Positions 1 through 64,000 of a stretch of 64,000 bases of DNA are shown one piece after another. Position numbers and translations under genes: made by a program. Each line of letters starts with the position of its first letter. Position 1 is the first letter of the stretch. This stretch comes from Anaerolineae bacterium (GTDB taxonomy: Bacteria > Chloroflexota > Anaerolineae > Fen-1058). Location of the stretch: assembly GCA_041300525.1 (NCBI GenBank), contig JBGLNJ010000001.1, positions 748,854 to 812,853 of the forward strand. The letters are read 5' to 3'. The notes below the pieces were generated by a model. That model made no database searches, was not told the DNA's origin, and was given only the letters and a program-made list of their open reading frames with translations.

Positions 1-126
1 CACTCCAATAATGAGGCAGTGCTTAGCCAAGTCCAGAAGGATCTTCTTGACCTGGTGACGGCGGTGTCCCCGTCGTTCTACCGCAAGTCTGGATGCAAGC
101 GTTGAAGAGATCTCCAAGTTTTCCAT
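1..126 (-). CDS. ABC transporter permease (second permease, MalG/UgpE-like). Only the 5' end (N-terminus) lies in the window; the gene continues beyond position 1.
   Basis: Reverse strand reads MENLEISSTLASRLAVERRGHRRHQVKKILLDLAKHCLIIGV..., typical of a permease N-terminus. It starts 5 nt after the upstream permease stop. Confidence 0.45.
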   Translation of the reverse strand, partial: MENLEISSTLASRLAVERRGHRRHQVKKILLDLAKHCLIIGV

Positions 127-130
127 GGTC

Positions 131-1093
131 TCATCCTGAATAATAAGTATATCGCTCAGAAACCCGCAGGCTCACGGCAGTGCAGGCCAGGATCACCAGA
201 AACAGAATCCAGGCCATGGCCGAGGCGTACCCCATCTTTAAGAATTGAAAGCCGTTCTGGTAGAGGTAAATGCTGTAAAACAAAGTAGAGTTGAGCGGCT
301 GTCCAACGGGGCTGGTACCAGCATAGTTGGCAGAGCTAACGCGCGAAAAGATATACGCCTGGGTAAAGTACTGAAACATGACGATCATGCCGATGATCAG
401 ATTATAGACCGTGATCGGCGACACCATCGGAATGGTGACATGTCTCATCCGTTGCCACCAGCTTGCGCCATCCAGTTCAGCCGCCTCGAGCAGGTGGACC
501 GGCACGTCTTGGAGGCCAGAGAGATAGATGATCATGGTGTTGCCCGTGCCCCACAGGGCGAGCAAAAGGAGCGCCGGCTTGGACCAGTTGGGATCCCTAA
601 ACCAGTTAGGCCCATCTATGCCGGCAAATCCAAGCGCAGTGTTGAGCAAACCATATTGCGGGTTGAGCACCCATATCCAGAGCAGGGTGCTGGCTACTAG
701 CGGAACGATGGAAGGAATGTAATACATCACCCGATAGATAGATTGGCCTGGCACTTTGATGTTCAACAAGACAGCGCACGAGAAAGAGAACACGAGGATA
801 AGCGGCACCCCGATGACCACTATATAACCCGTATTGGCGAGAGCGATCCAAAAATATTTATCCTTGAACAGGTCAATGTAATTCTTCAATCCCACCCACT
901 TGAGCGCTTGGTGGAAAGAAAAATCGTTAAAGCTGTAGATCAGTGAAGCTACCATCGGATAAAGCGCGAACACCAGAAACCCGATGAGCCAGGGCGAGAG
1001 AAAAAGCATCCCCAGCCGAAAGTTCCTGCGGGTTCGCTTGCTCCAGGTGAAGGGGTTATAGGCACGTTCTACACGGACGGCAGAAGCACTCAT
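131..1093 (-). CDS. Carbohydrate ABC transporter permease (MalF/UgpA family)
   Basis: 320-aa ORF with six TM-like segments and an EAA-loop-like region (LSGLQDVPVHLLEAAELDGAS). Operon context with the SBP and LacI. Confidence 0.85.
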   Translation of the reverse strand: MSASAVRVERAYNPFTWSKRTRRNFRLGMLFLSPWLIGFLVFALYPMVASLIYSFNDFSFHQALKWVGLKNYIDLFKDKYFWIALANTGYIVVIGVPLILVFSFSCAVLLNIKVPGQSIYRVMYYIPSIVPLVASTLLWIWVLNPQYGLLNTALGFAGIDGPNWFRDPNWSKPALLLLALWGTGNTMIIYLSGLQDVPVHLLEAAELDGASWWQRMRHVTIPMVSPITVYNLIIGMIVMFQYFTQAYIFSRVSSANYAGTSPVGQPLNSTLFYSIYLYQNGFQFLKMGYASAMAWILFLVILACTAVSLRVSERYTYYSG

Positions 1094-1183
1094 GGTCCCT
1101 CACTTGTGAGGGTTGTGGGCACGGGTTGCCCACAACCCTCCGCTATGACGTCGGATGTGACATCACATCAAACATCTACTCTG

Positions 1184-2602
1184 CTATTTGACCTGTGCCC
1201 AGGCCTCTTTCAGCTTTGGCTCAAACTCCTTCTGGATGTCGTTCATCAACTTGGCCGGGTCAACGTTTTCGGCCCAGATTTGCTCCTCGGCCTTGCCGAT
1301 CGCGTCGTTGAGTTCCGCGTTGATGGGAGAACTGAGTAGGCCGGAGGAATTGGGGTTGGCCATGATGTCAATAAAGGTCTGGAAATTCTTGATCGTCTTG
1401 AAGCGTGGGTCTTGAGCGGCCGTCTTGCTGCTGGGCAAGTTCGCAAACTGGTACATGATCTCGGCCACGACTTGCGGCGATTCCATCCACGCCAGCAACT
1501 TGGCGGTGGCTTGCTTGTTCTTGGTGCTGGCCGGCACTATGACGATGGTTCCGCCGACCGTCGAGCTGCCATACTTGTCCAGCCTGTTCGCTGCAACGGG
1601 GATCGGGGCCACGCCATAATTCAATTCAGGCGCGAACTTGGGAATGAAATTAGGGCCGGTCACCCACTCGCCGTCTATCGCCATCGCGACTTTGCCGGCG
1701 AAAAAGCCGTTCTCCGAGGAAGCGTAATCGCCAAAGCCCGACTGGAAGTCAAGCACCTTCGCGGCGCCGTACTTTTTGTAGAAACTCTGCGCCCACTTGT
1801 ACGAGTCAATGTTGCCTTGCGAGTTCACCGTCAACGTACGACCGCCATCGGCATAGTTGCTGCCTCCGAATAGGTAGTTGATGGTGCCCTGCTGGCTCCA
1901 CGGAAAGGCGGGGATGAACCCCATCTGGGTATAGTTCCCCTTGGCATCTTTCTTGGTCAGCTTTTCGGCATATTGGTTCAGTTCATCCAGAGTCTTGGGA
2001 GGCTTTTCAGGATCCAGGCCGGCCTCCTCAAAAAGATCCTTGTTCCAGAACAGGGCATTCGTGTCGGTGCCCCAGGGGAGGCATGCCAGCTTGCTGCCCT
2101 GCTCGCACACCACCTTCGCGGCCGGGAAGACGTCGTTCAAGTCGAGGCCGCCCACAGTGGACACTTCTTTGAGATCCAGCGTCAGGCCCTGGTAGGCCAG
2201 GGACTGTGCCAGAGTGGAATTGCTCATCGCGATCACGTCGGGCGCGTCCGAGCTACTCAGCGCCGCCAGGATTTTGTCCATGGGCGCCGGGCAAACGACC
2301 TCCACCTCGACGTTATTGGCCTTGGCGTACTTGGCAAATTCATCCTGGAACAACTTGGGATTATCCGACATTTCGACCCAGACCTTGAGCTTGACGGGAG
2401 CGGGCAGAGCTGTCGGAGGAGTGGTCGGCTTGGGTTGCGGGACGGCAGTCGGCTGGGAAACGGCTGTCGGTTGAGTGACGGCAGTCGGCTGGGGAACAGC
2501 CGTTGGCTGGGGAGCCGGAGTCGCTGCTGGGGCACAGGCAGTCAACAACAGGCTCAACACGACGAACGAGGCCACAAGGGCGAATAGCTGTCGAGTTTTC
2601 AT
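1184..2602 (-). CDS. ABC transporter substrate-binding lipoprotein (family 1 sugar SBP) with a Pro/Thr-rich (PQPTAV)n linker
   Basis: Signal peptide plus lipobox (LLLTAC), tandem PQPTAV linker, and an extracellular solute-binding fold across the length. Confidence 0.85.
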   Translation of the reverse strand: MKTRQLFALVASFVVLSLLLTACAPAATPAPQPTAVPQPTAVTQPTAVSQPTAVPQPKPTTPPTALPAPVKLKVWVEMSDNPKLFQDEFAKYAKANNVEVEVVCPAPMDKILAALSSSDAPDVIAMSNSTLAQSLAYQGLTLDLKEVSTVGGLDLNDVFPAAKVVCEQGSKLACLPWGTDTNALFWNKDLFEEAGLDPEKPPKTLDELNQYAEKLTKKDAKGNYTQMGFIPAFPWSQQGTINYLFGGSNYADGGRTLTVNSQGNIDSYKWAQSFYKKYGAAKVLDFQSGFGDYASSENGFFAGKVAMAIDGEWVTGPNFIPKFAPELNYGVAPIPVAANRLDKYGSSTVGGTIVIVPASTKNKQATAKLLAWMESPQVVAEIMYQFANLPSSKTAAQDPRFKTIKNFQTFIDIMANPNSSGLLSSPINAELNDAIGKAEEQIWAENVDPAKLMNDIQKEFEPKLKEAWAQVK

Positions 2603-2691
2603 CTTCTATCTCTCCTTTGAAATATTTGAGGTTCTTATCCTTTGATGAATAATGTGGTTTCAGGTTTTGTTTTTTTCCTGTAGCACCTCCT

Positions 2692-3723
2692 TCAAGACGA
2701 GCGGGCGGCCGGGCAGCCGCATGACTCTCGAATGACCAGTTCCGTCGGCAACAAGACTAGAGGCTCCGCTTGACCTGTGCGGATCAGGCTCACGAGTTGG
2801 CGCACGGCTATCTTGCCTAAATCGTATGTGGGCGCGCGAACGGTCGTGAGGGGAGGCGTGAGATACGCGGACAAACGCTGATCGTCAAAACCAACCACGG
2901 CCACGTCCTCAGGCACCCGTTTGCCCAACTCTTTCAGGCCCTCCAAGACGCCAATTCCGCCCTCGTCGTCGCCAGAAAAGATCGCGTCTACGGCCACACC
3001 GGACTCGAGCAGTTTCTTGACCGAAGCTTTGGCCGCCTTGCGGTTGAATTCGCCGAGTGCGATCAGGCCGGGATCGAAGGCAATGCCATGCGCTTCCAGC
3101 GCCTCTTGGTAGCCCATCTCGCGCCAGTGCGAGTCTTCGTGTCCTGGGGGGCCTTTGAAGTAAGCGATTCGTCGGCGGCCATGCGCTTCAATCAGGTGCT
3201 CTACGATTTTGCGCGAAGCCGCCTTGTTTTCGACCGTGACACAGGGTATGCTCATAGAATTCGGCGGCGATTGATGGATGAGTACCATCGGGAATCCCTG
3301 TTCGTAACAAAAGGTCAACGCGGCCTCGCTCAAGCTTTCGGCAAAAACCAGTAGCCCGTCTGTATTGTGCGCTCCCAGCGAACGGGGAAACTCTTCACGA
3401 GGGCGAGGGCGGTTGGTGGTGGAGATCAACAAGTCGAAACCTGCTTCGCTGGCGGCGGTTTCTATGCCGTAAAGCAGAGGGGCAAAGAAATCTTCGTGGA
3501 TGTTGGTCAGCAACAGGCCGATGGTATTGGTCTTTCTGGTCGCCAGGTTCCTAGCAGCGGTGCGGGGAACATATTTCAGTTCCGCCACGGCAGCTTGGAC
3601 GCGGGCAATCGTTTCAGGAGCGACTACCGCGGTGTTGTTGAGGACACGGCTGACCGTGGCGACAGAGATTCCCGCGTGTTTGGCGACATCGAATATCGTC
3701 ACGGAAGTTTTGCGACTTGGCAT
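2692..3723 (-). CDS. LacI family transcriptional regulator
   Basis: N-terminal HTH (VTIFDVAKHAGISVATVSRVLNN) followed by a periplasmic-binding-protein-like sugar-binding domain. Confidence 0.9.
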   Translation of the reverse strand: MPSRKTSVTIFDVAKHAGISVATVSRVLNNTAVVAPETIARVQAAVAELKYVPRTAARNLATRKTNTIGLLLTNIHEDFFAPLLYGIETAASEAGFDLLISTTNRPRPREEFPRSLGAHNTDGLLVFAESLSEAALTFCYEQGFPMVLIHQSPPNSMSIPCVTVENKAASRKIVEHLIEAHGRRRIAYFKGPPGHEDSHWREMGYQEALEAHGIAFDPGLIALGEFNRKAAKASVKKLLESGVAVDAIFSGDDEGGIGVLEGLKELGKRVPEDVAVVGFDDQRLSAYLTPPLTTVRAPTYDLGKIAVRQLVSLIRTGQAEPLVLLPTELVIRESCGCPAARSS

Positions 3724-3740
3724 ACGCCATAATCCAGTAG

Positions 3741-3771
3741 AATGTAAGCGTTTTCTGTAAACGCTTACATT
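3741..3771. promoter_or_regulatory. Candidate LacI-family operator: 13-nt perfect inverted repeat AATGTAAGCGTTT-N5-AAACGCTTACATT
   Basis: Perfect palindrome immediately upstream of the LacI gene start. Half-sites resemble the TGTAAGCG/CGCTTACA consensus of LacI-family operators. Confidence 0.45.
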
Positions 3772-4013
3772 ATATCGCAGTTCTCACGCCAAGTCAAGTA
3801 TCGATTTCTGGTGATTACCCACAAGTCCGATTTTGCCTGTAAAATCAAGGGGGCCAAGTGCCCGATTTTCGGCCACATTTCGACTTGTGGGCAATCACCA
3901 GTCAATTTGCAGGGTGATGAATCTTTAGAAATGGGGGTCAGACACGTGCGAAGGTGCGCGGTCAGGGTGACTGGAGACAGAATGCCGTCGTTGGCGCTGG
4001 CAGAGTGATGGAG

Positions 4014-4370
4014 TTATACCCACCCCGCCATCCTGCTATAGAGCATGGCCGCTAGCTCATAGCAAAAGATGGTGAAGCGAGAGTGTGTCTGTAGCCATTT
4101 GTATCCGAAAGCCGGTTCGCCCTCTGAGAACACCGAAAGCCAGTAAAACTCTTTCCAGCCCAGTTTTGTTGCAGTTGCCACCGCGCGTCTTGTGTAGAGG
4201 TCGAGGGTGACCAAGGTGGGGTGTTGCAGATGTTCTGCTTGAACGATGTCCATCGAATAAAGTAGATTCTCAAAGGTATTCAGTGACCGATCTTCTTCGA
4301 TGAGGCTCTCGCGCGGAACACCCAGGCGCATGGCATATTCATGAAGGATGAAAGATGAATTTGGATGCAC
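4014..4370 (-). pseudogene. DUF218 (YdcF/SanA/ElyC-like) C-terminal fragment, N-terminally truncated
   Basis: 118-aa ORF carrying the DUF218-type motif EEDRSLNTFENLLYS. The N-terminal half of the domain is absent, and the first codons are encoded by a heptamer-repeat hairpin. Confidence 0.35.
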
Positions 4371-4409
4371 TTTTCATCCTTCATCCCTCATCCTTCATCC
4401 TTGAAGGGG
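4339..4409. repeat. Inverted heptamer-array hairpin: (ATGAAGG)n ... (CATCCTT)n
   Basis: Tandem 7-nt units on the left arm and their reverse complements on the right arm, centred near 4370. Confidence 0.6.
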
Positions 4410-4413
4410 AAAC

Positions 4414-5088
4414 ATGGCACGCTTTATGCGTTTGGACGTCATCAACACGATTCTGGATATTGGCCTCGTGCCATTATTCTACGACGGCCAAGTCGAGACG
4501 GCGATAGAAATTGTGTCCGCGTGTGCTCGCGGCGGCGCGCGCATCATCGAGTTCACCCATCGCGGCGAGATGGCGTATCCCGTTTTCACAGAGTTGGTCA
4601 AGCATTTCACCCAGGCTGATCCGTCCGTCACTCTCGGCGTCGGCTCGATCATGGATGCGCCGACGGCGGCGCTCTACATGGCCGTCGGCGCGAATTTCAT
4701 CGTTGGTCCCAGCTTCAATCTCGACCTGGCCCGGCTGTGCAACCGGCGCAAGATTCTCTACATACCTGGCTGCGCGACCGAAACCGAAATCGCCAATGCG
4801 GAAGAGATGGGTGCAGAAATCTGCAAAATCTTTCCGGGCGAAGCGGCGGGCGGCCCGAGCTTTATCAGCGCGGTGATGGCGCCGTGCCCGTGGCATCGTT
4901 TGCTCCCGACGGGCGGCGTGGACGCGACCGCAGAGAGCCTCTCAGCGTGGATCAAGGCGGGTGCGGCGGCAGTCGGCATGGGCAGCAAGCTCATCACGGC
5001 GCAGGCCGTCAAGACGCACGATTTCGATAGCATCAGCAACAAGGTGGCGCAGTGCATCGGCTGGATCAAGCAGGCACACGGCAAATAA
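4414..5088 (+). CDS. eda: 2-dehydro-3-deoxy-phosphogluconate / 4-hydroxy-2-oxoglutarate aldolase (KDPG aldolase)
   Basis: 224 aa, class I KDPG aldolase family features throughout (e.g. LPTGGV, GMGSKLI). Confidence 0.8.
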   Translation: MARFMRLDVINTILDIGLVPLFYDGQVETAIEIVSACARGGARIIEFTHRGEMAYPVFTELVKHFTQADPSVTLGVGSIMDAPTAALYMAVGANFIVGPSFNLDLARLCNRRKILYIPGCATETEIANAEEMGAEICKIFPGEAAGGPSFISAVMAPCPWHRLLPTGGVDATAESLSAWIKAGAAAVGMGSKLITAQAVKTHDFDSISNKVAQCIGWIKQAHGK

Positions 5089-5133
5089 GCCGTCACGCGC
5101 CATATTCGATACTCTAACAAGGAGAGGGTTACC

Positions 5134-5949
5134 ATGTCATACTTTGAAAGCGTTCCGAACGCAGCCGACTTGAATCGCCTGCCGTCCAATCCTTTCAAGC
5201 TGCTCGACTTTAATTACCTGATTCTTTCCGAGGGTGACAAGTTCGAAGGCTCGACGGGTGACCGCGAGTTTTGCGCCGTGCTGCTGGGCGGCAGAGGGAC
5301 GTTCACAGTGAACAACCAGACGTTCGCCAACGTCGGCGGTCGGCCCAACGTCTTTTCCGGCAAGCCGCACTCGGTGTACATTCCATGCAGTTCTGACTAT
5401 ACTGTCACTGCGCATGGGCGACTGGAAGTCGGACTGGTCAGCGCGCCGAGCGATTTGAAAACGGCGCCCTATGTCATCGGGCCGGACAAAGTCACGACGG
5501 GCGTGTGGGGCGCGGCCAACTTTTCTCGCAACTTTCACCAGATCCTCACGCTGGCCGGTCAGCCCGAGTTGCCGGCCAAACGGCTCATTGTAGGAGAGAC
5601 CTACACGCCTTCTGGCAACTGGAGCACCTTTCCGCCGCACCGCCATGAAAAGGACGACCTGCCGCGCGAAGCGTATCACGAAGAGCTATATTTCTTCAAA
5701 GTCAGCCCGGCGGATGGCTTTGGCCTCACACGTTACTATAACGACGAGAGTGACACGGGCTATGTCGTCCGTGACAACACGATCTTGATGGCGCCCAAGG
5801 GCTATCACACCGTCGTCAGCGCGCCGGGCTATACGACGTACTATCTGTGGGCGCTGGCGGGCCATCACCGCGTCCAGGCAACTGCCGATGATCCCGCATT
5901 GAGCTGGGTTGGCCGCACTGTGCCGATGCTCAAAGCGTTGGGACACTAA
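5134..5949 (+). CDS. KduI/IolB-family cupin isomerase. Sequence is closest to IolB (5-deoxy-glucuronate isomerase); context suggests a 5-keto-4-deoxyuronate isomerase role.
   Basis: Matches IolB motifs SGNWS.FPPH.H..D.LP...Y.EE.Y and P.GYH.V...PGYT.YYL. Good RBS (AAGGAGAGGG). Adjacent to kduD. Confidence 0.75.
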   Translation: MSYFESVPNAADLNRLPSNPFKLLDFNYLILSEGDKFEGSTGDREFCAVLLGGRGTFTVNNQTFANVGGRPNVFSGKPHSVYIPCSSDYTVTAHGRLEVGLVSAPSDLKTAPYVIGPDKVTTGVWGAANFSRNFHQILTLAGQPELPAKRLIVGETYTPSGNWSTFPPHRHEKDDLPREAYHEELYFFKVSPADGFGLTRYYNDESDTGYVVRDNTILMAPKGYHTVVSAPGYTTYYLWALAGHHRVQATADDPALSWVGRTVPMLKALGH

Positions 5950-6002
5950 CCTGGTAACCTTCCGAACGTTCGCATACCTTTGGAAGGTTGAAGGCATAAG
6001 CC

Positions 6003-6767
6003 ATGATTCTGGATGACTTTCGATTGGATGGTCGTGTTGCGCTCGTGACGGGCGCGTCGCGAGGGCTGGGGCAAGCAATGGCTCTGGCGCTGGCTGAAGC
6101 GGGCGCCGACATTGCCGCACTGGATGTTGAAGACGTAGCACAGACTAACCAAGCTGTGACCGCTCTGGGGCGACGTTTCATGCCGGTTCAGTGCAACTTG
6201 CGGAACGCCTCGGTGGCGGAATTGCAGCAAGTTATTGAACGGGTCGTGACCGAACTGGGCCGGCTCGACATCCTGATCAACAATGCGGGCATTATCCGCC
6301 GCGCGCCGGCCATCGAGTTCAGCGAGACAGATTGGGATGATGTGTTGCAGATCAACCTAAAGGCAATGTTCTTTCTCTCGCAGGCAGTCGCAAAGGTGAT
6401 GGTCAAGCAGGGCAGCGGCAAGATCATCAACATCGCTTCGATGCTCTCATTCCAGGGCGGCATCATTGTGCCATCGTACACGGCCGCCAAGAGCGGCGTG
6501 GCAGGCATCACGCGCGCGTTGGCAAACGAATGGGCCAAACACAACATCAACGTCAACGCGATTGCGCCGGGCTACATGGCGACGGACAACACCGCCGCGT
6601 TGCGCGCCGACCCCGCCCGCGCCACATCCATACTTGACCGGATTCCGGCGGGGCGGTGGGGCACGCCGGACGATTTGAAAGGCGTGGTCGTGTTTCTTGC
6701 TTCGTCAGCCTCGGATTACATGTACGGCGCTATCGTGCCTGTGGATGGCGGCTGGCTGACGAGATGA
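6003..6767 (+). CDS. kduD: 2-dehydro-3-deoxy-D-gluconate 5-dehydrogenase (SDR family)
   Basis: Near end-to-end similarity to KduD (MIL..F.L.GKVA.VTG...GLGQ.MAL.LA.AG.DI...; IINIASMLSFQGGI.VPSYTA.KSGV; NINVNAIAPGYMAT.NT; DGGWL.R). Confidence 0.9.
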   Translation: MILDDFRLDGRVALVTGASRGLGQAMALALAEAGADIAALDVEDVAQTNQAVTALGRRFMPVQCNLRNASVAELQQVIERVVTELGRLDILINNAGIIRRAPAIEFSETDWDDVLQINLKAMFFLSQAVAKVMVKQGSGKIINIASMLSFQGGIIVPSYTAAKSGVAGITRALANEWAKHNINVNAIAPGYMATDNTAALRADPARATSILDRIPAGRWGTPDDLKGVVVFLASSASDYMYGAIVPVDGGWLTR

Positions 6768-6904
6768 GAAAATGCCCTGCGGCGACAAGTTCATGGCAGT
6801 GGGTGTTGCGGCTAGAGTGAGGCAGGCACAACAGGAGCAACGTCCGCAGTCCTGTCGGTCCTCTTGTCAGGTGAAATCTCGTCGGGCATAACGTAAGCGA
6901 TCTC

Positions 6905-6936
6905 ACCTCATCATTCGACACCCGACATTCGATGAT
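6905..6936. repeat. Heptamer-type hairpin repeat (CATTCGA-like units) abutting the comEC start
   Basis: The sequence CATCATTCGACACCCGACATTCGATGATG runs directly into the ATGATG start. Confidence 0.4.
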
Positions 6937-7763
6937 GCCACTTGTTCCCTTCACGCTAAGCTGGCTCGTTGGCATTTGGGGCGCGTCGCGCATCGCGCTG
7001 CCCACGCTTGCGCTCGGCGTTGCAGTGGGCGTGGCAATTTTCGGCCTCGTCCTCGCGTGGCGCGCGCGAAAGCTTTGCTGGATTCTTGTCCTCGCTTTGG
7101 CGGCTGTTCTTGGCGCGCTCCGTTACAACTCAGTGCAGCCTCACTTTGATCAGACCACACTTGCTACATACAACGACCAGCAAAAGCCCGTCGTCGTTGA
7201 AGGAGTCATTGTTGCCGAGCCGGATACGCGCGACACGTACACCAACCTGCGCGTCGAGGCCGACCATCTCCTCATCCTTCAGCTAAGCTCAGGACAAGTC
7301 TCCAATCTCAGCGAGGGTGTAACGCGCACGGTAAAAGGGCTCGTCCTCGTCCAAGCCCCCGCGTTCACCGATTACCACTGCGGTGACCGGCTGAGGGTGG
7401 AAGGCAAACTCCAAACCCCGACCGACTCGCCCGATTTTTCTTATCGCGAGTACCTCGCTCGACAGGGCGTCTACTCGCTCATGTCGCGCCCGCGCGTGAC
7501 GACACTCGCGCGCGATCAAGGCTTTGCTCCGCTTGGATGGCTGTACTCATTCAAGGCGCGCGCCAAGAACATTATCGCGCAAATCCTCCCTGAACCGCAG
7601 GCCTCGCTCCTCACCGGCATTTTGCTGGGCGATGATGCGGCGACTCGCCGCCGGCATTCCCAAGAGCGTGCAGGAAGCGTTTCGCACGACGGGCACCTCG
7701 CACGTGATTGCGATCAGCGGCTATAACGGAACACAAACCATGTTCACTGGACATACCCTTTAG
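6932..7763 (+). pseudogene. comEC: ComEC/Rec2 competence protein, N-terminal part only, with a frameshift (~7640) and premature end
   Basis: The frame starting at 6932 encodes a DUF4131-like N-terminal membrane/OB region up to ...LLTGILLGDDAA. The conserved continuation IPKSVQEAFRTTGTSHVIAISGYN is in another frame (ORF 7524..7763) and stops after ~25 more residues. The ~400-aa competence and metallo-beta-lactamase part is absent. Confidence 0.6.
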
Positions 7764-7769
7764 CCTGAT

Positions 7770-8279
7770 GTGCTCGCTATAGTTTTCCATAACATTCGAG
7801 GCTCCAGCTTTGTCTGGGGCCTTTTTCTTTTCTGGTCACCGGACAGCCAATGGATTGCATTTATGGACGTCAACCTCGGGCCGGATGCTCAACGTCCAAG
7901 GGCTACTCGTGTCTTTCAGCGGGAAGGGGAAGCTTCTCGCATCGTTTACCCGTTCAGCCAGTCTGTGAATGTCGGAAGGCTAGCGTGGAGACCTGATGGG
8001 CGACAAATCTTCTGCGTGTACGACGCCGAAGACAAAAAGAGGTATACACTGTTGCTCAATGCCAACGGCCAGGGCGTGGTAGAGCAGGGCATCGAAAACT
8101 CGTACCAGTTTGTTCCAAGACTTTTGGCCCCAATGGAGTGGAAAATAGCAGGGGCATTATCTAGCAGAGTAACTGCTCACCCTTGCGAGGGTAGCGTGGC
8201 TTGCCCTGCCACCTACGGTTCAAGCACGACTTGCACCTTCGCCGTCTGTCCCGATACTCCCGGCAGGTTGAACAATTGA
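7770..8279 (+). CDS. Possible fragment of a TolB/WD40-like beta-propeller protein (remnant). Low confidence.
   Basis: 169-aa ORF with SPDSQWIAF and WRPDGRQIFCV propeller-blade-like motifs. Local GC drop at 7740-7860; overlaps the 3' end of the minus-strand gene at 8213..8716. Confidence 0.2.
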   Translation: MLAIVFHNIRGSSFVWGLFLFWSPDSQWIAFMDVNLGPDAQRPRATRVFQREGEASRIVYPFSQSVNVGRLAWRPDGRQIFCVYDAEDKKRYTLLLNANGQGVVEQGIENSYQFVPRLLAPMEWKIAGALSSRVTAHPCEGSVACPATYGSSTTCTFAVCPDTPGRLNN

Positions 8280-8716
8280 CTTGCCGCTAGCAACTTGCCG
8301 CCAGCCCGATTGTAGACCAGCCAGCGGAACGGCCCTTTACCCAAATCCTGGCGATACACCCACCAGATTTTTCTGCCCTCTGCGCTCACGACCTCATCGA
8401 GCGTACCGCGCCATCCTTCGACGTCGTGCCAGTCGCCCCAGGCATCTTGCCACTGCACAACCGTCCACGCCTCTGGCCCATGCTTCAGCGTTGCCGGACC
8501 GAATCGAACCTGCAACTCTATCGCCCCCCCACCCTGCCCAACGGCAGGTAACGGGGCTCCCTGGGGCGTCTTGATCGGCGCAGGGCCGGGCGTCCAGGTA
8601 GGCGGCGGCGGTGTGGGCGTCGCAGATTGTTGAGCTGGCGTGGCTCCGGCGGCGAGCCAACTCACCGCAGCCAAGATGCAGAAATTGAGAACGAGCAAAG
8701 GCAACCACTTGCGCAT
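8213..8716 (-). CDS. Secreted hypothetical protein (signal peptide, Pro-rich linker, beta-rich domain)
   Basis: Start chosen at MRKWLPLLVLNFCILAAVSWLAAGA (signal peptide) within the longer ORF 8213..8794. Pro/Thr-rich segment TPTPPPPTWTPGPAP. Confidence 0.5.
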   Translation of the reverse strand: MRKWLPLLVLNFCILAAVSWLAAGATPAQQSATPTPPPPTWTPGPAPIKTPQGAPLPAVGQGGGAIELQVRFGPATLKHGPEAWTVVQWQDAWGDWHDVEGWRGTLDEVVSAEGRKIWWVYRQDLGKGPFRWLVYNRAGGKLLAASQLFNLPGVSGQTAKVQVVLEP

Positions 8717-8798
8717 GATGGCCTCCGATAATTCGGCACAGTCGCTTGCTGTGGGCAGACGACAAATCATCACTATGCCGAATTCTCTGGTCAAGCCG

Positions 8799-9875
8799 CT
8801 AATGCCGAATGACTAGCGGCAAATAGTTATAAACCCAAATAGGGACCGTCAACACCTTGGTCACGCTGTTCACACTATTACTGGCAGTGACGACGGCAGT
8901 ATAGCTGCCCGCAACACCATAGGCACAAGTGACCGTCGCGCCGCTGCGGATCACGCCATCGCCTAGATTCCAAATGTAGTCCACATTGCTGCCCGTGGGG
9001 ACATACGCCATGAATGTGACGATCTCGCCCGGTTGCTTGGGCCCGTTGTGACTCGCCACCAATGCCGTCGTCACTCGCACATCGTCAATGTACCACTCGT
9101 CAGCACTGTTCCCCTCATAGCGGAACGCCAGGTAGTTGGGCTGACTCGCAAAAGCGCCCAGGCTCACCGACACTTGCTCCCATGTTGATTCGGTCCCCGT
9201 CATCACCTGAGCCAATTCCACAAAGTCACCGTCTTTGGGGTCCGGGCTGCCAGTCGAGATCCATATACTGTGCCTGTAATAGTAGGGCGCGTATCGCTCG
9301 AATTGCCAAAAGACGAGTTGGCTTTCGGCGGTCGGCGTCACGCGGCGGGTGATGAGCCACGCATCTTGCATGCCAAAGGCGTCATCGTGAAACGCGCTGT
9401 AAACGCCGCGATACGCGTGAGCGCTGGCACGCTGCCAGTACACTGACGGGGTCAGGATGCTGCTCGACCAGCCCACCGGCAGCCAGGGTCCTTCAAAGCC
9501 TTCGCTCAACAGCGGAGAGGCAATCGGGATATCCACGCTGACGGTCGTCGTTTGTACGTAGGTGACGATCCCGTCGGTGGCAGTGACCATCGCCGTGTAC
9601 CGGCCTACAGTCGGGTAGGTGTGCATCACGACAAAGCCTTCCGCCAAGGTTCCATCAAAGTCCCAAGTGCAAGTGAAAACGCCCGGGACGGTCACTGTTG
9701 CAGTAAGTGTTGTGATCTCGCCCAGCGCAGTGGGGCTGCTACTGGTCACTACAAGCTCACCGCTCTGCGGCGCAGCCCGTATTTGTGGATCGCCAATGGC
9801 TTGAATGGCGAAGGACATGACCATCATCAAACCGAGAACCAGAACGATTGGCAGCACCAGTAACCAGCAGCGCAT
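8799..9875 (-). CDS. Membrane-anchored PKD - MAM-like/cleaved-adhesin-like - PKD protein; paralog of the C-terminal module of the giant protein
   Basis: Start at MRCWLLVLPIVLVLGLMM, preceded by a strong RBS (TAAGGAGGA). PKD motifs (WDFDGT, WNLGDG). Central domain EGFEG...YRGVYSAFHDDAFGMQDAWLITRRV...LAFRYEGNSADEWYIDDVRV aligns with the giant protein segment EGFEGAF...YCAFYDDLFGLQDGWLVTPRV...LAFRYEGNFSDEWCIDDVRV. Confidence 0.7.
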   Translation of the reverse strand: MRCWLLVLPIVLVLGLMMVMSFAIQAIGDPQIRAAPQSGELVVTSSSPTALGEITTLTATVTVPGVFTCTWDFDGTLAEGFVVMHTYPTVGRYTAMVTATDGIVTYVQTTTVSVDIPIASPLLSEGFEGPWLPVGWSSSILTPSVYWQRASAHAYRGVYSAFHDDAFGMQDAWLITRRVTPTAESQLVFWQFERYAPYYYRHSIWISTGSPDPKDGDFVELAQVMTGTESTWEQVSVSLGAFASQPNYLAFRYEGNSADEWYIDDVRVTTALVASHNGPKQPGEIVTFMAYVPTGSNVDYIWNLGDGVIRSGATVTCAYGVAGSYTAVVTASNSVNSVTKVLTVPIWVYNYLPLVIRH

Positions 9876-9961
9876 GGTGTCCTCCTTAGATTGTGGGGTA
9901 ACCCTCACGGAGCAGGTCGCCCGTGCAAGGGCTGGCACAAGACCTGCCCCAACACATAGCT

Positions 9962-12900
9962 TCATGGCCGAGCAGCGGCGCGAACCGAGTAGCCAATACC
10001 ACAGCCGCTCACCGAAGGATCATAGTTGACAATCCGAACGTAAAACGTGCCAATGTGATACGGATGGAACGTCAGGCGCGAAGCAGTTGTCCCTGGAGCA
10101 GCATCGTCGTTCCAATCGAGCAATCGCACACCGTCCGAATCATACAAATAGATGACCGTGTCCACACCCGACAGGTCAAAGGTCTCGACGACGTAGACCG
10201 TGTTTGTATCGGTAACCTGGAAGGTTATCCAGTCAGCATCGTTTGCTTGATGGAAGGTGTGGCGCTGGGCCGTGCCATCCGTGGCAATCACATGCGCCTG
10301 CACCCAAGTATCATCTGGCTCGTAGGTATCTGGGCAAGGTGGCGTATAGTTCTGCATGACCAACGGCAAGTAGGCCAGGCTTCTCACTGGCACAATCATC
10401 GTATCCGTGATCAGGCTCACGCTGTTGCTCACTGTGACCACGACCGTATAGTCGCCCGGCGCCACGTAGGTGTGCGTGACGACCGGGTCGGTCGCCGTTT
10501 GACCGTCGCCCAAATCCCATTGATAGATCGCGTTGGAGCCAGTGGGCAAAGTCGCCGTCATCGTCGTCGCGTGTCCGAGCGGCGTTGGCCCATCGTGTGA
10601 GAGAACCAGCCCGGACGTGACCCGCACATCGTCAATGCACCACTCGTCAGAGAAATTGCCTTCGTAGCGGAAGGCCAGATAGATAGGCCGGTTGGCATAG
10701 TCGCGCAAAGCAACGCGAACCTGTTGCCAGGTGTCTTCGAGGCCAGGTCTCAGTTCCCGGAATTCGAAAAAGCTTCCATCCTTCGGATCGTTGCTGTCCA
10801 ACGAAAGCCACAAGCTGTGCTTGCGATAGAGCGGCGAATAGTTTTCGTACTGCCAAAAGGCAAGTTCGCTCACCAACGTTGGCGTGACGCGCGGCGTGAC
10901 CAGCCAGCCATCTTGCAGCCCAAACAGATCGTCATAGAACGCGCAGTACCGGCCGCCGTGCGAGCGGGCGCCGTCGCGCCGCCACCATTCATCCTCTATG
11001 CGCCCCGTACGCAGCCAACTGGGCGGCGGGAACGCGCCTTCAAAGCCCTCAACCAACATCGGCCAGGCAACGGGAATGTCGGTGGTGATGTGCGCCGTGG
11101 CCATGAGCGTGTTGACCCTGTTGGTCGCGGTGACAATGGCAGTATAGACATTCACCGCCGTGTATACGTGCGTGACCGTTGGCCCGGTCGCCGTCGCGCC
11201 ATCACCCAACGACCACGTCAAGGCCACGTTCGTGCCCGTCGCCGTCGTCGCCGTCAGCACAGTGGTTTCGCCCAAGACCGTCGGCGCACTGGTGATCAGC
11301 GTCAAGCCAGTGACGGGTTGAACAACGAAAGTGTACAATGGCTCTGGCTCGTTATTCAACACGTCGAGGTCAACCTTGCTGGATTCGACGTAGGCTGTGT
11401 TGACCAGAACGCCGGTCGTGGTCAGTGGGACATCCGCCTGCACATTGATCGTAGTGAGGGAATTGGCGTTCAGGTTGCCCAGGTCACACTGCAGTGCGCC
11501 CACTGCTTCGACACAGCCCGGCGGCGCGGCGATCAGGTTGACTTGCGTTGGCAGGTTGACTGCCAGCGTGGCTGTCGTTGCCACGCCCGGGCCGGCATTG
11601 CTGATGACGAACGTGTAGGTGAGCGGGCGACCCGTGATCGCCGGATCGGACGAGACCGCTTGCGAAAGCGAGAGATTAGCGACCGCACTTGATTCGTACA
11701 CAGTCAGGTCGAAAGGACCCGCCTCGCGCGCGTTGCCTGCATGGTCGCGCGCCAGAATGCCCAGCATATAGTTGCCCACCACGTCAAAGCGCGCGTCGTA
11801 GATGAACGTCCATGTGTCGCCATTCAACGTGAGCGTCGGTGTGATCCAGGCGACATTCCCATCGGGCTTGCTCACGTGGATTTGAATAGACTGGGCGCCA
11901 TAGCCATCGCGGACCGTGCCACTGAGCACCAGATTCGTCGTGGCCTGGATCACGCCGGGCAGCGCGGTGGCAACGGTGATTGCAGGCGCGACCACGTCCA
12001 CTAGCAATGTGCGCGTGAGTGGCACAGGCGAGCGGTTGCCAGCGCTATCCACTCCGTAAAAGTAGAGCGTCTGCCACGTGCCGTCGCCCGTCCCAACGAT
12101 AGGCGCAGACGCGTACCAATCGCCGACGGCAGGCGTTACGCCAGGCCTCACGGCATACTGAGCACAGTCTTGCTCCGGCTCGCCGGGCCGCGATGCGCAG
12201 AGCTGCGCCCAACCTGCCTGGCGTTCATCTTGCACCTGTCCACTCAATCCCGCTTCGGCGGGGACGAGCAGATTATCTGCAAACGCCGACAGTGTGGCCG
12301 TGCTCAGGCTGATCGAAGGCGGCGCGCTGTCCACAGTGACGCGCCGTGCAGTCGTCCAATTGCTGGTGTTGCCAAAGCGATCGGCGGCCATCACGCGCAG
12401 ATCGAATTGCGTTCCATCCGCCGCGCCGCCAATGTTCCACAGGCACGACCACTGTCCATCAAACGGCATGGGGTCGAGGCACGTGAGGTAACCCGTGCTG
12501 CCCGTGCCCACATTGCGAACTTCAAGCGTGATCGTCGGTACGCCGGAAGGATCGTCCACCTTGCCGGACACGGTGTTGGTATAGGCGTTGACAAACGCCA
12601 CTGGCAATTCGATCAACGAGCCTTGCGGCGGAAGCGTGTCCACGTCGTGCTGCACCCACAGCCAATCGAATGCTCCGTGTACAGCATCGGCGACGATAGC
12701 ATCCACTTCAGCGGATTGACCGTCGAGCGCGGCGTTGACCGTCGCGGGGATGTTGAGCGTGCCGCTCACATTGTTCAACGCAAACACCTGCGGGCTGCCA
12801 CCCGCCAGTTGCACGCCGCCCCGCGCTGTCACGGTGACGCGCGCGCCAGGCGCAATCAGCACGCCCTCGTTGGTGTAGATGAGCGTGTAGGTGATCGCCT

Positions 12901-15900
12901 GGCCATTGCCCATCAGCGCCGGCTCGCCGGATGGCGTGTCCACCGGCAGCGATAAATCGAGGTCGCCGTCCAGGTTCGCATCGAGGTACTGACCGGGCGC
13001 AAGCACGCCAGGCAAATCGTGTTCGAGGTAGCCGAGTTCGACGCCGGGGGGACTGGCGACCAGGCTCACGCGCAGGTCTGCGGGCGCGAATTGGCCCTGG
13101 TTGGGGCACACGCCATTGCCGAGCGTCGCCCACTCGTACTGCTGCGTGAGCGTAAAGTTTGAGCCAGCGAACGGCAACCCGATCGGGTTGATCACGCGCG
13201 GGCTGTTGAGCGGGTTCTTGTCCGGCATCGTCGCCCACACGCGCAGCGCGGTCTCTTCACTCGCAAGCGCGACCAGTTTGAGCGAGGTGGGCGATCCCAG
13301 CCATGCGCGTGGAACGAGCAGATCGGTGTGCGGTCGTAGATACCCTTCAGGGTGCGGACGCAGGCTGGTATCAAGTGCCCAGTGAGGCGTTGTACCCAAC
13401 GCCGAGTCAATCGTTTGACTGATCCATGCGCTGCCGTTCCAGGTCAATAGTCGCGCCGTGTTTTCATCCTCGACCCACAGGGCATAGTCGGCGGCCAGTT
13501 GGCTGCCATCTTGGGCGGGCAAGGTGATGACCGGGCCAGTGCCGTATGGATCATAGGCGTGCGTCGTCCCGCCGGGCTGCGTGTCGAGATAGATAAACAG
13601 ATCGCCATCGCTGTTCCAGTTTGCCCCAACCCAGGTAAAGCGAAGCGACGCATCACTCTGTGAGGCATCGTCCCACGAGAGATACAACTGCTGGACATCC
13701 TTGAGCGACGAGTGGCTCGGCGCGGCGCGCGCGATCTCGCGATCGGCTCCGATTTGCGAGCAGCCACTCTCCATCCAGCCGTGATATTTCAGGTCAGAAA
13801 TATAGTCGGGCGTGGTGGGGACATCGGCATAGATCGGGCCGACCGTCTGCCACTGCCAGTTGCCATAGATGTCTTGCGCGATGACCTGGGCATAGCGCTG
13901 CTGCGCTTCGCCGATCCACTGTTCGTGATAGCGATTAGCGGCGGGCGCATACGAGGTCAGGCCGGTCGTCGAGGTCGAACTCGGCGTCCAGCCGACGAGA
14001 TAGTTGCCCAGGCCCGCGCCATCGCTGCTGGCCGTCCACGTGATGATGACGGTCGGTGTGTATACATCTCGAATGGTCTGACCGGGCGCAAGGGTCGTGA
14101 ACACGCCTGCGCCATTGGTATAAGCCAGCGTCACGGTGACCGGCGACGGCGGCGCAAGATCAACTGTGACCGTCCGCGTGATCTGCGTGACGTGATTTGC
14201 GGCATCACTCGCGCGAGCGGTCACGGTATAGGGCGCACCATCCGGCTCTGCGCCCAGGTACCACAGGTAACGCCACTCGCCGCGCGCATAGTTAAAAGCC
14301 GCATCGTCCCACGGGCCGCCCGCTGTCGAGACCTGCACCGCCTCCAGCCCGACGCTATCGGTGACGGTGCCGGTGAGCACGACGCGCCCAAGCGAGACCC
14401 GATGCGTCGTCGTCACAACCGTATAACCGAACGTGAGCACGGGGGCCTGGGTGTCTACCGAGATCGTGATCGGCTGCGTCTCGGTCTGCACTTGACCAGT
14501 CCAATCCGAGGCCAGCGCGAGCAACGTGTATCGCCCCTCGCCAGCGGGCGTCCAGCTTGTCGTCCACAGCGTATCCGTCACCGTGCCGCTGGGCCAACTG
14601 GTGCTGATCAAGAATGTGCTGTTGACCGTGACGGTCAGGGTGCACAGCGAATTGACGGCATACGCGCCGACGTTGAGGCTGACGGGATTGAGCGTCGTGA
14701 GCACACTTTCGTGCGTGGGCGTGAGGACAGCCGAGGCCAACGGTGGCGTGTGGCTGGGGAGTGTGCCGGTCACGGTCGTGCAGTGATCGTAGCGGTCACA
14801 CGCGTGCAGCGTCGGCGTGATCGCCTGGTGACCATTGACGATGCACGCGGGCGTCAACCGGTAAAGGCGCGGCGTGCTGGACGTGGTCTGGTTCCACCAG
14901 GCGTCGTCATAGTACTGGCGATCAGCCGCCTGCAGCGCGCACGGGAACTGGAAATTGGCGGTCGTGAGGTTCATATCCTCGACCCAACCCTGGTAGACGG
15001 TCTGGGCCGCGCTGCCATTGCCGCGATAGGTCACGGTGATCGCCGCGCGCGGCGCCAGCGTGTCAATCTCGCCGCGCCAACGATTCCACGTTGCTTGATC
15101 GTCATTACGATTGTTGCGCGTGTCCGTGCCGCGCAGGTTGATTTGATAGGCGCCCTCCAGTCCCACTGGAACCGGATGGCTCCATGTCGTCCCGGTGACG
15201 CCCTCGCCGGATTGGGCCAGCGTCGTGTTGGCCCACGCGCCCGGCGTTTGACCAGCCGGCGTGAACGCGATCTCGAGTCGCTGCACTCCGGCGGCCACGA
15301 CGCTCGGATCGGTGACGACGCCGCTCAATGAGAGTGTTTGCGTAATGGTCGTGGACGAAGGCCCGGTATAGGTCAGCACAGCCACGGGCGGCGTGGTGTC
15401 CACACCCAGCGTGAGCGGCACAGGCGCAGTCTGATTGTTCAGCCGATCGGTCGCGCGAGCGTAGAACGTATAGACGCCCGTCGGGCTGCTCAGAGCCTGG
15501 TTGTCGCTGCCAAAAGCGGGCAAGACATAGTTCACGGCCCACGTGGCGCCGGCCAACGTCGCCGTCTGCCAGCCGCTCCCGTTCGGCGTGAGCAGCGTTG
15601 CGACGCTGTGTGTGCCGACGCCACCAGTGTCGTTCACCGTGCCGCTCATCGCCACTTGCCATCGCCCGGCGGCGTTGCGTGTTGCGCCGACGATGCTGTT
15701 GTCGGGCAGCGCAAAGCTCACGGCGGGCGGTGTTCGATCAAGAACGACGGTAACCAAAGTGGCCGGCCCGACGTTGCCCACCATGTCAATCGCGCGGACG
15801 CGGAGCGTGTGCGCCCCATCGGCAAGTGGGATGTTCCAATTATATGCCCACGATTCTGCGCCGGTTGCCGCTTGCCATGGCCCGCCGTCTTGGCTGACCT

Positions 15901-16708
15901 CGACGCGAGCGACTGCCGAAGTCGAATCGCTTGCGTCGCCGCCAATCGTGAGCGTGCCCGTGACGGCCAGGTATTGCCCGTTCGTGAGTGCGGCAAAGGT
16001 CGCGGTCGGAACGTCGGCGTCCACGGTCATCAGCGTATCGGTCATCACCGAGATCGTTCCCAGCCAGGGCGGAACGTCGTCCATGAACAACTGCGCCAGG
16101 TGCAACTGTGAGTAGGACGAGGCCAGGCCATCGCATTTGGCAAAGTCGGTCGTCGTGCTGCTGCACGCGAGGCTATGGTCGGCAAGGCCCGGCGCGGAAG
16201 TGACGGCCGTAAGATCGTAGCGCGGCGCGGCTGACCCCAGGCCATCCTTGACTCGCCGGGGCGTGCCATCGGCGTTCAACGCGGCATAGCGCACGACGGA
16301 TTGCCAGCAGTCGTTGGTCGCGTTCCAACTCACCACCCATCCGCCCAAGCGCGGCTCGAAAGCGACGGCAGGCACGCCCAATCCATAGTCAGAGCCTTGC
16401 TGGCCGATGGCGCGAGCATTGCCCACCGTGTTGCTCACCACGTCCACGCTGCGCCCCATCACCGATGTGCTGGACTTGTACACGACCATGACCCGGCCCG
16501 TGATGCGATCGGCGGCAACCTGGGTATTAGTAGCAGAACTTGCCAGGGTCCGAAGACTATCGCCGACAGTGTTGCCGTTGCCATCCAGGTAAGCCATTTG
16601 GATGCTGCCCGATGTGTCGTTCTGCCACGTGACCACGTACCGATTGTTGCCTGCCCAGGCCACAGACGGATTGGTGTCGTTGCTCACGCCCCAGTTAGCC
16701 GCGTTCAA
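9962..16708 (-). CDS. Giant extracellular/cell-surface repeat protein (~2,250 aa): N-terminal beta-rich repeats, multiple bacterial Ig-like domains, DUF11 repeats, PKD, MAM-like, PKD, and a C-terminal PPC-like domain. The 5' end is uncertain.
   Basis: Continuous ORF 9962..17368. The upstream ~660 nt overlap secY and the rplO remnant on the opposite strand, so they are unlikely to be coding. Candidate starts: TTG 16708, GTG 16687, ATG 16597. Repeated VD..PP Ig-domain boundaries (LDRTPPAVSF, VDTTPPVAV, VDTQAPVLTF, VDLAPPSPV, VDSAPPSISL, VDVVAPAITV). DUF11-like segment (LTYTFVISNAGPGVATTATLAVNLP). PPC-like C-terminus (YEPDDTW...). Confidence 0.7.
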   Translation of the reverse strand: MNAANWGVSNDTNPSVAWAGNNRYVVTWQNDTSGSIQMAYLDGNGNTVGDSLRTLASSATNTQVAADRITGRVMVVYKSSTSVMGRSVDVVSNTVGNARAIGQQGSDYGLGVPAVAFEPRLGGWVVSWNATNDCWQSVVRYAALNADGTPRRVKDGLGSAAPRYDLTAVTSAPGLADHSLACSSTTTDFAKCDGLASSYSQLHLAQLFMDDVPPWLGTISVMTDTLMTVDADVPTATFAALTNGQYLAVTGTLTIGGDASDSTSAVARVEVSQDGGPWQAATGAESWAYNWNIPLADGAHTLRVRAIDMVGNVGPATLVTVVLDRTPPAVSFALPDNSIVGATRNAAGRWQVAMSGTVNDTGGVGTHSVATLLTPNGSGWQTATLAGATWAVNYVLPAFGSDNQALSSPTGVYTFYARATDRLNNQTAPVPLTLGVDTTPPVAVLTYTGPSSTTITQTLSLSGVVTDPSVVAAGVQRLEIAFTPAGQTPGAWANTTLAQSGEGVTGTTWSHPVPVGLEGAYQINLRGTDTRNNRNDDQATWNRWRGEIDTLAPRAAITVTYRGNGSAAQTVYQGWVEDMNLTTANFQFPCALQAADRQYYDDAWWNQTTSSTPRLYRLTPACIVNGHQAITPTLHACDRYDHCTTVTGTLPSHTPPLASAVLTPTHESVLTTLNPVSLNVGAYAVNSLCTLTVTVNSTFLISTSWPSGTVTDTLWTTSWTPAGEGRYTLLALASDWTGQVQTETQPITISVDTQAPVLTFGYTVVTTTHRVSLGRVVLTGTVTDSVGLEAVQVSTAGGPWDDAAFNYARGEWRYLWYLGAEPDGAPYTVTARASDAANHVTQITRTVTVDLAPPSPVTVTLAYTNGAGVFTTLAPGQTIRDVYTPTVIITWTASSDGAGLGNYLVGWTPSSTSTTGLTSYAPAANRYHEQWIGEAQQRYAQVIAQDIYGNWQWQTVGPIYADVPTTPDYISDLKYHGWMESGCSQIGADREIARAAPSHSSLKDVQQLYLSWDDASQSDASLRFTWVGANWNSDGDLFIYLDTQPGGTTHAYDPYGTGPVITLPAQDGSQLAADYALWVEDENTARLLTWNGSAWISQTIDSALGTTPHWALDTSLRPHPEGYLRPHTDLLVPRAWLGSPTSLKLVALASEETALRVWATMPDKNPLNSPRVINPIGLPFAGSNFTLTQQYEWATLGNGVCPNQGQFAPADLRVSLVASPPGVELGYLEHDLPGVLAPGQYLDANLDGDLDLSLPVDTPSGEPALMGNGQAITYTLIYTNEGVLIAPGARVTVTARGGVQLAGGSPQVFALNNVSGTLNIPATVNAALDGQSAEVDAIVADAVHGAFDWLWVQHDVDTLPPQGSLIELPVAFVNAYTNTVSGKVDDPSGVPTITLEVRNVGTGSTGYLTCLDPMPFDGQWSCLWNIGGAADGTQFDLRVMAADRFGNTSNWTTARRVTVDSAPPSISLSTATLSAFADNLLVPAEAGLSGQVQDERQAGWAQLCASRPGEPEQDCAQYAVRPGVTPAVGDWYASAPIVGTGDGTWQTLYFYGVDSAGNRSPVPLTRTLLVDVVAPAITVATALPGVIQATTNLVLSGTVRDGYGAQSIQIHVSKPDGNVAWITPTLTLNGDTWTFIYDARFDVVGNYMLGILARDHAGNAREAGPFDLTVYESSAVANLSLSQAVSSDPAITGRPLTYTFVISNAGPGVATTATLAVNLPTQVNLIAAPPGCVEAVGALQCDLGNLNANSLTTINVQADVPLTTTGVLVNTAYVESSKVDLDVLNNEPEPLYTFVVQPVTGLTLITSAPTVLGETTVLTATTATGTNVALTWSLGDGATATGPTVTHVYTAVNVYTAIVTATNRVNTLMATAHITTDIPVAWPMLVEGFEGAFPPPSWLRTGRIEDEWWRRDGARSHGGRYCAFYDDLFGLQDGWLVTPRVTPTLVSELAFWQYENYSPLYRKHSLWLSLDSNDPKDGSFFEFRELRPGLEDTWQQVRVALRDYANRPIYLAFRYEGNFSDEWCIDDVRVTSGLVLSHDGPTPLGHATTMTATLPTGSNAIYQWDLGDGQTATDPVVTHTYVAPGDYTVVVTVSNSVSLITDTMIVPVRSLAYLPLVMQNYTPPCPDTYEPDDTWVQAHVIATDGTAQRHTFHQANDADWITFQVTDTNTVYVVETFDLSGVDTVIYLYDSDGVRLLDWNDDAAPGTTASRLTFHPYHIGTFYVRIVNYDPSVSGCGIGYSVRAAARP

Positions 16709-16940
16709 GGCCGGCTCTGAGGTGACGCCGGACGTGTTGGCCGAGGTTGGATTTGTAAAGTCCGCCAAGTTGCCTGTGGTTGTTTTGGGAGGGGGCGAGT
16801 TGCCCCATGCCCTCACGGTCAAAGCGCACCGCTTTTCCAAGTCGGCCCAGCAAAAGATAAAAGCGGCCGGCGGCACAGTCGAGGTGTTGCCGTTCGAGAA
16901 AAAGCGTGGCCACTCCACGAAAGGCAGAAATAACCCATGA
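16674..16940 (+). pseudogene. rplO: Ribosomal protein L15 gene, 3' remnant only (C-terminal ~85 aa); N-terminal Gly/Arg-rich half missing
   Basis: ...VGFVKSAKLPVVVLGGGELPHALTVKAHRFSKSAQQKIKAAGGTVEVL is an L15 C-terminus. Its stop overlaps the secY ATG (ATGA). No reading frame upstream encodes the L15 N-terminus; the giant gene's 5' end lies there on the other strand. Confidence 0.6.
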
Positions 16941-18277
16941 TCCAGGCTGTTCGCAACGCCTTTAATCTGCCGGACCTGCGCCGCAAGATCCTGTACACGT
17001 TCTTGATCATGGCGATCTATCGCCTGGCTTCGCACGTGCCAGTGCCGGGCGTCAACCAGGAAGCGCTGAAGCAGTTGCTCCAGGGTGGGTCGGCGGCCGG
17101 GGGCCTCATCAATCTGCTCGATTTGCTGTCGGGTGGGGCCATCGCCAACTTTAGCGTGTTGGCGATGGGAGTGTATCCCTACATCACGGCCTCGATCATT
17201 GTTCAATTGCTGATACCCATCATCCCGTACCTGGAGAATCTGCAAAAGGAGGGCGAAGCCGGACGGAACAAGATCAACCAATTCACCGTCTATGCGACGA
17301 TCCCGCTCGCGCTTTTGCAGGCCATCGGCCAGATTCGCCTCTTGACGGCCGGCACGGGCGGCGAGCAAGTCCTGCCGAGCTTTGGCTTTACCGGCTCACA
17401 ACTCTTGCCCACGATCACCATTCTAATCACGATGACGGCCGGCACGATGTTCGCCATGTGGCTGGGGCAAATGATTGACGAGCAGGGCATCGGCAACGGC
17501 GTCTCGCTGATTATCTTTGGCGGCATTGTGTCGCGTTTGCCACAAAACATTGGCAGTTTGTTGGTGGATCCTGCCACGCGCTGGGTGTCGTTGACGGCGT
17601 TCATCCTGATCACCGTGTTCACCATTCTGGTGATTGTGTACATGCAGGAAGGCCAGCGGCGCATCCCCGTGCAGTACGGCAAGCGCGTGCGCGGGCGCAA
17701 AGTGTTCGGCGGCGGCAGCACGCACATTCCGCTGCGCATCAACACCGCGGGCATGATCCCGCTGATCTTTGCCCAGTCTATTCTGACGTTCCCGGCGGTT
17801 ATCGCGCAGTTCTTGCCGGGTGCAGGGCAAGTTGGCACGTTTGCGCACACGTTGATCGCCATGTTCAGCGGCGGGCGACGTTCGGCTGCAGGTTTTGGGG
17901 ACTGGACGGCGATTTTTTACTGGACCGTGTATTTCTTGATGGTTGTCGGTTTTACGTACTTTTACACTGACGTGATGATGCAGCAGCAAAACCTGCCGGA
18001 TAACCTGCAAAAGCAAGGCGGGTTTATTCCCGGCATTCGTCCCGGCAAACGGACGGAGGAATACATCAACGGGGTGATGCGCCGGATCACGCTGGTGGGA
18101 TCGTTGCTCCTGGGGTTTGTCGCGGTGCTGCCGTTTCTCGTCAGCCCGATCCTGCCTGGCGCGACCAGCTTTTCGTTCATGAGCACGGGCCTGTTGATCG
18201 TCGTGGGCGTGGTGATTGATACGATGCGCCAGCTTGAAGCGCAGTTACTGATGCGCCACTATGAAGGAATTTTCTAG
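16937..18277 (+). CDS. secY: Preprotein translocase subunit SecY
   Basis: 446 aa, 10-TM SecY topology and motifs (GGLINLLDLLSGGAIANFSVLAMGVYPYITASIIVQLL). Confidence 0.95.
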   Translation: MIQAVRNAFNLPDLRRKILYTFLIMAIYRLASHVPVPGVNQEALKQLLQGGSAAGGLINLLDLLSGGAIANFSVLAMGVYPYITASIIVQLLIPIIPYLENLQKEGEAGRNKINQFTVYATIPLALLQAIGQIRLLTAGTGGEQVLPSFGFTGSQLLPTITILITMTAGTMFAMWLGQMIDEQGIGNGVSLIIFGGIVSRLPQNIGSLLVDPATRWVSLTAFILITVFTILVIVYMQEGQRRIPVQYGKRVRGRKVFGGGSTHIPLRINTAGMIPLIFAQSILTFPAVIAQFLPGAGQVGTFAHTLIAMFSGGRRSAAGFGDWTAIFYWTVYFLMVVGFTYFYTDVMMQQQNLPDNLQKQGGFIPGIRPGKRTEEYINGVMRRITLVGSLLLGFVAVLPFLVSPILPGATSFSFMSTGLLIVVGVVIDTMRQLEAQLLMRHYEGIF

Positions 18278-18320
18278 TCGCGTTCATTCCCACCCTGTGG
18301 GATGGAGAAGGGAGAGGAAT

Positions 18321-19112
18321 ATGGCAGCCAAACGAACCTACCTGATCCTTTTCGGCGCGCAAGGTTCCGGCAAGGGCACACAGGCGCGGATGTTGCAAGA
18401 GTGGCTGGGTGTGCCGCAGGTGGCGACGGGCGATTTGTTCCGCGCGAACCTGGGTCAGGGCACCGAGTTGGGAAAACTTGCCAAGTCGTACATGGATCGC
18501 GGCGAGTTGGTGCCCGATAGTGTGACGGTGGCAATGGTCGAAGATCGGCTCTCACAGCCGGACGCGGCGAAAGGCGCGATTTTTGATGGCTTTCCGCGCA
18601 ACCTGGCGCAGGCTGAGGCGCTCGACGCGATGTTGGCCCAGTGGAACACGGGCATCAAGGCGGCGGTGTACATTCAGCTCGACCGCGATGACCTGATGAA
18701 GCGCATCACGGGCCGGCGCACGTGCAAGAATTGTCAGGCGGTCTATCACGTCGAGTTCACTCCGCCGAAAGTGGCTGGGGTGTGCGATGCGTGCGGCGGT
18801 GAGGTCGTTGAGCGCGCTGACGACGCAGACAAAGTTGCGGTAGCCCGCCGGTTGGATATTTACTTTGAGCAGACCACGCCGGTGATTGATCACTATCGCG
18901 GCAAAAAGCTGCTGAAAGAAGTGGATGGCAGCCTGGGCATTGAAACGGTGCAGCAGGCCATGCGAGCGGCGATCAAGCCGAAACCGGCGCGCAAGGCCAA
19001 GCCGGCAGCCAGGCCCGTCAAGAAGGTGGCCAAGAAGGTGACCAAGAAAGCATCGGTCAAGAAGGCCAAGCCTGTGAAAAAGGCTGCGACCCAGAAAGCT
19101 ACACGCAAGTAG
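18321..19112 (+). CDS. adk: Adenylate kinase (Cys4 Zn lid) with a ~45-aa Lys/Ala/Pro-rich C-terminal tail
   Basis: Start at MAAKRTYLILFGAQGSGKGTQ, preceded by RBS GGAGAAGGGAGAGG. Lid CKNCQ...CDACGG. Tail KPKPARKAKPAARPVKKVAKKVTKKASVKKAKPVKKAATQKATRK. Confidence 0.9.
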   Translation: MAAKRTYLILFGAQGSGKGTQARMLQEWLGVPQVATGDLFRANLGQGTELGKLAKSYMDRGELVPDSVTVAMVEDRLSQPDAAKGAIFDGFPRNLAQAEALDAMLAQWNTGIKAAVYIQLDRDDLMKRITGRRTCKNCQAVYHVEFTPPKVAGVCDACGGEVVERADDADKVAVARRLDIYFEQTTPVIDHYRGKKLLKEVDGSLGIETVQQAMRAAIKPKPARKAKPAARPVKKVAKKVTKKASVKKAKPVKKAATQKATRK

Positions 19113-19120
19113 GGATTGGA

Positions 19121-19151
19121 GACCTGACAGGTTTCTAAAGCCTGTCAGGTC
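19121..19151 (+). other. Perfect 11-bp stem hairpin (GACCTGACAGG-N9-CCTGTCAGGTC) between adk and map
   Basis: Read directly from the sequence. No T-run follows. Confidence 0.4.
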
Positions 19152-19163
19152 TGAACCGGTTCT

Positions 19164-19934
19164 TTGACAATGCCCGTTGTTTTGAAATCGCCCCGCGAGT
19201 TGGAGTTGATGCGCCAGGCGGGTCACATTGTGGCCGAGGTGCTGGCACTGATGGGTGAGATGGTCAGGCCCGGCGTGACAACGGCAGAGTTGAACGCCGC
19301 CGCCGATGCGCTCATCCGCAAGCGCGGCGCGGCGCCGTCGTTCAAGGGGTATCACGGCTTCCCGGCTTCGATTTGCGCGTCCGTCAATACAGAGGTCGTG
19401 CATGGCATTCCGAGCAAGAAGCGCGCGTTGCGCGAGGGCGACCTGATCAGCGTGGACGTGGGAGCGATTTACAAGGGGTACCACGGCGACGCGGCGATGA
19501 CCTACTGCGTGGGCGCGCCCACACCGGAACAGCAGCGGCTGATGGATGTGACGCAGCAAGCGCTGGGGGTGGGCATTGTCCGGGCGCGCGCGGGGAATCG
19601 GCTGTGGGATATTATCCGCGCCATCGAAACGACGGTGCACGCAGCCGGGTACGATGTGCTGCACAACTATCAGGGGCACGGCATCGGACGCGAGATGCAC
19701 GAAGACCCCGGCATCCCGAACTCGCTGTCCGATTCGCGCGGGCGGCCGCCGAACTTGCTCCTGAGGCCGGGGATCACGCTGGCGATTGAGCCGATGGTCG
19801 TGATGGGCAGCGGCGAGCCGAGAGTCCTGGGCGATAATTGGACGGTGGTTTCAGCGGATGGAACGCTCTCGGCGCATTTTGAGCACACGATCGCGATTAC
19901 GAACGGCGAAGCGGAAATCTTGACAAAGTTGTAA
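19164..19934 (+). CDS. map: Type I methionine aminopeptidase
   Basis: 256 aa with MetAP-I metal-ligand motifs (…D…D…H…E…E). The ORF starts on TTG at 19164; the ATG at 19170 is an alternative. Confidence 0.9.
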   Translation: MTMPVVLKSPRELELMRQAGHIVAEVLALMGEMVRPGVTTAELNAAADALIRKRGAAPSFKGYHGFPASICASVNTEVVHGIPSKKRALREGDLISVDVGAIYKGYHGDAAMTYCVGAPTPEQQRLMDVTQQALGVGIVRARAGNRLWDIIRAIETTVHAAGYDVLHNYQGHGIGREMHEDPGIPNSLSDSRGRPPNLLLRPGITLAIEPMVVMGSGEPRVLGDNWTVVSADGTLSAHFEHTIAITNGEAEILTKL

Positions 19935-20033
19935 GGAGTGTCGAATGTCGAGTTCCGAATGTCGAATTTGGAGTTGCACATTTCTCTCATTCGACATTCG
20001 TCAATTGACACTCGACATTCGAGGGGGGTGAGC
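19935..20033. repeat. Inverted heptamer-array hairpin (GTCGAAT/CGAATGT ... CATTCGA units) filling the map-rpmJ spacer where infA normally sits
   Basis: GTCGAATGTCGAGTTCCGAATGTCGAAT ... CATTCGACATTCGTCAATTGACACTCGACATTCG. Its translation forms the spurious N-terminal extension of the rpmJ-frame ORF. Confidence 0.6.
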
Positions 20034-20147
20034 ATGAAAGTAACAGCGTCCGTCAAAAAGCGCTGTCCCAAGTGCAAGATCGTTCGGCGCAAAGGTATCC
20101 TGCGCGTCATTTGTGAGAATCCGAAGCACAAGCAACGGCAAGGGTAG
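20034..20147 (+). CDS. rpmJ: Ribosomal protein L36
   Basis: [37 protein letters not shown] (37 aa), the canonical L36 sequence. Confidence 0.85.
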
Positions 20148-20185
20148 TGGGCGTCATTTGACGCCGACTGTAGTGGAGGAATGAC

Positions 20186-20575
20186 ATGGCACGTATCGCA
20201 GGTGTGGACCTGCCCCGCAACAAGCGGGTGGAAATCGGCCTGACCTATATTTATGGGATCGGCGTGCCGAGCAGCCAAAGGATTCTGGCGCAGGCTGGCA
20301 TCAATCCCGACACGCGCATCAAAGACCTGTCCGAGGCCGAAGTCGGTCTGTTGCGCGAGGTCATCGAGAAGCAGTATAGGGTCGAAGGCGACCTGCGCCG
20401 CGAAGTCTCGATGAACATCAAGCGCATGACGGAAATCGGATGCTATCGCGGCCTGCGTCACCGGCGCAACTTGCCGGTGCATGGGCAACGCACGCGCACC
20501 AACGCGCGCACCAAGCGAGGCGTCAAAAAGACCGTGCCAGGGCGCGGCCGACGGCGCGGAGCGAAGAAGAAGTAA
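20186..20575 (+). CDS. rpsM: Ribosomal protein S13
   Basis: [26 protein letters not shown]... Confidence 0.95.
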
Positions 20576-20587
20576 GCAGGAGGATGA

Positions 20588-20983
20588 ATGGGGCGCAGTC
20601 AACGAGTCAAGCGGACAACCAAGAAAGCCAAGCGGACCGTTTCGCACGGCCAGGCGCACGTCCACGCGACGTTCAACAACACGATTGTCACCATCACCGA
20701 TGGGCAAGGCAACGCCGTGTCCTGGGGCAGCGCGGGCATGGCCGGCTTTAAAGGCAGCCGGAAGAGCACGCCCTACGCCGCCCGGATGGCCGCGCAGTCG
20801 GCGGCCAAGACCGCGATGGACATGGGCATGATGGAAATTGACATCCTTGTCAAAGGGCCTGGCCCTGGACGCGAGCAGGCCATTCGCACATTGCAGTCCG
20901 CCGGCTTGAGGGTCACTTCGATCACCGATGTGACGCCGGTTCCGCACAACGGTTGTCGTCCGCCAAAGAAGCGAAGAGTGTAG
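20588..20983 (+). CDS. rpsK: Ribosomal protein S11
   Basis: ...[23 protein letters not shown]...; 131 aa. Confidence 0.95.
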
Positions 20984-21091
20984 CCGATCAGTGATCAGTT
21001 ACTCTGTCAATCAGTTCTCAGTTATGGTTGGCCGAGTGACTGATTGACTGTTTACCGAGTAACTGAGCAACGATTACTATCAGGAGGAAGC
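20984..21091. repeat. Heptamer-periodic intergenic repeat (GATCAGT / ACTGATTGAC / CCGAGTAACTGAGCAAC motifs). It shares the 17-mer CCGAGTGACTGATTGAC with 23174..23254.
   Basis: GATCAGTGATCAGTTACTCTGTCAATCAGTTCTCAGTTATGGTTGGCCGAGTGACTGATTGACTGTTTACCGAGTAACTGAGCAACGATTAC between rpsK and rpsD. Confidence 0.6.
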
Positions 21092-21739
21092 ATGGCTCGA
21101 ATGATAGGGCCAGTGTGTAAACTGTGTCGTCGGGAAGGCGAGAAGCTGTTCTTGAAGGGCAGCCGGTGCGTGTCGCCCAAGTGCGCGATTGAAAAACGCG
21201 CCTATGCGCCTGGCATGCACGGCCAGTCCGGACAGTTCAAGCGAAGCCGCTCTTCCGACTATAGTGTGCAGTTGAGGGAAAAGCAAAAGGCGCGCCGCAT
21301 CTATGGTGTGCTGGAGAAGCAGTTCCGCCGCTATTTCACCCTGGCGCAACGCAGCAAGGGCCTGACCGGCGCGACGCTGTTGATGATTTTGGAGATCCGG
21401 TTGGATAACGTGGTGTACCGGATGGGCCTGGCCGAGTCCCGCCCTCAGGCGCGGCAGCTTGTCCAGCACGGTCACCTGGATGTGAATGGAGTTCGCACCA
21501 ACACGCCGGCCCATTTGCTCAAAGCGGGCGACGTCGTGAGCCTGCATCCTTCCAGTCGGGACACCGCCTACTTTAAGACGCTGGCCAAGGATATGGAAAA
21601 CCGACCGGCCTCGCCGCAGTGGTTGAGTGTGGATCCGGTCGGGTTGTCGGGGCGTGTGTTGCATCTGCCTTCGCGCGAAGAGCTTGATCTTTCGCTGAAT
21701 GAGCAGTTAATCGTCGAGTACTATTCGCGCAGGCTCTAG
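21092..21739 (+). CDS. rpsD: Ribosomal protein S4
   Basis: Start at [23 protein letters not shown] with RBS AGGAGGA; zinc-ribbon Cys motif. Confidence 0.9.
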
Positions 21740-21783
21740 TCCGTGCCGATGGAACTCTTTGTCATGCCAAATGGAGGCGTCAC

Positions 21784-22779
21784 TTGGCTAGCCTGAGTAT
21801 GGTTCTACCCAAGATCGAATGCGACGCCAGTTCCAAGAACTATGGGCGTTACATTATCGGGCCGCTGGAAAGCGGTTATGGCATTACGCTGGGCAATGCG
21901 CTGCGGCGCGTGCTGCTAAGCTCGTTGCCCGGCGCAGCGATTGCCTCCATCCGGCTGAGCGATGTCCATCACGAGTTTACGGACATCCCGCACGTGAGGG
22001 AGGACATGACCCAGATCATCCTGCAAGTCAAGCAGTTGCGGGTCAAGCTGACGGGTGAGGAACCTGTTCGCTTGCGGCTGGGCGTGCGGGGTGAAGGAAC
22101 GGTCACGGCGGGTGACATCCAGTGTCCGCCGGAAGTCGAGATCATCAACCCGGACCTGTACCTGTTCACGGTGGATAGTGACAAGGCCCGGCTGGAGATG
22201 GAACTGACCGTCGAGCCGGGGCGCGGGTACAGCCCGGCGGATGAGCGGGGGCGGCTGCCCATCGGCGAGTTGCCCGTGGATGCGATCTTTAGTCCCGTGC
22301 GCAAGTGCAACTATGAGATCGAGCGCGCGCGCGTCGGCCAGATGACGAACTATGACAAGCTCATCATGGAAATCTGGACGGACGGCACGCTTCGCCCGCA
22401 AGAGGCGCTCAGCCGCGCCGCACGTATCCTGGTTCAGCATTTCCAGTTGATCTCTGGCGTGACTGAAGAAATCAAGCTGGAAGAAGTGCCGCAGGCGACC
22501 ACGACTATCTCGCAGGAAATCTATGAAACGCCGATCGAGCAGCTCGACCTTTCCGTGCGGGTGTTCAACTCGCTCAAGCGCACCGGCATCACCAACGTGG
22601 GCGAAGTGCTCGAAATGTTGGGCCGGGGTGAAGAGGCCATGTTGACGATCCGCAACTTTGGACAAAAGTCGCTGACCGAGCTTCGCGAAAAGCTGATCGC
22701 CAAGAACTTTTTGAAGGAAGCCGACATGCCACCGGTGGTGATTACGGAAGGCGACGGCGATTCGGAGCAAGAAGAATAG
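21784..22779 (+). CDS. rpoA: DNA-directed RNA polymerase alpha subunit
   Basis: 331 aa with N-terminal assembly domain and alpha-CTD (VRVFNSLKRTGITNVGEV). Confidence 0.95.
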   Translation: MASLSMVLPKIECDASSKNYGRYIIGPLESGYGITLGNALRRVLLSSLPGAAIASIRLSDVHHEFTDIPHVREDMTQIILQVKQLRVKLTGEEPVRLRLGVRGEGTVTAGDIQCPPEVEIINPDLYLFTVDSDKARLEMELTVEPGRGYSPADERGRLPIGELPVDAIFSPVRKCNYEIERARVGQMTNYDKLIMEIWTDGTLRPQEALSRAARILVQHFQLISGVTEEIKLEEVPQATTTISQEIYETPIEQLDLSVRVFNSLKRTGITNVGEVLEMLGRGEEAMLTIRNFGQKSLTELREKLIAKNFLKEADMPPVVITEGDGDSEQEE

Positions 22780-22792
22780 AGGACGTGACACG

Positions 22793-23173
22793 ATGCGACA
22801 TCGAGTAGCTGGCAAGAAACTAAGCCGAACAGCCGATCAGCGCCTGGCGCTGCGGCGCACTTTGATCACCGATCTGTTTCGGTATGGCGCGCTCCAGACG
22901 ACGGAAGCCAAGATTGACGCTATTCGCGGCGCCGCCGAAAAGCTGATCACCAAGGCCAAACGCAGCCTCGCGGCGGGCGACCCGATCAAGGTCGTCAATG
23001 CGCGCCGCCTGGCCGCCGCGCAGTTGACCGACCCAGAGATCGTCAAGAAGCTGTTTGACGAGATCGCGCCCCGGTACGCCGAGCGTCCGGGCGGGTATAC
23101 CAGCGTCCGCAAGTTGGGCCGGCGATTGGGTGACGCCGCGCCGATAGCTTTGCTGGCATTGATCGAGGAGTAG
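22793..23173 (+). CDS. rplQ: Ribosomal protein L17
   Basis: MRHRVAGKKLSRTADQRLALRRTLITDLFRYGALQTTEAK... Confidence 0.9.
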   Translation: MRHRVAGKKLSRTADQRLALRRTLITDLFRYGALQTTEAKIDAIRGAAEKLITKAKRSLAAGDPIKVVNARRLAAAQLTDPEIVKKLFDEIAPRYAERPGGYTSVRKLGRRLGDAAPIALLALIEE

Positions 23174-23254
23174 GTAGTCAATCAGTCGCTCAACTAATCA
23201 GTAATCGGTGACTGAGTAACTGATTGACTGAGCAACTGATCACCGAGTGACTGA
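23174..23254. repeat. Heptamer-periodic intergenic repeat, second copy of the family seen at 20984..21091
   Basis: GTAGTCAATCAGTCGCTCAACTAATCAGTAATCGGTGACTGAGTAACTGATTGACTGAGCAACTGATCACCGAGTGACTGATTGACC. Confidence 0.6.
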
Positions 23255-23992
23255 TTGACCAGGTATAAAGCGACCATCGCGTATGACGGGACGGACTATC
23301 ACGGCTTTCAGCGCCAGGCTCCAGAGCATGAACCGACGATTCAAGGTGAAATAGAGCGGGCGCTGACCCAGATCGGCCAGCCGGGTGTCACCATCCTGGG
23401 CAGCGGGCGCACAGACGCAGGCGTTCACGCCAGCGGTCAAGTGATTGCGTTTAGCGCCGAATGGCGGCACAGCCGGCAAGACTTGCAACGCGCGCTCAAC
23501 GCGACACTCCCGGCGGACATTGCCGTGCTGGACCTGGACGAAGCGGCTTGCGATTTTCACCCGCGTTACGACGCGGTGAGCCGCGAGTACGTTTACACGA
23601 TTTACAATGCGCCTGTGCGGCATCCGCTTTACCGGTTGAACGCGCTGCACATCGCCGATCTACTCGATGTGAAAGCGATGGATGCAGCGGCGGCAGAGCT
23701 GGTAGGCGAGCATGACTTTGCCGCCTTTGGCCTTCCGACGGCAGGAGATGTCACCGTCCGGCGGATGCTGCGAGCGGAATGTCGAGCCGAGTTGCCGTTG
23801 GTGCGGCTGGAACTGGAAGCGAATGGCTTTCTGTACCGCATGGTGCGCAGCATTGCTGGGACGCTGCTCCTGGTAGGGCGGGGCGAGATGACGCGGGATC
23901 AGTTTCGCGCCGTGATGGAATCGCGCGACCGTTCCCGCGCTGGCGCGCCGGTTCCGCCGCAAGGGTTGTGTCTGACGCGCGTGAACTATTGA
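23255..23992 (+). CDS. truA: tRNA pseudouridine(38-40) synthase TruA
   Basis: ...YKATIAYDGTDYHGFQRQ..., including the catalytic Asp region; TTG start. Confidence 0.85.
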   Translation: MTRYKATIAYDGTDYHGFQRQAPEHEPTIQGEIERALTQIGQPGVTILGSGRTDAGVHASGQVIAFSAEWRHSRQDLQRALNATLPADIAVLDLDEAACDFHPRYDAVSREYVYTIYNAPVRHPLYRLNALHIADLLDVKAMDAAAAELVGEHDFAAFGLPTAGDVTVRRMLRAECRAELPLVRLELEANGFLYRMVRSIAGTLLLVGRGEMTRDQFRAVMESRDRSRAGAPVPPQGLCLTRVNY

Positions 23993-24042
23993 CCGATCTG
24001 TAGGGCGATGCGCTTGGCGCCATATCGCCCGGAGTTGAGGAA

Positions 24043-24477
24043 TTGACCGTGAATACATTCGTAACTAAACCAAACGACATCAAACATGATTGGTACGTCG
24101 TGGATGCGCAGGGGCGGACGCTGGGCCGCCTGGCGACCCGCATTGCCACTGTGTTGAAAGGCAAGCACAAGCCCATCTACAGCCCTTCGATGGACACGGG
24201 CGACTATGTGGTTGTCATCAACGCAGAGAAGATCGTTGCCACCGGGCACAAGCTGGACGAAAAGATGTACTATCGTCACACGGGTTATCCTGGCGGTCTG
24301 CGGCAGATTAACTTGCGCGACCAACTGGCCAAGCACCCGGAGCGCGTGATTTCGGCGGCGGTGCGCGGGATGTTGCCGCATAACCGGCTGGGCCGCGCCA
24401 TGTTCAAGAAGCTGAAGGTGTATGCCGGGGCGGAGCATCCGCACGCGGCGCACAAGCCAAAGACGTTGGCACTGTGA
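24043..24477 (+). CDS. rplM: Ribosomal protein L13
   Basis: ...[29 protein letters not shown]... Confidence 0.9.
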
Positions 24478-24555
24478 TTAAGAGTTCCAAAGAGCTTTGA
24501 GTTACTGTTGTGAACGGGAGGCTCGGAGGAACTGCCGGGAACTGGGAGAAAAAGT

Positions 24556-24954
24556 ATGGCAGAACAACAGTATTATGAAGGCATTGGACGGCGCAAGACT
24601 TCGACGGCGCGTGTGCGGTTGCACGTGGGCGGCACCGGCGATATGACCGTCAACGACAAAACCGGCCCGGAATACTTTACGCGCGAGCAGGATTTCCGGC
24701 GATTGGGCGAGTTGCTGACGGCGACAGGCACGGAGGGCCGCTACAATATCACCGTCCATGTGGGCGGTGGCGGCGTCACCGGCCAGGCCGATGCGGCGCG
24801 GATGGGTCTGGCCCGCGCCTTGGTCAAGCTTGACCCGACCTTCCGCGAAGTATTGCGGCGTGGCGGCGCGCTTACTCGCGACGCGCGGGCAAAGGAACGC
24901 AAAAAGCCCGGCCTCAAGCGAGCACGCAAGGCCCCACAGTACACCAAGCGCTAG
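24556..24954 (+). CDS. rpsI: Ribosomal protein S9
   Basis: ...GRRKTSTARVRL..., C-terminal ...KAPQYTKR. Confidence 0.95.
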   Translation: MAEQQYYEGIGRRKTSTARVRLHVGGTGDMTVNDKTGPEYFTREQDFRRLGELLTATGTEGRYNITVHVGGGGVTGQADAARMGLARALVKLDPTFREVLRRGGALTRDARAKERKKPGLKRARKAPQYTKR

Positions 24955-25001
24955 ACTGTTCACGCGCCACATCGCAAGGCGCGGCGCATGGCAAACTGTT
25001 T

Positions 25002-25038
25002 CAGAGGCAAGGCATTTCGCCTTGCCTCTTTGCCTTTT
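25002..25038 (+). terminator. Rho-independent terminator after rpsI
   Basis: GAGGCAAGGC-ATTTC-GCCTTGCCTC stem followed by TTTGCCTTTT. Confidence 0.6.
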
Positions 25039-25201
25039 GGCTGACTTGTCTCTATGGTATAATCGTGTTGTTGGGTGGCTTTGCTCAGGAATGGTAATAG
25101 GCGCGATGAAGAATGGCAGACCCTAGCCGCAGGTTCACCGATTGTGTTCTCCACCCCGAAGGCAGATAATGTTTCGACCGCAGCAGCACAACGGAGATGG
25201 C

Positions 25202-26035
25202 ATGAGCAACACAAACAAAACCATCTTGGTTACCGGCGCTTCCAGTGGCATTGGCCTGGAGACGGCCTTGTATTTTTTTGAGCGGGGGTGGAATGTCATT
25301 GCCACGATGCGCCATCCCGAAAAGCGCCGCACGCCGTTGCATGAAAAAGGCCTGCCGGACCTGGTGCATCTGGATGTCATGGATAGCGTTTCCATCCGCG
25401 CGGCCATTCAGTGCGCGCTCGACAAGTATCGGAAAATTGATGTGCTGGTGAACAATGCCGGCTATGCAGTCTACGGTCCGTTTGAAGGGACCACCCAGGC
25501 GCAGGTGGCACGGCAGTTCGATACTAATGTATTCGGGCTGATGGAAGTAACGCGTGAAATTCTCCCCCATTTCCGCCAGCAGAAAAGTGGAGTCCTTATC
25601 AATGTGGCATCCATGGGGGGGCGGATTGGCTTTCCACTCTATACACTCTATAACAGCACCAAGTGGGCGGTCGAGGGCTTTTCGGAGGCGCTACAATACG
25701 AGTTAAAGCCGCTGAACATCAAGGTCAAAGTAATCGAGCCGGGTGTCATCAAGACGGACTTTTATGATCGCTCAATGGAATCAGCGGACAGTACAGCCTT
25801 TGCGGAAGCTTATGGCGATATTCTGAAACGCGGACAAAATCGCTTCGACGAGACTGCAATGCGCGCAGGCTCCGCTCCACGGGTTGTGGCGCGGGCCGTT
25901 TATCAAGCCGCGACGGATGCCAGTTGGCGTCTGCGGTATCCCGTGGGCAATGACGCATGGCAGGTGTCTTTCCTGCGTTGGTTGTTGCCGGAAGGGATGT
26001 TTTACCGGCTGTTGGAGAAAGCGGTCTTGGATTAA
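25202..26035 (+). CDS. SDR family NAD(P)-dependent oxidoreductase
   Basis: Start at MSNTNKTILVTGASSGIGLE (Rossmann TGxxxGIG); YxxxK catalytic region. Confidence 0.8.
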   Translation: MSNTNKTILVTGASSGIGLETALYFFERGWNVIATMRHPEKRRTPLHEKGLPDLVHLDVMDSVSIRAAIQCALDKYRKIDVLVNNAGYAVYGPFEGTTQAQVARQFDTNVFGLMEVTREILPHFRQQKSGVLINVASMGGRIGFPLYTLYNSTKWAVEGFSEALQYELKPLNIKVKVIEPGVIKTDFYDRSMESADSTAFAEAYGDILKRGQNRFDETAMRAGSAPRVVARAVYQAATDASWRLRYPVGNDAWQVSFLRWLLPEGMFYRLLEKAVLD

Positions 26036-26173
26036 GAACTTTTAACATTTTTCGACCCTTCCTATAGCCAATCTCATCTTTGAGAGATTGCCTGTCGGAG
26101 TGCAGTGCAGTCAGTACGAGCATGGAGCGGCGCTCGGATAAAAGTGTAACAGGTGAACCAGCCAGGGAGACGC

Positions 26174-27649
26174 ATGACGATTACGATTTTGGGCCTGGGG
26201 CCGGGCGATGCCCTGCAGCTTACGCGCGAGGCGTGGCAGGCGCTAGAGACGGCCGGCGAGGTTTATCTTCGAACGGATCGCCACCCGACTGTGCCCGATC
26301 TTCCTTCGGGTCTTGTCCTACATAGTTTTGACGATTTGTACGAGCAAGCTCAAGACTTTGAGCAGGTCTATGCGACGATTGCGGAGGAGATCGTCCGGCT
26401 GGGGCAACGAGCACAAGGCGTGGTCTATGCTGTGCCGGGGCATCCGCTGGTGGGTGAGTCCACCGTCACGCGGATTTTGAAGCAGGCCGAGCAAGCCGGG
26501 CTGCCGGTGCGGATCGTCAATGGAGTCAGCTTTATCGAGCCGATTCTGAACCGGCTGGGGGTAGATGCGCTTGACGGGTTGCAGGTGTGCGATGCGCTTG
26601 ACCTGGCCGCGCGGCATCACCCGCCGCTCAATCCTGACGCGCCCGCCATCGTCGGCCAGCTCTACAGCCGCGAGGTGGCATCCGACGTCAAGCTCACGCT
26701 GATGAATCAATACCCGGACGATCACCCGGTCAAACTGTTGCACGCTGTGGGCACGCCCGAGGAGTGCGTCGAGACATCGCCGCTGTACGAGATAGATCGC
26801 AGCAATGCTCTGGATCACCTGATGTCGCTGTACATCCCGCCGCTGCCACGGCCCGGCGCGTTCGAGACGTTTCAGGAAACCATCGCTCACCTGCGCGCGC
26901 CGGACGGTTGCCCGTGGGATCGCGAGCAGACGCACGCTTCGCTGCGTCGCAACCTGCTCGAAGAAGCGTACGAAGTCTTGGACTCACTGGACGCCGATGA
27001 TCCGGCTGCGCTGCGGGAAGAGTTGGGCGACCTGCTGTTGCAGATCGTGCTGCACAGCCAGATCGCCGTCGAGGATGGCGAGTTCAGCATGGCCGACGTG
27101 GTCGCGGCGATTGACGCCAAGATCAAGCGCCGCCACCCGCACGTCTTTGGCGATGTCCAGGTGAGCGGCGTCGGAGAATTGTTTGCCAATTGGGAAGCTA
27201 TCAAAAAAGCCGAGCGCGCGGACAATGGCAATGGCGAGAGGTCTGCGCTCGACGGCGTCCCACGCGCTCTGCCCGCGCTGGCGCAGGCCGAAGCCTTTGG
27301 GGATCGTGCGTCGCGTGTGGGCTTTGATTGGCCGAGCGTGGATGGCGTGCTCGACAAAGTAGCCGAGGAAATCAACGAGATGCGAGAGGCGCACAGCGAG
27401 CCACAGCGCGCCGACGAGTTCGGCGACCTGTTGTTTGCGCTGGTCAATGTCGCGCGATGGCTAAAGATTGATCCGGAAGCCGCGCTGAAGACCGCAAATG
27501 GCAAGTTCGCTAATCGTTTCCGCCAGGTGGAAGCGCAAGCGCGGGCGCAGTCGCGCGATCTCAAGGGAATGACCCTGGCTGACCTGGACGCATTGTGGGA
27601 GTCGGCCAAGCGGAATGGCGGCCAAGCCCTTTCGCCATCGTCGCCGTAG
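26174..27649 (+). CDS. mazG: YabN-like bifunctional protein: N-terminal tetrapyrrole (corrin/porphyrin) methylase-like domain plus C-terminal MazG nucleotide pyrophosphohydrolase domains
   Basis: ITILGLGPGD methylase-fold start, followed by tandem MazG EExxE/D regions (REELGDLLLQI, ADEFGDLLFALV). Confidence 0.8.
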   Translation: MTITILGLGPGDALQLTREAWQALETAGEVYLRTDRHPTVPDLPSGLVLHSFDDLYEQAQDFEQVYATIAEEIVRLGQRAQGVVYAVPGHPLVGESTVTRILKQAEQAGLPVRIVNGVSFIEPILNRLGVDALDGLQVCDALDLAARHHPPLNPDAPAIVGQLYSREVASDVKLTLMNQYPDDHPVKLLHAVGTPEECVETSPLYEIDRSNALDHLMSLYIPPLPRPGAFETFQETIAHLRAPDGCPWDREQTHASLRRNLLEEAYEVLDSLDADDPAALREELGDLLLQIVLHSQIAVEDGEFSMADVVAAIDAKIKRRHPHVFGDVQVSGVGELFANWEAIKKAERADNGNGERSALDGVPRALPALAQAEAFGDRASRVGFDWPSVDGVLDKVAEEINEMREAHSEPQRADEFGDLLFALVNVARWLKIDPEAALKTANGKFANRFRQVEAQARAQSRDLKGMTLADLDALWESAKRNGGQALSPSSP

Positions 27650-27659
27650 GAGGGCCTCT

Positions 27660-28301
27660 ATGCAAGAGCTGTGGAATTTATTTCTGCGATTTGCCGGGCT
27701 GATCGCGCTGGTCTGCGCGGTTGCCGCCGCCTATAACCTCGCCATGGCTTACCGTGCCCATCGCACCGCGCGGTCGGCGCTGTTCGACGCGGAACGCCAG
27801 GTGATGAATGACCGCGTGAGCCGCTCCGGTGTCATCGGCTTGGTGTTGCTGGGCGTGACCTTGTTGTTCTTTGCGCTGGCGGTGATGGGCGGAGGAAGCG
27901 CCGCGCCCGCCGAGCAGCCAACGCGCGTGCCGACGCGCACGAGCACGCCGCGCGCAGGCGGTACGCCGGCCCAGCCTGGCACGCCCACCTCGTTGCCGAC
28001 TTTGGCCGGGCCGACAGTGCCGCCCCCTCCGGGAGCGACCAAGACGCCGTCGCCCGCGACGCCGACGAGATCCGCCACAGGCGGCAGCAAGACGGCCGTC
28101 GTCACGGGGACGGCAGACGTAGGCGGGTTGAAGCTGCGTCAGACGCCGAATGGCGAGATCATTGACTCGCTGGCGGATGGCACGGTCGTGGAGCTTTTGA
28201 ACGAAACCAAGACCGAAGTGGGCATCGAGTGGCAGAGGGTCCGCGATGCCAAGAACCGCGAAGGTTGGGTGGCCGGGCAGTATTTGATTATCAATCCATA
28301 G
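27660..28301 (+). CDS. Membrane-anchored/secreted protein with Pro/Thr-rich linker and C-terminal SH3b-like domain
   Basis: Start MQELWNLFL... with RBS TAGGAGGG. Linker PTRVPTRTSTPRAGGTPAQPGTPTSLPTLAGPTVPPPPGATKTPSP. C-terminal SH3b-like domain (GLKLRQTPNGEIIDSLADGTVVELL...WVAGQYL). Confidence 0.6.
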   Translation: MQELWNLFLRFAGLIALVCAVAAAYNLAMAYRAHRTARSALFDAERQVMNDRVSRSGVIGLVLLGVTLLFFALAVMGGGSAAPAEQPTRVPTRTSTPRAGGTPAQPGTPTSLPTLAGPTVPPPPGATKTPSPATPTRSATGGSKTAVVTGTADVGGLKLRQTPNGEIIDSLADGTVVELLNETKTEVGIEWQRVRDAKNREGWVAGQYLIINP

Positions 28302-28395
28302 ACCCAAAGGGTTTCAGTCAAACCGAAGGTTAGGTCGCGCAACACCAACAGCGACAGGTCCTGCGTTACCCAAACAAATCAATCACTGCTATGCT

Positions 28396-28674
28396 ATGAG
28401 CAAGGAGACTTTAACCGAGCAGGTTGATAACGAGGAAGATGAGTTGCGCCCTGAGTACGATTTATCCCAGTTGCTCAAAGGTGGCATTCGAGGCAAGTAC
28501 ACTGAAAGATACAAAGCGGGCACGAATCTGGTTTTGTTAGAACCGGATGTGGCGCAAGCTTTTCCTGACGACGAAGCAGTTAACGAGGCCCTGCGTCTGG
28601 TAATGCAAATCTCTAAACTTCATATTCAGGCAGATGCTTCATCGCCAGTCCAAAGCGAGGCCTACCTTGGATAA
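28396..28674 (+). CDS. Small BrnA-like/CopG-type antitoxin-like protein (orphan)
   Basis: 92 aa with ELRPEYDLSQLLKGGIRGKY ... NLVLLEPDVAQAFPDDEAVNEALRLVMQ, resembling RHH/BrnA-type antitoxins. No cognate toxin gene is adjacent. Confidence 0.3.
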   Translation: MSKETLTEQVDNEEDELRPEYDLSQLLKGGIRGKYTERYKAGTNLVLLEPDVAQAFPDDEAVNEALRLVMQISKLHIQADASSPVQSEAYLG

Positions 28675-28676
28675 TA

Positions 28677-29576
28677 TCAGTATTGAGCACGACTTTTGCA
28701 CCTTAAAAACTGATCCCCATAACATTCAAGCCTAGGCGATTCCGAAACGTTTTCGCCAGCCCGAGGCAATACTCGCCCTACCTCCACTCCGATTCTCATA
28801 GAGTGGGGCAGGAACCCCTTGGTTAGCTGGTAGAGCCTCCAGCCAACCATGATATGCCATATCATCAAGAGCAATCCGGCGGCGGGTATGAAGCAGACAG
28901 CTAACAGCTCGCTATCTACCGTTGGCACAAAGGCAAAAGCAATGCAATAAGCCAAATCAAACGCACTTGCCAGAATTCCCACATAAGCGGTTGCCCGGTT
29001 GAACACAGCGCTCCGCAGCATGACAACTGAGGCAATCATACCGGCAACGGCAATGAAAAGCAAGCTTATATACCCCCCCGTGCCAGGATGAGAGCCAAGA
29101 TCGCTGAAACGATTGATAGCCAGCATCGCCTGCCCGGCTGCCAGCAACATGGTTCTCTGCGCTTCGGTTGTCGCGGCCGCGTATTGATCGCTGAGGGAAA
29201 GCATGGAGAAAGCCATGTTCGAGGCAAAGTAAACCGCTATCCCAAAAAAGCCCAGGGTCGTAGCGATGGCCATGTAGCTTTTATTAGCTCGCTCAAGGAC
29301 AGCATAGAGGGCGAGAAACATCAAGCCCACAAGAGCATAGTTAACAAGGTCAAAGATGTTGAGGTAAGAGAGTCCCAGGAGCCGATTGCTCTGAAGGAGC
29401 GCAAACCAGTTGCTTACAGTGGCAGGGGAGGGATGCTTGCTGAAAAGCCCGATTTCCGCAGCGATGTTCCTTCTGAAGAGTACACCTGCAATAAGGGCAG
29501 CCACTCCGCCGACTCTGTAGAGGCTCTCCCAGCCGGAGTCTAGAGTTTCGGCATTGGCAACTTTCATGATTTCCAT
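28677..29576 (-). CDS. Polytopic membrane protein of unknown function
   Basis: Start at MEIMKVANAE with RBS GGAAAGGAAGA. About 7 hydrophobic segments. The longer ORF to 29792 lacks an RBS. Confidence 0.55.
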   Translation of the reverse strand: MEIMKVANAETLDSGWESLYRVGGVAALIAGVLFRRNIAAEIGLFSKHPSPATVSNWFALLQSNRLLGLSYLNIFDLVNYALVGLMFLALYAVLERANKSYMAIATTLGFFGIAVYFASNMAFSMLSLSDQYAAATTEAQRTMLLAAGQAMLAINRFSDLGSHPGTGGYISLLFIAVAGMIASVVMLRSAVFNRATAYVGILASAFDLAYCIAFAFVPTVDSELLAVCFIPAAGLLLMIWHIMVGWRLYQLTKGFLPHSMRIGVEVGRVLPRAGENVSESPRLECYGDQFLRCKSRAQY

Positions 29577-29892
29577 TCTTCCTTTCCATTTTGTCCGATG
29601 AACGGCTGGCGTCGCCGGCCACCTGGCATTTATTCGGGATACTTGATTGTACTCCCAAAAGGCGGGGGGACACAAGTGGCCCCACACGGTCAGCGGGGTT
29701 GAAGAGACTCGTGGAAAGTACGTTGAGGTGAAACAAGCAGCAAGCGGGAGGCGTTCAAGGGGGTTCGAGTCCGATGGCTCATAGGGGTGCATGTCCGAGC
29801 GGTGGCAGCGTGATATTTGCGTAAAGACCCGGCGCTAGAGTTGGTGCAGCTGGCGATCCCGCGCCGCGTCTACACGCAGACCCTCCCGATGA

Positions 29893-29943
29893 CCGACGGA
29901 GGACGAACGACGAATGACATGGTCGTTCATCCTCCGTCATTCA
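29893..29943. repeat. Inverted heptamer-array hairpin (GGAGGAC GAACGAC GAATGAC ... GTCGTTC ATCCTCC GTCATTC) overlapping the stop codon of the channel gene
   Basis: Read directly from the sequence. Confidence 0.6.
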
Positions 29944-30398
29944 ACATTCCGCTTGCGCAATTCCTCCAAGATCGCATCCAGCCGTTCGATCATCACCTGC
30001 TGCCCCACGTCCGAGGCTGTGGCCGCTCTATGAGGCAGATCGAGCAACTCGTCCGTCAACGAAGGGCCCACGGTCATGGCCAGGGTTGCAATCGCTCGTC
30101 CCGCCTGCGTTTGCGCAAAGATATCGGCATAGCCCACCGAGAGGCACGTGCCGATATAGTACAGCGCATCCACAAACGTCTTGATCTTGGGATTCGCATC
30201 GCGCTCGGCCAGGTAGAACGCCGCCGACGTTCCCAGCAAGAACCCCGCCAGCGATTCCATCGGGTAACGGGTCAGGCGCTCGACGATCTCGGATTCGATC
30301 TCGCCGCGCTTGTCCACGACCCCGCGCCAGGCCTCGACGACTTGCGCGCTGGAAATGCCCGTAAAGGTTTTCAGCATATCAGGAGTGGACTTTATCAC
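29937..30398 (-). CDS. Two-TM pore-loop ion channel (Ion_trans_2 / KcsA-like) with non-canonical filter SVGYAD
   Basis: TM1 LAGFLLGTSAAFYLA, pore helix and filter FVDALYYIGTCLSVGYADIF, TM2 AGRAIATLAMTVGPSL. The GTG start overlaps the pspA stop (GTGA). Confidence 0.5.
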   Translation of the reverse strand: MIKSTPDMLKTFTGISSAQVVEAWRGVVDKRGEIESEIVERLTRYPMESLAGFLLGTSAAFYLAERDANPKIKTFVDALYYIGTCLSVGYADIFAQTQAGRAIATLAMTVGPSLTDELLDLPHRAATASDVGQQVMIERLDAILEELRKRNVE

Positions 30399-30841
30399 GG
30401 CGTTCTTCTCCCAGACTTGTCGCTCTTTGCACGGCGAGCCTCTTGAGCCTTGTCCTGCAACGCGGCTACGGATGCCTTCATCTCGGCCACCACCTGCCGC
30501 TGATGATCGAGCTTTTTCTGCGATTCCTCGGCCACGCGCTCATACGCCATCTTGCGCTTGAGCGCCCGACGCGCCTGCTCTTCATCACCCGCTTTCAACG
30601 ACGCATCGGTCTTGGCGTCCCATTCCGCGCCTGAGGCCCGCGCGGCTTGCACCTGTTTCTCAAGCTGGTGCTGCTGCGCGATAGCCGCTGCGACGGCATC
30701 TCTGGCTTGCGCGATCCCTTCATCCATCTCGGCCAGATAGTGCGCCACAACGTCCTGCGGATCGGCCTCGTCCATCAGCAGGTCGCTCAGATTGACTTGG
30801 AGTAGAGCAGCAATGCGCCGGGATAGCTTTAGGTTTGACAT
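30395..30841 (-). CDS. pspA: PspA/IM30 (Vipp1) family protein, short 148-aa form
   Basis: Coiled-coil with PspA N-terminal signature (LLQVNLSDLLMDEADPQDVVAHYLAEMDEGIAQARDAVA...). Confidence 0.7.
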   Translation of the reverse strand: MSNLKLSRRIAALLQVNLSDLLMDEADPQDVVAHYLAEMDEGIAQARDAVAAAIAQQHQLEKQVQAARASGAEWDAKTDASLKAGDEEQARRALKRKMAYERVAEESQKKLDHQRQVVAEMKASVAALQDKAQEARRAKSDKSGRRTP

Positions 30842-30935
30842 TCGACTTGATGCGAACGACGGACGTTCGATTCCGTCATTCGTCGTTCGTCACGCGAAGC
30901 GTCCCTCTTTAGGGGGGTTCGCCATTCGCCATTCG
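30842..30935. repeat. Heptamer-periodic hairpin repeat (TTCGTCA / GCCATTC units) between flotillin and pspA
   Basis: ...TCCGTCATTCGTCGTTCGTCACGCGAAGCG...GTTCGCCATTCGCCATTCGTCATGAC. Confidence 0.55.
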
Positions 30936-33065
30936 TCATGACTTGGCCGCTGCGGCATAGCGCAGATAGATATCTTCAAAGTTGGCGTCGGCCAGGAAGG
31001 GCAGCAGCGCCAACGCCGCGCGCGCCTGGGCGACGGCGGGCTTGTCGGCCTCGGCGGCCTTGGCTTCCAGTTGATCGAGCACCTGGCTCACGGTCTGCTT
31101 CTTGAGCTTGTTCACGTCCAGCGTGCGATCCACCACGGCCATGAGCTGTGGCATGAGGGTCGCCACCTGCTCCAGCGTCATCCTCTGGCCGGGCTGTTCT
31201 TTCTTGCCGTTGCCCATCACTTTGTCGAGCAACTGGCTGCCCAGTTCCTTGACCTGCGGCGGCACCGCGCCCACCACGTCATTCATCCCTTCGGCAAACG
31301 ACATCAGGCGCAGGATGCTTTCGGCGGCATCGGGCGTGCCATACATCTTGATCTGCATGTTAGCAATCGCCGCGCCGATAGCTTGCGCGCGCGCCACACC
31401 GATCTGAACCTGGGCATCAAGCTGCATGCGCTGCAACTCTAACTTTTGGCTCACGTTGTCGAACGCCGCCAACGCTTCGGCCTTGGCCTTTTGGCCTTCG
31501 GCTTCGGCCAACCCCTTGGCCTTGACCGTCTCGGCTTCGGCCAGACCTTTGGCGCGGATGACCTCGGCCTCGACCTGGGTGGCCTCGGCCTTGGCGCGGA
31601 TCACGTCAGCCTCTGCCGTGCCTTGCAAGCGAGACGCCTCGGCTTTGGCGCGCAAGACTTCGGCTTCGGCCAGACCGATCGCGCTGGAGCGAGCGCGTTC
31701 GGCGTCGGCGAGCATCTTTTCGGCGTCGCTTTCGGCCTGCGCTTGAGTGCGTTTGGTTTCGGCCTGCTTTTGCGCCGCCTCGAACTCGGCCTGGGCGATT
31801 TGCTTGAGCGCAGCCGCTTGCGCTTCGGCATCGCGAACCTTTTTCAGCACCTCGATCTCGACGGCATTCTTGCGGTCAATCATCAAGCGCTGCGCGTCGC
31901 GCTCGGCCTGAATGACCTGGATAGCGGCCTCACGCCTGGCCCTGGCCGTCTCTTCGACGGTCGTGACGTCCTGCGCGGCCTGCTCGCGTTGAGCGGACAC
32001 CAACAAGCGTTCTTTTTCCGCCGCCTCACGCTTTTGCTGCTCGGTGAGCACCGCGATCTGTTTGGTCTGCTCGGTCACTTCGCTGGCCTGGTTGCGCACA
32101 ATTTCGGCCACCTGGTATTCCTGCTTCTTGCGCTCGTCCTGCACCAGGATGGTCTGCTCCATCTCGATCTCGGACAACTTGACCGCGCGCTCTTTGGCGA
32201 TGCGCCCCTGTTCCGCCGATTGCTCCTGCTCATAGATAGACTTGTCGGCGGTGGATTTTTCGACCGCCTGGCGCGTGCGCACCTCGCGGTTTTGCGTGGC
32301 GGTGGCAAAAGCCAGGTCTTGCTCCATGGTCAGCTTTTCTTTAGCCGTGTTAATGTCGCGTTGTTTGATCTCGACTTCGGTCTTGCGCTCGATGTCGTTG
32401 CGCTCGCGCTGCGCTGCCTGAATGACCTGAGCATTGGCGCGGGCCACCTGAGCGCCGAACACGTCGTCGGTGCCGAACGAGCCTTGACGGGCCGCCTTGA
32501 GCGTGAGGATGCTCACGCTTTCCAGCACCAGGCCGTTTTCCTCCAGGTCGCTCTTGACGCGGTTTTGGACTTCCATGATAAACTTTTCGCGTTCCTGGTG
32601 CAGGCTCATCAAGGTAAAGGTGGCGGCCACATCGCGCAGCGCGCCGTCGAGCTTGGCCTCGACCAGCGTCTTGATGGCATTCGCGTCCACGGACTTTAAT
32701 CCAATCGTGCGCGCGGCGTCAATGATGCCTTCCACCGTCGGGCTGACCTTGATGTAAAAAATAGCCTTGATGTCCGCATACTGCGGGTCTTTGGTGAGGA
32801 GCGCGTTCTGCTCGGTGCGCTCGATCTCGATTGCCATCGTGCCCAGGTCTACCCACGTGACCATGTGGATGAACCCGAACACCCACGACCCGCCGTTCAT
32901 CACGACCTTGGGCGGGGCGTCGGGCTTGCGCAAAAATCCGCCCGTGCGCACGAACGCCCGGTTGGCTGGCGCTTTGACGTAGGACTTGGCAATCATCGCA
33001 AAGAACACCAAGACTGCGATGCCGACAAGACAAGAGATGGTGACTGCTAGTAACATGGGATCCAT
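30936..33065 (-). CDS. Flotillin-like protein (SPFH/band-7 domain plus a long Ala/Glu-rich coiled coil), 709 aa
   Basis: N-terminal TM, SPFH domain (...GGSWVFGFIHMVTWVDLGTMAIEIE...), and extended EA-repeat flotillin-type coiled coil. Confidence 0.85.
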   Translation of the reverse strand: MDPMLLAVTISCLVGIAVLVFFAMIAKSYVKAPANRAFVRTGGFLRKPDAPPKVVMNGGSWVFGFIHMVTWVDLGTMAIEIERTEQNALLTKDPQYADIKAIFYIKVSPTVEGIIDAARTIGLKSVDANAIKTLVEAKLDGALRDVAATFTLMSLHQEREKFIMEVQNRVKSDLEENGLVLESVSILTLKAARQGSFGTDDVFGAQVARANAQVIQAAQRERNDIERKTEVEIKQRDINTAKEKLTMEQDLAFATATQNREVRTRQAVEKSTADKSIYEQEQSAEQGRIAKERAVKLSEIEMEQTILVQDERKKQEYQVAEIVRNQASEVTEQTKQIAVLTEQQKREAAEKERLLVSAQREQAAQDVTTVEETARARREAAIQVIQAERDAQRLMIDRKNAVEIEVLKKVRDAEAQAAALKQIAQAEFEAAQKQAETKRTQAQAESDAEKMLADAERARSSAIGLAEAEVLRAKAEASRLQGTAEADVIRAKAEATQVEAEVIRAKGLAEAETVKAKGLAEAEGQKAKAEALAAFDNVSQKLELQRMQLDAQVQIGVARAQAIGAAIANMQIKMYGTPDAAESILRLMSFAEGMNDVVGAVPPQVKELGSQLLDKVMGNGKKEQPGQRMTLEQVATLMPQLMAVVDRTLDVNKLKKQTVSQVLDQLEAKAAEADKPAVAQARAALALLPFLADANFEDIYLRYAAAAKS

Positions 33066-33168
33066 TGTGCGCCTCCTCTATATGATACTTGACGAGTGAA
33101 ATGTGATGCGCGCAGCGCGCCTCACAATCCGCCGGCATGACGACAAACAGCTTGTTCGCCTTGCCGTG

Positions 33169-33498
33169 TTAGCGCCTGGGATGCAGCAGATTCATGCCGG
33201 CGCTGATCAAGGTATTGGCAAGCCCCACGGCAATGTAGAGCAAGACAATCGGCAAACCATAGGCCAGAATCTCTGCGGGCACCGTCAACAGTCCACCTTC
33301 CCAGCCGATGGACAGACGATCCGGGAACAACTGTCGGAAAAAAGCCAACTCTTTGGGGTCAACGAATAGCGAATAGATCTCCAACAACACCCCCAACGCC
33401 GCCCCCAGACCGCTCAGAATCAAAACGTAGCCCATCCCGTTTTTCAGATTCACCGGCTTGTAGAGGGTATCGAATTGACCGCCTGGTTCCTGTATCAT
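33169..33498 (-). CDS. Small two/three-TM membrane protein (operon partner of the NfeD-like gene and flotillin)
   Basis: 109-aa ORF with hydrophobic helices (YVLILSGLGAALGVLLEIYSLF; ILAYGLPIVLLYIAVGLANTLI). Start may be the internal MGYVLIL at 33435. Confidence 0.4.
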   Translation of the reverse strand: MIQEPGGQFDTLYKPVNLKNGMGYVLILSGLGAALGVLLEIYSLFVDPKELAFFRQLFPDRLSIGWEGGLLTVPAEILAYGLPIVLLYIAVGLANTLISAGMNLLHPRR

Positions 33499-33527
33499 GT
33501 CAACCTCAGCCTATCGCCTTTCACGCC

Positions 33528-34355
33528 TCACATCTCCGACGGCACGACGATAAACACCTTCTTGGCCGTGTCGTACTCGACCAGAATCACTTCGGTATCG
33601 CGCGGGATGGCGGGCTTGCCCGGATCAACCACGGCGAACACGGTGATGAGCGTGCCGCCCACATCGCGCAGCTTGACCTGGCCGTACTTTTCGTCCACCT
33701 GCGGGCTGACGACATACCCGCGCCGGCTCACCAGCCGCTTGACCGAGGTGGCCGTGCTGGAAAAGGCCGGCACCGCACGACCGATGAATACCGCCACGCG
33801 CGAAGTCAACAAGAATGCAAGGAACAAGTCCAAAAGTAAAACGACAACCAGCGCCCAACCGGGATAGGGACGGAATACGCCAACCACAGAGGCATTGGCA
33901 ATCCAGCCCAAAATTCCAAACCCGCCCAGCAATACCAGCAGAATCATGGTTACGGGCGCCTGACCCACGCCCAGGAATTGCAGCGCCCCCGCCCACGCGG
34001 GCAGGCTTCCCGCGTCGTGGCTTACGTCGTGGTCCACATCGTGGTCAACATCGTGATCCATATCGTGGCCCAGGTCGGCGTCGTGCTCCACGGCGAGGTC
34101 GTGGTCTACCGCCACATCGTGATCTAGGGCGAGGTCGTGATCCACGGCAAGATCGTGATCTAGAGCGAGGTCATGCTCCAGGCTGACGTCGTGATCCAGG
34201 TCAACGTGAACATCTGCGTCGGCATCGGCATCGTGATCTTGTTCCAGGCCGAGGAACTGTAAAGCCGAAAGACCGAGGAAGGCCAGGAGCGCCAACGTGA
34301 ACGGGATATTGTACCAGGCGGTGGCGAATGTCCACAGGTCAACGAGAGCTTTCAC
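33528..34355 (-). CDS. NfeD-like (YuaF-type) membrane protein with C-terminal OB-fold and an inserted His-Asp hexapeptide repeat tract
   Basis: GTG start after RBS AAGGAAAAAG (VKALVDLWTF...). HD-repeat DHDADADADVHVDLDHDVSLEHDLALDHDLAVDHDLALDHDVAVDHDLAVEHDADLGHDMDHDVDHDVDHDVSHD. C-terminal NfeD OB-fold (GYVVSPQVDEKYGQVKLRDVGGTLITVFAVV...VEYDTAKKVFIVVP). Confidence 0.65.
   Translation of the reverse strand: MKALVDLWTFATAWYNIPFTLALLAFLGLSALQFLGLEQDHDADADADVHVDLDHDVSLEHDLALDHDLAVDHDLALDHDVAVDHDLAVEHDADLGHDMDHDVDHDVDHDVSHDAGSLPAWAGALQFLGVGQAPVTMILLVLLGGFGILGWIANASVVGVFRPYPGWALVVVLLLDLFLAFLLTSRVAVFIGRAVPAFSSTATSVKRLVSRRGYVVSPQVDEKYGQVKLRDVGGTLITVFAVVDPGKPAIPRDTEVILVEYDTAKKVFIVVPSEM
33990..34240 (-). 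repeat. In-frame ~18-nt tandem repeat encoding (D-H-D-[LV]-A-[LV])n
   Basis: DNA periodicity GGCGAGGTCGTGATCCAC / GGCAAGATCGTGATCTAG / AGCGAGGTCATGCTCCAG on the plus strand. Confidence 0.6.
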
Positions 34356-34554
34356 GTTACTTTTTCCTTGCCGTCGGCAAAGCCAGAGGCGCGCGAGAGG
34401 CTCTGCGACGATGCGCGGGTTGCTGCCCATTCAGGAATCTGGTTCGGCCTTGATTCTATCACACGTCTACCCGGGAATCAACTCCGGGAGGCGAACCGAA
34501 GCGGACAGTTGGCTGACACAAACGGAAAGGCCCTGTTGGATTCACGATTTTTCC

Positions 34555-35304
34555 TCACTCGGGCCGGTGACTGCTTTTCTCCGACCGCCGGGACAAGCTC
34601 ACCAACGAGATACCCAGCGCCACCAGCCCGACGACCTGTGCCGCACGCCATCCGCCCGGCAGCAAAAGACTATCCGCGCGAAAAGCTTCCAGGAACACGC
34701 GTTGAGCGGAATACAATGCCAGGAACAATAGCGTCGCCGTGCCAGGCTTTGGATGACGACGCAGCATCACGAGCAACACGAGCAGGGTCGCCAGCATTGC
34801 CAACATCTCATAGATTTGAGTCGGGTGACGCTCCATGTCCCACAACTCGATGGCCCACGGCAGCGTCGAAGGCGTCCCGTAAGCTTCGCCGGAGAACAAA
34901 TTCGACAGCGAGACCGCAGCAAGCAAGAAGGCCGCGCCCGGCGTCAGCGCGTCGAGCCAGCGCGCAGTGAGCAACTTGTTACGCCAGGCATACAGCGCCC
35001 CGACCGACACGCCCACACCCCATCCTCCTGTCGCATCCAGCGTGCTCAAGTTCAGCGAGACAATGCCCAGTGGGTCGCCTGCAAATGCCGTCCAGTGTGT
35101 CAAGACGTACCACACCCGCGCGCCGAGGATGCCGGCAACCGCCGCGTAAAAGCCGGGGTTGTAGACGTCGTCGTCCTTCAGCCCAAAAGTCTTGGCTCCG
35201 CGCGCCGCCACCCACAGCGCCGCCCCAAAGCCAAATATGACGATCAGGCCAGGCAACTGCACCACCACGGGGCCGATGTGTATCACTGGCGCCGGAAAAA
35301 TCAC
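34555..35304 (-). CDS. lgt: Prolipoprotein diacylglyceryl transferase
   Basis: ...APVIHIGPVVVQLPGLIVIFGFG... and HPTQIYEML align to Lgt signatures. Confidence 0.8.
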   Translation of the reverse strand: MIFPAPVIHIGPVVVQLPGLIVIFGFGAALWVAARGAKTFGLKDDDVYNPGFYAAVAGILGARVWYVLTHWTAFAGDPLGIVSLNLSTLDATGGWGVGVSVGALYAWRNKLLTARWLDALTPGAAFLLAAVSLSNLFSGEAYGTPSTLPWAIELWDMERHPTQIYEMLAMLATLLVLLVMLRRHPKPGTATLLFLALYSAQRVFLEAFRADSLLLPGGWRAAQVVGLVALGISLVSLSRRSEKSSHRPE

Positions 35305-35319
35305 GCCGCTGCTCCATCA

Positions 35320-35360
35320 TCAGACGAAGGACGAAAGGCCATCGTTCGTCCTTCGTCATT
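35320..35360. repeat. Inverted heptamer-array hairpin (GACGAAG GACGAAA ... CGTTCGT CCTTCGT CA) between lgt and the tlpA-like gene
   Basis: Read directly from the sequence; it overlaps the tlpA-like stop codon. Confidence 0.55.
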
Positions 35361-35883
35361 TCATCAAGTCCGTGACTTTGCTCTCAATGGCGGCCTTCGT
35401 CAGCGGCCCACCTACAATCATGTCACGGATCGTTCCATCGCGCCCGATAAAGAGCGTCGTCGGCAGGCCCTGCACCCGGTAAAGCGCAAGCGCCTCGCCA
35501 TCCGAATCGAGCGCCACCGGGAAGGTCAATCCGATGCCCGCCACGAATTGGGTCACAACGTCTTGCGGCTCGGCGACGTCTACGCCGATGATCACCAGGC
35601 CCTCGTCACGATGATTCTTGTAGACCTCCTCGAACGCCGGCAACTCGGCGCGGCAAGGCGGGCACCACGTGGCCCAAAAGTTGACGATCACCGGCTTGCC
35701 GATCTGCCGAGAAAGGGTGAACGTTCCGCCGTCGAGCGTGGGAAGAGAAATGTCCGGCGTGGCGCGCCGGGCGCGCTCGCGTGTTGCCAGCGCCCCCGGC
35801 GCACGCGAGGCAATTGTCCACGCCGCGCCTGCGACGAGGATTACCACGATCAATACATTCCACTGAGCACGAAAGAGTTTCAT
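35356..35883 (-). CDS. TlpA/ResA-family thiol:disulfide oxidoreductase (thioredoxin fold, membrane-anchored)
   Basis: Start MKLFRAQWNVLIVVILVAG (signal anchor); WATWCPPCRAELP active site. Confidence 0.8.
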   Translation of the reverse strand: MKLFRAQWNVLIVVILVAGAAWTIASRAPGALATRERARRATPDISLPTLDGGTFTLSRQIGKPVIVNFWATWCPPCRAELPAFEEVYKNHRDEGLVIIGVDVAEPQDVVTQFVAGIGLTFPVALDSDGEALALYRVQGLPTTLFIGRDGTIRDMIVGGPLTKAAIESKVTDLMK

Positions 35884-36147
35884 TTTTCGGATGTGGGAGT
35901 GATAAAGGAATAGGCTTGGCGGTGCCGGTATTTTAGCCCACTTGCAGCGGTTGCGCAACAGGTCGCTTTGCGGGGCAAGTTTCAGTTCTAGTATTTGAGA
36001 GTTGGGGATTATGATGTTATAATGAGATTGGAGACTGTCTGAATTCAGCGAGCGCCGGCTTTTGGCGAACACGCCGCAAATCGGCGTTCCAGTGCCAGCC
36101 GACTGTTGTGTTCCGTCTTTCAGACAAGCTCTCAAGGAGGCAACAGC

Positions 36148-36417
36148 ATGAAGATAGAGTTGGACGACAAGGAACAAAAGGTGTTGAACACGCTGGCTCG
36201 CAGCGGCGTGATGAGCCCCAGCCAGGTATCGGCCGAAACATGGATCCTTCCCGGCGACACGCTGGCAGTGATCAAATCGCTGGCCGACGCAGGGCTGGTG
36301 CAGATGCGCGAAGACGCCGACAGCACCGACGGCAAGCTGGTGGCGCTCACGGCTCAGGCTCGTGACCTTTTAGACATGGGAAACAAGCGGCAAGTGAAAC
36401 TCTTTAGCAAGAGGTGA
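36148..36417 (+). CDS. Small winged-helix/HTH-like protein (89 aa), unknown function
   Basis: RBS AAGGAGG; MKIELDDKEQKVLNTLARSGVMSPSQVSAE... Its stop overlaps the next gene's start. Confidence 0.45.
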   Translation: MKIELDDKEQKVLNTLARSGVMSPSQVSAETWILPGDTLAVIKSLADAGLVQMREDADSTDGKLVALTAQARDLLDMGNKRQVKLFSKR

Positions 36418-36420
36418 TGT

Positions 36421-37479
36421 ATGGCCCCACTCCCCGGCGCGGAAGCCACACCGCCCTCCACCAATGAACCTCGGCGAGGGCCAGGCGGCTGGACAGTTTT
36501 GACTGTCCTGCTGCTCCTGGCCCTCGCCGTTTTTCTCGCCTTCCCCATGCAGACCGTCTCGCTTCAACCGTGGGTACCCGCGCTGCAAGCTCAACTGCGT
36601 ACTGGGGTCGGCCAGGGCTGGCCGTATGTCGCCGTCGCGCTGCTGGGCGCGATTGTCGGTCTGGCTGAGATCGTGTCCACCTTTCCCAACTATCCGCGCG
36701 AGGCGCTCCGCACGCGCTGGGCGCAGAATCTTGTCCTGGTCAACGCCGTTGCCGCCCCGCTGGCCTTGGCGGTCGTGCAGATTTATGCGCCCACGACCAA
36801 CTTGATCCTGACGGTGCTCGGCGTGGGCATCGGCTTTCAGGCCATCATCCGCACCCGCTTTACGCTCGCCAGGCAGATCGGCGGATCGGGCGAAGGCGAC
36901 GTGAGCCTCAACCTGGGTTGGCTGTACGAACAGTTCCAAAACCTGTGCAAGACGCAAATTGACCTGGAGCTGATGAACGGCCGCCGGACAGCGGTGACAC
37001 GCCTGATCGAACGCTATCCGACGCTGGCCGAGCTGCACGACATTGCCGAGTACACCGTCATCGCGCGCGCCACGCTCACGCCCGATGAGGAAAAGGCCAA
37101 GCAGGCCGATTTGGACCGATTGTTCGACCCGAAAGCGCCGGCCAACGTCGCGCGGACCGGCTTGGCCCTGATAATCCTGGAAAACGGCGGGCAGGCTTAC
37201 GTGGACCTGCTCCTCAGCCAACCCGCCGTGCCTGTCAAATCCACCTCGCCTGAGAGCGTCGTCAAAAGCCTGATTGACAGGTACTCGCTCAACGACCTGG
37301 TTGCGCTCGCCCTGCGCCTGATGACGTCGCAGCAGGAACAAAACTGGGTTCAGCAGGCCGCGCAGCCTGCGCCCGGCATGAACGAAGCCAGCCAGAAAGC
37401 CTTCATCGCCCGCTTTTTGGTGGAGCGCATCGGCGCAGAGACCGTGTTAAAAGCCCTGACCGAACCTCCCACAGAATAA
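36421..37479 (+). CDS. Membrane protein of unknown function (4-5 TM N-terminal half plus soluble C-terminal half)
   Basis: 352-aa ORF translationally coupled to the small HTH gene. No recognisable catalytic motif. Confidence 0.45.
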   Translation: MAPLPGAEATPPSTNEPRRGPGGWTVLTVLLLLALAVFLAFPMQTVSLQPWVPALQAQLRTGVGQGWPYVAVALLGAIVGLAEIVSTFPNYPREALRTRWAQNLVLVNAVAAPLALAVVQIYAPTTNLILTVLGVGIGFQAIIRTRFTLARQIGGSGEGDVSLNLGWLYEQFQNLCKTQIDLELMNGRRTAVTRLIERYPTLAELHDIAEYTVIARATLTPDEEKAKQADLDRLFDPKAPANVARTGLALIILENGGQAYVDLLLSQPAVPVKSTSPESVVKSLIDRYSLNDLVALALRLMTSQQEQNWVQQAAQPAPGMNEASQKAFIARFLVERIGAETVLKALTEPPTE

Positions 37480-37512
37480 CTGGCTCAGGCTTGCTGGTCG
37501 CGATTCGAGGTT

Positions 37513-38817
37513 CTACTTGCCGAACGTGATCCGGTAGATAACCCCGCCCTTGTCGTCGCTAACCATCAAGCTGCCGTCCGGCGCGACGGCCAACCCCACG
37601 GGCCGCCCCGAAACCTGACCGCCCTTCAGCCAACCTGTGGCAAAGTCCTTCACCAGCCCGGGGGGCTTGTCGCCGTCGAGCGGCACAAACACCACCTTGT
37701 AACCGGTGGGCACGCTGCGATTCCATGAGCCGTGGAACGCAATGAACAAGCCGTTGCGATATTCGGATGGGAACTGTGCGCCGGCGTAAAACGCCAACCC
37801 CAGCGGGGCCGAGTGTGCCTGCATTTCGACGACCGGCTTGGCGACGCCATCGCACGCGCCGGGATTGCCAAATTCGGGGTCAATGATGCGCCCACTGTGA
37901 CAGCGCGGCCATCCGGCGTCCAGGCCGTCTTTGACGATGTAGATCGTTTCGGGCGGGTTGTCGTCGCCGAGCCAGTCGCGTCCCATGCCGGTGGCCCATA
38001 GCTCGCCGGTGCGCGGATTGATCGCCAAGCCAACGGCATTCCGCAATCCGCGCGCGAACACGCGCCCATTCTTGCCGTCCACATCGTATACCATCACAGC
38101 AGCGCGGCGCTCGTCTTTTTCAATACACACGTTGCAGCTCGACCCGATCGAAACGTACAGCTCGCCCGTGGGGCCAAACAACACGGTGCGTGTGTTGTGA
38201 CCACCGGACGGCAGGCCATCAATCACTACACTCCGCTTGATGGCGCGATGCGTGATGGGATCAAGCTCGAGCCGCGTGATGCGCGTCGTCTCGCCGACAT
38301 ACAGCGAACCATCCGATGCGAATGCCAGTGAGGACGGCGCGATGAGATTCTCGGCCACGACGATGGGCGCATCGGCCACGCCATCGTCGTTGGCATCCAC
38401 CAATGCCACAATCCTGTTGGCTCCACGCTCGGCCACATACAACACGCCATCCGGCCCATAGGTCATAAAGCGCGGCCCGTTGAGCCGGGCAAAGAGAGTA
38501 GCGCGAAAACCGGACGGCAGTTGCACATCGGTTGCGATAGGAGCACGATTGACCGGCGTCGGCTTGGGCAAGGCTGTGGCCGTCGGTGAAACGGCTGGAG
38601 GTGGAGACACGACGAGTGGCGTTGACGTGGCAGGTGGAGTTGGTGCGCTAGTTGGCGGTAAGCTCACAAGCGGCAAAGTAGCAGGCGAAATTGGCGTACC
38701 AGTCGGCGGCACGCTCGCGATTGGCGCGGCCTTACATGCCGCCACCAAACACATCAGCAAGACAGCGCCGACACACCCGAGTCGACACCTCCTCACAGGT
38801 CTCCATTCATCATTCAA
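37513..38817 (-). CDS. PQQ-dependent sugar (glucose/sorbosone) dehydrogenase family lipoprotein
   Basis: Lipobox LLMCLVAAC, Pro/Thr/Ser linker, six-bladed propeller motifs (GPDGVLYVAERGANRIVAL; GPDGSLMVSDDKGGVIYR). Annotated start is inside a heptamer repeat; the likely true start is the GTG at ~38796. Confidence 0.75.
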   Translation of the reverse strand: MNDEWRPVRRCRLGCVGAVLLMCLVAACKAAPIASVPPTGTPISPATLPLVSLPPTSAPTPPATSTPLVVSPPPAVSPTATALPKPTPVNRAPIATDVQLPSGFRATLFARLNGPRFMTYGPDGVLYVAERGANRIVALVDANDDGVADAPIVVAENLIAPSSLAFASDGSLYVGETTRITRLELDPITHRAIKRSVVIDGLPSGGHNTRTVLFGPTGELYVSIGSSCNVCIEKDERRAAVMVYDVDGKNGRVFARGLRNAVGLAINPRTGELWATGMGRDWLGDDNPPETIYIVKDGLDAGWPRCHSGRIIDPEFGNPGACDGVAKPVVEMQAHSAPLGLAFYAGAQFPSEYRNGLFIAFHGSWNRSVPTGYKVVFVPLDGDKPPGLVKDFATGWLKGGQVSGRPVGLAVAPDGSLMVSDDKGGVIYRITFGK

Positions 38818-38851
38818 TATTCGTCACTCGTCACTCGACATTCGTCATTCA
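38797..38851. repeat. Heptamer tandem array (CATTCAT CATTCAA TATTCGT CACTCGT CACTCGA CATTCGT CATTCAT) between the acyl-CoA dehydrogenase stop and the PQQ-DH start
   Basis: Read directly from the sequence. The ORF's MNDEW start is encoded by GAATGAT GAATGGA units. Confidence 0.6.
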
Positions 38852-40576
38852 TCAAAACGGGCTGGCCAGAACAACGTCTCTGACTTGCAGCGGCGTTGGA
38901 TCGGCGGCCTGAATCGCCGCGGCCGCGCCTCGCACCTTGGGCAAATGCTCGGCGATGTAGACGTGAGCCATCGCCCGCTTCCTGTCTGAGGCGCGCGCGT
39001 CTCGCAGCAGCAGCCACGAGTTGACCACATACGCCGCCATGTCCATCACGTCGGAAGCGTAATACTCGATCACGGGCGTGTCACACTCTTTCAAGTGATC
39101 GGCGCACCGGTTGAAAAGTGCGGTCGCGTCCATCACCTGATTCTTGAGCGGGGCCAGCTCCAGGCCATAGTCCTGCGCGGCCCAGTCGTTCAACAAGTCG
39201 TCGAGCGCGTGGCCCAACAACTTGCCGATGACGGCGACCACTTGCATTTGGCTGGTGCCCTCATAAATGTTCGTCACGCGAACGTCGCGGTAATGGCGCT
39301 CCACATTAAACTCGCGCATGTAACCGACGCCGCCATGAACTTGCATCGCCTGGTAACAGACGCGGTTGCCCATCTCGGTGGCATAATACTTGGTCAGCGG
39401 CGTCAGGGTTTCGGCCAGCTTGCTGGCCCGCTTGAGGCGCGCTCGATCCGCCGGGTCCGGCTTGGCGCTTTCGGCGATGCGCCGGTCGTAGGCCTTTTCC
39501 AAATCCACCCAGCGCCCGGCTTCGCAAACCAACGCCCGCACCGACTCGATCTCACTCCGCATCGTCAGGAGCATACGAGTCACAGCCGGCAGGTTGCGAA
39601 TGGCCTGATTGAACTGGACACGCTCGTGAGCATAGCGGTGCGCTTCGCGATAGGCGGCTTCGGCAATGCCCAGCGCCTGGGCCGATACCGCCAGCCGCGC
39701 GCCGTTCATCAACCCCATCGCATAACGAATCAGTCCCATGCGCCGCTTGCCGATCAACTGCGCCGGCGTGTTGTTGTACTGGATTTCGCACGTCGGCGAA
39801 GCGTGCAGGCCGACTTTGTTTTCGATGCGGCGGATCTGAACCGTCTCGTCCTTTTCCACCAGGAACAGCGAAAGGCCGCGTGGATCGGTCGTGCCCTCTT
39901 CGCTCCGGGCCAGCACCACCATAATCTCGGCGCAGCCGTTGGTGATGAAGCGCTTGACGCCGTTGATGCGCCACACGCCGGCCGCCTCGTCAAACGTGGC
40001 GCGCGTCTGCACCGATCCCAAATCGGACCCGGCGTCCGGCTCGGTGAGCACCATCGCGCCCGCCACCTCGCCGCGGGCAAAACGAGGCAACACGCGCGCT
40101 TTCATCTCTTCGCTGCCAAACTCGCTGATGGACGAGGCGATCTCTTGCAGCCCGAAAACCGTCATCAGCCCGGCCTCGGCGCGCGAGACGATCTCGACCA
40201 TCATCTGGTAGATCGTCTCCGGCAAGTTCATCCCGCCGTATTCCCACGGCAGCATTATCCCCATCAGCTCGGCCTGCTTGAGCGCCTTGAGCGCGTCTTG
40301 AGTGGCAGCCGAGTAACGCACCTGGCCTGCCTCGAAATGCGCGCCCTCTTCATCCGCTTCCGCCGCGCGCGGAGCGACCACCGTCGCGCAGATTTCGCCG
40401 AGCACTTTTAACAGGATGCCGTAATTATCTTTGGCGTCCTCATAGTGACGCGGCGCGGAGGGATACTTTTCTCGATAGGTGTAACCCTTTTCTCGAATTT
40501 CGACGACCTCGCGCAAGTCGGTCCTATCCAGATAAAACTGAAGGTCAAGGTTATCCAGGAAAAAATTTTCGGCCAT
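38852..40576 (-). CDS. Acyl-CoA dehydrogenase family protein (long, ~570 aa)
   Basis: ACAD N, middle and C-terminal domain motifs (GGMNLPETIYQMMVEI...; YEGTSQMQ). Confidence 0.85.
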   Translation of the reverse strand: MAENFFLDNLDLQFYLDRTDLREVVEIREKGYTYREKYPSAPRHYEDAKDNYGILLKVLGEICATVVAPRAAEADEEGAHFEAGQVRYSAATQDALKALKQAELMGIMLPWEYGGMNLPETIYQMMVEIVSRAEAGLMTVFGLQEIASSISEFGSEEMKARVLPRFARGEVAGAMVLTEPDAGSDLGSVQTRATFDEAAGVWRINGVKRFITNGCAEIMVVLARSEEGTTDPRGLSLFLVEKDETVQIRRIENKVGLHASPTCEIQYNNTPAQLIGKRRMGLIRYAMGLMNGARLAVSAQALGIAEAAYREAHRYAHERVQFNQAIRNLPAVTRMLLTMRSEIESVRALVCEAGRWVDLEKAYDRRIAESAKPDPADRARLKRASKLAETLTPLTKYYATEMGNRVCYQAMQVHGGVGYMREFNVERHYRDVRVTNIYEGTSQMQVVAVIGKLLGHALDDLLNDWAAQDYGLELAPLKNQVMDATALFNRCADHLKECDTPVIEYYASDVMDMAAYVVNSWLLLRDARASDRKRAMAHVYIAEHLPKVRGAAAAIQAADPTPLQVRDVVLASPF

Positions 40577-40656
40577 GAAATGTTCTCCTCCCTCTCCTAC
40601 CCCCTGCCCTCTCCCGCTCCCAAATTTGGGAGGGGGTGAGGGGTGGGCAAGGGCAG

Positions 40657-41286
40657 TTATTTCGCTTTCTCGCGCAAGGCGCGAATGAGCATGGGAATCA
40701 CTTTTGCCACGTCGCCGACGATCTTGTAGTGCGCGATTGAAAAGATCGGCGCGTTGGGATCGGTGTTGATGGCAATGATCTTGGACGACTCGCTCATCCC
40801 GGCTCGATGCTGGATCGCGCCCGAGATGCCCGCCGCAATGTACAATCGGGGCACCGTGCGCCCGCTCTCCGCTTCGATAAAAGCGGCGAGTCGTTCGAGC
40901 TTTTCCGCAATGACCTCGTGATAATCATCGCCCCAGGCGTAGCGTGCCACAACCCCCACCCCCCGCCCCCGCGTGCGCGCCGCGTGCGGGAGAGGGGAGT
41001 AGTAGTTCATCGCCACCACGACGACGGAGCGGGCCGAGGGCAACAGCTCGCGCACGTCCGCGCGACGCGCGACGGCGTCAGGTCGCGCGAGGTAGCTCAT
41101 TCCGCCGTGATGGCCGCGCGCGAGCCAATCGGTGTAGCGCGCGTGCGTCGTCGCCGCCCCTGCCGCCGTCACGCCGGCGAGGTCAAAACCGATTTCGCGC
41201 GCCTCGCGTTTGATGCGCTCGGCGAGTGTCTTTTCTTCAGAAGACGTCATCGCCGAAAGTATACAACTCTCCCGCAGGTTTGCCAA
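40657..41286 (-). pseudogene. Chimeric ORF: QueG (epoxyqueuosine reductase) N-terminal ~140 aa fused in frame to EtfA C-terminal ~65 aa
   Basis: N-terminal part [12 protein letters not shown]...[16 protein letters not shown]...[10 protein letters not shown]...[12 protein letters not shown] is QueG-like. C-terminal part [62 protein letters not shown] is EtfA-like. Neither the QueG Fe-S domain nor the EtfA N-terminal domain is present. Confidence 0.6.
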
Positions 41287-41629
41287 CCTGCGGGAGGGTA
41301 AAGGTTGTCGCGCAAAATTTCTAGTCGCAGCGCCGGAACATTAAAAAAAGGCCGCTCGCGCCGGAAAATCAACCTTGGCTAGAGCGGCCTCGTATAAGGC
41401 CCGGAATCTTGAATGATGACTCGAGTGGGGCCGGGCGCTGTAATACGCCAGACTCAGAAAGTGAAGAAGAGGGTGGGTGTGCTACTCAACTCAATCCAGT
41501 AAGGTAAGCGATAAAGTTAGAAACCCAACCCCACTCGCAGCTTTATCATATCCCAAAATGCAAAATGTGCCGTTAGCGTTGTGTTGCAATTGTATGAATA
41601 TTGCATTGCAACCCAAAGGGTCTGGTAGT

Positions 41630-42640
41630 TCAGCTTTCCCACGTTGGCTTTGCGCCGGTTGCTTCGAGTCTTTCCTTCTCCGGGTTGTAGCGGAACAGCG
41701 GCTGGAGTACGTAACGGTCATTTTCCAGTCCTCGCAGTTCCACGATCTGCGTGATCTTGCGCTTGCCGGACGGCAATCGTTCCTGATACACGATCAGCCG
41801 CAGCGCGGAAGCGATCGTGCGGCGAATGTCGCTCAGGCCCAGGCCGAGGTTTGCCATCAGGCACATCGCCTCCAGCCGGTTGAGCGCATCTTCCACGCTG
41901 TCTGCGTGCGTGTTCATGAGGCCAACGTGCCCACGGCTCATGATCTGGAGCGCGCGCATCGCCTCCGACCCCCATATCTCGCCGATGACGAGCCAGTCCG
42001 GTCTCATGCGCGCCGCCGTGTCGAGCAGGTCGGCAAACGAGACGTTGGCTGGGCCGCCGGCTTCGAGGCAAAGGCAACGTAGATGGCTCACCCGCATTTC
42101 CTGTATCGCTTCGACGACAATGACGCGCTTTTCCGGCGGGATCAATTCGGCGATGCGGCTTGCCAGAGTGGTTTTGCCGGAAGAGGCGCCGCCCGCGATC
42201 AACGTGATCACGTTCGCACGCATCGCGCGCTGCAGGAATTCGTATGTTTCTTGGGTGACGGCGCCGAACTCTATCAGTTTTTCCCACGTGATCTCGCGCG
42301 CGAGCGTGCCCAGCATCCGCCGGATGACCAGGCACGGGCTATCCGGCGCGGTCGGCGGGATGACGGCCATCATGCGGTTGCCGTCGGGAAAGCGCACATC
42401 GGCGCACGTCTTGTGTGGGCCGAGCGTGATGCCCTCCAGCGCCAGGACGGCATCCATCACCGCGCGAATGTCCTCTGGCGATGTGAAGGGCGAGGCGATG
42501 TCCTGCAATTGTTGACCCTCGGTGGAACGGCGTTCGACGTACACACGGTCGGGCGCGTCTACCATGATCTCGTTGACGGTTTCGTCCTGGTAAAGTGGGG
42601 CGAGCGGCCCCAGCGCATTGAGCAATTCGTTCTCGTTCAT
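41630..42640 (-). CDS. CpaF/TadA/VirB11-family secretion ATPase (orphan)
   Basis: Walker A GGASSGKTT, Asp/His boxes. Start MNENELLNALGPL. No cognate platform or pilin genes nearby. Confidence 0.75.
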   Translation of the reverse strand: MNENELLNALGPLAPLYQDETVNEIMVDAPDRVYVERRSTEGQQLQDIASPFTSPEDIRAVMDAVLALEGITLGPHKTCADVRFPDGNRMMAVIPPTAPDSPCLVIRRMLGTLAREITWEKLIEFGAVTQETYEFLQRAMRANVITLIAGGASSGKTTLASRIAELIPPEKRVIVVEAIQEMRVSHLRCLCLEAGGPANVSFADLLDTAARMRPDWLVIGEIWGSEAMRALQIMSRGHVGLMNTHADSVEDALNRLEAMCLMANLGLGLSDIRRTIASALRLIVYQERLPSGKRKITQIVELRGLENDRYVLQPLFRYNPEKERLEATGAKPTWES

Positions 42641-42748
42641 GGTTGCCTCCTGTCGCTTGATTTGCAGACAGTATAGTCCAAATCGCCTCGCCGCCGCTTC
42701 CGCCATTACCACAGGTGAGACCCTCGCCAAGACCACAGGGAAATGTCC

Positions 42749-44023
42749 CTATCCTCCCATCTCGACGGCCACCACGTCATAATAGGTGCCGGCCCCAAAG
42801 CCGTCAAACAGCACGTGATCGCCGGGTTTCAAGCTGACCAGCTTCCGAAGGAAGGCGATCATATTCGACGCCGCGCTCACGTTGCCAAAGTCGCTCAAGA
42901 GCCACGGCATCGGAAAACGAATACCTTCTTTCAGCAGGTGCTTTTCTATGAGCTGGTTGATCTTCAAGTTAGCATGGTGGACAATCGCCACGGCGATTTG
43001 TTTTCCGGGCGTGCCCAATTCGGCCATGCGTTTCTGATACGACTGGTAGACATTCCGCACGGCAACGACGCCGGATCGGACAAAGAGCTTGACCATGCCC
43101 ATCGGTCCGGCCATCACCACCGACCCCGCCTCGTCTTCCGGCTCGTGCATCAGCCCGGCAACACGAAAATGGTTCTCCCCCGCCTGGGACGCCTCGATCG
43201 CCGACTGACCTCCAACTCTTGTGCGCGAGTGCGGGTAGGACATGCGCACTTGCAGCAGCCCCTCTTCATCATACACTTCGTGCGTTCCGCCCGCCAGGAA
43301 CTTGACTGTCCGGCCCGGAATCACTCCGATAACTCCTGCGCCGGTTCCAAACAACTGGAGCGCCTGTGTGTCGCGGGCGCGCCGCATGTACCGGCTCAAT
43401 CCCTCGATCCCGCCGACCAGAATCTTTTTGCCATGCAATTCTTCGGCCAGGTTTAGGGGCAGTTGCCGGTTGATGGGCAGTTCCGGATTCAATGCCAAGT
43501 GCAGTCCGGCCACGGAACCGTCACAGGCCTTGTGAAGGCTCACCTTCAGCGCGCTGTCCGGAATCCCGGCTTCTCTCGCGATACGCGCCGTATAGTCGGC
43601 CGTTGCCGGCGCGGTGAGGCCGATCAGCACAGCCTGGACTTGAGTTGGATCCCAGCCACTGGCGTGGGCTGCTTCAGTCAGTAACCGGGCGCCCACTTGC
43701 ACTTCCAGCTCGATATCCTCCTCGTCAGACAGCTTGGGAAGATGATGCCGGTGCGTGAATCCCAACTCGGAGAGGTGCAATCTCTCTTCATCCCGGAGTG
43801 GATGACCCAGGCGCTCTTCGATCAGGTCGGGCAAAGTGGCATTATCGTAACACTTGCCCCAGGTTCCATACGCCCCCCCGATCCCGACCTCGGCATTAGA
43901 AACCCGCTCAATACCCAGCGGGATTCCGTGCCCAACCGGGATTTCCTCGACCTGTACCTGAGGGCGATCAAAGAAGGAACCGGTTGCAGTTGGCGTGGCC
44001 TGTGTTGTTTCGATCTCATTCAT
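42749..44023 (-). CDS. 3-oxoacyl-ACP synthase III (FabH)-like condensing enzyme with a ~100-aa N-terminal extension
   Basis: Cys HKACDGSVAGL, His HHANLKINQL, and C-terminal GFGAGTYYDVVAVE. Confidence 0.7.
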   Translation of the reverse strand: MNEIETTQATPTATGSFFDRPQVQVEEIPVGHGIPLGIERVSNAEVGIGGAYGTWGKCYDNATLPDLIEERLGHPLRDEERLHLSELGFTHRHHLPKLSDEEDIELEVQVGARLLTEAAHASGWDPTQVQAVLIGLTAPATADYTARIAREAGIPDSALKVSLHKACDGSVAGLHLALNPELPINRQLPLNLAEELHGKKILVGGIEGLSRYMRRARDTQALQLFGTGAGVIGVIPGRTVKFLAGGTHEVYDEEGLLQVRMSYPHSRTRVGGQSAIEASQAGENHFRVAGLMHEPEDEAGSVVMAGPMGMVKLFVRSGVVAVRNVYQSYQKRMAELGTPGKQIAVAIVHHANLKINQLIEKHLLKEGIRFPMPWLLSDFGNVSAASNMIAFLRKLVSLKPGDHVLFDGFGAGTYYDVVAVEMGG

Positions 44024-44109
44024 GTTCCTTACCCTCGCAGAAAAAGAGTAACTCGCTGGCTCATGGTATTAACACCACGCTGCTCAGATAGTTGTGTCAA
44101 TGGCACGAG

Positions 44110-44550
44110 TTATGCTGTATGTCCTGCCCCAATCCACCCCTGCCTCAACCCATACGTCGCCGCCTCCGTCCGCGAATTTGTTCCGGTTTTATTGAACACC
44201 GAATTCATGTGAAACTGGATCGTCCGCTCACTCAAGCCCAGCCGATAAGCGATCTCTTTGTTCGTCAGCCCGTCAGCGGCGAGCGTCAGCACTTGCAGTT
44301 CGCGTGGCGAGAAAGGGTGAGCGGCAAGGGAGAGTGGTTCGAGCGTGGCCTGCGCGTCGCGGGCTTCGGCGAGCGCCTGGCGGGCCAGTTCGCCGAGCGC
44401 GGCCACCGCCGCCCGCGCCGGATAATTGTCGGACGGCAAAGCACGCTCGTAGGCGCGGGCCTGGGCCGTGAGGAGATCGAGCGTGTCTATCAGCCCGGCG
44501 AGCAGCGCGGACGGCGCATCAGGACCCGATGTTTCTTGTGTGGAGGCCAT
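44110..44550 (-). CDS. LuxR-family transcriptional regulator (C-terminal HTH)
   Basis: LSPRELQVLTLAADGLTNKEIAYRLGLSERTIQFHMNSVFNK. Confidence 0.75.
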   Translation of the reverse strand: MASTQETSGPDAPSALLAGLIDTLDLLTAQARAYERALPSDNYPARAAVAALGELARQALAEARDAQATLEPLSLAAHPFSPRELQVLTLAADGLTNKEIAYRLGLSERTIQFHMNSVFNKTGTNSRTEAATYGLRQGWIGAGHTA

Positions 44551-44727
44551 AGATTTACGGCATCATGATCTGGCGAGCGTGCTTGTCTGTCGGTTGATGA
44601 GAGCAGGGTGTAAATATCACCAGTATCATTCTAGCATAAAACGGCGCTCTTGTGCAGCGACTTTGCGCATTGGGGCGGATTCTGTTATAGTTGCGAACGT
44701 CAAAAGAAAAATGTCGAAGGACAAAGA

Positions 44728-46386
44728 GTGAATCGTAAAGTTTTGATCATCGGCCTGGACGGCGCGACGTGGACGAACCTCCAGCCGTGGATTGACGCGG
44801 GCAAGCTGCCGCACCTGGGTCAACTCGTGGCCGACGGCGCGGCCGGCCCGCTGACGACGACGATCCCGCCCGTGTCGGCTTCGGCGTGGGTGTCGTTCGC
44901 CACAGGCTGCAACCCCGGCCAGCACGGCGCATTCGACTTTGTGTTCCCCCGCCCAAATGCTTACGACATCGGCGTGGTCAACGTCAATGTGCGCAGCGTG
45001 GCGCCGTTCTGGAAGGTGATCGAGGATGCGGGCGGACAGGTGGGGCTGGCGAGCGTTCCCATCACCTACCCGCCGCAGCCCATCCACGGCTGGACGGTGT
45101 GCGGGTTCCTCGTGCCCAACGAGCAGGCCGCGTATACTCAACCGCCCGAACTCAAGGAGCAAATCAAAGCGGCGGGCCTCACCTGGCCGCTGCACGAGTT
45201 CGAGGGCAACCGCAGCCGCGACCCGCGCAAGTTTCTTCAAGACATGCGGTACTTTGACGAGTCGCGCACGCAGGTGGTGACGTGGCTGATGCGCAATCGC
45301 CCGTGGGATTTGGTGTCGTTCGTCATCAAGACGACGGACACGACCCAGCACGAAATCTGGCACCTGCTCGATCCGCAACATCCACGCCACGATGCCGCGA
45401 TGGCCGCGCGCGTGAAGGACGACATCCTGGCGTATTTCCAGGCGATGGATGCGTGCGTGGGCCAACTGGTCCAAGCGGCCGGGCCGGGGGCGACCGTCGT
45501 CGTGATGAGCGATCACGGCGGCGGGCCGTTCGAGAAATTCTTTCACGTCAACAACTGGCTGGCTTTGCAAGGGTTCCTCAAGTTCAAGCGGACGCCGCTG
45601 ACCCTGGTCAAGCGCGCGCTGTTTGCGGCCGGCTTTACGCCCATCACCGCACTCAAGATCGTCAACCTGCTGCGATTGGGCAAGCTGCGCAAGAACGTCA
45701 AGCGCGGGCGCGGGCGCGGCTGGATGGGGCAACTGTTCCTCAGTTTGCGCGACGTGGATTGGACGCGCACTCGCGCATTTTCCATCGGCAACTTTGGGCA
45801 GATTTACATCAACGCAAAGGGCGCGCGGCCGCAAGGCATTGTCGAGCCGGGCGACGAGTACGAAGCTGTGCGCGACAAAATCATTCGGCAAGCACTCGCA
45901 TTGTGCGATCCCGAAACAGGCGATGCCGTCATCCGCGCAGCGTACAAGCGCGAGGAGCTGTATCACGGCGGGCGGCTGAACTATGCGCCCGACATTATCC
46001 TGCACACCGACCGCAGCAAGTACGTCTCCTTCGGCCACGCCGATTTTGGGAGCAACAAGCTCATCGAGCCTTCCATCGGACAGACCGGGCATCACACCAT
46101 GGAGGGCATCGTGATCCTGCGCGGCGCGGACATTCCGGCTGGCGTGCGCGTCGAGGGCGCGAACATCATGGACATTGCGCCGACGGTGCTGGCGCTCATG
46201 GGTCTGGATGTGCCGGAGGAGATGGATGGCAAGGTGCTGCTTGGAGTGGAGACAGGGGGACAAGGTGACAGGGAAGTTGGCAGAGGAATAGGGGAACAGG
46301 AGAACAGAGGAGAGGAAAATCCATATTCTGAGGAAGATGAGGCGCAGGTGATGGAGCGCCTGCGCGAGTTGGGATATGTTGCCTAA
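44728..46386 (+). CDS. Alkaline phosphatase superfamily protein (type I phosphodiesterase / nucleotide pyrophosphatase-like), paralog A
   Basis: GTG start; VLIIGLDGATW...TTIPPVSASAW metal-site motifs; SDHGGG. Acidic C-terminal tail. Confidence 0.8.
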   Translation: MNRKVLIIGLDGATWTNLQPWIDAGKLPHLGQLVADGAAGPLTTTIPPVSASAWVSFATGCNPGQHGAFDFVFPRPNAYDIGVVNVNVRSVAPFWKVIEDAGGQVGLASVPITYPPQPIHGWTVCGFLVPNEQAAYTQPPELKEQIKAAGLTWPLHEFEGNRSRDPRKFLQDMRYFDESRTQVVTWLMRNRPWDLVSFVIKTTDTTQHEIWHLLDPQHPRHDAAMAARVKDDILAYFQAMDACVGQLVQAAGPGATVVVMSDHGGGPFEKFFHVNNWLALQGFLKFKRTPLTLVKRALFAAGFTPITALKIVNLLRLGKLRKNVKRGRGRGWMGQLFLSLRDVDWTRTRAFSIGNFGQIYINAKGARPQGIVEPGDEYEAVRDKIIRQALALCDPETGDAVIRAAYKREELYHGGRLNYAPDIILHTDRSKYVSFGHADFGSNKLIEPSIGQTGHHTMEGIVILRGADIPAGVRVEGANIMDIAPTVLALMGLDVPEEMDGKVLLGVETGGQGDREVGRGIGEQENRGEENPYSEEDEAQVMERLRELGYVA

Positions 46387-46461
46387 TGCGTACTGCGTGC
46401 TGCGTAATGAAACACGGAATACGCAGTACGCAATACGTAGCACGAAGCACATTCTAATTCG
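46387..46461. repeat. Inverted heptamer-array hairpin (TGCGTAC TGCGTGC TGCGTAA ... ACGCAGT ACGCAAT ACGTAGC ACG), copy 1, flanking the GT2 gene
   Basis: Begins inside the TAA stop of the upstream gene. Perfect 12-nt arms TGCGTACTGCGT / ACGCAGTACGCA. Confidence 0.65.
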
Positions 46462-47421
46462 ATGGACACGTTACTCGACCTATCTATCGTTCTTCCCGTA
46501 TACAACGAAGCAGGCGCGTTGCCGGCGTTGCATGCCGAACTCACGGCTTGCCTTTCTGCGTTGGGCCGGGCCTATGAGATCATTGCCGTGGACGACGGCT
46601 CGCGCGACGAGAGCCTGGCAATCCTCAAGCAGTTGGCCGCATCCGATCCGCACTTGATCGTCATCGCGCTGCGGCGCAACTTTGGGCAGACGGCGGCGTT
46701 CGCGGCGGGTTTCGACCATTCGCGCGGCGGCGTGGTGATCACGCTGGACGCCGACGGCCAGAACGACCCGGCGGACATCCCGGCCATCCTGTCCAAGCTC
46801 GACGAGGGCTATGACATCGTCTCCGGCTGGCGGCAGAATCGCAAAGAGCCGTTCTTCCTGCGGCGGCTGCCATCCATCGTCGCCAACTGGCTGATCTCGC
46901 GCTCGACGGACGTAAAGCTGCACGACTATGGCTGCTCGCTCAAAGCGTACCGGATCGAGGTGGTCAAGAACGTGCGCCTCTACGGCGAGCTGCACCGCTT
47001 TATCCCGGCGCTGGCTTCGTGGATGGGCGTCAAAATCGCCGAGACGCCGGTCAAGGACCGCAAGCGCACGCATGGCAAGAGCAAGGTCGGCCTTGACCGC
47101 ACCTGGCGCGTCCTGCTCGACCTGCTGACGGTTTCGTTTCTGCTGAGTTATAGCGCGCGCCCGATGCAGTTGTTCGGCGGGCTGGGGCTGGTATCGTTCG
47201 GAATCGGGACGCTGATTGCCTTGTATCTGTCCGCGCTCAAGTTGCTCTATGGCGCCAGCTTGTCTAACAAGCCTTCGCTGTGGCTGGCCGTTCTGCTGAT
47301 CGTCGTTGGCGTGCAGTTCATTTCGCTGGGCCTGATTGCCGAGATGATGACGCGTACGTACCACGAGACGCAGAACAAGCCGATTTATGCGGTGAGGGAA
47401 ATCGTCAAACGTGATGCGTAA
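46462..47421 (+). CDS. GT2 polyprenyl-phosphate glycosyltransferase (DPM1/GtrB/ArnC-like) with C-terminal TM helices
   Basis: LSIVLPVYNE...DDGSRD...TLDADGQND...GWRQNRKE, plus two C-terminal TM helices. Confidence 0.85.
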   Translation: MDTLLDLSIVLPVYNEAGALPALHAELTACLSALGRAYEIIAVDDGSRDESLAILKQLAASDPHLIVIALRRNFGQTAAFAAGFDHSRGGVVITLDADGQNDPADIPAILSKLDEGYDIVSGWRQNRKEPFFLRRLPSIVANWLISRSTDVKLHDYGCSLKAYRIEVVKNVRLYGELHRFIPALASWMGVKIAETPVKDRKRTHGKSKVGLDRTWRVLLDLLTVSFLLSYSARPMQLFGGLGLVSFGIGTLIALYLSALKLLYGASLSNKPSLWLAVLLIVVGVQFISLGLIAEMMTRTYHETQNKPIYAVREIVKRDA

Positions 47422-47500
47422 CGTACTTCGTACTGCGTAATGCATAACGGGACAGAGCACAAAGTACGCAGTACGAAACACGTAGCACGTCTGCTACCTG
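47422..47500. repeat. Inverted heptamer-array hairpin, copy 2 (CGTACTT CGTACTG CGTAATG ... TACGCAG TACGAAA CACGTAGCACG), in direct orientation relative to copy 1
   Basis: Shares ...GTACTGCGTAATG... and ...ACGCAGTACG.AA.ACGTAGCACG with copy 1. It also begins inside the upstream TAA stop. Confidence 0.65.
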
Positions 47501-47599
47501 AGACGCGCGTTTAGAAGTATAATAGCGAGTGTCAGATTACGTGTTTTCCGTCTGACTGCAGTTCGCTGACCACTGGCAGAACCACGGGAAGGAAGACCC

Positions 47600-48349
47600 A
47601 TGCCGGAAGAATACAATAAACTTGCGGAGGGCATTGTCAAAGGCTCCGTCCCGATGGTCGCCAGCTTTGTCGAACGCTACGTCTCGGACGACGAGCCTGG
47701 CTTTTTCGTGGGCGACCGGGAACACGTCGAAGGTGACATCCGCGTTCACGTGACGGTGTTCGGGCAACTGGAGCAAGCCAACTCGCACCTCACGGACTCG
47801 ATTCAAATGGGCGTGGTGGATTTGCAGCAGTTGCCTGACGGGCGTGTATGGATGGTGGTCGGCGCGCTGCCTACGCTGGCAGAAACCGAAGCCTGGTTGA
47901 CCGATCTGTATTCGGCGATGGTGCGCCGGATGGCGGCGCGGCTGGTGCAGTTTGGATTCCTGGACGCGCCGAACCGCCCGCGATTGCGGGCAGCTTCTAC
48001 GATGGCGCTGACGCAGGTGGCTCAGGCGCTCAAACCGCCCAAGCCTGTTCCCGCGCCACAACCGCCTCCCACGCCGGCCGCGTCGGCTGCGTCGGCTGCG
48101 CCGATAGCGCAAGCCGCCGAACCGCCCCAAGCTGCTACGCCTGTCAGGCCGAGTGTGGCAACTGCGTCGGCCAGCGCGCCCGTCGCGCCTGCGCACCGGG
48201 TTGTGCCTTCGCCGTCAGCCCCTTCGCCTGACCTGTTCAGCCCGCCGTCCTTCCAGCAACTCGATCTCGTGCTCACGATTGCGATGGTGTTCATCTGGGT
48301 GGCGGCATGCGGACTGTTGTTTTACCTCTTGACCCTGTTGTTGAAATGA
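47600..48349 (+). CDS. Hypothetical protein with Pro/Ala-rich linker and C-terminal TM anchor
   Basis: 249 aa; C-terminal LVLTIAMVFIWVAACGLLFYLLTLLL. Stop overlaps the next gene's ATG (ATGA). Confidence 0.5.
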   Translation: MPEEYNKLAEGIVKGSVPMVASFVERYVSDDEPGFFVGDREHVEGDIRVHVTVFGQLEQANSHLTDSIQMGVVDLQQLPDGRVWMVVGALPTLAETEAWLTDLYSAMVRRMAARLVQFGFLDAPNRPRLRAASTMALTQVAQALKPPKPVPAPQPPPTPAASAASAAPIAQAAEPPQAATPVRPSVATASASAPVAPAHRVVPSPSAPSPDLFSPPSFQQLDLVLTIAMVFIWVAACGLLFYLLTLLLK

Positions 48350-49983
48350 ACCGACTCCTCGTGATCGGACTGGACGGGGCAACGCTCGACCTCGTTCGCC
48401 CCTGGGCCGCGCAAGGCCATCTTCCCCACCTCGCCAAGCTCATCGCCGAAGGAACGCACGGGCCGCTCGAATCCACGCTGCCACCGGTCACGTCGCCGGC
48501 GTGGCCGTCGTTCGTCACCGGCAAGAACCCGGGCCGCCACGGCGTATTTGATTTCATCCGCCCGCGGACGGGCGGCCTGCGTACAGGCGCGTTCGACATG
48601 GTCAACGCCAGCCAGATTGACGGGCGGATGATTTGGGAATACCTCTCGGACACAGGGCTGACGTGCGGCGTGCTCAACGTGCCGATCACCTACCCACCGC
48701 GCAAGGTCAACGGGTACCTCGTGCCCGGCCTGCTCAGTCCCGACCAGGGCAAGACGACCTACCCGCCGGAATACCTGGCGCCTTACGAGGCAGAGCTTGG
48801 CCCGTATCGGCTGACGCCGCGTGTCTCATACAAGGCGGGCAACGAAGATGCCTTCATCGCCGACATTGCCGACCTGATCGAGACGCAGGCGCGTTACGCG
48901 CTGCGCCTGATGCGCGATCATCCGACAGATTTCACGATGGCGCATTTCCTGGCGACGGACATTAGCCAGCACGCGCTATGGAAACATCAGGACCCGACTC
49001 ACCCGGCGCACGATCCCGCGCAGGCGGCGCGCTACGGCAACGCCATCCGCGACATTTACGCGCGGCTCGACGCTGTCCTCGGCCAGATGATGGCGCTGGC
49101 GCCCGATGCAACGGTCATCGTGATGAGCGATCACGGGTTCGGGCCGCTGCATCGCATCGTCAACCTGAATATGCTGTTCCTCGAAGCGGGACTGCTCGCG
49201 CTCAAGCCGACGCCGTGGGTGCGTCTGCGCGCGTGGGCGTTCAAGCGCGGGCTCACGCCGGCGGCTGTGTGGAAGGTCATCGAGCGTGTTGGCCTGCAGA
49301 ACATGGTCTGGCGCGTGAGCAAGAAAGCGCGCAACGAGGTCGTGGGCAAATTCCTGGGTTTCGAGGATGTGGACTGGTCACGCACGCTGGCGTATTCGAT
49401 GGGGCACGTGGGCCAGGTGTACGTCAACCTCAAGGGGCGAGAGCCGCAGGGCATCGTTGAGCCGGAGGATTACGTGGCGGTGCGCGAGCGCGTCATCGGC
49501 GTGCTCAAGACCTTGGGCGACCGCGAGGGATCGCCCTTACATATTGATCGCATCATCCCGCGCGAAGAGACGGCGTCTGGCCCGTACCTCGACCGCGCGC
49601 CCGATCTGCACGTGGTGATGGATGGTTATCGCACCATTGCGTTTCCGCTATTCGCCGTGGACGGCAAGATCGTCACGCGGCAGATTCGGGGCGATTCGGG
49701 CTGCCATCGCCTGCACGGCGTGTTCATCGCGCGCGGCGCGGGCATTGCTCACGGCGAGATTGCGGGCGCGCGCATCATTGACCTCGCGCCGACGATCCTG
49801 CACCTGATGAACGTCCCCGTGCCGGACGACATGGACGGGCGTGTGCTGACCGAGGCGCTCGTCACGCCGCGCCCGGTCGAGACGCAGACTGCCCTGCCTG
49901 CCTCGCACGCGCAACAAGACTTTACCGCCGAAGAAGCCGCCGAGGTGGAAGAGAGGCTGAGGGCGCTAGGCTATCTAGGTTGA
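48346..49983 (+). CDS. Alkaline phosphatase superfamily protein (type I phosphodiesterase / nucleotide pyrophosphatase-like), paralog B
   Basis: MNRLLVIGLDGATLDL...TLPPVTSPAW; SDHGFG. Same architecture as 44728..46386. Confidence 0.8.
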   Translation: MNRLLVIGLDGATLDLVRPWAAQGHLPHLAKLIAEGTHGPLESTLPPVTSPAWPSFVTGKNPGRHGVFDFIRPRTGGLRTGAFDMVNASQIDGRMIWEYLSDTGLTCGVLNVPITYPPRKVNGYLVPGLLSPDQGKTTYPPEYLAPYEAELGPYRLTPRVSYKAGNEDAFIADIADLIETQARYALRLMRDHPTDFTMAHFLATDISQHALWKHQDPTHPAHDPAQAARYGNAIRDIYARLDAVLGQMMALAPDATVIVMSDHGFGPLHRIVNLNMLFLEAGLLALKPTPWVRLRAWAFKRGLTPAAVWKVIERVGLQNMVWRVSKKARNEVVGKFLGFEDVDWSRTLAYSMGHVGQVYVNLKGREPQGIVEPEDYVAVRERVIGVLKTLGDREGSPLHIDRIIPREETASGPYLDRAPDLHVVMDGYRTIAFPLFAVDGKIVTRQIRGDSGCHRLHGVFIARGAGIAHGEIAGARIIDLAPTILHLMNVPVPDDMDGRVLTEALVTPRPVETQTALPASHAQQDFTAEEAAEVEERLRALGYLG

Positions 49984-50033
49984 ATATCGAATGACGAGTG
50001 CGAGTGTCGAACAGTTGACCCGCCTTCCCTGCC
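49984..50033. repeat. Short heptamer-type repeat (TCGAATGACGAGTGCGAGTGTCGAAC)
   Basis: Read directly from the sequence. Confidence 0.35.
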
Positions 50034-50060
50034 GTGCTAGAATATCGGCGAAGGAGTAAG

Positions 50061-50357
50061 ATGTCTACGCAAGTAACTTATGTGACCATTCCTGTGTCGC
50101 CTGAAATCATTGAACAACTCCCGCCTGACCCGATAACGCGGGAGCAAGTTCTGGGACTCGGCCTGCGGCAATGGCGGATTCGCCAGGCGTTGGAAGATTA
50201 CCGGCAAGGGCGTGGCACACTAGCCTATGCCGCCGAACGGGCTGGCGTCTCGATACGCGAGATCACCCCACTGGCATACGCCTATGGCCTAACGCCCTCA
50301 GTTGATCCTGACTGGCTCTCCGATACCCTCACACTCGACCAGGCTTTGCAACTATGA
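50061..50357 (+). CDS. UPF0175-family antitoxin-like protein
   Basis: RBS AAGGAG; ...RIRQALEDYRQGRGTLAYAAERAGVSIREITPLAYAYGL..., typical of UPF0175. Confidence 0.6.
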   Translation: MSTQVTYVTIPVSPEIIEQLPPDPITREQVLGLGLRQWRIRQALEDYRQGRGTLAYAAERAGVSIREITPLAYAYGLTPSVDPDWLSDTLTLDQALQL

Positions 50358-50875
50358 TCGCCGTTGCCGACACCGGCCCGTTGCTCGCGCTGGCGAAAGT
50401 CAATGCTCTGGATTTGCTTGCGCATCTCTTTCAGCAAGCTGTCATAACACCCGCTGTGTTCACCGAAGCGATCACCGCCGGTTTGGCTCAGAACGCGCCG
50501 GATGCTTACATCTTGGAAGCTGCTGTCAAAAATGGCCGATTGCAAATGCGCGTTCCCAAGCCGCTCGCGCTTCCTCGCCCTGCTTTCATTCATCGCGGCG
50601 AAGAGGAAAGTATTCGTTTGGCCATTGAACTGGCTGCCGATTGTTTGCTGGTGGACGATCTCGATGCGCGGCGCGCAGCTATAGACAACTTTGCAGCGGC
50701 AGGTGTGTCTACCTCGGTCAAGGGCACACTTGGCGTGATTGTGACCACTTATCAGCAAAAGTATCTGGCGCGAGAACAAGCGGTGGATTTAGTGAATGCT
50801 CTCAAGGCTCGCCCTGATATCTGGATCAGCAGGAAATTGTGTGATCAGGTGATTCGCACAATCCAAAAATACTAG
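50354..50875 (+). CDS. DUF3368 PIN-like nuclease toxin
   Basis: MIAVADTGPLLALAKVNALDLL... DUF3368 signature. 4-nt overlap with the upstream antitoxin gene. Confidence 0.65.
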   Translation: MIAVADTGPLLALAKVNALDLLAHLFQQAVITPAVFTEAITAGLAQNAPDAYILEAAVKNGRLQMRVPKPLALPRPAFIHRGEEESIRLAIELAADCLLVDDLDARRAAIDNFAAAGVSTSVKGTLGVIVTTYQQKYLAREQAVDLVNALKARPDIWISRKLCDQVIRTIQKY

Positions 50876-50969
50876 TTACCCAGTGCTCGGCCAATGGCGG
50901 CACAGGATTTTCTAAACCAAAAGCGCGGCCCGTCAACCAACCGGGCCGCGCCTTTGTTTGAATCCGGGA

Positions 50970-52589
50970 TTAGCGCACGAGCGACAGCGCCACCTGGCCG
51001 AGCAGCGCCAACACGCCCAGTCCCATGAGCGCGTACACCGCAAACTGGGCCAGCGGGTATACCCAGGACGTGACTTTTTGCCCATCGTCCAGTACCAGCT
51101 CCCGCAGCTCGAATACCGGTTGCGGCACGCGACGGAACCATCCCCGCGCCACGCCACTTTGGCCCACAAATTTTTCGGCGCGCAACAAGCCGAACAGAAA
51201 CTCGAACAGCCGCCACGGCTGGCGATAGTCCAGCACGATAAATCCGCTGGAATCTTGCAGGACGAGGTCTTTGCTATAGAACAGTCCCGGCACGCCTCGC
51301 CCGATCACGCGCCCTCGGAGCGTGCCCGGCGCCGCGCGCACTCGGCTTACTTTCACCTCGCCGACCAAGCCCTTGATCTCGCGTTCGGGTGAAAGGTCGG
51401 GCGGGTACATAAAGCGGCGCTGGAGCCACCAGGTCACGCTCCACACCAGCAGGCCCGCGCCCACGCCCGCCAGCGGCAGGCTGAGCAGCACGCCCGCGCC
51501 GGCCAGCGCCAAGCCCATCACAAAGCCGATCCAGGCAAGTTGGTTGACCGCCAGATCAACCAGGAACTCGCCCCAGTAGCTTTCCGTCTGCACTTCGCGA
51601 AAGGCGAACGACGGCGCTCGGCCTTGCGCTTCGCATTGCTTTTCCAGCGCCTTGATGCGCTTGGCCGGCAGCGGGTGGCTGGACGATAGCTCGTACCAAC
51701 CCGCCCACGGATTCCACAAGTCCCACTTCATGGCTTCTGTCATGGACGCCGCCGACAGGTTGCCCGTGCCGGCTCCGGTCAATGCCAGCACGTTGGCGAC
51801 TCGGGGGTCAAAGATGCCAAAGGCGCGCGCAGCCTGCATGCGCACATCGTTCTTGGCTTCGCCGGACTCGGGCGCGCGCGCCAGGCCATAAGCGATCTTG
51901 ACCAAGCCGGTTGCCAGCGCGTCGGGGTTGCCCGTCACTTCTCCGGCGAAGCGGTCGGCGTAATACTCGCGCACGCGGCTGAGGAGCAGCACAATGAACT
52001 GGCTGACCACGTAAGCGACGTACGCCAGCAGCCCGGCGAGCGCAATGTAGCCGCCGCTCCTGCGCGAACGGCCGCTCCCGCGCGTGGCAAACCACAGCGT
52101 ATACAGCACCAACGGCGCCACTGCCGCCACCGTCATTACCACAAAATCCCAGTGCGCGATGTGGCCCATCTCGTGGCCCACGACCGCCTGCACCTCTTGA
52201 GGGTCGAGCATTTGCAGCAGCCCGCGCGTGACGACCAATCGCGCGTTGCCCGGATAGTGCCCGAAGGTAAAGGCATTCGGATTGCCGTCGTCAATCACGC
52301 CAAAACGCGGTTGAGGGATATTGCGCTCTTGGCACGTGCGCGCGATGAAAGCTGCCAGTTGGGGATTGAATTGCGCGGGGTCCGTCCATTGAATCTTGTA
52401 AATCCATTGCAGGATGAACGGCCCTAGCGCATATTGCAATGCCAGCACGATTACGGCGAACGGCACGGCCAGCCAGACCGGCAGCCCCGTCGCCAGCAGC
52501 GCCATGATGCCAACCGCAAACACCAGCCCGAACAACAAGGTCAGCACGATAACGGAACGGATAGCTAAATTGACCATTGTGCCTCCCAA
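50970..52589 (-). CDS. M48-family Zn metallopeptidase (HtpX/Oma1-like), multi-TM, with extended C-terminal region
   Basis: HEMGHIAHWD HExxH motif; multiple TM segments; 539 aa; TTG start. Confidence 0.75.
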   Translation of the reverse strand: MGGTMVNLAIRSVIVLTLLFGLVFAVGIMALLATGLPVWLAVPFAVIVLALQYALGPFILQWIYKIQWTDPAQFNPQLAAFIARTCQERNIPQPRFGVIDDGNPNAFTFGHYPGNARLVVTRGLLQMLDPQEVQAVVGHEMGHIAHWDFVVMTVAAVAPLVLYTLWFATRGSGRSRRSGGYIALAGLLAYVAYVVSQFIVLLLSRVREYYADRFAGEVTGNPDALATGLVKIAYGLARAPESGEAKNDVRMQAARAFGIFDPRVANVLALTGAGTGNLSAASMTEAMKWDLWNPWAGWYELSSSHPLPAKRIKALEKQCEAQGRAPSFAFREVQTESYWGEFLVDLAVNQLAWIGFVMGLALAGAGVLLSLPLAGVGAGLLVWSVTWWLQRRFMYPPDLSPEREIKGLVGEVKVSRVRAAPGTLRGRVIGRGVPGLFYSKDLVLQDSSGFIVLDYRQPWRLFEFLFGLLRAEKFVGQSGVARGWFRRVPQPVFELRELVLDDGQKVTSWVYPLAQFAVYALMGLGVLALLGQVALSLVR

Positions 52590-52596
52590 TCCGTAC

Positions 52597-52702
52597 TCAA
52601 TGTCATTAAGATAAGCGTAGCATAGCCCCTTGTGGGCGTCTTTCCAAGCGCGGAAACGGGCACAAGGCCCTACGCTACGGCCCTAACTTAACGACAGTCA
52701 AT
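52597..52702. repeat. ~100-bp repeat element, copy A (inverted relative to copy B at 56587..56690)
   Basis: TCAATGTCATTAAGATAAGCGTAGCATAGCCCCTTGTGGGCGTCTTTCCAAGCGCGGAAACGGGCACAAGGCCCTACGCTACGGCCCTAACTTAACGACAGTCAAT. Its reverse complement matches copy B with ~1 mismatch over ~97 nt. Confidence 0.8.
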
Positions 52703-52949
52703 AGCGTATTTGCAGGGTTTCATTGGGGCTCCTCACATAATGTACGGATAGCAAGGAGCCAATTATACCGTCGGATTACTTTTGAGACACGGTAGTAGTA
52801 GCGTCTGCCATGCAAAACATGACACGCGCCCGTATCGAATCGCTGCATCATGCGCTTGACAGTACCATCAGAGTGTGGTATCTTTCGGGCCGTCAGCAGC
52901 ACATTGAGAATATAACCTAAAGACGTTGAATCGGACGAGTAACCGTCGG

Positions 52950-53303
52950 GCGGATTTCAGAGAGTCGGTGGAGGTGGTGAGACACCGATATTCCAAAAGG
53001 CGGCGAATGGACCGAGGAGTCGCAAGGGCAAACGGTGGGGCGGCATCCTGATGCCGCCGCCAAGTAGCCCAAGCCGGAAATCGCCCCCGTTATCGCGGCA
53101 GAAGGTATCGAGAACATTTCTCCGTACCTGCAAGAGTGGGACTGGCTCGCGTTTCGTTTCATACGGACGCGATTTTTGTTTATCGAGCGAGGACGACCAG
53201 TCTCAATAGGGTGGCACCACGGGAGCAAGGTTATTCATAACCAACCTCTCGTCCCTTTGGATGCGCAGAATTCTGCGGGCACAAGGGGACGAGAGGTTTT
53301 TTA
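52950..53303 (+). ncRNA. T-box riboswitch leader (probable tRNA-Trp specificity) with intrinsic terminator, upstream of trpE
   Basis: T-box core AATAGGGTGGCACCACGGG (~53204-53222). Terminator CCTCTCGTCCC...GGGACGAGAGG-TTTTTTATT (53245-53303). Upstream AGAGA motif and a candidate specifier GAAUGGA (UGG = Trp codon). Confidence 0.55.
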
Positions 53304-53365
53304 TTCTCCCTTCTTCCTTGTAGGGAGAAGGGCGGCCCACAGTAGTGGGCAGGGGGATGAGCGTG

Positions 53366-54853
53366 ATGTACCAACCGACCTATTCCGAATTTGAGGCGCT
53401 GGCCGCGCGCGGCAATTTGATTCCGGTCTATCGTGAGATCAACGTGGATTTGGAGACGCCTGTGTCAGTCTATTTGAAATTGCGCGGCGAGGGCAAATCG
53501 TTCCTGCTCGAATCGGTCGAGGGCGGCGAGCAACTGGCGCGCTATTCGTTCCTCGGCGTGAATCCCGCGCGGGTGCTGACGCTGCGCGGCGACCAAGTGA
53601 CGATTCGTAATCACGCGCGCGTCGAACAGTTTTCGCTCGACGGGCGTGACCCGCTGGAGGCGTTGCGGGGATTCCTCGCGCCGTATCAATCGCTGCCGGT
53701 GGCAGCGCGCAGCGTGCCGCGCTTTTTCGGCGGCGCGGTCGGGTATCTCGCTTACGACATCGTGCGCCACATCGAGCGACTGCCCAACACCGCGCGCGAT
53801 GAGCTTGATCTCCCCGATGCGATGTTTCTGTTGGCGGACACCGTCATCGCCTTCGACCACGTCAAGCATCGCGCGCTCGTCATCGCCAATGCGCATGTTG
53901 AGGGTAACCCGAGCGCCGCTTACGACGACGCGGTGGCGCGCATCGAGCACCTCATCGCGCGCTTGAATCAGCCGATGCCGAAGCCTTCTCCTGCGCCCTC
54001 CCGCAATGGTCACGCTCTCGAATCGAACGTTTCGCCGGAGCAGTACGCGCAGAGGGTGGAGCGCGCGAAGGAATACATCGCCGCCGGCGACATTTTCCAG
54101 GTCGTCCTTTCGCAGCGGTTTGGGCGTGAGACGCGCGCAGACGCCTTTTCGATTTACCGCGCGCTGCGGCGTTTGAACCCGTCGCTGTACATGTTCTTTT
54201 TGGACTTGCGCGAAATGCAGTTTATCGGCTCGTCCCCCGAAGTCCTGGTGCGGCTCGAAGACGGCCTGGCGCAGCTCAACCCCATCGCTGGGACGCGCCC
54301 GCGCGGCGCAGACGAGGCCGCCGACGCCCGCCTTGAAGAAGAACTGCGCGTGGATCCGAAAGAGCGCGCGGAGCACGTCATGCTGGTGGATTTGGGACGC
54401 AACGATTTGGGGCGCGTGTGCGAGTACGGCTCGGTGCAGGTGCCCGATTTCATGACCGTCGAAAGATACTCGCACGTGATGCACCTCGTCTCACGCGTCA
54501 CCGGCAAGCTGCGCGCCGAGTTGGACGGGTTCGACTTGCTCCGCGCGACCTTTCCCGCCGGGACCGTTTCCGGCGCGCCCAAAGTCCGCGCGATGGAGAT
54601 CATTGAAGAACTCGAAGGCACGCGGCGTGGGCCGTATGCGGGCGCGGTCGGCTATCTGGGATTCCCCGTCGCCGGCAAGGGCAATATGGATTTTTGTATC
54701 ACGATTCGCACCATCGTTCAACGCGGGCCACAGGCGTTCATCCAGGCCGGCGCGGGCATCGTGGCCGATTCCGATCCGATGCGCGAGCATCAAGAGTGCG
54801 TGAACAAGGCCCGCGCCCTGGCCGAAGCGATCCGATTGGCGGAAGAAGGCTAG
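53366..54853 (+). CDS. trpE: Anthranilate synthase component I
   Basis: Chorismate-binding-enzyme C-terminal motifs (GAVGYLGF...G..DFCITIRT) and N-terminal Trp-feedback region (LLESVEGGE). Confidence 0.9.
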   Translation: MYQPTYSEFEALAARGNLIPVYREINVDLETPVSVYLKLRGEGKSFLLESVEGGEQLARYSFLGVNPARVLTLRGDQVTIRNHARVEQFSLDGRDPLEALRGFLAPYQSLPVAARSVPRFFGGAVGYLAYDIVRHIERLPNTARDELDLPDAMFLLADTVIAFDHVKHRALVIANAHVEGNPSAAYDDAVARIEHLIARLNQPMPKPSPAPSRNGHALESNVSPEQYAQRVERAKEYIAAGDIFQVVLSQRFGRETRADAFSIYRALRRLNPSLYMFFLDLREMQFIGSSPEVLVRLEDGLAQLNPIAGTRPRGADEAADARLEEELRVDPKERAEHVMLVDLGRNDLGRVCEYGSVQVPDFMTVERYSHVMHLVSRVTGKLRAELDGFDLLRATFPAGTVSGAPKVRAMEIIEELEGTRRGPYAGAVGYLGFPVAGKGNMDFCITIRTIVQRGPQAFIQAGAGIVADSDPMREHQECVNKARALAEAIRLAEEG

Positions 54854-54944
54854 GTTTTTCTCCGCGAATCACGCGAATCCCCGCCAATCTTTCTGATTCG
54901 CGCCCATTCGCGTTATTCGCGGAAAAAGATATGGAGGCTAACCC

Positions 54945-55517
54945 ATGATTCTCGTCATAGACAATTACGATTCTTTCACCTACAACCTCGTCCAGTACCT
55001 GGGCGAGCTGGGCGCGGAGCTGCGCGTCTTTCGCAACGACGCCGTGACGCCGGACGAGATCAAGCGACTCTCGCCCTCACACATCGTCATTTCTCCTGGC
55101 CCCGGCGGCCCAGGCGACGGCGGCATCTCGACCGGCGTCATCCGCGAGTTTCATCGTGACGTGCCCCTCCTGGGCGTGTGCCTGGGACACCAGTGCATCG
55201 GACACGTGTTCGGCGGCGTGGTGGGACGCGCGCCGCGTTTGATGCACGGCAAAACCTCGGCGGTTTATCACGATGGGCGCGGCGTCTTTGAAGGCGTACC
55301 GAGTCCGTTCGAGGCGGGCCGTTATCACTCGCTCATCGTCCAGGAACCGCTGCCGGACGAATTGCGCGTCACGGCCTTTACCAAGGAAGGCGAAGTGATG
55401 GGCCTTCGCCACAAGCGTTATCCGCTCGAAGGAGTGCAGTTTCACCCTGAGAGTGTGCTGACCAGATTCGGCAAACAGATCCTCAAAAACTTTTTAGACT
55501 ATGGAGGCCAAGCGTGA
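54945..55517 (+). CDS. trpG: Anthranilate synthase component II / glutamine amidotransferase (TrpG/PabA type)
   Basis: [23 protein letters not shown]...; catalytic GVCLGHQ. Confidence 0.9.
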
Positions 55518-56536
55518 TCCGCGAATCAATCGCCAAACTGATGGATGATCAGAACCTGACACTCGCCGAAGCCGAAAGTGTGATGAACGAGATCATGGAC
55601 GGCTTGGCGACACACGCGCAGATGGCGGCGTTCCTGACGGCGCTGCGTTTGAAAGGCGAGACGGTGGACGAGATCACCGGCTGCGCGAAGGTGATGCGCG
55701 ACAAAGCGGTGGCGGTCCAGCCGACCCGTACGGATCTGGTGGACACGGCCGGCACGGGCGGCGACGGCGCGGACACGTTCAACATTTCCACGACGGCCGC
55801 ATTCGTCATCGCCGGCGCGGGACTGGGCGTGGCCAAGCACGGCAATCGGGCCGTGTCGAGCCAGAGTGGCAGCGCGGATGTGCTCGAGGCGCTCGGCGTG
55901 AACCTCGATCTGACGCCGGTCCAGGTGGCACGGTGCATTGACGAGATCGGCCTCGGGTTTTTGTTCGCCCAAAAGCTGCACCCCGCGATGAAGAACGTCG
56001 CGCCGGTCCGCAAAGAACTCGGCATCCGCACCATCTTTAACATCCTCGGCCCGCTGACGAATCCCGCGCGCACGCCCGCGCAGATCGTGGGCGTGTACGA
56101 CGCGCGGCTCACGACGACGATGGCGCACGTTTTGCACGCGCTCGGCGCGCGCGCCGCATTTGTGTTTCACAGCGAGGACGGCCTGGACGAGCTCACGACG
56201 ACGGGCATTAACCAAGTCGCACGTTTTGACAACGGCACGGTTTACGAAGGGGAACTGGATGCGTGCGCGTTGGGGCTGGCGCGCGCCTCGCGCGCCGACT
56301 TGCGTGGCGGTCGCCCCGATCAGAACGCGCAGACCACCCAGAACGTCCTCTCCGGCGCAGAGTGCGGTCCCAAGCGCGACGTGGTGGCGTTGAACGCGGC
56401 GGCGGCACTTGTCGCCGGCGGCAAGGCGCGTGACCTCCGGGAAGGTCTCGAACGCGCGAGCGATTCAATGGATTCAGGCGGGGCCATGCGCGTACTGGAT
56501 GGCCTGGTGGCGTTGAGCAACAGTTTTAGATTGTAG
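55514..56536 (+). CDS. trpD: Anthranilate phosphoribosyltransferase
   Basis: ...[22 protein letters not shown]...; 340 aa. Confidence 0.9.
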
Positions 56537-56586
56537 ATTTCAGGTTGCAGATTTTAGATTAGCCGTCCCATTCTAACAATCCGCAA

Positions 56587-56690
56587 TTCAATGTCGTTAA
56601 GTTAGGGCCGTAGCGTAGGGCCTTGTGCCCGTTTCCGCGCTTGGAAAGACGCCCACAAGGGGCTATGCTACGCTTATCTTGATGACATTG
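56587..56690. repeat. ~100-bp repeat element, copy B (inverted relative to copy A), between trpD and trpC
   Basis: ATTCAATGTCGTTAAGTTAGGGCCGTAGCGTAGGGCCTTGTGCCCGTTTCCGCGCTTGGAAAGACGCCCACAAGGGGCTATGCTACGCTTATCTTGATGACATTGA. Confidence 0.8.
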
Positions 56691-56716
56691 ATCCGCAATT
56701 TAGGATCGGAAATCCA

Positions 56717-57529
56717 ATGATTCTTGATGACATTACCGCAAACACGCGCGCCGAGGTAACCGAGCGGCGTCGGCGTGTTCCACTTGCAGACATGCGCGCC
56801 CGCGCGGAATTGGCGCCGCCCGCGCGAGATTTTGAAAGCGTGCTCAAACACGAGCACGTCGCGCTGATTGCCGAAGTCAAATGGGCATCGCCTTCGCGCG
56901 GCGCGCTGCGCGCCGAGTTGGACCCGGCACAACTGGCGCGCGTCTATGCCAAGAGCGGCGCATCTGCCATTTCGGTCTTGACCGACGCCAAGTATTTCCA
57001 CGGCAGCCTGGCCGACCTGGAAGGCGCGCGCGCAGCGGTTGACGTGCCGGCGCTGCGCAAGGATTTCGTCGTGGACGAGTACCAGCTTTACGAAGCGCGC
57101 GCGCACCGGGCTGACGCGGCCCTCCTCATCGCGCGGATTCTGTCGGATGCCCAACTGCGCGATTACCTCGCGCTGGCGCGTTCGCTCGGCTTGGGCGCGC
57201 TGACCGAAGTTCACGATGAGGCGGAACTCGACCGCGCGCTGGCGGCGGAGGCGCGCATCATCGGCATCAACAATCGCAACCTGGCTGATTTTACCGTTAG
57301 CCTGGCGACGACAGAGCGGCTCGCGCCGCGCATCCCGCCCGGAAAAATCATCGTGGCTGAGAGCGCCATCTTTACCCGTGCAGATGTTGAGCGTGTCGCG
57401 CGAGCGGGCGCGCACGCGGCGCTCGTCGGTGAAGCCTTGATGCGCGCGGGAGACGTGGGGGCGAAAGTCAAGGAACTGTGCCAGGTCGCGTTTTGCCTCC
57501 TGCACCTTGCGCCCTGCGATTTGAGTTGA
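56717..57529 (+). CDS. trpC: Indole-3-glycerol phosphate synthase
   Basis: ...ALIAEVKWASPSRG...; 270 aa. Confidence 0.9.
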   Translation: MILDDITANTRAEVTERRRRVPLADMRARAELAPPARDFESVLKHEHVALIAEVKWASPSRGALRAELDPAQLARVYAKSGASAISVLTDAKYFHGSLADLEGARAAVDVPALRKDFVVDEYQLYEARAHRADAALLIARILSDAQLRDYLALARSLGLGALTEVHDEAELDRALAAEARIIGINNRNLADFTVSLATTERLAPRIPPGKIIVAESAIFTRADVERVARAGAHAALVGEALMRAGDVGAKVKELCQVAFCLLHLAPCDLS

Positions 57530-57535
57530 ACCAAT

Positions 57536-58264
57536 ATGACCTACGTCAAAATCTGCGGCATCACGAATCTGGACGACGCACTGGCAGCGGCAGAGGCGGG
57601 CGCAGACCTGTTGGGCTTTGTGTTCTTTTCCCGCTCGCCGCGCTGCATTGACCTGGAACGCGCGGGCGAAATCGTCGCGGCGCTCAAGCGGCGTGGCAAC
57701 GCTCTGCGTTTTGTCGGCGTGTTTGTGAACGAGCCGCTTGAGCGGGTGCGCGCGATTGCGGCGACCGCCCAACTCGATGTGGCGCAACTGCACGGCGACG
57801 AATCGCCGGAGATGGTGAGTGACTTGTCATCGCTCGGAGTTGAAACTCTGAGCTGCAAAACGACGCCGGATCAATCCGGCTTCCCAGCCTCATTCATGGG
57901 GCGCGGTAGATTGATCGCCGTGCGAGCATTGCGCCCGCGCCATGAAGCCGAGGCGCAGGCACAGGTGGAAGAGTATCGCGCTGCGGTGAACGGGAACGTG
58001 CCCGCGTTCATCGTGGACGCCTTTGACACGCAGCGATTCGGCGGGACCGGCGCGCGCGCCGATTGGGACATTGCCGCGCGAATCGCGCGCGAGTTCCCCA
58101 TCTTGTTGGCAGGTGGTTTGAATGTGGACAACGTCACGGAAGCCATTCGTGTCGTCCGACCCTGGGGCGTAGATGTGTCGTCCGGCGTCGAGCGCGCGCC
58201 GGGACTCAAAGACCAAGATAGAGTACGGCAGTTTGTTCGAGCGGCGAAAGGCGCACGTGGATGA
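57536..58264 (+). CDS. trpF: Phosphoribosylanthranilate isomerase (slightly extended, 242 aa)
   Basis: MTYVKICGITNLDDALAAAEAGADLLGFVF... Confidence 0.85.
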   Translation: MTYVKICGITNLDDALAAAEAGADLLGFVFFSRSPRCIDLERAGEIVAALKRRGNALRFVGVFVNEPLERVRAIAATAQLDVAQLHGDESPEMVSDLSSLGVETLSCKTTPDQSGFPASFMGRGRLIAVRALRPRHEAEAQAQVEEYRAAVNGNVPAFIVDAFDTQRFGGTGARADWDIAARIAREFPILLAGGLNVDNVTEAIRVVRPWGVDVSSGVERAPGLKDQDRVRQFVRAAKGARG

Positions 58265-58318
58265 GGCGAAAGACGGGGGAAGAAAACTCTGATCCTTCGT
58301 CGGGAATTGCGAGGTGAC

Positions 58319-59494
58319 ATGAACGGACGATTCGGACCTTATGGGGGCCAGTTTGTCCCCGAAACACTGATGCCTGTGCTGGCAGAGTTGGAAGAATCGC
58401 TCAATGCGGCGCTGGCCGATCAAGAATTCTGCGCGCAACTGGCCGACCTGGCCGCGCATTACTCGGGCCGGCCCACGCCGCTCTATTTTGCGCGGCGGCT
58501 GACGGAATATTGCGGCGGCGCGAAAATCTATCTCAAGCGTGAAGACCTGGCCCACACCGGCGCGCATAAAATCAACAACGCGCTCGGACAAGGGTTGCTG
58601 GCGCGGCGTATGGGCAAGGCGCGCATCGTGGCGGAAACAGGCGCGGGACAGCACGGCGTCGCGTCGGCGGCAGTGTGCGCGATGCTCGGCCTTCAGTGCG
58701 TCGTCTACATGGGCACGGAAGACATGCGCCGTCAAGCGCCGAATGTGTTTCGCATGAAATTGCTGGGCGCCGAGGTGCGCCCGGTGGATGGCGGCAGCGC
58801 CACACTCAAGGATGCCATCAACGAAGCCATCCGCGATTGGGTGACGAACGTCCGCGACACGCATTACCTGCTCGGCTCCGCGCTCGGCCCGCATCCTTAT
58901 CCGATCATGGTGCGCGAATTTCAATCCGTCATCGGCCACGAGGCGCGCGCGCAAATCCTGGACGCGGAAGGCCGGCTGCCGGATTTGCTCATCGCGTGCG
59001 TCGGCGGCGGGTCGAATGCTATCGGTTTGTTTGATGCTTTCCGCGACGACGACGTCGCCCTGCTCGGCGTCGAGGCGGGCGGATTGGGGATTGCCTCAGG
59101 CCAGCACGCGGCGCGGTTTGCCGAGGCGCGGCCTGGCGTGTTGCAGGGGACGTACACCTACGTCTTGCAAGACGACGACGGTCAGATTCGCGGCACGCAC
59201 TCGGTTTCGGCCGGGTTGGACTATGCCGCCGTCGGCCCGGAGCACGCTTACTTGCGCGACACCGAGCGCTCGGGTTACACCTATGCCACCGACGATGAGG
59301 CGCTCAACGCGTTCGCCAAGCTGTCGCAGATCGAAGGCATCATCCCTGCGCTCGAATCGGCGCATGCAGTGGCGGAGACGATCAAGCGAGCGCCTATGAT
59401 GAAGCGCGACCAGATTATCCTGGTGAATTTATCGGGGCGCGGCGACAAGGACTTGCAGACCGTTATGGATGCTGGAATGGCGAATGACGAATGA
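58319..59494 (+). CDS. trpB: Tryptophan synthase beta subunit
   Basis: [18 protein letters not shown]...; PLP-binding [10 protein letters not shown]-terminal MANDE* is encoded by a heptamer repeat. Confidence 0.9.
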
Positions 59495-59540
59495 CGAAGG
59501 CATAGTTCATCTTTCGTCGTTCGTCCTTCGTCAGTCTTGA
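59474..59540. repeat. Inverted heptamer-array hairpin (GAATGGC GAATGAC GAATGAC GAAGG ... CTTTCGTCGTTCGTCCTTCGTC) spanning the trpB stop
   Basis: Read directly from the sequence; the TGA stop lies within the GAATGAC unit. Confidence 0.6.
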
Positions 59541-59550
59541 TAGGAGAGGC

Positions 59551-60342
59551 ATGAGCCGATTAGACGAAACTTTCGCCCGATTGAAAACGGAACGTCGCGC
59601 GGCGTTGATGCCATACCTGCCGCTCGGATTCCCGACGCTGGACGTGTCTCGGCAACTGATTCGCGCGGCAGCCGACGCGGGCGCAGATGTCATTGAACTG
59701 GGCGTCCCTTTCAGCGACCCGTTGGCGGACGGCCCGGTGATTCAACGCGCCACATACGCCGCGCTGCAAAACGGCATGACGCTGGCGGAATGTTTCGAGA
59801 TGGCGCGTAAAGCGCGCCAGGCGGGCGTGACGGTTCCTCTCGTCTTGATGGGCTATTACAATCCCATCTTGCGATTCGGCGTCGAAGCATGCGCGCGCGC
59901 AGCGCAAGACGCGGGCGCGGACGGCTTTATCGTGCCGGATTTGCCGCCTGAAGAAGCGGGCGCGTTGGACGCAGCCTGCCGTGCCCGTGAACTCGATTTG
60001 ATTTTTCTGGCCGCGCCGACGAGCACGGCTGAACGATTGCGCCTCATCGCTGAGGCGACGCGCGGGTTCATGTACCTGGTGTCCGTCGTCGGCGTCACGG
60101 GCGCGCGAGAGCGGATGGCCGCCGACCTCACCGAATTTGTGGCGCGCGTGCGGACCGCCACGACGAAACCGGTGTGCGTGGGCTTTGGCATCGCCAACGC
60201 AGAGACGGCGCGAGCCGTCGCCGGATGCGCGGACGGCGTGATCGTGGGCAGCGCGCTCGTCTCGCGGATTGGGGAAGCCGAGCACGCAGTTCGTGCGGCT
60301 CAACAGTTCATCGCAGAATTGCGCGCGGCGATAGATGCTTGA
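59551..60342 (+). CDS. trpA: Tryptophan synthase alpha subunit
   Basis: ...ELGVPFSDPLADGPVIQ... Confidence 0.9.
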   Translation: MSRLDETFARLKTERRAALMPYLPLGFPTLDVSRQLIRAAADAGADVIELGVPFSDPLADGPVIQRATYAALQNGMTLAECFEMARKARQAGVTVPLVLMGYYNPILRFGVEACARAAQDAGADGFIVPDLPPEEAGALDAACRARELDLIFLAAPTSTAERLRLIAEATRGFMYLVSVVGVTGARERMAADLTEFVARVRTATTKPVCVGFGIANAETARAVAGCADGVIVGSALVSRIGEAEHAVRAAQQFIAELRAAIDA

Positions 60343-60497
60343 CAAAGAGATATGATGTGGTAAACTACTGCCCACTTGAGGCCTGTCATGCCGAGACTCT
60401 ATTCGACCTTTGCGTTTTATTATTACTTTTATTTTACCGCCATAGCGCGGGGTCGAATCGTCACGCCGAACGACTAGGCTAGTCGAACGAGATTCAA

Positions 60498-60533
60498 AAG
60501 AGCGTGGGATTTCAACCCCACGCTCTTTTTGTT
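60498..60533 (+). terminator. Rho-independent terminator after trpA
   Basis: AGAGCGTGGG-ATTTCAA-CCCACGCTCT followed by TTTTTGTTTATC. Confidence 0.6.
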
Positions 60534-60551
60534 TATCTTTTTCCATCGTCA

Positions 60552-60608
60552 CCCTTGCGAAGGTTTTCGCTGATTTCGCAGCGGACGCCGGGCCAACCTT
60601 CGCAAGGG
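60552..60608 (+). promoter_or_regulatory. 14-bp-stem hairpin (CCCTTGCGAAGGTT-N29-AACCTTCGCAAGGG) in the aroH 5' leader
   Basis: Perfect inverted repeat ending 20 nt before the aroH ATG. Confidence 0.35.
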
Positions 60609-60628
60609 CGGTTCCTGGGAGTTTCAGC

Positions 60629-60994
60629 ATGGCTTTGCGTGGAATCCGTGGCGCGACGACGGCGCGAGAAAACACCAGCGAGGCGATTCTGGATGCGACG
60701 CGTGAACTGCTCGACGCCCTAATCCAGGCGAACAATCTGTGCGCGGCGGACATTGCCAGCATCTATTTCACGGTGACGCCAGACCTGGACGCCGCGTTCC
60801 CGGCGGCGGCCGCGCGGAGCCTGGGGTGGAGTGACGTCGCCCTGCTCGACGCGCAGGCTCCGCGCGTGACGAATGACGTGCCCCGTTGCATCCGCGTGCT
60901 GATTCATTGGAACACCGACCGGGCTGACCACGACGTCCGGCACGTGTATTTGCACGGCGCATGCGTTTTGAGGCCCGACCGCGCCGGTGATTGA
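60629..60994 (+). CDS. aroH: Chorismate mutase, AroH class (monofunctional, ~120 aa)
   Basis: MALRGIRGATTARENTSEAILDATRELL...DIASIYFTVTPDLDAAFPAAAARSLGW...RHVYLHGACVLRPD matches B. subtilis AroH-type chorismate mutase. Confidence 0.8.
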   Translation: MALRGIRGATTARENTSEAILDATRELLDALIQANNLCAADIASIYFTVTPDLDAAFPAAAARSLGWSDVALLDAQAPRVTNDVPRCIRVLIHWNTDRADHDVRHVYLHGACVLRPDRAGD

Positions 60995-61057
60995 ATCGGA
61001 GGCCGAAATGGTTTCGAGTCGCGCGACCAGCGTGGCTGAAGCGATTGGGCGGACAGC

Positions 61058-61930
61058 GTGAAGGAGCCTCCCTTTTCACTGCGCGATGCGACGGTCGCCA
61101 TCGTCGGCCTCGGCTTGATGGGCGGCTCGTTGGCGATGGCGCTGCGCGCCCGGAACGCTTGCCGGAAAATCCTGGGCATCACTCGCAACGCTGCCGCGCG
61201 CCAGGCGATTCTTTCCGGCGCGGTCGTAGATGCAGCCAGTGCGGATTTGACTCTGGCTGCCGAGGCAGATGTCATCATCTTGGCGACGCCGGTGCGCGCC
61301 ATTCTCGACCAACTCCCGCAGGTCGGCGCAATCGCGCGCGGGGGAGCTATCATTATGGACTTTGGGTCTACTAAACTCGAAATCACTCACGCGATGGAAG
61401 CCTTGCCGGCTCACGTCGAACCGGTCGGCGCGCACCCGATGTGCGGCAAAGAAATGTTCGGGTTCGATGCCGCCGACGCGGACCTGTATCGCAATGCTGT
61501 GTTTGTCTTGACGCCGCTCGCCCGGGCATCCGCTTCCACCCTGGCTTTTGCGGAATCACTTGCCGTCATGCTGGGCGCGCGTCCTGTCGTTCTCGACCCG
61601 GCGCGGCACGATAAAATCGTCGCGGCCATCAGCCATCTGCCTTTTGCGCTGGCCGCAACGCTGATGACGACCGCCAATGAACTCGCCCGCGCCGATGATT
61701 CGTTGTACGTTCTGGCCGCGAGCGGTTTCCGCGATACTTCGCGCCTGGCTGCCGGCGATACGACGATGATGCTCGACATCCTGCTGACCAACCACGAAAA
61801 CGTGGCCGCCACGCTGCGTGCTTACGCGCAGCATCTGGACGAGCTGGCCGAGTTGATTGACCGGCAAGACGAGACTGCGCTGTGCGCCATTTTGCAGGAC
61901 GCAGCCATGAAACGTCGCCGTCTCTTTTGA
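61058..61930 (+). CDS. tyrA: Prephenate (or arogenate) dehydrogenase
   Basis: Rossmann IVGLGLMGGSLAMAL and the TyrA core. Confidence 0.8.
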   Translation: MKEPPFSLRDATVAIVGLGLMGGSLAMALRARNACRKILGITRNAAARQAILSGAVVDAASADLTLAAEADVIILATPVRAILDQLPQVGAIARGGAIIMDFGSTKLEITHAMEALPAHVEPVGAHPMCGKEMFGFDAADADLYRNAVFVLTPLARASASTLAFAESLAVMLGARPVVLDPARHDKIVAAISHLPFALAATLMTTANELARADDSLYVLAASGFRDTSRLAAGDTTMMLDILLTNHENVAATLRAYAQHLDELAELIDRQDETALCAILQDAAMKRRRLF

Positions 61931-61962
61931 TTTCGGATTCGGAAATTCAGCGGAGGAGAAAC

Positions 61963-62799
61963 GTGACACGAGTAACTTTTCAAGGCGTCGCCGGAGCTTA
62001 TTCGGAGGAGGCCACCCGCCAGTTCTTTGGCTCGGAGGTGGAAGGCGTTCCGTGCAAGAGACTGGAGGACATGTTCGCTGCTGTGGAAAGCGGCGATGCC
62101 ACCTATGGAATGTTGCCAGTGGAGAACGCCGTCGCCGGTTCCGTGACCGGGTCCTACGAACTGCTGATGGAGCACGACTTGCGCGTCCGGGCCGAGGTGA
62201 TTTTCCGCGTGCGCCACATGCTGATGGCCGCACCGGGCGCCAAGATAGGCGACCTGAAGCGCGTGCGGTCGCACCCGCAGGCGTTAGCCCAGTGCGAACG
62301 ATACCTGATTCGCCGTGGTTTGGAGCCTGTGCCCGCTTTTGACACAGCCGGCAGCGCGCGCGACTTGGCTCAGAATCCCGAACTGGAGACCGGCGCCGTC
62401 GCCGGCGCGCTGGCCGCCGAGTTGTACGGCCTGGAGATTCTCGACCGAGGCATCGAGGACCTGGCTTTTAACTACACTCGTTTCTTCGTTCTGGGCCTGG
62501 AAGATCCGTCCCGTTCCCAGCGCAGCAAGACCTCGCTCGTGTTCACCACGCGACACCAACCCGGCGCCTTGTACGAAAGCCTGGGCGAGTTTGCCAGGCG
62601 CGGCGTCAATCTATCCAAGATCGAGTCGCGCCCCCGCCGCAACCAGCCGTGGCAATACCTCTTTTACTTGGACTTTGAAGGCCATTGGCAAGACCCGCAA
62701 TGCGAGGCGGCGATCATGGCGTTGTTGCGCCGTTCTTCGTTCGTCAAATTGCTCGGCTCTTACCCGGCGGCGACGACGCCGGTAGACGATGAGCCGTAA
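61963..62799 (+). CDS. pheA: Prephenate dehydratase with C-terminal ACT domain
   Basis: GTG start after RBS GGAGGAG. ...[12 protein letters not shown]...[10 protein letters not shown]...TRF... plus ACT region. Confidence 0.85.
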
Positions 62800-62812
62800 G
62801 GAGGGCCCCAGC

Positions 62813-63847
62813 ATGTCAAAAGGTGAAACCAATATCATCATCGTGATGCGCAAAGGCGCGATGGCTCGCCAGATCGCCAACGTCATCGCCCGCGTCGAGC
62901 AGATGGGGTGTCAGACGTATATCTCGGAAGGCGAGGAGCACACCACTATCGGCGTCGTCGGCAACGGTCGCCCCCTGAATCGCGAGCAGATCGAGCTGAT
63001 GGATGGCGTCGAGCGAACGGTGCCCATCCTGCGGCCTTTCAGACTGGCCAGCCGCGAGTTCCACCCGCAAGACACGGTCGTCCCGATCAACGGGATCGCG
63101 GTCGGCGGCGAGCGGGTGATTGTGATGGCCGGCCCGTGCGCTGTCGAAAGCCGCGAGCAACTGATGGAGACTGCGCGCGCCGTAAAGTCAGCCGGGGCGC
63201 ACGTCTTGCGCGGTGGGGCGTTCAAGCCGCGCTCTTCTCCTTATAGTTTCCAGGGCTTGGGTGAGGAGGGCCTAAAGCTGCTGGCCCAGGCGCGCGAGGA
63301 GACAGGGCTTCCCGTCGTCACCGAAGTGATGGACTCCGACACCGTGCCGCTGGTCACCACTTACGCCGACATTCTCCAGATCGGCGCGCGCAACATGCAA
63401 AACTATTCGTTGCTGCACGCGGTCGGCCAGGCGCAGCGGCCGGTGCTGCTCAAGCGTGGCTTGATGTCCACCATCGAGGAATTGTTGATGGCCGCCGAGT
63501 ACATTCTCTCTCACGGCAACAACCGCATCATCCTGTGCGAGCGCGGCATCCGCACCTTTGAGCCTTATACGCGCAACACACTCGACATCAGCGCCGTGCC
63601 GTTGATCAAACAACTCTCCCATCTGCCGGTGATCGTTGACCCCAGCCATGCGACGGGCAAGTGGGAATTGGTCGAGCCGGTCTCGCGGGCGGCTGTGGCA
63701 GCCGGAGCCGACGGGCTGGAGATCGAGGTGCATCCCCATCCCGAAGAAGCGCTCTCGGATGGCGCGCAATCCCTCAAACCGGCGCGTTTCGCCGCGCTGA
63801 TGGAGAGCCTGCGGCCTATCGCGCAAGCCGTGGGACGGAGGATGTGA
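62813..63847 (+). CDS. 3-deoxy-7-phosphoheptulonate (DAHP) synthase, type I-beta, with N-terminal ferredoxin-like/ACT regulatory domain
   Basis: N-terminal regulatory domain ([26 protein letters not shown]) followed by a KDO8PS-like barrel (...AGPCAVES...[19 protein letters not shown]...VDPSHATG). Confidence 0.85.
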
Positions 63848-63924
63848 CGGTGGATTTTAGGAGAGTGCAATTAAGGGGGCAATGTCGCCGTTTGAGATTG
63901 GAGATTTTAGATTTGGGAGCATCC

Positions 63925-64000
63925 ATGTCTGAATTGCATATCTCTCCCGCGAATCACTCGCTGCACGGGAGCATCCGCGTCCCTGCCGACAAGTCCATCT
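63925..64000 (+). CDS. aroA: 3-phosphoshikimate 1-carboxyvinyltransferase (EPSP synthase), 5' end only
   Basis: MSELHISPANHSLHGSIRVPADKSI..., the typical AroA N-terminus (…G.I.VPGDKSISHR). Truncated by the window end. Confidence 0.6.
   Translation, partial: MSELHISPANHSLHGSIRVPADKSI

Follow-up and report, generated by a model that had tools for sequence, protein, structure and literature searches.

Known flotillin, NfeD and PspA systems

The operons yqiJ-yqiK of Escherichia coli and yuaF-floT of Bacillus subtilis belong to the SPFH2/NfeD2 type of flotillin operon (PMC2636767). FloA-NfeD has been shown to hold client membrane proteins and to stabilise unfolded membrane proteins (PMC11222466). 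The association of PspA with Band-7/flotillin and YqiJ/NfeD has also been described (PMC11237479, PMC9239133, PMC8581546). For instance, PspA-Band-7/flotillin-YqiJ/YuaF operons were reported by Ravi et al. 2024 (PMC11237479), and PspA-Band7/FloT-NfeD was found in Acidobacteriota by Popp et al. 2022 (PMC9239133). In B. subtilis, the pspA-ydjGHI (samGHI) system includes an SPFH protein that PspA requires for its recruitment to the membrane (PMC8581546; bioRxiv 10.64898/2026.02.06.704340). Lastly, there are PspA-polyamine operons that contain a ligand-gated K+ channel (PMC11237479).

Here, we analysed a predicted membrane operon on a 64-kb stretch of DNA, which we refer to as the window, and compared it to these systems. 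As in E. coli yqiJ-yqiK, a YqiJ-type gene with three TM helices is located directly 5' of a YqiK-type flotillin gene; however, the E. coli pair is followed by sibD/ibsD and not by a channel gene or pspA. The published PspA-Band-7-YqiJ operons centre on a CesT/Tir-PspA dyad, often with an AAA+ ATPase, whereas the operon in the window lacks these components and its PspA is cut to 148 aa. The operon shares with B. subtilis pspA-ydjGHI the genetic linkage of an SPFH protein to PspA, but YdjI, a short or soluble SPFH protein, is recruited by YdjG/H, the gene order differs, and neither NfeD nor a channel is part of that system. In the PspA-polyamine operons, PspA and a K+ channel gene also share one conserved neighbourhood. 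Their channel, however, has an intracellular ligand-sensing domain, the operon includes polyamine-metabolism genes and CesT/Tir, and no flotillin-YqiJ pair is found beside the channel.

The initial annotation described the combination of NfeD/flotillin, PspA and a channel as a non-textbook arrangement. This holds for one part of it: the linkage of PspA, flotillin and YqiJ was already published, whereas for the channel partner we came across no earlier description, and neither PMC11237479 nor PMC9239133 mentions a pore-loop channel in the context of PspA-flotillin-YqiJ. The channel partner, rather than the PspA-flotillin-YqiJ linkage, appears to be undescribed.

Organization of the operon

The predicted operon consists of five co-directional genes on the minus strand (29937-34430). 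The five genes claimed in the initial annotation are all present, and their identities are upheld by the open reading frames and by profile matches. In gene order, the intergenic spacers measure 29, 103 and 94 nt, and the last two genes overlap by 4 nt, as had been claimed: the pspA stop codon overlaps the GTG start codon of the channel gene by the GTGA at 30395-30398. A sigma-70-like promoter candidate (TTGATT-17-TAGAAT with a TG extension; 34453-34481, minus strand) is located just 5' of the first gene; it is a consensus match only and is weak, with 2 consensus matches in the region compared to 1.2 expected. The neighbours of the operon are housekeeping genes (lgt, thioredoxin-like). No further PspA, flotillin or channel genes were found in the 64-kb window, and no Rfam families were found between positions 29500 and 35500.

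The first gene (33528-34430, minus strand) encodes a YqiJ/NfeD2-type flotillin partner of 300 aa. Based on the alignment with homologues, the true start is probably the GTG at 34355, which gives 275 aa. The match to Pfam YqiJ_N (E 9.8e-8; 32.6 bits, cut-off 23) identifies an N-terminal multi-TM region of the YqiJ type. It shares 22% identity with E. coli YqiJ in the part that extends from TM2 through the C-terminal domain (E 3e-7 in a pairwise comparison), and the C-terminal regions of both proteins align. Pfam NfeD does not match this protein, and a search of the family profile against PDB sequences yielded chance matches only and no OB-fold relative. Three TM helices are predicted, the first two of which are separated by an acidic His/Asp loop, and the C-terminal domain is predicted to be beta-rich; a single-sequence AF2 model has three helices and five strands and is poor, with a pLDDT <50 in the C-terminal region. 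The low-complexity (DHDx)n loop (about 34014-34238, minus strand) contains about 75 acidic/His residues compared to about 10 in E. coli YqiJ, and it is encoded by degenerate tandem repeats with periods of 12, 18 and 36 nt (TRF, 34027-34233). This tract is real, but it is less unusual than first thought: an acidic DxDx loop is a family trait that is common to all homologues, with a length of about 24-80 aa and a variable His content, and some homologues carry pure DADADLDAD tracts. Only the His content is lineage-specific.

The YqiK-type flotillin (30936-33065, minus strand) is 709 aa long, compared to 553 aa for E. coli YqiK. It is composed of an N-terminal membrane anchor, an SPFH/Band_7 domain, a long Ala/Glu-rich coiled coil and a C-terminal domain. 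The N-terminus is hydrophobic, and the Band_7 domain covers residues 33-194 (E 6e-17). We found 34% identity to YqiK over 453 aa (residues 4-454), a match to the FloT model that is under the curated cut-off (E 1e-11) and matches of the SPFH domain to the human flotillin-2 chains 9bq2 and 9l3g (E 1e-5). The coiled-coil region aligns with YqiK; Pfam Flot (PF15975) is not reported there and is present in the Polyangiaceae flotillin homologues.

The fourth gene (30395-30841, minus strand) encodes a PspA/IM30 protein of the ESCRT-III superfamily. It matches PspA_IM30 (E 1.6e-17; 64.3 bits, cut-off 33.9) at positions 5-135 of the 220 profile positions and can be aligned without gaps to Vipp1 (6zvr, residues 5-138) and to the crystal fragment PspA(1-144) of E. 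coli (4whe, residues 5-135). The protein comprises only the N-terminal helix and the alpha1-alpha3 hairpin; it ends at residue 148, which corresponds to about residue 140 of Vipp1/PspA, and the equivalent of alpha4/alpha5 is missing. Close relatives were found in 12 clusters only, all with a length of 117-163 aa. Judging by these alignments, the PspA of the window is a truncated and not a canonical member of the family. In PspA and Vipp1, the polymer contacts use the C-terminal helices alpha4-alpha5. As the truncated protein lacks these helices, it is doubtful that classical membrane-sealing polymers are formed here. Among longer channel homologues, no natural fusions to PspA were found: P0134, P0145, P0151, P0152, P0156 and P0272 contain Ion_trans_2 only, and the candidate P0179 was rejected as an unrelated fn3/Ig repeat protein.

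Conservation of the gene order

The initial annotation named a loss of synteny in related genomes as a result that would speak against a module, and we found that the linkage is kept. The flotillin gene is located 5' of the channel gene in 36 of 40 informative loci (those whose sequence extends 1.5 kb or more 5' of the channel homologue), where the linked fraction is inflated because the metagenomic loci were selected by their similarity to the channel of the window. PspA occurs between flotillin and channel in 17 of the 36 linked loci and is not found there in the other 19 (14 clusters each at 90% identity). The 4-nt overlap between the pspA stop and the channel start is present in 24 loci. 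In distant loci, the open reading frames between flotillin and channel are PspA_IM30 proteins (up to 52 bits), and many Anaerolineae-type loci contain a PspA paralogue at this position. Five loci (L054, L058, L077, L092 and L095) contain a second, full-length PspA 3' of the channel. A tblastn search had suggested that PspA is confined to the closest relatives; this was an artefact of sensitivity, as inspection of open reading frames, Pfam and a custom HMM found more. Half of the linked loci have no PspA, and the protein is thus not an essential part of the core. Similarly, the channel family is not obligately flotillin-dependent, as in four of the 40 loci no flotillin in the same direction precedes the channel: linkage is absent in L015, L043 and L098, and the only flotillin adjacent to the channel in L075 is convergent.

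When loci were reached via the flotillin, NfeD-flotillin-channel was detected in five of six Chloroflexota genomes. One Caldilinea flotillin locus (L005) contains no channel. Two MAG loci of Polyangiaceae (Myxococcota) that were also reached via the flotillin show the order YqiJ_N-Band_7/Flot-Ion_trans_2, with genes that overlap or are 4 nt apart, and the channel has no adjacent PspA in any of the Polyangiaceae loci. The YqiJ-flotillin-channel triad was found again in loci that were reached via the channel and that have unrelated flanks, and the yqiJ-like gene is always directly 5' of the flotillin gene in the loci compared. We conclude that the gene order is conserved far beyond chance, as it is seen again in dozens of independent loci whose flanks differ, and that the conserved core is the triad YqiJ-flotillin-channel, which is present in Chloroflexota and Polyangiaceae. 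The identity matrices of flotillin and channel are correlated (r 0.81; Mantel test, 0 of 2000 permutations); shared vertical descent would by itself produce such a correlation.

The pore protein and its filter

The last gene (29937-30398, minus strand) encodes a pore-loop protein of 153 aa with two TM helices and a KcsA fold. It matches Ion_trans_2 (E 7e-9; 35.8 bits, above the cut-off of 22.5), and its predicted layout includes three short N-terminal cytoplasmic helices, M1, a pore helix, the filter, M2 and a long C-terminal helix. The best matches of the AF2 model (pLDDT 89) in a Foldseek search against the PDB include KcsA (probability 1.00, TM-score 0.70 on the target, 96 columns), with 24-30% identity. 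In the predicted model, the M1-pore helix-filter-M2 fold superposes on KcsA, and the C-terminal helix resembles that of full-length KcsA. The protein differs from KcsA-type channels in its three-helix N-terminal segment, in the motifs AE(K/R)xxNPK and T..GK and in its linkage to flotillin. We found that it belongs to a sizeable and uncharacterised family of pore-loop proteins of about 150 aa (162 clusters at 50% identity, E<1e-10), in which the N-terminal cytoplasmic segment and the C-terminal helix are conserved.

The codons TCG GTG GGC TAT GCC GAT (30123-30140, minus strand) encode the filter S87-V-G-Y-A-D92, which departs from the K+ channel signature T/S-V-G-Y/F-G by an Ala in place of the last Gly. 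The GYAD filter had been called unusual, and we confirm the sequence itself; within the channel family, however, a residue other than Gly after GY is the rule, and GYG is found in only 12 of 149 cluster representatives. The filter of the family reads SVGY-[A/S/C/D/H/G]-[D/N] compared to TVGYGD in KcsA-type K+ channels: S, V, G and Y show little or no variation, whereas the fifth position differs between members (A, S, G, C, D, H, T). Because the filter departs from GYG, K+ selectivity, or any conduction, is uncertain. A family that breaks GYG bears on the minimal requirements for selectivity in K+ channels.

The replacement of the second Gly, which is highly variable over the family, would also fit a pore-loop protein that conducts no ions and instead recruits the PspA-like protein as its sensor or anchor in the membrane, similar to PspB/C, LiaI and YdjG/H. 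Flotillin would then organise the platform, and the system would act purely in membrane repair, with no ion flux. The translational coupling of pspA to the pore protein and the conservation of its cytoplasmic N-terminal and C-terminal helices fit with such an anchor, and small membrane anchors are general in PspA systems (PMC11237479, PMC8581546). However, a mere anchor would need neither the pore helix nor S-V-G-Y nor the M2 Gly/Pro, all of which are near-invariant in the 162 clusters. In addition, the predicted fold superposes on KcsA, and half of the linked loci and all those from Polyangiaceae have the channel with no PspA next to it. We consider a pure anchor unlikely.

Hairpins and transcription units

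The 94-nt spacer between flotillin and pspA (30842-30935) folds into two adjacent hairpins (30850-30929, minus strand; dG -35.9 kcal/mol, z -1.9). These have no T-tract/U-tract and were not called terminator-like, and the scan called no promoter-like site in this spacer. The hairpins are built from ACGAAYG heptamers, a REP/STRR-like family of dispersed repeats that is found at many gene ends. A hairpin recurs at this position in relatives, but the heptamers are genome-specific. Another hairpin with an 18-bp stem overlaps the stop codon of the channel gene (29894-29939, minus strand; dG -45.9 kcal/mol, z -4.8; none of 200 shuffles fold as well). It shares the heptamer repeat family with the spacer hairpins, has no U-tract and is likely the 3' end of the transcript or a stabiliser. 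A scan for intrinsic terminators detected no credible terminator in the spacers of the operon; the six terminator-like matches, compared to 5.0 expected by chance, are all inside coding sequence or outside the operon. Terminators of this host are not well modelled, and the spacer hairpins could terminate or attenuate transcription.

With termination in the spacer, the locus would be divided into two neighbouring transcription units, nfeD-(109 aa)-flotillin and pspA-channel, the latter with its own promoter, and their functions would be independent or loosely related. The stability of the hairpins after the flotillin gene and their recurrence in relatives are in line with this division, and pspA lacks a clear Shine-Dalgarno sequence. 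Yet the stems are followed by no U-tract, they represent a repeat that is dispersed over many gene ends, and the scan supports neither a terminator nor a promoter in the spacer. Furthermore, in Polyangiaceae-type loci there is either an overlap or a gap of 4 nt between the flotillin and channel genes. As these genes remain neighbours in two phyla although their flanks are rearranged, we suggest that there is selection on the linkage, even if transcription is partly attenuated. Two separate units thus appear quite improbable.

A proposed membrane module with its own pore

We propose that the operon encodes a conserved, co-inherited membrane module that may link scaffold and repair functions of the membrane to ion flux. 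Its core is made up of YqiJ/NfeD, the YqiK-type flotillin and a mini pore of KcsA type that is dedicated to them; this lineage adds a translationally coupled, truncated PspA and a clade-specific small membrane protein. We estimate the probability of this reading at about 0.55. Alternatively, flotillin and NfeD might form an ATP-independent chaperone that assembles or stabilises a housekeeping K+ channel for osmotic or K+ homeostasis, without a role in envelope stress, and PspA would be a later add-on of few lineages. FloA-NfeD does stabilise unfolded membrane proteins (PMC11222466), and the triad without PspA is widespread. PspA paralogues, however, flank the channel in many Anaerolineae-type loci, at times on both sides, and the channel has no RCK or ligand-sensing domain as is typical of homeostatic K+ channels, which makes this alternative very unlikely. 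Some defence systems do include small pores and stress proteins of the membrane, but we reject an anti-phage abortive-infection module whose pore collapses the membrane potential as extremely unlikely, as the neighbouring genes are housekeeping, there are no signs of mobile elements or defence islands, and PADLOC models match nothing beyond coiled-coil noise (LmuB, E 7e-4).

In the membrane module that we propose, one promoter 5' of the first gene would express all genes together, and the repeat hairpin 3' of the flotillin gene may reduce the dose of the two distal genes. Based on homology to YqiK/YqiJ, FloA-NfeD and flotillin-2, flotillin and YqiJ would assemble into an oligomeric SPFH scaffold at the cytoplasmic face of the membrane. 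From the adjacency in two phyla we infer that the tetrameric pore protein would be the scaffold's own client or effector. The PspA hairpin protein would be made in step with the channel and might dock on the conserved cytoplasmic helices of the channel or on flotillin, which would link pore-mediated cation flux to the membrane state during envelope stress; the recurrent 4-nt overlap and the SPFH-dependent recruitment of PspA in B. subtilis suggest this coupling. More speculatively, cation binding or pH sensing may be a function of the polyacidic, His-rich loop of YqiJ, for which we predict a cytoplasmic location.

SPFH proteins and channels are also paired in animals (stomatin-ASIC, MEC-2-MEC-4, podocin-TRPC6), and HflK/C is paired with FtsH. 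The proposed module would resemble these pairs in concept only, in that a membrane protein is the dedicated client of an SPFH scaffold; none of these pairs is encoded in an operon, and their clients are unrelated channels or a protease. It is tempting, if still rather doubtful, to view a flotillin/NfeD scaffold with an operon-encoded ion-channel client as the first prokaryotic counterpart of the animal SPFH-regulated channels. In Anaerolineae, the ESCRT-III-type PspA paralogue might then be the cytoplasmic gate or coupler of the channel, such that membrane damage or loss of the proton-motive force would lead to controlled cation flux via the SVGY-x-D/N mini-channel. The proposed module names one specific small membrane client, the KcsA-like pore, for a bacterial flotillin/NfeD, and three to five proteins would suffice. 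This raises the question of whether the SPFH scaffold acts on an ion channel by sequestration, assembly or gating and whether an ESCRT-III-like protein links this action to membrane stress. It bears on the targets of bacterial flotillins and their NfeD partners, as well as on the targeting of PspA/IM30 outside proteobacteria.

The clade-specific 109-aa protein

Lastly, we analysed the second gene of the operon (33169-33498, minus strand), an accessory gene that encodes a protein of 109 aa with two hydrophobic segments. The protein matches no family in Pfam or NCBIfam. The gene was found only in the window and in two further loci (L012 and L022) and is absent from all others. Between the window and L012, there are 29 nucleotide differences, which are distributed over the three codon positions as 6/2/21 and result in 6 amino acid changes; the protein identity to L022 is 76%. 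This pattern of substitutions indicates that the gene is under purifying selection in a narrow clade.

Gene content and layout

The initial annotation described five consecutive ORFs on one strand, and its reading of the families, the GTGA overlap and the channel filter was correct in every particular. In gene order, the minus-strand genes encode a YqiJ/NfeD-like protein (300 aa; 33528-34430; Pfam YqiJ_N, 32.6 bits with a cut-off of 23), a 109-aa protein with two hydrophobic segments (33169-33498; no family match), a 709-aa flotillin (30936-33065; Band_7, E 6e-17), a 148-aa PspA homologue (30395-30841; PspA_IM30, 64 bits, profile positions 5-135 of 220) and a 153-aa channel (29937-30398; Ion_trans_2, 35.8 bits), whose SVGYAD filter is encoded at 30123-30140. 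The spacers measure 29, 103 and 94 nt, in gene order, and the pspA and channel genes share GTGA. On the same strand, lgt (34555-35304) lies upstream and a gene for a DUF4386 membrane protein (28677-29792) downstream. A consensus match to a sigma-70-like site, TTGATT-17-TAGAAT, is located at 34481-34453 (minus strand). Homologues of the YqiJ-like protein begin at a position equivalent to the GTG at 34355, which is therefore the probable start codon.

The 109-aa gene was present only in the window, L012 and L022 among the loci examined. Compared to L012, it has 29 nucleotide differences that are split 6/2/21 across the codon positions and result in only six amino acid changes; judged by this pattern, the ORF is a real gene.

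Conservation across genomes

To follow the linkage in relatives, as had been proposed in the initial annotation, we searched from both sides of the module. From the flotillin side, six Chloroflexota genomes were found (Anaerolineae, Thermoflexales, Caldilineaceae); five contain NfeD-flotillin-channel, two of these with the short PspA in between, and in the sixth (L005) an unrelated gene follows flotillin. From the channel side, we found 260 close homologues, all about 150 aa long, which sit behind NfeD-flotillin in loci with flanks unrelated to the window's (e.g. Amidase_2 ... sortase-MurJ or HrcA-GrpE ... FabH). All five genes are repeated in L012. A metagenome scan with the family alignment added 80 loci, the 80 most similar to the channel, giving a channel homologue in 99 metagenomic and other loci (72 clusters at 90% identity). 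Flotillin is encoded upstream in 36 of the 40 loci that have at least 1.5 kb upstream of the channel, a fraction that covers this channel's subfamily and not all small Ion_trans_2 proteins. A PspA-like gene lies between flotillin and channel in 17 of these 36 loci and is absent from 19 (14 and 14 distinct clusters). Channel homologues without flotillin occur in L015, L043 and L098, and in L075 the neighbouring flotillin gene is convergent with the channel gene.

A third group of loci, from Polyangiaceae/Polyangiales (Myxococcota), encodes a 600-aa flotillin that is 31% identical to the one in the window. Both Polyangiaceae MAG loci that were chosen from the flotillin side have the order YqiJ_N-Band_7/Flot-Ion_trans_2, with flotillin and channel genes that overlap or are 4 nt apart. 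Thus, the order is kept in two phyla. Furthermore, the identity matrices of flotillin and channel correlate (r 0.81; Mantel, 0 of 2000), as expected for genes inherited together over long periods, but also for shared vertical descent on its own. We conclude that the genes very probably form one selected functional module.

Two ORFs without a Pfam family (103 and 352 aa) are located at 36106-37479 (plus strand), a few kb upstream of the module. In L020 the same two ORFs (808-2161) come immediately after the channel gene, on the other strand; gene order near the module has thus been rearranged among close relatives.

The YqiJ/flotillin pair

Over 453 residues, the flotillin shares 34% identity with Escherichia coli YqiK; for the YqiJ-like protein and E. 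coli YqiJ the figure is 22%, across the stretch from TM2 through the C-terminal domain. By these identities, the two are thus a YqiJ/YqiK (SPFH2/NfeD2) pair in the sense of Hinderhofer et al. (PMC2636767); YqiJ-YqiK and YuaF-FloT operons are textbook examples in the flotillin field (PMC2636767). The His/Asp tract of the YqiJ-like protein lies between TM1 and TM2; degenerate tandem repeats with 12-, 18- and 36-nt periods encode it (34027-34233). We infer that it is on the cytoplasmic side, based on the positive-inside rule and the cytoplasmic C-terminal domains of NfeD proteins. The tract had been singled out as unusual, but an acidic D-x-D-x loop at TM1-TM2 is common to all homologues, where it spans roughly 24 to 80 residues; some versions are rich in His and others lack it (DADADLDAD...). 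The loop is therefore a family trait, and only the enrichment in His is lineage-specific. In E. coli YqiJ, all that is left of the loop is ALDAHLDHYD, 10 residues. Loop length also varies among close relatives (e.g. by 18 nt compared to L012), which is consistent with slippage.

In L002, a Thermoflexales MAG locus, a partial SPFH-only copy (3816-4403), with 60% identity to flotillin residues 1-194, lies immediately ahead of the full-length flotillin; this may reflect partial duplication, or else an artefact of assembly or a frameshift.

The PspA homologue

The PspA homologue can be aligned gap-free with residues 5-138 of Vipp1 (6zvr) and with residues 5-135 of the E. coli PspA fragment (1-144) solved by crystallography (4whe). 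It is made up of an N-terminal helix followed by the alpha1-alpha3 hairpin, and lacks the region in which full-length proteins have alpha4/alpha5. Close family members are few (12 clusters) and all measure 117-163 aa. The NCBI-attributed version (P0125) has 126 aa and begins at Met23; the 148-aa form is more likely correct, because homologues keep the 22 upstream residues and these match the beginning of the PspA profile. The pspA stop and channel start overlap by 4 nt in 24 loci, which suggests translational coupling.

In distant loci (channel 40-53% identical), the flotillin-channel gap of 0.7-1.4 kb contains a coiled-coil ORF of 156-218 aa. PspA_IM30 was matched by seven of the nine such ORFs tested, three of them above the gathering threshold (up to 52 bits, profile positions 3-188), and for L100 the precomputed Pfam assignment agrees. 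An apparent limitation of PspA to the nearest relatives was thus rejected as an artefact of tblastn sensitivity.

A more distant Anaerolineae-type group has PspA paralogues on both sides of the channel. Here, a second PspA gene (54-68 bits) directly follows the channel in five loci (L054 566-1243; L058 2042-2842; L077 1788-2507; L092 563-1047; L095 872-1498); it is full-length and canonical where the contig is long enough, with L092 and L095 running off the contig end. The upstream PspA of this group is diverged and about 190 aa long. In L087, two ORFs of 80 and 72 aa (3906-4366) are inserted between flotillin and the PspA-like gene; judged by eye, the pair looks like a putative HicB/HicA-type toxin-antitoxin.

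The channel family

In the AlphaFold2 model of the channel (pLDDT 89), three short helices at the N terminus precede M1 (46-65); a pore helix (75-86) and M2 (98-119) follow, and the C-terminal helix is long. Foldseek superposes this model on KcsA (TM-score 0.70 on the target; 96 columns). When 1.84 billion cluster representatives were searched exhaustively, 325 proteins matched at E<=0.001 (162 at E<1e-10), nearly all of 100-200 aa. These form an uncharacterised channel family, in which the conserved motifs are F-Y-x-A-E-(K/R)-x-x-N-P-K (following M1), D-A-x-x-Y (pore helix), S-V-G-Y, T-x-x-G-K and G-P (M2). The four filter layers of S-V-G-Y are retained, and GY is followed by Ala, Ser, Cys, Asp, His, Thr or Gly, with GYG in only 12 of 149 representatives. 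The GYAD filter, which had also been regarded as unusual, is on this alignment evidence characteristic of the family. As the outermost filter Gly of KcsA is normally in a left-handed backbone conformation and is mostly replaced in this family, selectivity and conduction are not predictable from sequence.

Ravi et al. (PMC11237479) had already connected PspA with Band-7/flotillin and YqiJ/YuaF proteins, in neighbourhoods that also encode CesT/Tir and AAA+ proteins, and described in addition a different operon in which PspA accompanies a ligand-gated K+ channel and polyamine genes; Popp et al. reported a PspA-Band-7/flotillin-YqiJ/YuaF-type linkage in Acidobacteriota (PMC9239133). The initial interpretation is supported in part: the linkage stood up in the synteny comparison, some of the arrangement was known before, and the functional reading is a hypothesis. 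Full-text literature searches (flotillin/NfeD/SPFH with potassium or ion channel) found no description of a flotillin-linked pore-loop channel in prokaryotic gene neighbourhoods. We thus conclude that the channel is a new conserved third (or fourth) component of a known operon type; the module is a solid, experimentally tractable lead on the targets of bacterial flotillin scaffolds.

Proposed mechanism and alternatives

We consider the gene identities, the order conserved in two phyla, the stop/start overlap of the pspA and channel genes and the KcsA-like predicted fold to be established, and propose a mechanism that builds on them. By homology, flotillin and YqiJ would form an oligomeric scaffold on the cytoplasmic membrane face. 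SPFH proteins are able to recruit PspA (PMC8581546; bioRxiv 10.64898/2026.02.06.704340) and FloA-NfeD is able to hold client membrane proteins (PMC11222466). The mini-channel may be the scaffold's own client or effector, and the PspA hairpin protein may dock on the conserved cytoplasmic helices of the channel or on flotillin, which would tie cation flux to the membrane state. The polyacidic, His-rich YqiJ loop might conceivably sense cations or pH. We assign a probability of roughly 0.55 to this composite mechanism.

Another explanation is that the channel is a non-conducting anchor for PspA. The replaced filter Gly and the pspA-channel overlap are compatible with such a role, and the retained S-V-G-Y layers speak for a working pore; we consider an anchor improbable, if still the strongest competitor to a conducting client channel.

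It is somewhat less probable that two transcription units are merely adjacent. The flotillin/pspA spacer holds two hairpins (dG -35.9 kcal/mol, z -1.9) and an 18-bp stem overlaps the stop codon of the channel gene (dG -45.9 kcal/mol, z -4.8). Neither has a U-tract and the terminator scan calls neither terminator-like; the adjacency kept across genomes also speaks for selection on linkage, even with some attenuation. Both hairpin regions are composed of ACGAAYG heptamers. ACGAA[C/T/G]G occurs 13 times in the window compared to 0.7 expected (19986; 29896-29918; 30875-30936; 35324-35356; 38830-38852; 59480-59531; 62729), always near gene ends, as a dispersed intergenic palindromic repeat whose copies form strong hairpins lacking U-tracts. 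These hairpins resemble REP elements or the cyanobacterial STRR heptamer repeats and might make the upstream mRNA more stable or dampen read-through. In relatives, too, a hairpin follows flotillin: the spacers after the flotillin or channel genes in L001, L007, L022, L030 and L037 each use a heptamer of their own genome (e.g. GTAATGC/CATTACG, CGTGGTG/CGCACCA, AAACGTC/GACGTTT), which suggests fast-evolving, genome-specific heptamer-palindrome families.

Flotillin could also be a plain assembly chaperone for a housekeeping K+ channel. The ability of FloA-NfeD to hold clients would suit this role; PspA recurs next to the channel in many Anaerolineae-type loci, and we regard the explanation as quite unlikely. 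A defence system, for which PADLOC gave no match, is hardly credible.

Elsewhere in the window, a giant ORF of 2468 aa (9962-17368, minus strand) contains PKD, bacterial Ig-like (Big_3_3, Big_13) and DUF11 domains and probably encodes a giant surface or adhesin protein.

What the first reader, a model, noticed from the sequence alone, without database searches (positions are those of the whole stretch)
29937..30398. Pore-loop channel with non-canonical selectivity filter SVGYAD, translationally coupled to pspA
The protein has the KcsA-like 2TM plus P-loop layout. The filter reads S-V-G-Y-A-D instead of T-V-G-Y-G-D. Loss of the second glycine is expected to abolish strict K+ selectivity, giving a non-selective cation pore. 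Direct coupling to a PspA/IM30 gene suggests ion leak or flux regulated together with membrane-stress proteins.
Basis: partly seen in the sequence, partly recalled or inferred. Interest (0 to 1): 0.55.

Follow-up and report, generated by a model that had tools for sequence, protein, structure and literature searches.

The report
Flotillin-linked mini cation channel, odd filter
This gene encodes a real but stripped-down potassium-channel-like pore protein with a conserved altered filter (SVGYAD), and across three bacterial phyla its constant genomic partner is a flotillin/NfeD membrane-scaffold gene pair, with the PspA stress gene only a lineage-specific extra.

Summary
ORF 29937-30398 (-) encodes a 153-aa protein that passes Pfam Ion_trans_2 (35.8 bits, cut-off 22.5). 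With a deep alignment it folds as TM1, pore helix, filter loop, TM2 and a C-terminal helix, and Foldseek then matches only K+-channel pore domains. The filter is S-V-G-Y-A-D. Its GTG start overlaps the TGA stop of a short PspA gene (GTGA).

The interpretation needs correcting. SVGYAD is a family trait: Ala in 118 of 120 close homologues. In about 200 clusters at 50% identity, SVGY is fixed while the second-glycine position varies (A, S, D, G, H, C, T). The family also has a one-residue deletion before the filter, short weakly hydrophobic helices and a conserved Gly-Pro at the gating hinge.

The conserved partner is a YqiJ-type NfeD protein plus a long flotillin, not PspA. They lie next to the channel in nearly every informative locus across Chloroflexota, Myxococcota and Planctomycetota, in three gene orders. 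PspA appears only in some Chloroflexota.

Most likely it is a tetrameric, weakly selective cation pore that works inside a flotillin/NfeD membrane domain. Conduction, selectivity and physical contact are inferred, not shown. I found no description of this linkage in the literature searched.

The parts
29937..30398 (-). Channel gene, 153 aa. Subunit of a pore-loop cation channel of the Ion_trans_2 superfamily, 'SVGY-x-D/N' subfamily.
   Evidence: ORF; Pfam 35.8 bits; family conservation; AF2 and Foldseek.
30204..30263 (-). Outer helix TM1, residues 46-65. It runs from invariant P46 to invariant E65, always 20 residues, with only about 15-16 apolar residues.
   Evidence: AF2 helix H46-65; fixed length in 148/148 members; hydropathy.
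30138..30176 (-). Pore helix, residues 75-87 (FVDALYYIGTCLS). It is one residue shorter than in KvAP, KCNQ2 or KcsA between DAL[YW][YW] and the filter.
   Evidence: AF2 H75-87; a 1-residue gap in every HMMER alignment to solved channels.
30123..30140 (-). Selectivity-filter motif S87-V-G-Y-A-D92.
   Evidence: Sequence. Ala in 118/120 close homologues. SVGY is fixed and position 91 variable in the wider family.
30042..30107 (-). Inner helix TM2, residues 98-119. Invariant G100 and G111-P112 lie at the position of the K-channel gating-hinge glycine, and the sequence is polar after the hinge (LTDELLD).
   Evidence: AF2 H98-119. Profile alignments to KvAP and KCNQ2 end at this Gly. Invariant columns.
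29943..30029 (-). C-terminal amphipathic helix, residues 124-152 (..IERLDAILEELR..), with a heptad pattern. Probable tetramerising coiled coil.
   Evidence: AF2 H124-152, pLDDT 82-90. L140, I143, L144 and L147 conserved. The coiled-coil role is inferred.
30395..30398 (-). GTGA overlap of the channel start codon (GTG) and the pspA stop codon (TGA). A GGGAG Shine-Dalgarno-like motif lies at 30408-30412.
   Evidence: Sequence read on the - strand. The same 4-nt overlap occurs in L002 and a 2-nt spacer in L119.
30395..30841 (-). Short PspA/IM30 homologue, 148 aa (126 aa in the assembly's gene call). It covers only positions 5-135 of the 220-position Pfam profile.
   Evidence: Pfam 64.3 bits and TIGR02977; gene call in L001; short forms also in L002 and L003.
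30936..33065 (-). Long flotillin (YqiK/FloT-like SPFH protein), 709 aa. This is the conserved partner of the channel family.
   Evidence: Pfam Band_7 62.6 bits and NCBIfam FloT. Orthologues lie next to channel genes in most loci.
33169..33498 (-). 109-aa predicted two-TM protein between the yqiJ-like gene and the flotillin gene. Seen only in this genome.
   Evidence: ORF and gene call; no family hit; not found in other loci.
33528..34355 (-). YqiJ-like NfeD-family membrane protein with a long His/Asp-rich loop. The maximal ORF extends to 34430; the assembly's gene call gives 275 aa. First gene of the cassette.
   Evidence: Pfam YqiJ_N 32.6 bits against a cut-off of 23; orthologues in the loci; tandem repeat at 34027-34198.
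29894..29939 (-). 18-bp RNA hairpin that starts at the channel stop codon, with no U tract. Probable operon-end or REP-like element.
   Evidence: Fold -35.3 kcal/mol, z -3.7; its 16-mer recurs in the window.

Best explanation
The gene encodes the subunit of a small tetrameric pore-loop cation channel of the K+-channel (Ion_trans_2) superfamily. It belongs to a compact, unnamed subfamily with a fixed core: P-x18-E-x3-N-P-K, then D-A-L-x-Y-x-[ST]-T-x-x-S-V-G-Y-X-[D/N], then T-x-x-G-[K/R], then G-P.

In this genome it is the last gene of an operon: yqiJ-like NfeD, a 109-aa membrane protein, flotillin, a short PspA, then the channel. It is translationally coupled to pspA.

Proposed mechanism:
1. 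Four subunits assemble around the pore helix and filter and are held together by the C-terminal coiled coil.
2. The inner filter sites (Ser87, Val88 and Gly89 carbonyls) are kept.
3. The outer sites are remodelled, because Gly is replaced by Ala and the pore helix is one residue shorter. The pore therefore probably passes K+ with reduced discrimination against Na+.
4. The inner helix breaks at Gly-Pro, so there is no bundle-crossing gate.
5. Gating or confinement is instead supplied by the flotillin/NfeD assembly, within whose membrane patch the channel sits.
6. In some Chloroflexota, PspA is added as an accessory membrane-stress module.

Shown here: homology, fold, the conserved motifs, gene linkage in three arrangements, and start/stop overlap.

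Inferred: tetramer formation, ion conduction, weak selectivity, physical contact with flotillin or YqiJ, and the physiological role (a regulated cation leak or flux tied to membrane-domain or stress function).
For: Channel identity:
- Pfam Ion_trans_2 above its cut-off.
- Profile against PDB sequences: KvAP 2e-8, KCNQ2 3e-8, KcsA about 1e-7.
- AF2 with 148 sequences: pLDDT 78, core above 90, with a TM1, pore helix, loop, TM2 topology.
- Foldseek: only K-channel pore domains, probability 1.00, TM-score 0.64-0.69 normalised to KcsA.

Purifying selection:
- Ala91 in 118/120 close homologues.
- E65, N69, S87, V88, G89, G100, G111 and P112 invariant at 30-40% overall identity.
- No indels from P46 to P122 in 148/148 members.

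Filter remodelling:
- Position 91 varies (A, S, D, G, H, C, T) while SVGY is fixed.
- A 1-residue deletion in every alignment to solved channels.
- Published statement that mutating the second Gly removes selectivity or function (PMC3283738).
- HCN and NaK lose the outer filter sites and are non-selective (bioRxiv 10.1101/2024.01.22.576648).

Flotillin/NfeD linkage:
- 28-29 of 33 genome loci in three phyla have the order yqiJ-flot-chan.
- Independent gene calls with precomputed Pfam give YqiJ_N, Band_7/Flot, Ion_trans_2, including the SVGYDD and SVGYHD variants.
- In 80 metagenome loci of the SVGYSD subfamily there are 13 yqiJ-flot-chan, 28 chan-yqiJ(-flot) and 6 divergent flot-yqiJ<>chan arrangements. 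No locus with at least 1 kb on both sides lacks them.

Plausibility of the cage idea:
- The flotillin cage wall is described as an impervious diffusion barrier, and confinement of channels inside SPFH cages has been hypothesised (PMC11260169).

Coupling to pspA.
Against: - There is no functional, oligomeric or interaction data. Tetramer modelling was not possible with these tools.
- The helices are unusually short and weakly hydrophobic. The Kyte-Doolittle 19-residue maximum is 1.07 here, against 2.5 for KcsA and 2.2 for Kcv. The family median is 1.37, and only 32/148 members reach 1.6. Stable membrane spanning and conduction are therefore not guaranteed.
- A shallow-alignment AF2 model was poor (pLDDT 61) and matched nothing.
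- Foldseek E-values for the good model are only about 1e-3.
- About 8-10% of family clusters retain GYGD, so altered selectivity may not be the point of the family.
- Two loci with ample flanks (L014 Sorangium sp. So ce375, L030) lack the flotillin pair.
- Gene adjacency does not prove physical interaction.
Confidence: 0.6

Rival explanations
1. One reading: the channel is primarily a partner of PspA/IM30, and ion leak is regulated together with the phage-shock membrane-stress response.
For: A 4-nt GTGA overlap with pspA here and in L002. A 44%-identical Chloroflexota subgroup has Band_7, PspA (201 aa), then the channel with a 2-nt spacer (L119-L121). L020 has PspA genes on both sides of the channel. 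PspA links to SPFH proteins are known in B. subtilis (PMC8581546) and in PspA / band-7 / YqiJ-YuaF operons (PMC11237479).
Against: PspA is absent from the channel neighbourhood in Anaerolineales and Caldilineaceae (L004-L008), all Myxococcota and Planctomycetota loci, and all 80 SVGYSD metagenome loci. The channel's N-terminal domain is conserved in Chloroflexota whether or not PspA is present. The PspA here is a truncated form.
Confidence: 0.2
2. It is still an essentially K+-selective channel. The Ser-Val-Gly-Tyr carbonyl sites are enough, and the Ala is a tolerated variant in a remodelled scaffold, so the gene is an ordinary small K+ channel that happens to be flotillin-linked.
For: S-V-G-Y is invariant. 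The aromatic pore-helix residues and Asp after the filter are retained. Some family members have GYGD. KtrB-type pores with non-canonical filters can be K+-selective (PMC6888753 abstract).
Against: The second-Gly position accepts Asp, His, Cys, Ser and Thr, which is hard to reconcile with a canonical S1/S0 geometry. The literature statement on second-Gly mutations also argues against it, as does the 1-residue deletion next to the filter.
Confidence: 0.25
3. It is a non-conducting relic of a pore domain. In this reading it is a small oligomeric membrane-embedded or membrane-associated protein that binds cations or simply acts as a structural or sensor subunit of the flotillin/NfeD assembly.
For: Hydropathy is very weak and the hydrophobic spans are short. 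There is no bundle-crossing region after the Gly-Pro hinge. The helices are rich in small residues (A, G, S, T), which suits helix packing with partners. The gene is strictly associated with scaffold genes.
Against: The strongest conservation lies in exactly the ion-coordinating elements: pore helix, SVGY, and T-x-x-G. A mere anchor would not need these. After the filter the helix is about as long as in the viral miniature channel Kcv, which is reported to conduct (from memory, not tested here).
Confidence: 0.15

Closest known systems
KcsA / KvAP-type K+ channel pore domain (Pfam Ion_trans_2, PF07885)
   Same: Same order of elements: outer helix, turret, pore helix, filter, inner helix. Shared sequence motifs: LAE[RK] at the end of TM1, DAL[YW][YW] in the pore helix, x-V-G-Y-x-D in the filter, T-x-x-G-[KR] at the start of TM2, and a Gly at the hinge. 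Like KcsA, it has a C-terminal helical bundle region. Evidence.
   Different: Ser replaces Thr and Ala replaces the second Gly in the filter. There is one residue fewer between the pore helix and the filter. TM1 has about 16 apolar residues. The hinge is Gly-Pro and is followed by polar sequence, so no bundle-crossing gate is evident. Hydropathy is far lower. There is an extra ~45-residue N-terminal helical domain. Evidence.
Non-selective relatives with altered outer filters: NaK (TVGDGN) and HCN/CNG channels
   Same: Tetrameric pore-loop architecture in which the inner filter sites are kept and the outer ones are changed. This is the likely functional analogy for weak selectivity.
   Different: The filter sequences and mechanisms differ. 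HCN keeps GYG but rotates the Tyr, and NaK replaces the Tyr. Here the Tyr is kept and the second Gly is replaced. No sequence-specific relationship was found.
Miniature viral K+ channels (Kcv family, 82-94 aa)
   Same: A minimal transmembrane module with no bundle-crossing gate. The inner-helix length after the filter is about 26-27 residues. This comparison uses sequences recalled from memory and only a hydropathy calculation.
   Different: Kcv has canonical GFGD or GYGD filters, strongly hydrophobic helices (KD19 about 2.2) and no cytosolic domains. The channel gave no match in the phage collection.
E. coli YqiJ-YqiK / B. subtilis YuaF-FloT (NfeD2-SPFH2) operons, and PspA / band-7 / YqiJ-YuaF operons described by Ravi et al. 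2024
   Same: The same two-gene core of a YqiJ_N/NfeD protein plus a long flotillin, with occasional PspA association.
   Different: None of the descriptions read here includes a pore-loop channel gene in this operon. The K+ channel mentioned in PMC11237479 is a ligand-sensing channel in polyamine operons.
Eukaryotic SPFH-channel pairs (MEC-2 with DEG/ENaC, stomatin/STOML3 with ASIC or Piezo) and the SPFH cage-client pair HflK/C-FtsH
   Same: The concept of an SPFH scaffold or cage that regulates or confines a membrane client, including ion channels (PMC11260169).
   Different: Those channels are unrelated in fold to this protein and are not operon-linked. Here the pairing is inferred from gene neighbourhood only.

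Membership tests
Ion_trans_2 / tetrameric pore-loop cation channel superfamily | Significant match to the family HMM above the curated threshold. | tested here: met
   PF07885 at 35.8 bits against a cut-off of 22.5. Family profile against KvAP, KCNQ2 and KcsA at E 2e-8 to 1e-7.
Ion_trans_2 / tetrameric pore-loop cation channel superfamily | Fold of outer helix, re-entrant pore helix, extended filter loop and inner helix. | tested here: met
   AF2 gives H46-65, H75-87, loop 88-97 and H98-119, with core pLDDT above 90. Foldseek hits are exclusively K-channel pore domains, with TM-score 0.64-0.69 to KcsA.
Ion_trans_2 / tetrameric pore-loop cation channel superfamily | Homotetrameric assembly around a central pore. 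| not testable with these tools
   Only monomer prediction was available. The C-terminal heptad helix is consistent with tetramerisation but is not proof.
Ion_trans_2 / tetrameric pore-loop cation channel superfamily | Two membrane-spanning hydrophobic helices. | tested here: inconclusive
   Helices of 20 and 22 residues are predicted. However, the KD19 maximum is 1.07, the family median is 1.37, and KcsA scores 2.5.
Canonical K+-selective channels | Signature T/S-x-G-Y/F-G with both glycines. | tested here: not met
   The filter is S-V-G-Y-A-D. Ala is present in 118/120 close homologues and the position is variable family-wide.
Canonical K+-selective channels | Standard spacing between the pore-helix aromatic pair and the filter. 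| tested here: not met
   A one-residue gap is required in all alignments to KvAP, KCNQ2 and KcsA. The spacing is fixed in 148/148 family members.
Canonical K+-selective channels | K+ over Na+ selectivity in conduction. | not testable with these tools
   Requires electrophysiology or flux assays.
Psp (phage-shock) system partner | Conserved co-occurrence with PspA across the family. | tested here: not met
   PspA is adjacent only in L001-L003, L020 and L119-L121. It is absent in the other ~110 loci.
YqiJ/YqiK-type NfeD-flotillin cassette (as a third component) | Adjacent genes for a YqiJ_N/NfeD membrane protein and a Band_7/Flot protein. | tested here: met
   In the window: PF21001 at 32.6 bits and Band_7 at 62.6 bits. 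In relatives. Three gene orders are seen, with only two exceptions (L014, L030).
YqiJ/YqiK-type NfeD-flotillin cassette (as a third component) | Physical complex with the flotillin/NfeD assembly. | not testable with these tools
   Needs co-purification, cryo-EM or cryo-ET, or multimer prediction.

The most novel reading that the evidence does not exclude
The YqiJ-like NfeD protein, the flotillin and this mini-channel form one physical machine. In it, a bacterial SPFH cage encloses or gates a gate-less, weakly selective cation pore. That would be the first operon-defined SPFH-ion-channel module. It would give a tractable prokaryotic model for the long-standing question of how stomatin- and flotillin-type proteins control ion channels and what SPFH cages enclose.
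Probability: 0.35. Interest if true: 0.8.

Novelty: new variant of a known kind. Interest (0 to 1): 0.6.

Why it matters
SPFH proteins (stomatin, MEC-2, STOML3, flotillins) have long been known to modulate ion channels. Recent cryo-EM shows that they form closed cages on membranes, but apart from FtsH in HflK/C the clients are largely unknown. The idea that cages confine channels is still a hypothesis (PMC11260169).

This channel family is genetically tied to a flotillin/NfeD pair across three phyla and three gene orders. That gives a defined three-gene system in which the hypothesis can be tested biochemically.

Separately, the family is a natural experiment on the K+-channel filter. SVGY is fixed, the second glycine is free to vary, the pore helix is one residue shorter, and there is no bundle-crossing gate. 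This can inform how much of the canonical signature is needed for conduction and selectivity.

The channel's association with PspA in some Chloroflexota also links ESCRT-III-like membrane repair, flotillin domains and ion flux in a single operon.

Tried and rejected
- A first AF2 run with a shallow 32-sequence alignment gave pLDDT 61, and Foldseek found nothing meaningful. It was superseded by the 148-sequence run. Weak MIT-domain hits from the poor model were disregarded.
- A tRNA-like GGTTCGAGTCC string downstream of the gene is not a tRNA according to ARAGORN. There was no Rfam match over 28000-36500.
- The promoter and terminator scans were no better than shuffled sequence.
- Anti-phage defence system: PADLOC gave nothing for the channel, flotillin or YqiJ, and only a weak coiled-coil LmuB hit for PspA. 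There were no plasmid or phage matches. Rejected.
- Two very long proteins in the representative search (P0182, P0189) are repeat proteins and false positives.
- A channel-PspA fusion was looked for among the longer homologues (P0131, P0137, P0161 and others). None was seen by reading the sequences, and these were not scanned against Pfam.
- A metagenome scan with the broad alignment A4 failed because it had no conserved stretch. It was repeated with the SVGYSD subgroup.
- Filter conservation in loci L002-L034 is partly circular, because TCLSVGYA[DE] was one of the search patterns. Filter statistics are therefore taken from the HMM-based searches.
- Literature searches for 'GYAD' with 'selectivity filter', and for NfeD + flotillin + potassium channel + operon, returned nothing. 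This shows absence only in the library searched.

Full report
**1. The observation**

The ORF lies at window 29937..30398 on the minus strand and encodes 153 aa. Residues 87-92 read S-V-G-Y-A-D.

Pfam Ion_trans_2 matches residues 55-114 at E 7.4e-9 and 35.8 bits, against a curated cut-off of 22.5. NCBIfam gives only weak partial hits to K+-channel equivalogs, far below their cut-offs, so no dedicated curated family exists in the libraries searched.

Read on the minus strand, the junction is ...AGA ACG CCG TGA overlapping GTG ATA AAG TCC ACT CCT GAT ATG. The GTG start (30398-30396) therefore overlaps the TGA stop (30397-30395) of the upstream ORF by 4 nt. A GGGAG lies 9 nt upstream of the GTG. 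GTG is the first possible start in the frame, and the conserved P6 and D7 lie upstream of the next ATG. GTG is therefore the only start consistent with conservation.

The upstream ORF (30395..30841) matches PspA_IM30 at 64.3 bits, but only over profile positions 5-135 of 220. The source assembly calls the same genes.

**2. It is a real, selected gene family**

- A single-sequence search found 260 homologues.
- A profile search found 824 at E<=1e-8.
- An exhaustive HMM search of representatives clustered at 50% identity found 203 clusters at E<1e-10.
- In the 120 closest homologues (60-100% identity), Ala91 is present in 118, and the whole length is conserved.
- In an alignment down to about 30% identity, the invariant residues are E65, N69, S87, V88, G89, G100, G111 and P112.
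- The block from P46 to P122 has identical length in 148 of 148 members.
- In the HMM-based representative set, which is not biased by any motif search, the filter is [ST]-T-x-x-S-V-G-Y-X-[D/N]. X is most often A, then S, D, G, H, C or T.

So SVGY is fixed, and the position of the canonical second glycine is free to vary. Only a minority of clusters retain GYGD.

**3. Relation to K+ channels**

The family profile matches KvAP (E 2e-8), KCNQ2 (3e-8) and KcsA (about 1e-7). The alignments run from the C-terminal half of the outer helix, through the turret, pore helix and filter, to the inner helix. They stop at the glycine that aligns with the K-channel gating hinge, which here is an invariant Gly-Pro.

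Every alignment needs a one-residue gap in the query between DAL[YW][YW] and the filter.

A first AF2 model from 32 sequences was poor (pLDDT 61) and matched nothing. With 148 diverse sequences the model reached pLDDT 78, with the core above 90. It has helices 46-65, 75-87 and 98-119, an extended 88-97 loop and a long C-terminal helix 124-152. Foldseek against the PDB then returned only K+-channel pore domains (KCNQ2, KcsA, MlotiK1, Kv). Probability was 1.00 and TM-score normalised to KcsA was 0.64-0.69, although E-values were only about 1e-3.

**4. Unusual anatomy**

The apolar part of TM1 is only about 15-16 residues, bounded by conserved P-x-[D/E] and A-E-[R/K]. After the Gly-Pro hinge, the inner helix becomes polar (LTDELLDLP here). 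I see no equivalent of the bundle-crossing gate; this follows from alignment to the KcsA sequence as I recall it.

The maximum Kyte-Doolittle hydropathy over 19 residues is 1.07. KcsA scores 2.5 and a viral Kcv 2.2. The family median is 1.37, and only 32 of 148 members reach the usual 1.6 threshold. The helices are rich in Ala, Gly, Ser and Thr.

The C-terminal helix has a heptad pattern (I137, L140, L144, L147). It probably tetramerises, which is an inference.

**5. Genomic context: the main correction**

On the minus strand the window carries, in order:
- a YqiJ-like protein (33528..34430; Pfam YqiJ_N 32.6 bits);
- a 109-aa membrane ORF;
- a 709-aa flotillin (Band_7 62.6 bits);
- the short PspA;
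- the channel.

A strong hairpin begins at the channel's stop codon, and the next gene starts about 360 nt further on.

*Genome loci.* In 33 loci from one-genome-per-species contigs, spanning Chloroflexota, Myxococcota (Polyangiales) and Planctomycetota (Phycisphaerae):
- 28-29 have yqiJ-like, then flotillin, then channel on one strand. In Myxococcota the flotillin stop often abuts or overlaps the channel start.
- One locus is cut at the contig end with the flotillin C-terminus visible, and one is uninformative.
- Two (L014 Sorangium sp. So ce375, L030) lack the pair.

*Independent gene calls.* Independent gene calls with precomputed Pfam annotations show Band_7/Flot followed directly by Ion_trans_2 on metagenome contigs, for the filter variants SVGYDD and SVGYHD as well. 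The upstream gene carries a YqiJ_N hit on one contig and matches the YqiJ queries by phmmer on the other two.

*SVGYSD subfamily.* A metagenome scan with this subfamily returned 80 loci. Among them:
- 13 have yqiJ-flot-chan;
- 28 have chan-yqiJ(-flot), often with 4-nt overlaps;
- 6 have the channel divergently transcribed from yqiJ-flot;
- none with at least 1 kb on both sides lacks them.

The flotillin matches cover the SPFH domain as well as the coiled coil.

Linkage that survives gene-order rearrangement across phyla is strong evidence of a functional connection.

**6. PspA**

PspA lies between the flotillin and the channel only in:
- the window's own clade (L001-L003, short 126-148-aa forms);
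- a second Chloroflexota subgroup about 44-47% identical to the window protein. There, L119-L121 carry a 201-aa PspA with a 2-nt spacer, and L020 has PspA genes on both sides of the channel.

It is absent from Anaerolineales and Caldilineaceae relatives, and from all Myxococcota, Planctomycetota and SVGYSD loci. PspA is therefore a lineage-specific accessory.

Published work already links PspA to SPFH proteins (B. subtilis YdjI, PMC8581546) and to band-7 / YqiJ-YuaF operons (PMC11237479). The only K+ channel mentioned there is a ligand-sensing channel in polyamine operons.

**7. Most likely mechanism**

The protein is most likely a tetrameric pore-loop cation channel. Its inner filter sites are preserved and its outer sites remodelled, so it is probably permeable to K+ with reduced discrimination against Na+.

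This inference rests on three things:
- the variability of position 91;
- the statement in PMC3283738 that second-glycine mutations abolish selectivity or function;
- the precedent of HCN and NaK.

Because there is no evident inner gate, control is most plausibly external. The conserved neighbours are a flotillin and its NfeD partner. Eukaryotic flotillin forms a closed cage described as a diffusion barrier, and confinement of channels inside SPFH cages has been proposed but not shown (PMC11260169).

I therefore propose that the channel is a client of the flotillin/NfeD assembly. Conduction, selectivity, stoichiometry and physical contact are all inferred.

**8. Rivals**

- *PspA-centred function.* Local evidence only.
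- *A still K+-selective channel.* Possible, because SVGY is intact and some members keep GYGD.
- *A non-conducting structural or sensor relic.* Weak hydropathy supports it. Against it, the strongest conservation lies in the ion-coordinating elements.
- *A defence system or mobile element.* Not supported.

**9. Novelty**

The fold and superfamily are known. The subfamily has three features I did not find described in the searchable literature:
- the SVGY-X filter, the one-residue pore-helix deletion and the Gly-Pro hinge;
- short, weakly hydrophobic helices;
- near-obligate linkage to YqiJ/flotillin.

Searches for 'GYAD' with 'selectivity filter', and for NfeD + flotillin + potassium channel + operon, returned nothing. 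The SPFH and PSP comparative-genomics papers I read do not mention it. This shows absence only in the library searched.

I rate it a new variant of a known kind. Interest is moderate to high because it makes the SPFH-channel question testable.

Noticed in passing
window 29894-29939 (-), 30875-30890 (-), 59480-59531: An 18-bp hairpin (-35 kcal/mol, z -3.7, no U tract) starts exactly at the channel stop codon. Its 16-mer ACGAACGACGAATGAC recurs in a hairpin in the flotillin-pspA spacer, and three degenerate copies lie near 59.5 kb. That is 5 hits against 0.03 expected, which looks like a REP-like dispersed palindromic element.
   Followed up: partly
window 34027-34198 (within the yqiJ-like gene 33528-34430, -): The YqiJ-like protein has a His/Asp-rich loop of about 85 residues (..DHDLAVDHDLALDHDV..). 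It is encoded by an imperfect 18/36/54-nt tandem repeat. Asp/His/Gly-rich loops also occur in the YqiJ partners at other loci. This suggests metal, proton or cation binding, which may be relevant to a channel partner.
   Followed up: partly
window 30395-30841 (-): The PspA homologue is a short form: 148 aa, or 126 aa in the assembly's gene call. It covers only positions 5-135 of the 220-position PspA_IM30 profile, so it lacks the C-terminal part of canonical PspA. Orthologues in L002 and L003 are equally short, so this is not a local truncation.
   Followed up: partly
window 33169-33498 (-): A 109-aa predicted two-TM ORF sits between the yqiJ-like and flotillin genes. It has no family hit and no counterpart in any of the related loci examined.
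   Followed up: partly
L020 7905-8363; L119 6001-6462; P0121-P0134: A Chloroflexota subgroup with filter context TCASVGYAD lacks the C-terminal coiled-coil helix and ends just after the LDRP motif. In L020 it is flanked by PspA genes on both sides. In L119-L121 it follows a 201-aa PspA.
   Followed up: partly
L014 (Sorangium sp. So ce375, NZ_CP150335.1 around 7.416 Mb): A cultivable myxobacterium carries a family member (SVGYAD; Ion_trans_2 29.9 bits) with no adjacent YqiJ or flotillin genes. It is one of only two exceptions and could serve as a natural control.
   Followed up: no
window 34555-36177 (-) and 28677-29792 (-): The genes flanking the cassette on the same strand are a thioredoxin/AhpC-like protein and prolipoprotein diacylglyceryl transferase (Lgt) upstream, and a DUF4386 membrane protein about 360 nt downstream. 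These neighbours are not conserved in the related loci.
   Followed up: no
P0182 (1975 aa), P0189 (1368 aa): Two very long repeat proteins scored E about 1e-23 against the channel profile through 12-14 weak repeated matches (NLFVDTQTSRVGVG repeats). They are false positives, and a caution when using summed multi-domain scores.
   Followed up: yes

What the first reader, a model, noticed from the sequence alone, without database searches (positions are those of the whole stretch)
33990..34240. In-frame (DHD-L/V-A-L/V)n His-Asp hexapeptide tandem repeat inside the NfeD-like protein
About 13 tandem 18-nt units encode alternating His-Asp dyads: DHDVSLEHDLALDHDLAVDHDLALDHDVAVDHDLAVEHDADLGHDMDHDVDHDVDHDVSHD. 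The tract lies between the N-terminal TM region and the C-terminal TM plus OB-fold. Such HD-rich tracts are classic divalent-metal (Zn/Ni/Co) binding sequences. As a DNA tandem repeat it is also a candidate for length variation (contingency locus).
Basis: seen in the sequence. Interest (0 to 1): 0.6.

Follow-up and report, generated by a model that had tools for sequence, protein, structure and literature searches.

The report
His-Asp repeat loop of YqiJ protein
The His-Asp repeat is real, in frame and strongly conserved. It is an unusually long, histidine-rich version of an acidic loop found throughout the YqiJ (NfeD-type) membrane partners of bacterial flotillins. It most likely binds cations on the cytoplasmic face of the membrane and is not a phase-variable repeat.

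Summary
The tract exists on the minus strand (nt 34008-34244, aa 38-116 of a 275-aa protein, 34355..33528). The quoted peptide is exact. The repeat is 7 x 18 nt plus 5 x 12 nt plus a (Asp-Ala)3 lead-in, not 13 x 18 nt.

The protein belongs to the YqiJ family (Pfam YqiJ_N). It has three TM helices and an NfeD-type OB fold, and sits in a yqiJ / small ORF / yqiK-flotillin / pspA / K-channel-like cluster from an Anaerolineae-like genome.

Nearly all family members carry an acidic (Asp-x)n loop at this position. Histidine enrichment is lineage-specific: 14 of 129 representatives have six or more H-D/E dyads, and this protein has 13.

The tract obeys a strict two-phase code, D/E/G/S/A alternating with H/V/L/A/M. 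Its dN/dS is 0.04 against 0.16 for the rest of the gene. AlphaFold models it as coil with low confidence. Topology arguments place it in the cytoplasm.

The DNA units are only about 71% identical, and the longest exact repeat is 12 nt. Tract length is the same in nearly every full-length member of seven >=90%-identity clusters. Species-level relatives differ by whole 4- or 6-residue units. It is therefore not a contingency locus.

Metal or proton binding is plausible but untested. The locus is an ordinary member of a known system that carries an undescribed, strongly selected loop.

The parts
33528..34355 (-). yqiJ-like gene (275 aa, GTG start, stop included): NfeD2/YqiJ-family membrane protein
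   Evidence: ORF and translation. Pfam YqiJ_N scores 32.3 bits against a cut-off of 23. There are 183 homologues, and the closest ones start at the same residue.
34245..34313 (-). TM1 (aa 15-37), with the conserved W-Y-N-x-P-F start
   Evidence: Hydropathy peak of 2.02. AF2 helix 14-35 with pLDDT about 97. W14, N16 and F19 are nearly invariant in alignment A1.
34008..34244 (-). Whole acidic/His tract (aa 38-116; 27 D, 3 E, 14 H, no K/R)
   Evidence: Composition and register. AF2 pLDDT is 45-50 and the tract is modelled as coil. dN/dS is 0.044 against L003.
34197..34244 (-). Lead-in EQDHD(AD)3-VHVDL (aa 38-53)
   Evidence: Conserved among close homologues, including the single out-of-phase His in VHV.
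34071..34196 (-). Seven 18-nt units encoding [DE]HD[LVA][ASD][LV] (aa 54-95)
   Evidence: TRF period 18, 36 and 54 at 34058-34198. Unit list, with 63% aa and 71% nt identity between units.
34011..34070 (-). Five 12-nt units encoding xHDx (aa 96-115)
   Evidence: TRF period 12 at 34027-34072. Unit list.
33774..33959 (-). TM2-TM3 helical hairpin (aa 133-194), preceded by the short helix 120-127 and the FLGVGQAP motif
   Evidence: Hydropathy. AF2 helices 133-160 and 166-194 with pLDDT above 90. In 95 of 106 family representatives the residue before TM2 is K or R.
33540..33743 (-). C-terminal NfeD-type OB-fold domain (aa 205-272)
   Evidence: AF2 models five strands with pLDDT about 98. Foldseek hits 3cp0 (TM 0.83) and 3wwv (TM 0.79). 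The A1 profile hits YuaF 2k14 at E 0.06.
34453..34481 (-). Promoter-like site TTGATT-17-TAGAAT (TG-extended), about 100 nt upstream of the start
   Evidence: Consensus scan only; this is weak evidence.
33169..33498 (-). 109-aa small membrane ORF between yqiJ and yqiK
   Evidence: ORF. No Pfam or NCBIfam family. A 109-aa gene is called at the same place in relative L003.
30936..33065 (-). YqiK-like flotillin (SPFH/Band_7, 709 aa), the presumed partner
   Evidence: Pfam Band_7 at E 6e-17. 34% identity over 453 aa to E. coli YqiK, E 5e-60.
30395..30841 (-). PspA/IM30-family gene (148 aa)
   Evidence: Pfam PspA_IM30 at E 1.6e-17. A PspA_IM30 gene follows the Band_7 gene in two relatives, P0117 and P0061.
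29937..30398 (-). Small Ion_trans_2 (K-channel pore-like) gene, overlapping the pspA stop by 4 nt
   Evidence: Pfam Ion_trans_2 at E 7.4e-9. Filter-like SVGYA sequence. Same position in relatives.

Best explanation
The tract is a lineage-expanded, histidine-enriched version of the acidic (Asp-x)n loop that links TM1 to the TM2-TM3 hairpin in YqiJ-family (NfeD2) proteins, the operon partners of YqiK-type flotillins.

Shown:
- It is translated in frame.
- It follows a strict two-phase code. One phase holds D/E/G/S/A and the other holds H/V/L/A/M.
- It is under stronger purifying selection than the rest of the protein.
- It changes only by slow gain or loss of whole 4- or 6-residue units.

Inferred:
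- The loop lies on the cytoplasmic face of the membrane, beneath or beside the flotillin assembly.
- It is disordered on its own and carries about -30 charge with 13 D-H-D triads.
- It acts as a multivalent, modest-affinity binder of divalent cations. Carboxylates alone would suffice for Mg/Ca, and imidazole plus carboxylate would serve Zn, Ni, Co or Fe(II). The His residues would also take up protons.
- Binding would neutralise and compact the loop, coupling the local ion or pH state to the YqiJ-YqiK(-PspA-channel) membrane module.

It is not a phase-variation device.
For: Family membership and architecture:
- Pfam YqiJ_N.
- AF2 models three TM helices and an OB fold at pLDDT above 90.
- The OB fold matches 3cp0 and 3wwv.
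- The neighbouring gene is 34% identical to E. coli YqiK.

Family-wide loop:
- A search with the tract-less C-terminus found 605 representatives.
- Of 129 full-length ones, almost all have an acidic loop at this position. Fifty have three or more H-D/E dyads, 14 have six or more and 4 have ten or more.
- Fifty-eight of 102 loops show a period-2 acid signal at p<=0.01.

Selection on the tract:
- In 25 close tracts the acid phase holds D658/E74/G94/S66/A61/H25 and no L, V, I or M.
- The other phase holds H322/V229/L177/A142 and no D or E.
- dN/dS is 0.044 in the tract against 0.16 elsewhere, versus L003.
- The same DHDVAV hexapeptide recurs in a Heimdallarchaeota homologue that is only about 31% identical elsewhere.

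Cytoplasmic side:
- Two TM helices separate the tract from the OB domain.
- That domain is cytosolic in the S. aureus NfeD-FloA complex (PMC11222466).
- K or R precedes TM2 in 95 of 106 relatives, and a median of 4 K/R follow TM3.

Disorder: pLDDT is 45-50 across aa 41-116.

Link to metals:
- Deleting the S. oneidensis YqiK homologue SO1377 cut free iron three-fold and caused H2O2 sensitivity.
- The authors proposed that the DUF1449/YqiJ partner SO1376 is a metallochaperone (PMC1468410).
- From general knowledge, His/Asp-rich cytoplasmic loops of CDF, ZIP and RcnA transporters and the SlyD tail bind Zn, Ni and Co.
Against: - No binding was measured or could be computed here.
- His is dispensable in the family. 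Thirty-nine of 129 representatives have none, and E. coli YqiJ has only a 25-aa loop with 4 His. Transition-metal binding therefore cannot be the family's core function.
- No metal-homeostasis gene or recognisable metal-regulator site lies in the cluster.
- The perfect binary register suggests a structural constraint that a purely disordered chelator would not need.
- The topology is inferred, not measured. A loop with no K/R and 30 acidic residues would by itself also suit a translocated loop.
- The Shewanella phenotype concerns the flotillin gene, and its partner lacks an HD tract.
Confidence: 0.5

Rival explanations
1. Generic polyanionic spacer. The loop works only through its length and negative charge, for example by electrostatic repulsion from anionic lipids or nucleic acids, or by setting the spacing or hydration under the flotillin dome. 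His is a tolerated neutral filler with no specific ion binding.
For: - The conserved feature across the family is alternating Asp with variable x (A, V, L, I, G or H).
- Loop length varies widely, and many members lack His altogether.
- AF2 models the tract as coil with low confidence.
Against: - In this clade every His is conserved. Substitutions stay within their phase classes, and dN/dS is 0.04, lower than in the folded parts of the protein.
- The same DHD-phi-x-phi unit recurs in distant lineages.
- A pure charge spacer would tolerate Asp/Glu runs and phase shifts, and none is seen.
Confidence: 0.22
2. Conditionally folded amphipathic beta structure. The period-2 code gives one all-carboxylate face and one His/aliphatic face. 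It would form beta strands lying on the inner leaflet, or a sheet or solenoid shared between the many YqiJ copies of a flotillin assembly, perhaps only once cations neutralise the Asp face.
For: - The hydrophobic moment is 0.52 at 180 degrees against 0.085 or less at helical angles.
- The two phases never mix in 25 homologues.
- Indels come in even numbers of residues (2, 4 or 6), which preserves the register.
- SPFH-NfeD complexes are large oligomers. The QmcA-YbbJ cage has 26 heterodimers, as summarised in PMC13086221.
Against: - AF2 with 124 sequences gives coil at pLDDT below 50.
- No Pfam repeat or hexapeptide family matches the tract.
- In many relatives the non-acid phase is mostly Ala, which makes a weak hydrophobic face.
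- Thirty uncompensated carboxylates on one face disfavour sheet formation.
Confidence: 0.13
3. pH sensor or proton buffer. The 13 D-H-D triads, whose His pKa is raised by flanking Asp, titrate near cytoplasmic pH. The loop's net charge would move from about -30 towards -16, switching its conformation or its interactions during acid or membrane stress.
For: - Every repeat His, 13 of the 14 in the tract, is flanked by acidic residues on both sides. The one exception is the His in VHV.
- The cluster includes PspA and an ion-channel-like gene, which are membrane and ion-stress functions.
- The link between flanking Asp and His pKa is chemical reasoning only.
Against: - There is no direct evidence.
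- His-free relatives keep the loop.
- This reading overlaps with the cation-binding explanation rather than excluding it.
Confidence: 0.1
4. Contingency locus. The tandem DNA repeat slips frequently, giving rapid heritable variation in length within populations.
For: - It is a tandem repeat with an in-frame unit length.
- Species-level relatives differ by whole units. P0003 has one extra hexapeptide, and P0001, P0004 and P0005 differ by single tetrapeptides.
- The Heimdallarchaeota homologue has near-perfect 18-nt units, 90% matching.
Against: - Units in this window are about 71% identical at the DNA level, with differences concentrated at third codon positions. The longest exact repeat is 12 nt.
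- Seven >=90%-identity clusters from independent samples show no tract-length variation among full-length members: 5/5, 2/2, 2/2, 3/3, 6/6 and 2/2. One divergent member, P0287, differs by 2 residues.
- In-frame units cannot switch expression on and off.
- The product is cytoplasmic, not surface-exposed.
Confidence: 0.03

Closest known systems
E. coli YqiJ (b3050; Pfam YqiJ_N + YqiJ_OB, formerly DUF1449), partner of the flotillin YqiK
   Same: - Same three-TM plus C-terminal OB architecture, and the same gene order upstream of a YqiK-type flotillin.
- The loop at the same position contains His and Asp: [22 protein letters not shown].
   Different: - The E. coli loop is about 25 aa, non-repetitive, and has 4 His.
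- The window protein has a 79-aa repeat with 14 His and 30 acidic residues.
- Identity is only 22% over the TM2-OB region.
- The window protein does not reach the Pfam YqiJ_OB model.
S. oneidensis SO1376 (DUF1449) / SO1377 (YqiK-like) pair
   Same: - The same two-gene module.
- It is the only published functional link between this module and metals: lower free iron, H2O2 sensitivity, and a metallochaperone proposal for the YqiJ homologue (PMC1468410).
   Different: - The phenotype came from the flotillin knock-out.
- The proposal for SO1376 rested on 4 Cys and 2 His, not on an HD tract. It is speculative.
Short NfeD proteins of flotillin operons (B. subtilis YuaF/NfeD2; S. aureus NfeD; C. glutamicum 3cp0; P. 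horikoshii 1510-C)
   Same: - A membrane anchor plus a cytosolic five-stranded OB domain that binds the SPFH partner (PMC2636767, PMC11222466).
- The fold match is TM 0.79-0.83.
   Different: These proteins are not reported to carry an acidic/His loop, and no paper in the library pairs NfeD with 'histidine-rich'.
His/Asp-rich cytoplasmic loops and tails of metal-handling proteins (CDF/ZnT and ZIP loops, RcnA loop, SlyD and HypB tails); from general knowledge, not tested here
   Same: - Disordered, cytoplasmic, membrane-proximal runs rich in H, D and E.
- They act as low-affinity multivalent binders or sensors of Zn, Ni and Co.
   Different: - Those tracts sit in proteins with a demonstrated metal function.
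- They lack the strict Asp/(His, aliphatic) alternation and the hexapeptide unit.
- No homology is implied.
(Asp-Y)n repeats of acidic biomineral matrix proteins and Ser-Asp repeats of staphylococcal Sdr/Clf adhesins
   Same: Dipeptide-period acidic repeats that present carboxylates at every second residue. NCBIfam gave only weak compositional hits to the SD-repeat regions, E about 0.005 and far below the cut-offs.
   Different: - Those are extracellular proteins, with Ser or Gly as the second residue and no His.
- There is no evolutionary relationship.

Membership tests
YqiJ family (NfeD2 subfamily of SPFH-partner proteins) | Match to Pfam YqiJ_N (PF21001) above the gathering score | tested here: met
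   32.3 bits against a cut-off of 23, E 1.2e-7, aa 99-171 matching profile positions 35-105. The long tract interrupts the N-terminal part of the match.
YqiJ family (NfeD2 subfamily of SPFH-partner proteins) | Match to Pfam YqiJ_OB (PF07290) in the C-terminal domain | tested here: not met
   No hit even at E<=1 for the C-terminal 140 aa, whereas E. coli YqiJ scores 54 bits. Sequence divergence is the likely cause, because the fold itself is present (next row).
YqiJ family (NfeD2 subfamily of SPFH-partner proteins) | Three TM helices followed by an NfeD-type five-stranded OB fold | tested here: met
   AF2 pLDDT is above 90 for TM1-3 and the OB domain. Foldseek hits 3cp0 at TM 0.83, E 4e-4, and 3wwv at TM 0.79. 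YuaF 2k14 is the best PDB profile hit, at E 0.06.
YqiJ family (NfeD2 subfamily of SPFH-partner proteins) | Encoded immediately upstream of an SPFH2/flotillin (YqiK/YuaG-type) gene | tested here: met
   A Band_7 protein 34% identical to E. coli YqiK lies downstream on the same strand, separated only by a 109-aa ORF. The arrangement is the same in relatives and is the defining operon in PMC2636767.
YqiJ family (NfeD2 subfamily of SPFH-partner proteins) | Physical interaction with the flotillin partner | not testable with these tools
   Shown only for S. aureus NfeD-FloA (PMC11222466) and for E. coli YbbJ-QmcA (cited in PMC13086221).
Contingency (phase-variable) simple-sequence repeat locus | Near-identical tandem DNA units long enough for slipped-strand mispairing | tested here: not met
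   Unit identity is 61-76%, with a mean of 71%. The longest exact repeated word is 12 nt.
Contingency (phase-variable) simple-sequence repeat locus | Length polymorphism among near-identical strains or populations | tested here: not met
   Tract length is identical among full-length members of seven >=90% clusters from independent samples. The one exception is P0287, which differs by 2 residues. Read-level data were not available.
Contingency (phase-variable) simple-sequence repeat locus | Repeat change alters the reading frame or expression | tested here: not met
   Units are 12 and 18 nt long, and every observed indel is in frame.
His-rich metal-binding loops (CDF/ZIP/RcnA/SlyD type) | Clustered His with Asp/Glu in a disordered cytoplasmic segment | tested here: met
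   14 His and 30 D/E in 79 aa. pLDDT is below 50. The cytoplasmic side is inferred from the topology arguments (PMC11222466).
His-rich metal-binding loops (CDF/ZIP/RcnA/SlyD type) | Demonstrated binding of Zn, Ni or Co, or a host protein with a metal-handling function | not testable with these tools
   No binding data exist. The cluster contains no metal-homeostasis genes. The only indirect link is the Shewanella iron phenotype (PMC1468410).
Left-handed beta-helix hexapeptide repeat (Pfam Hexapep) | Match to the [LIV]-[GAED]-x2-[STAV]-x hexapeptide profile and a predicted beta-helix | tested here: not met
   No Pfam hit other than YqiJ_N at E<=0.1. AF2 gives coil for the tract.

The most novel reading that the evidence does not exclude
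The strict Asp/(His, aliphatic) binary code may not be a floppy chelator. It could be a cation- or proton-triggered amphipathic beta element. Copies contributed by the many YqiJ subunits of one flotillin assembly would together form a carboxylate- and imidazole-lined layer on the inner leaflet. That layer would act as a local cation reservoir or sensor (Fe, Zn, or coupled to the K-channel-like gene) for a conserved YqiJ / flotillin / PspA / channel membrane-stress module.
Probability: 0.1. Interest if true: 0.7.

Novelty: new member of a known kind. Interest (0 to 1): 0.33.

Why it matters
The roles of NfeD and YqiJ proteins beside bacterial flotillins are still unclear. This analysis shows that the YqiJ family carries a conserved cytoplasmic (Asp-x)n loop with strict alternation. 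I found no description of it in the searchable literature.

In some lineages, including this Anaerolineae-like one, the loop is expanded into a histidine-rich repeat under very strong purifying selection. That gives a concrete, cheap hypothesis to test: the loop binds cations or protons at the flotillin microdomain. The published Shewanella iron and oxidative-stress phenotype of the same gene pair makes the test worthwhile.

The gene itself is an ordinary member of a known, already annotated family. The proposed phase variation does not hold.

Tried and rejected
- Searching the 5.8-billion-protein set with the tract alone returned nothing, probably because of its biased composition. I therefore could not ask which other families carry the same units.
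- NCBIfam hits to the Sdr/Clf adhesins are compositional matches to SD repeats, far below the cut-offs. I rejected them.
- PADLOC gave no defence-system match for the three genes.
- The longer ATG-initiated ORF (300 aa, from 34430) was rejected in favour of GTG 34355, where homologues begin.
- The plus-strand ORFs across the tract (for example 33815..34186) are Arg/Pro/Gly-rich shadows of the repeat.
- I considered a left-handed beta-helix reading of the hexapeptide and rejected it.
- The 74% 'match' to a Heimdallarchaeota contig (L008) is only repeat-to-repeat similarity in a native low-GC archaeal homologue. It is not contamination or recent transfer.
- The parity of whole-loop length across the broad family is not conserved, 60 odd against 49 even. 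The register constraint therefore applies within the tract, not between the flanking anchors.
- The QmcA-YbbJ cryo-EM paper is not held in the library.
Full report
**Observation**

The region lies inside a minus-strand ORF. Homologues begin at MKALVDLW/MQALAELW, which fixes the start at GTG 34355, with AAGGA upstream. The protein is 275 aa and the gene ends at 33528.

The complete acidic/His tract is aa 38-116 (nt 34008-34244). It holds 27 Asp, 3 Glu, 14 His and no Lys or Arg.

The repeat structure differs from the description. There are seven 18-nt units encoding [DE]HD[LVA][ASD][LV] (aa 54-95). Five 12-nt units encode xHDx (aa 96-115). A (Asp-Ala)3-VHVDL lead-in precedes them. Thirteen is the number of H-D dyads, not of 18-nt units.

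The tract is far from chance. TRF scores are 103-135. The period-2 acid signal is 0.375, against a maximum of 0.207 in 5000 shuffles of the tract's own residues. A six-frame scan of the window found only one other 40-aa segment reaching the His/acid thresholds, a non-repetitive stretch in the + strand reading frame near nt 701.

**The host protein and its neighbourhood**

- Pfam assigns the protein to YqiJ_N, 32.3 bits against a cut-off of 23.
- AlphaFold2 with a 124-sequence alignment models five elements at pLDDT above 90. These are TM1 (aa 14-35), a short helix (120-127), a TM2-TM3 hairpin (133-160 and 166-194) and a five-stranded C-terminal barrel.
- The best structural matches of the barrel are the NfeD soluble domains 3cp0 (TM 0.83) and 3wwv (TM 0.79). 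YuaF (2k14) is the best PDB sequence-profile hit.
- Pfam YqiJ_OB is not matched, although E. coli YqiJ matches it.
- Downstream on the same strand lie four genes:
  - a 109-aa membrane ORF;
  - a 709-aa Band_7 protein, 34% identical to E. coli YqiK (E 5e-60);
  - a PspA/IM30 gene;
  - a small Ion_trans_2 gene with an SVGYA filter-like motif.
- Parts of this downstream order recur in relatives. The Band_7 gene follows YqiJ in four loci, PspA_IM30 in two (P0117, P0061) and Ion_trans_2 in three (P0117, P0036, P0061).
- The closest genomic relatives are uncultured Anaerolineae and Thermoflexales MAGs.
- YqiJ as the NfeD2 partner of SPFH2 flotillins is described in PMC2636767. The PspA / flotillin / YqiJ neighbourhood is described in PMC11237479.

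**The tract is a family feature**

All close homologues carry it. To avoid bias from the tract itself, I searched 1.84 billion cluster representatives with only the tract-less C-terminal 160 aa, which returned 605 hits.

In the 129 full-length proteins among the best 150, the loop between TM1 and the conserved LG(V/I)G(K/R)(V/A)P motif is almost always acidic. It alternates Asp/Glu with A, V, L, I, G or H.

H-D/E dyads have a median of 2 per loop. Fifty representatives have three or more, 14 have six or more, 4 have ten or more, the maximum is 19, and 39 have none. Fifty-eight of 102 analysable loops have a period-2 acid signal at p<=0.01.

E. coli YqiJ has only a 25-aa, 4-His, non-repetitive loop. 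The family's conserved property is therefore alternating Asp. Histidine enrichment is lineage-specific, and this protein sits at the high end without being unique.

**Selection and register**

In 25 close tracts the two phases never mix. The acid phase holds D658, E74, G94, S66, A61 and H25, and no L, V, I or M. The H25 is one conserved VHV per tract. The other phase holds H322, V229, L177, A142, M24 and I20, and no D or E.

The hydrophobic moment is 0.52 at 180 degrees, against 0.085 or less at helical angles.

Against the closest relative (L003), dS is 0.48 in the tract and dN is 0.021. That gives dN/dS of 0.044, compared with 0.16 for the rest of the gene. More distant pairs have saturated synonymous sites and pN of 0.07-0.12.

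A Heimdallarchaeota homologue is only about 31% identical elsewhere, yet it carries seven or eight near-perfect DHDVAV units. The amino-acid sequence of the tract is therefore functionally constrained.

**Is it a contingency locus? No**

- DNA units are 61-76% identical, with differences concentrated at third codon positions (64 of 111).
- GAT and GAC are used 14:13, and the longest exact repeated word is 12 nt.
- In seven >=90%-identity clusters drawn from independent metagenomes, tract length is identical among full-length members. Point substitutions do occur. One divergent member, P0287, differs by 2 residues.
- Between species-level relatives the tract differs by whole units. P0003 has one extra hexapeptide, and P0001, P0004 and P0005 differ stepwise by tetrapeptides.
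- All changes are in frame.

This is slow unit turnover under selection, not hypermutable switching.

**Location**

Two TM helices separate the tract from the OB domain. That domain is cytosolic and binds the flotillin coiled coil in S. aureus (PMC11222466). [quoted passage not shown] 2024, as summarised in PMC13086221).

In 95 of 106 relatives the residue just before TM2 is K or R, and a median of 4 K/R follow TM3. This fits a TM2-TM3 hairpin with both ends inside the cell.

I therefore place the tract on the cytoplasmic face. This is an inference. From memory, the global E. coli topology data also put the YqiJ C-terminus in the cytoplasm, but I could not check that here.

**Mechanism**

AF2 gives coil at pLDDT 45-50 for aa 41-116.

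My best reading, at confidence about 0.5, is a disordered, polyanionic, multivalent element that binds cations and protons. Its carboxylates are common to the whole family. The D-H-D triads in this lineage add affinity for Zn, Ni, Co or Fe(II) and titration near neutral pH. Binding would neutralise and compact the loop beneath the flotillin assembly.

Support is circumstantial:
- the chemistry of the residues;
- the strong selection on every His and Asp;
- analogy with the His/Asp loops of CDF, ZIP, RcnA and SlyD (general knowledge);
- the Shewanella SO1376/SO1377 study, in which loss of the flotillin lowered free iron three-fold and sensitised cells to H2O2 (PMC1468410).

Against it:
- His is dispensable in the family.
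- No metal genes are nearby.
- The perfect binary register hints at a structural constraint.

The rivals are a pure charge spacer (0.22), a conditionally folded amphipathic beta element (0.13), a pH sensor (0.10, which overlaps with the best reading) and a contingency locus (0.03).

**Novelty and verdict**

The gene is a new member of a known, annotated family. One homologue, P0036, is already named 'YqiJ family protein', and others carry the generic JGI label 'membrane protein implicated in regulation of membrane protease activity'.

I found no paper describing the acidic/His loop. It offers a simple experimental handle on NfeD/YqiJ function.

Interest is modest, at 0.33. The structural placement is right, the metal idea is plausible but untested, and the phase-variation idea is not supported.

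Noticed in passing
window 29937-34355 (minus strand): The locus is a five-gene cluster: yqiJ-like, a 109-aa membrane ORF, a YqiK-like flotillin, PspA/IM30, and a small Ion_trans_2 K-channel-like gene with an SVGYA motif and a 4-nt overlap with pspA. Parts of this order recur in three relatives: YqiJ-Band_7-PspA-Ion_trans_2 in P0117 and L011, and YqiJ-Band_7-Ion_trans_2 without PspA in L010. The text of the PSP neighbourhood paper (PMC11237479) does not mention the channel partner.
   Followed up: partly
window 33169-33498 (minus strand): A 109-aa hydrophobic ORF sits between yqiJ and yqiK and has no Pfam or NCBIfam family. A 109-aa gene is called at the same position in relative L003, and a 195-aa ORF occupies that position in L005.
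   Followed up: partly
L007 4974-5735 and L008 4983-5252 (Heimdallarchaeota MAGs): Low-GC archaeal YqiJ-like genes, next to an SPFH gene in L007, carry 7-8 near-perfect DHDVAV units (18 nt, 90% matching). The L008 contig ends inside the repeat, which suggests an assembly break. The two MAGs differ in unit sequence, so these would be better candidates for recent repeat turnover than the window's tract.
   Followed up: partly
window 34356-34554, compared with L002 5059-5799 and L003 2583-3311: Relatives have a DUF2085 gene between lgt and yqiJ. The window has only a 200-nt spacer there, with a promoter-like TTGATT-17-TAGAAT at 34481-34453. The upstream AhpC/TSA-lgt synteny is otherwise conserved.
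   Followed up: no
window 30936-33065 (minus strand), aa ~400-540 of the flotillin: The YqiK-like protein is about 150 aa longer than E. coli YqiK. It contains internally repetitive Ala/Glu/Lys-rich coiled-coil segments (AEAEVLRAKAEA..., VIRAKGLAEAE...). These produce a long shadow ORF on the opposite strand (31446..32699).
   Followed up: no
window 33531-33950 (minus strand), C-terminal 140 aa of the YqiJ-like protein: The OB domain is confidently predicted and matches NfeD structures, but it gives no hit to Pfam YqiJ_OB (PF07290) even at E<=1. The L007 archaeal homologue hits no Pfam family at all. The current Pfam models under-cover this branch of the family.
   Followed up: yes
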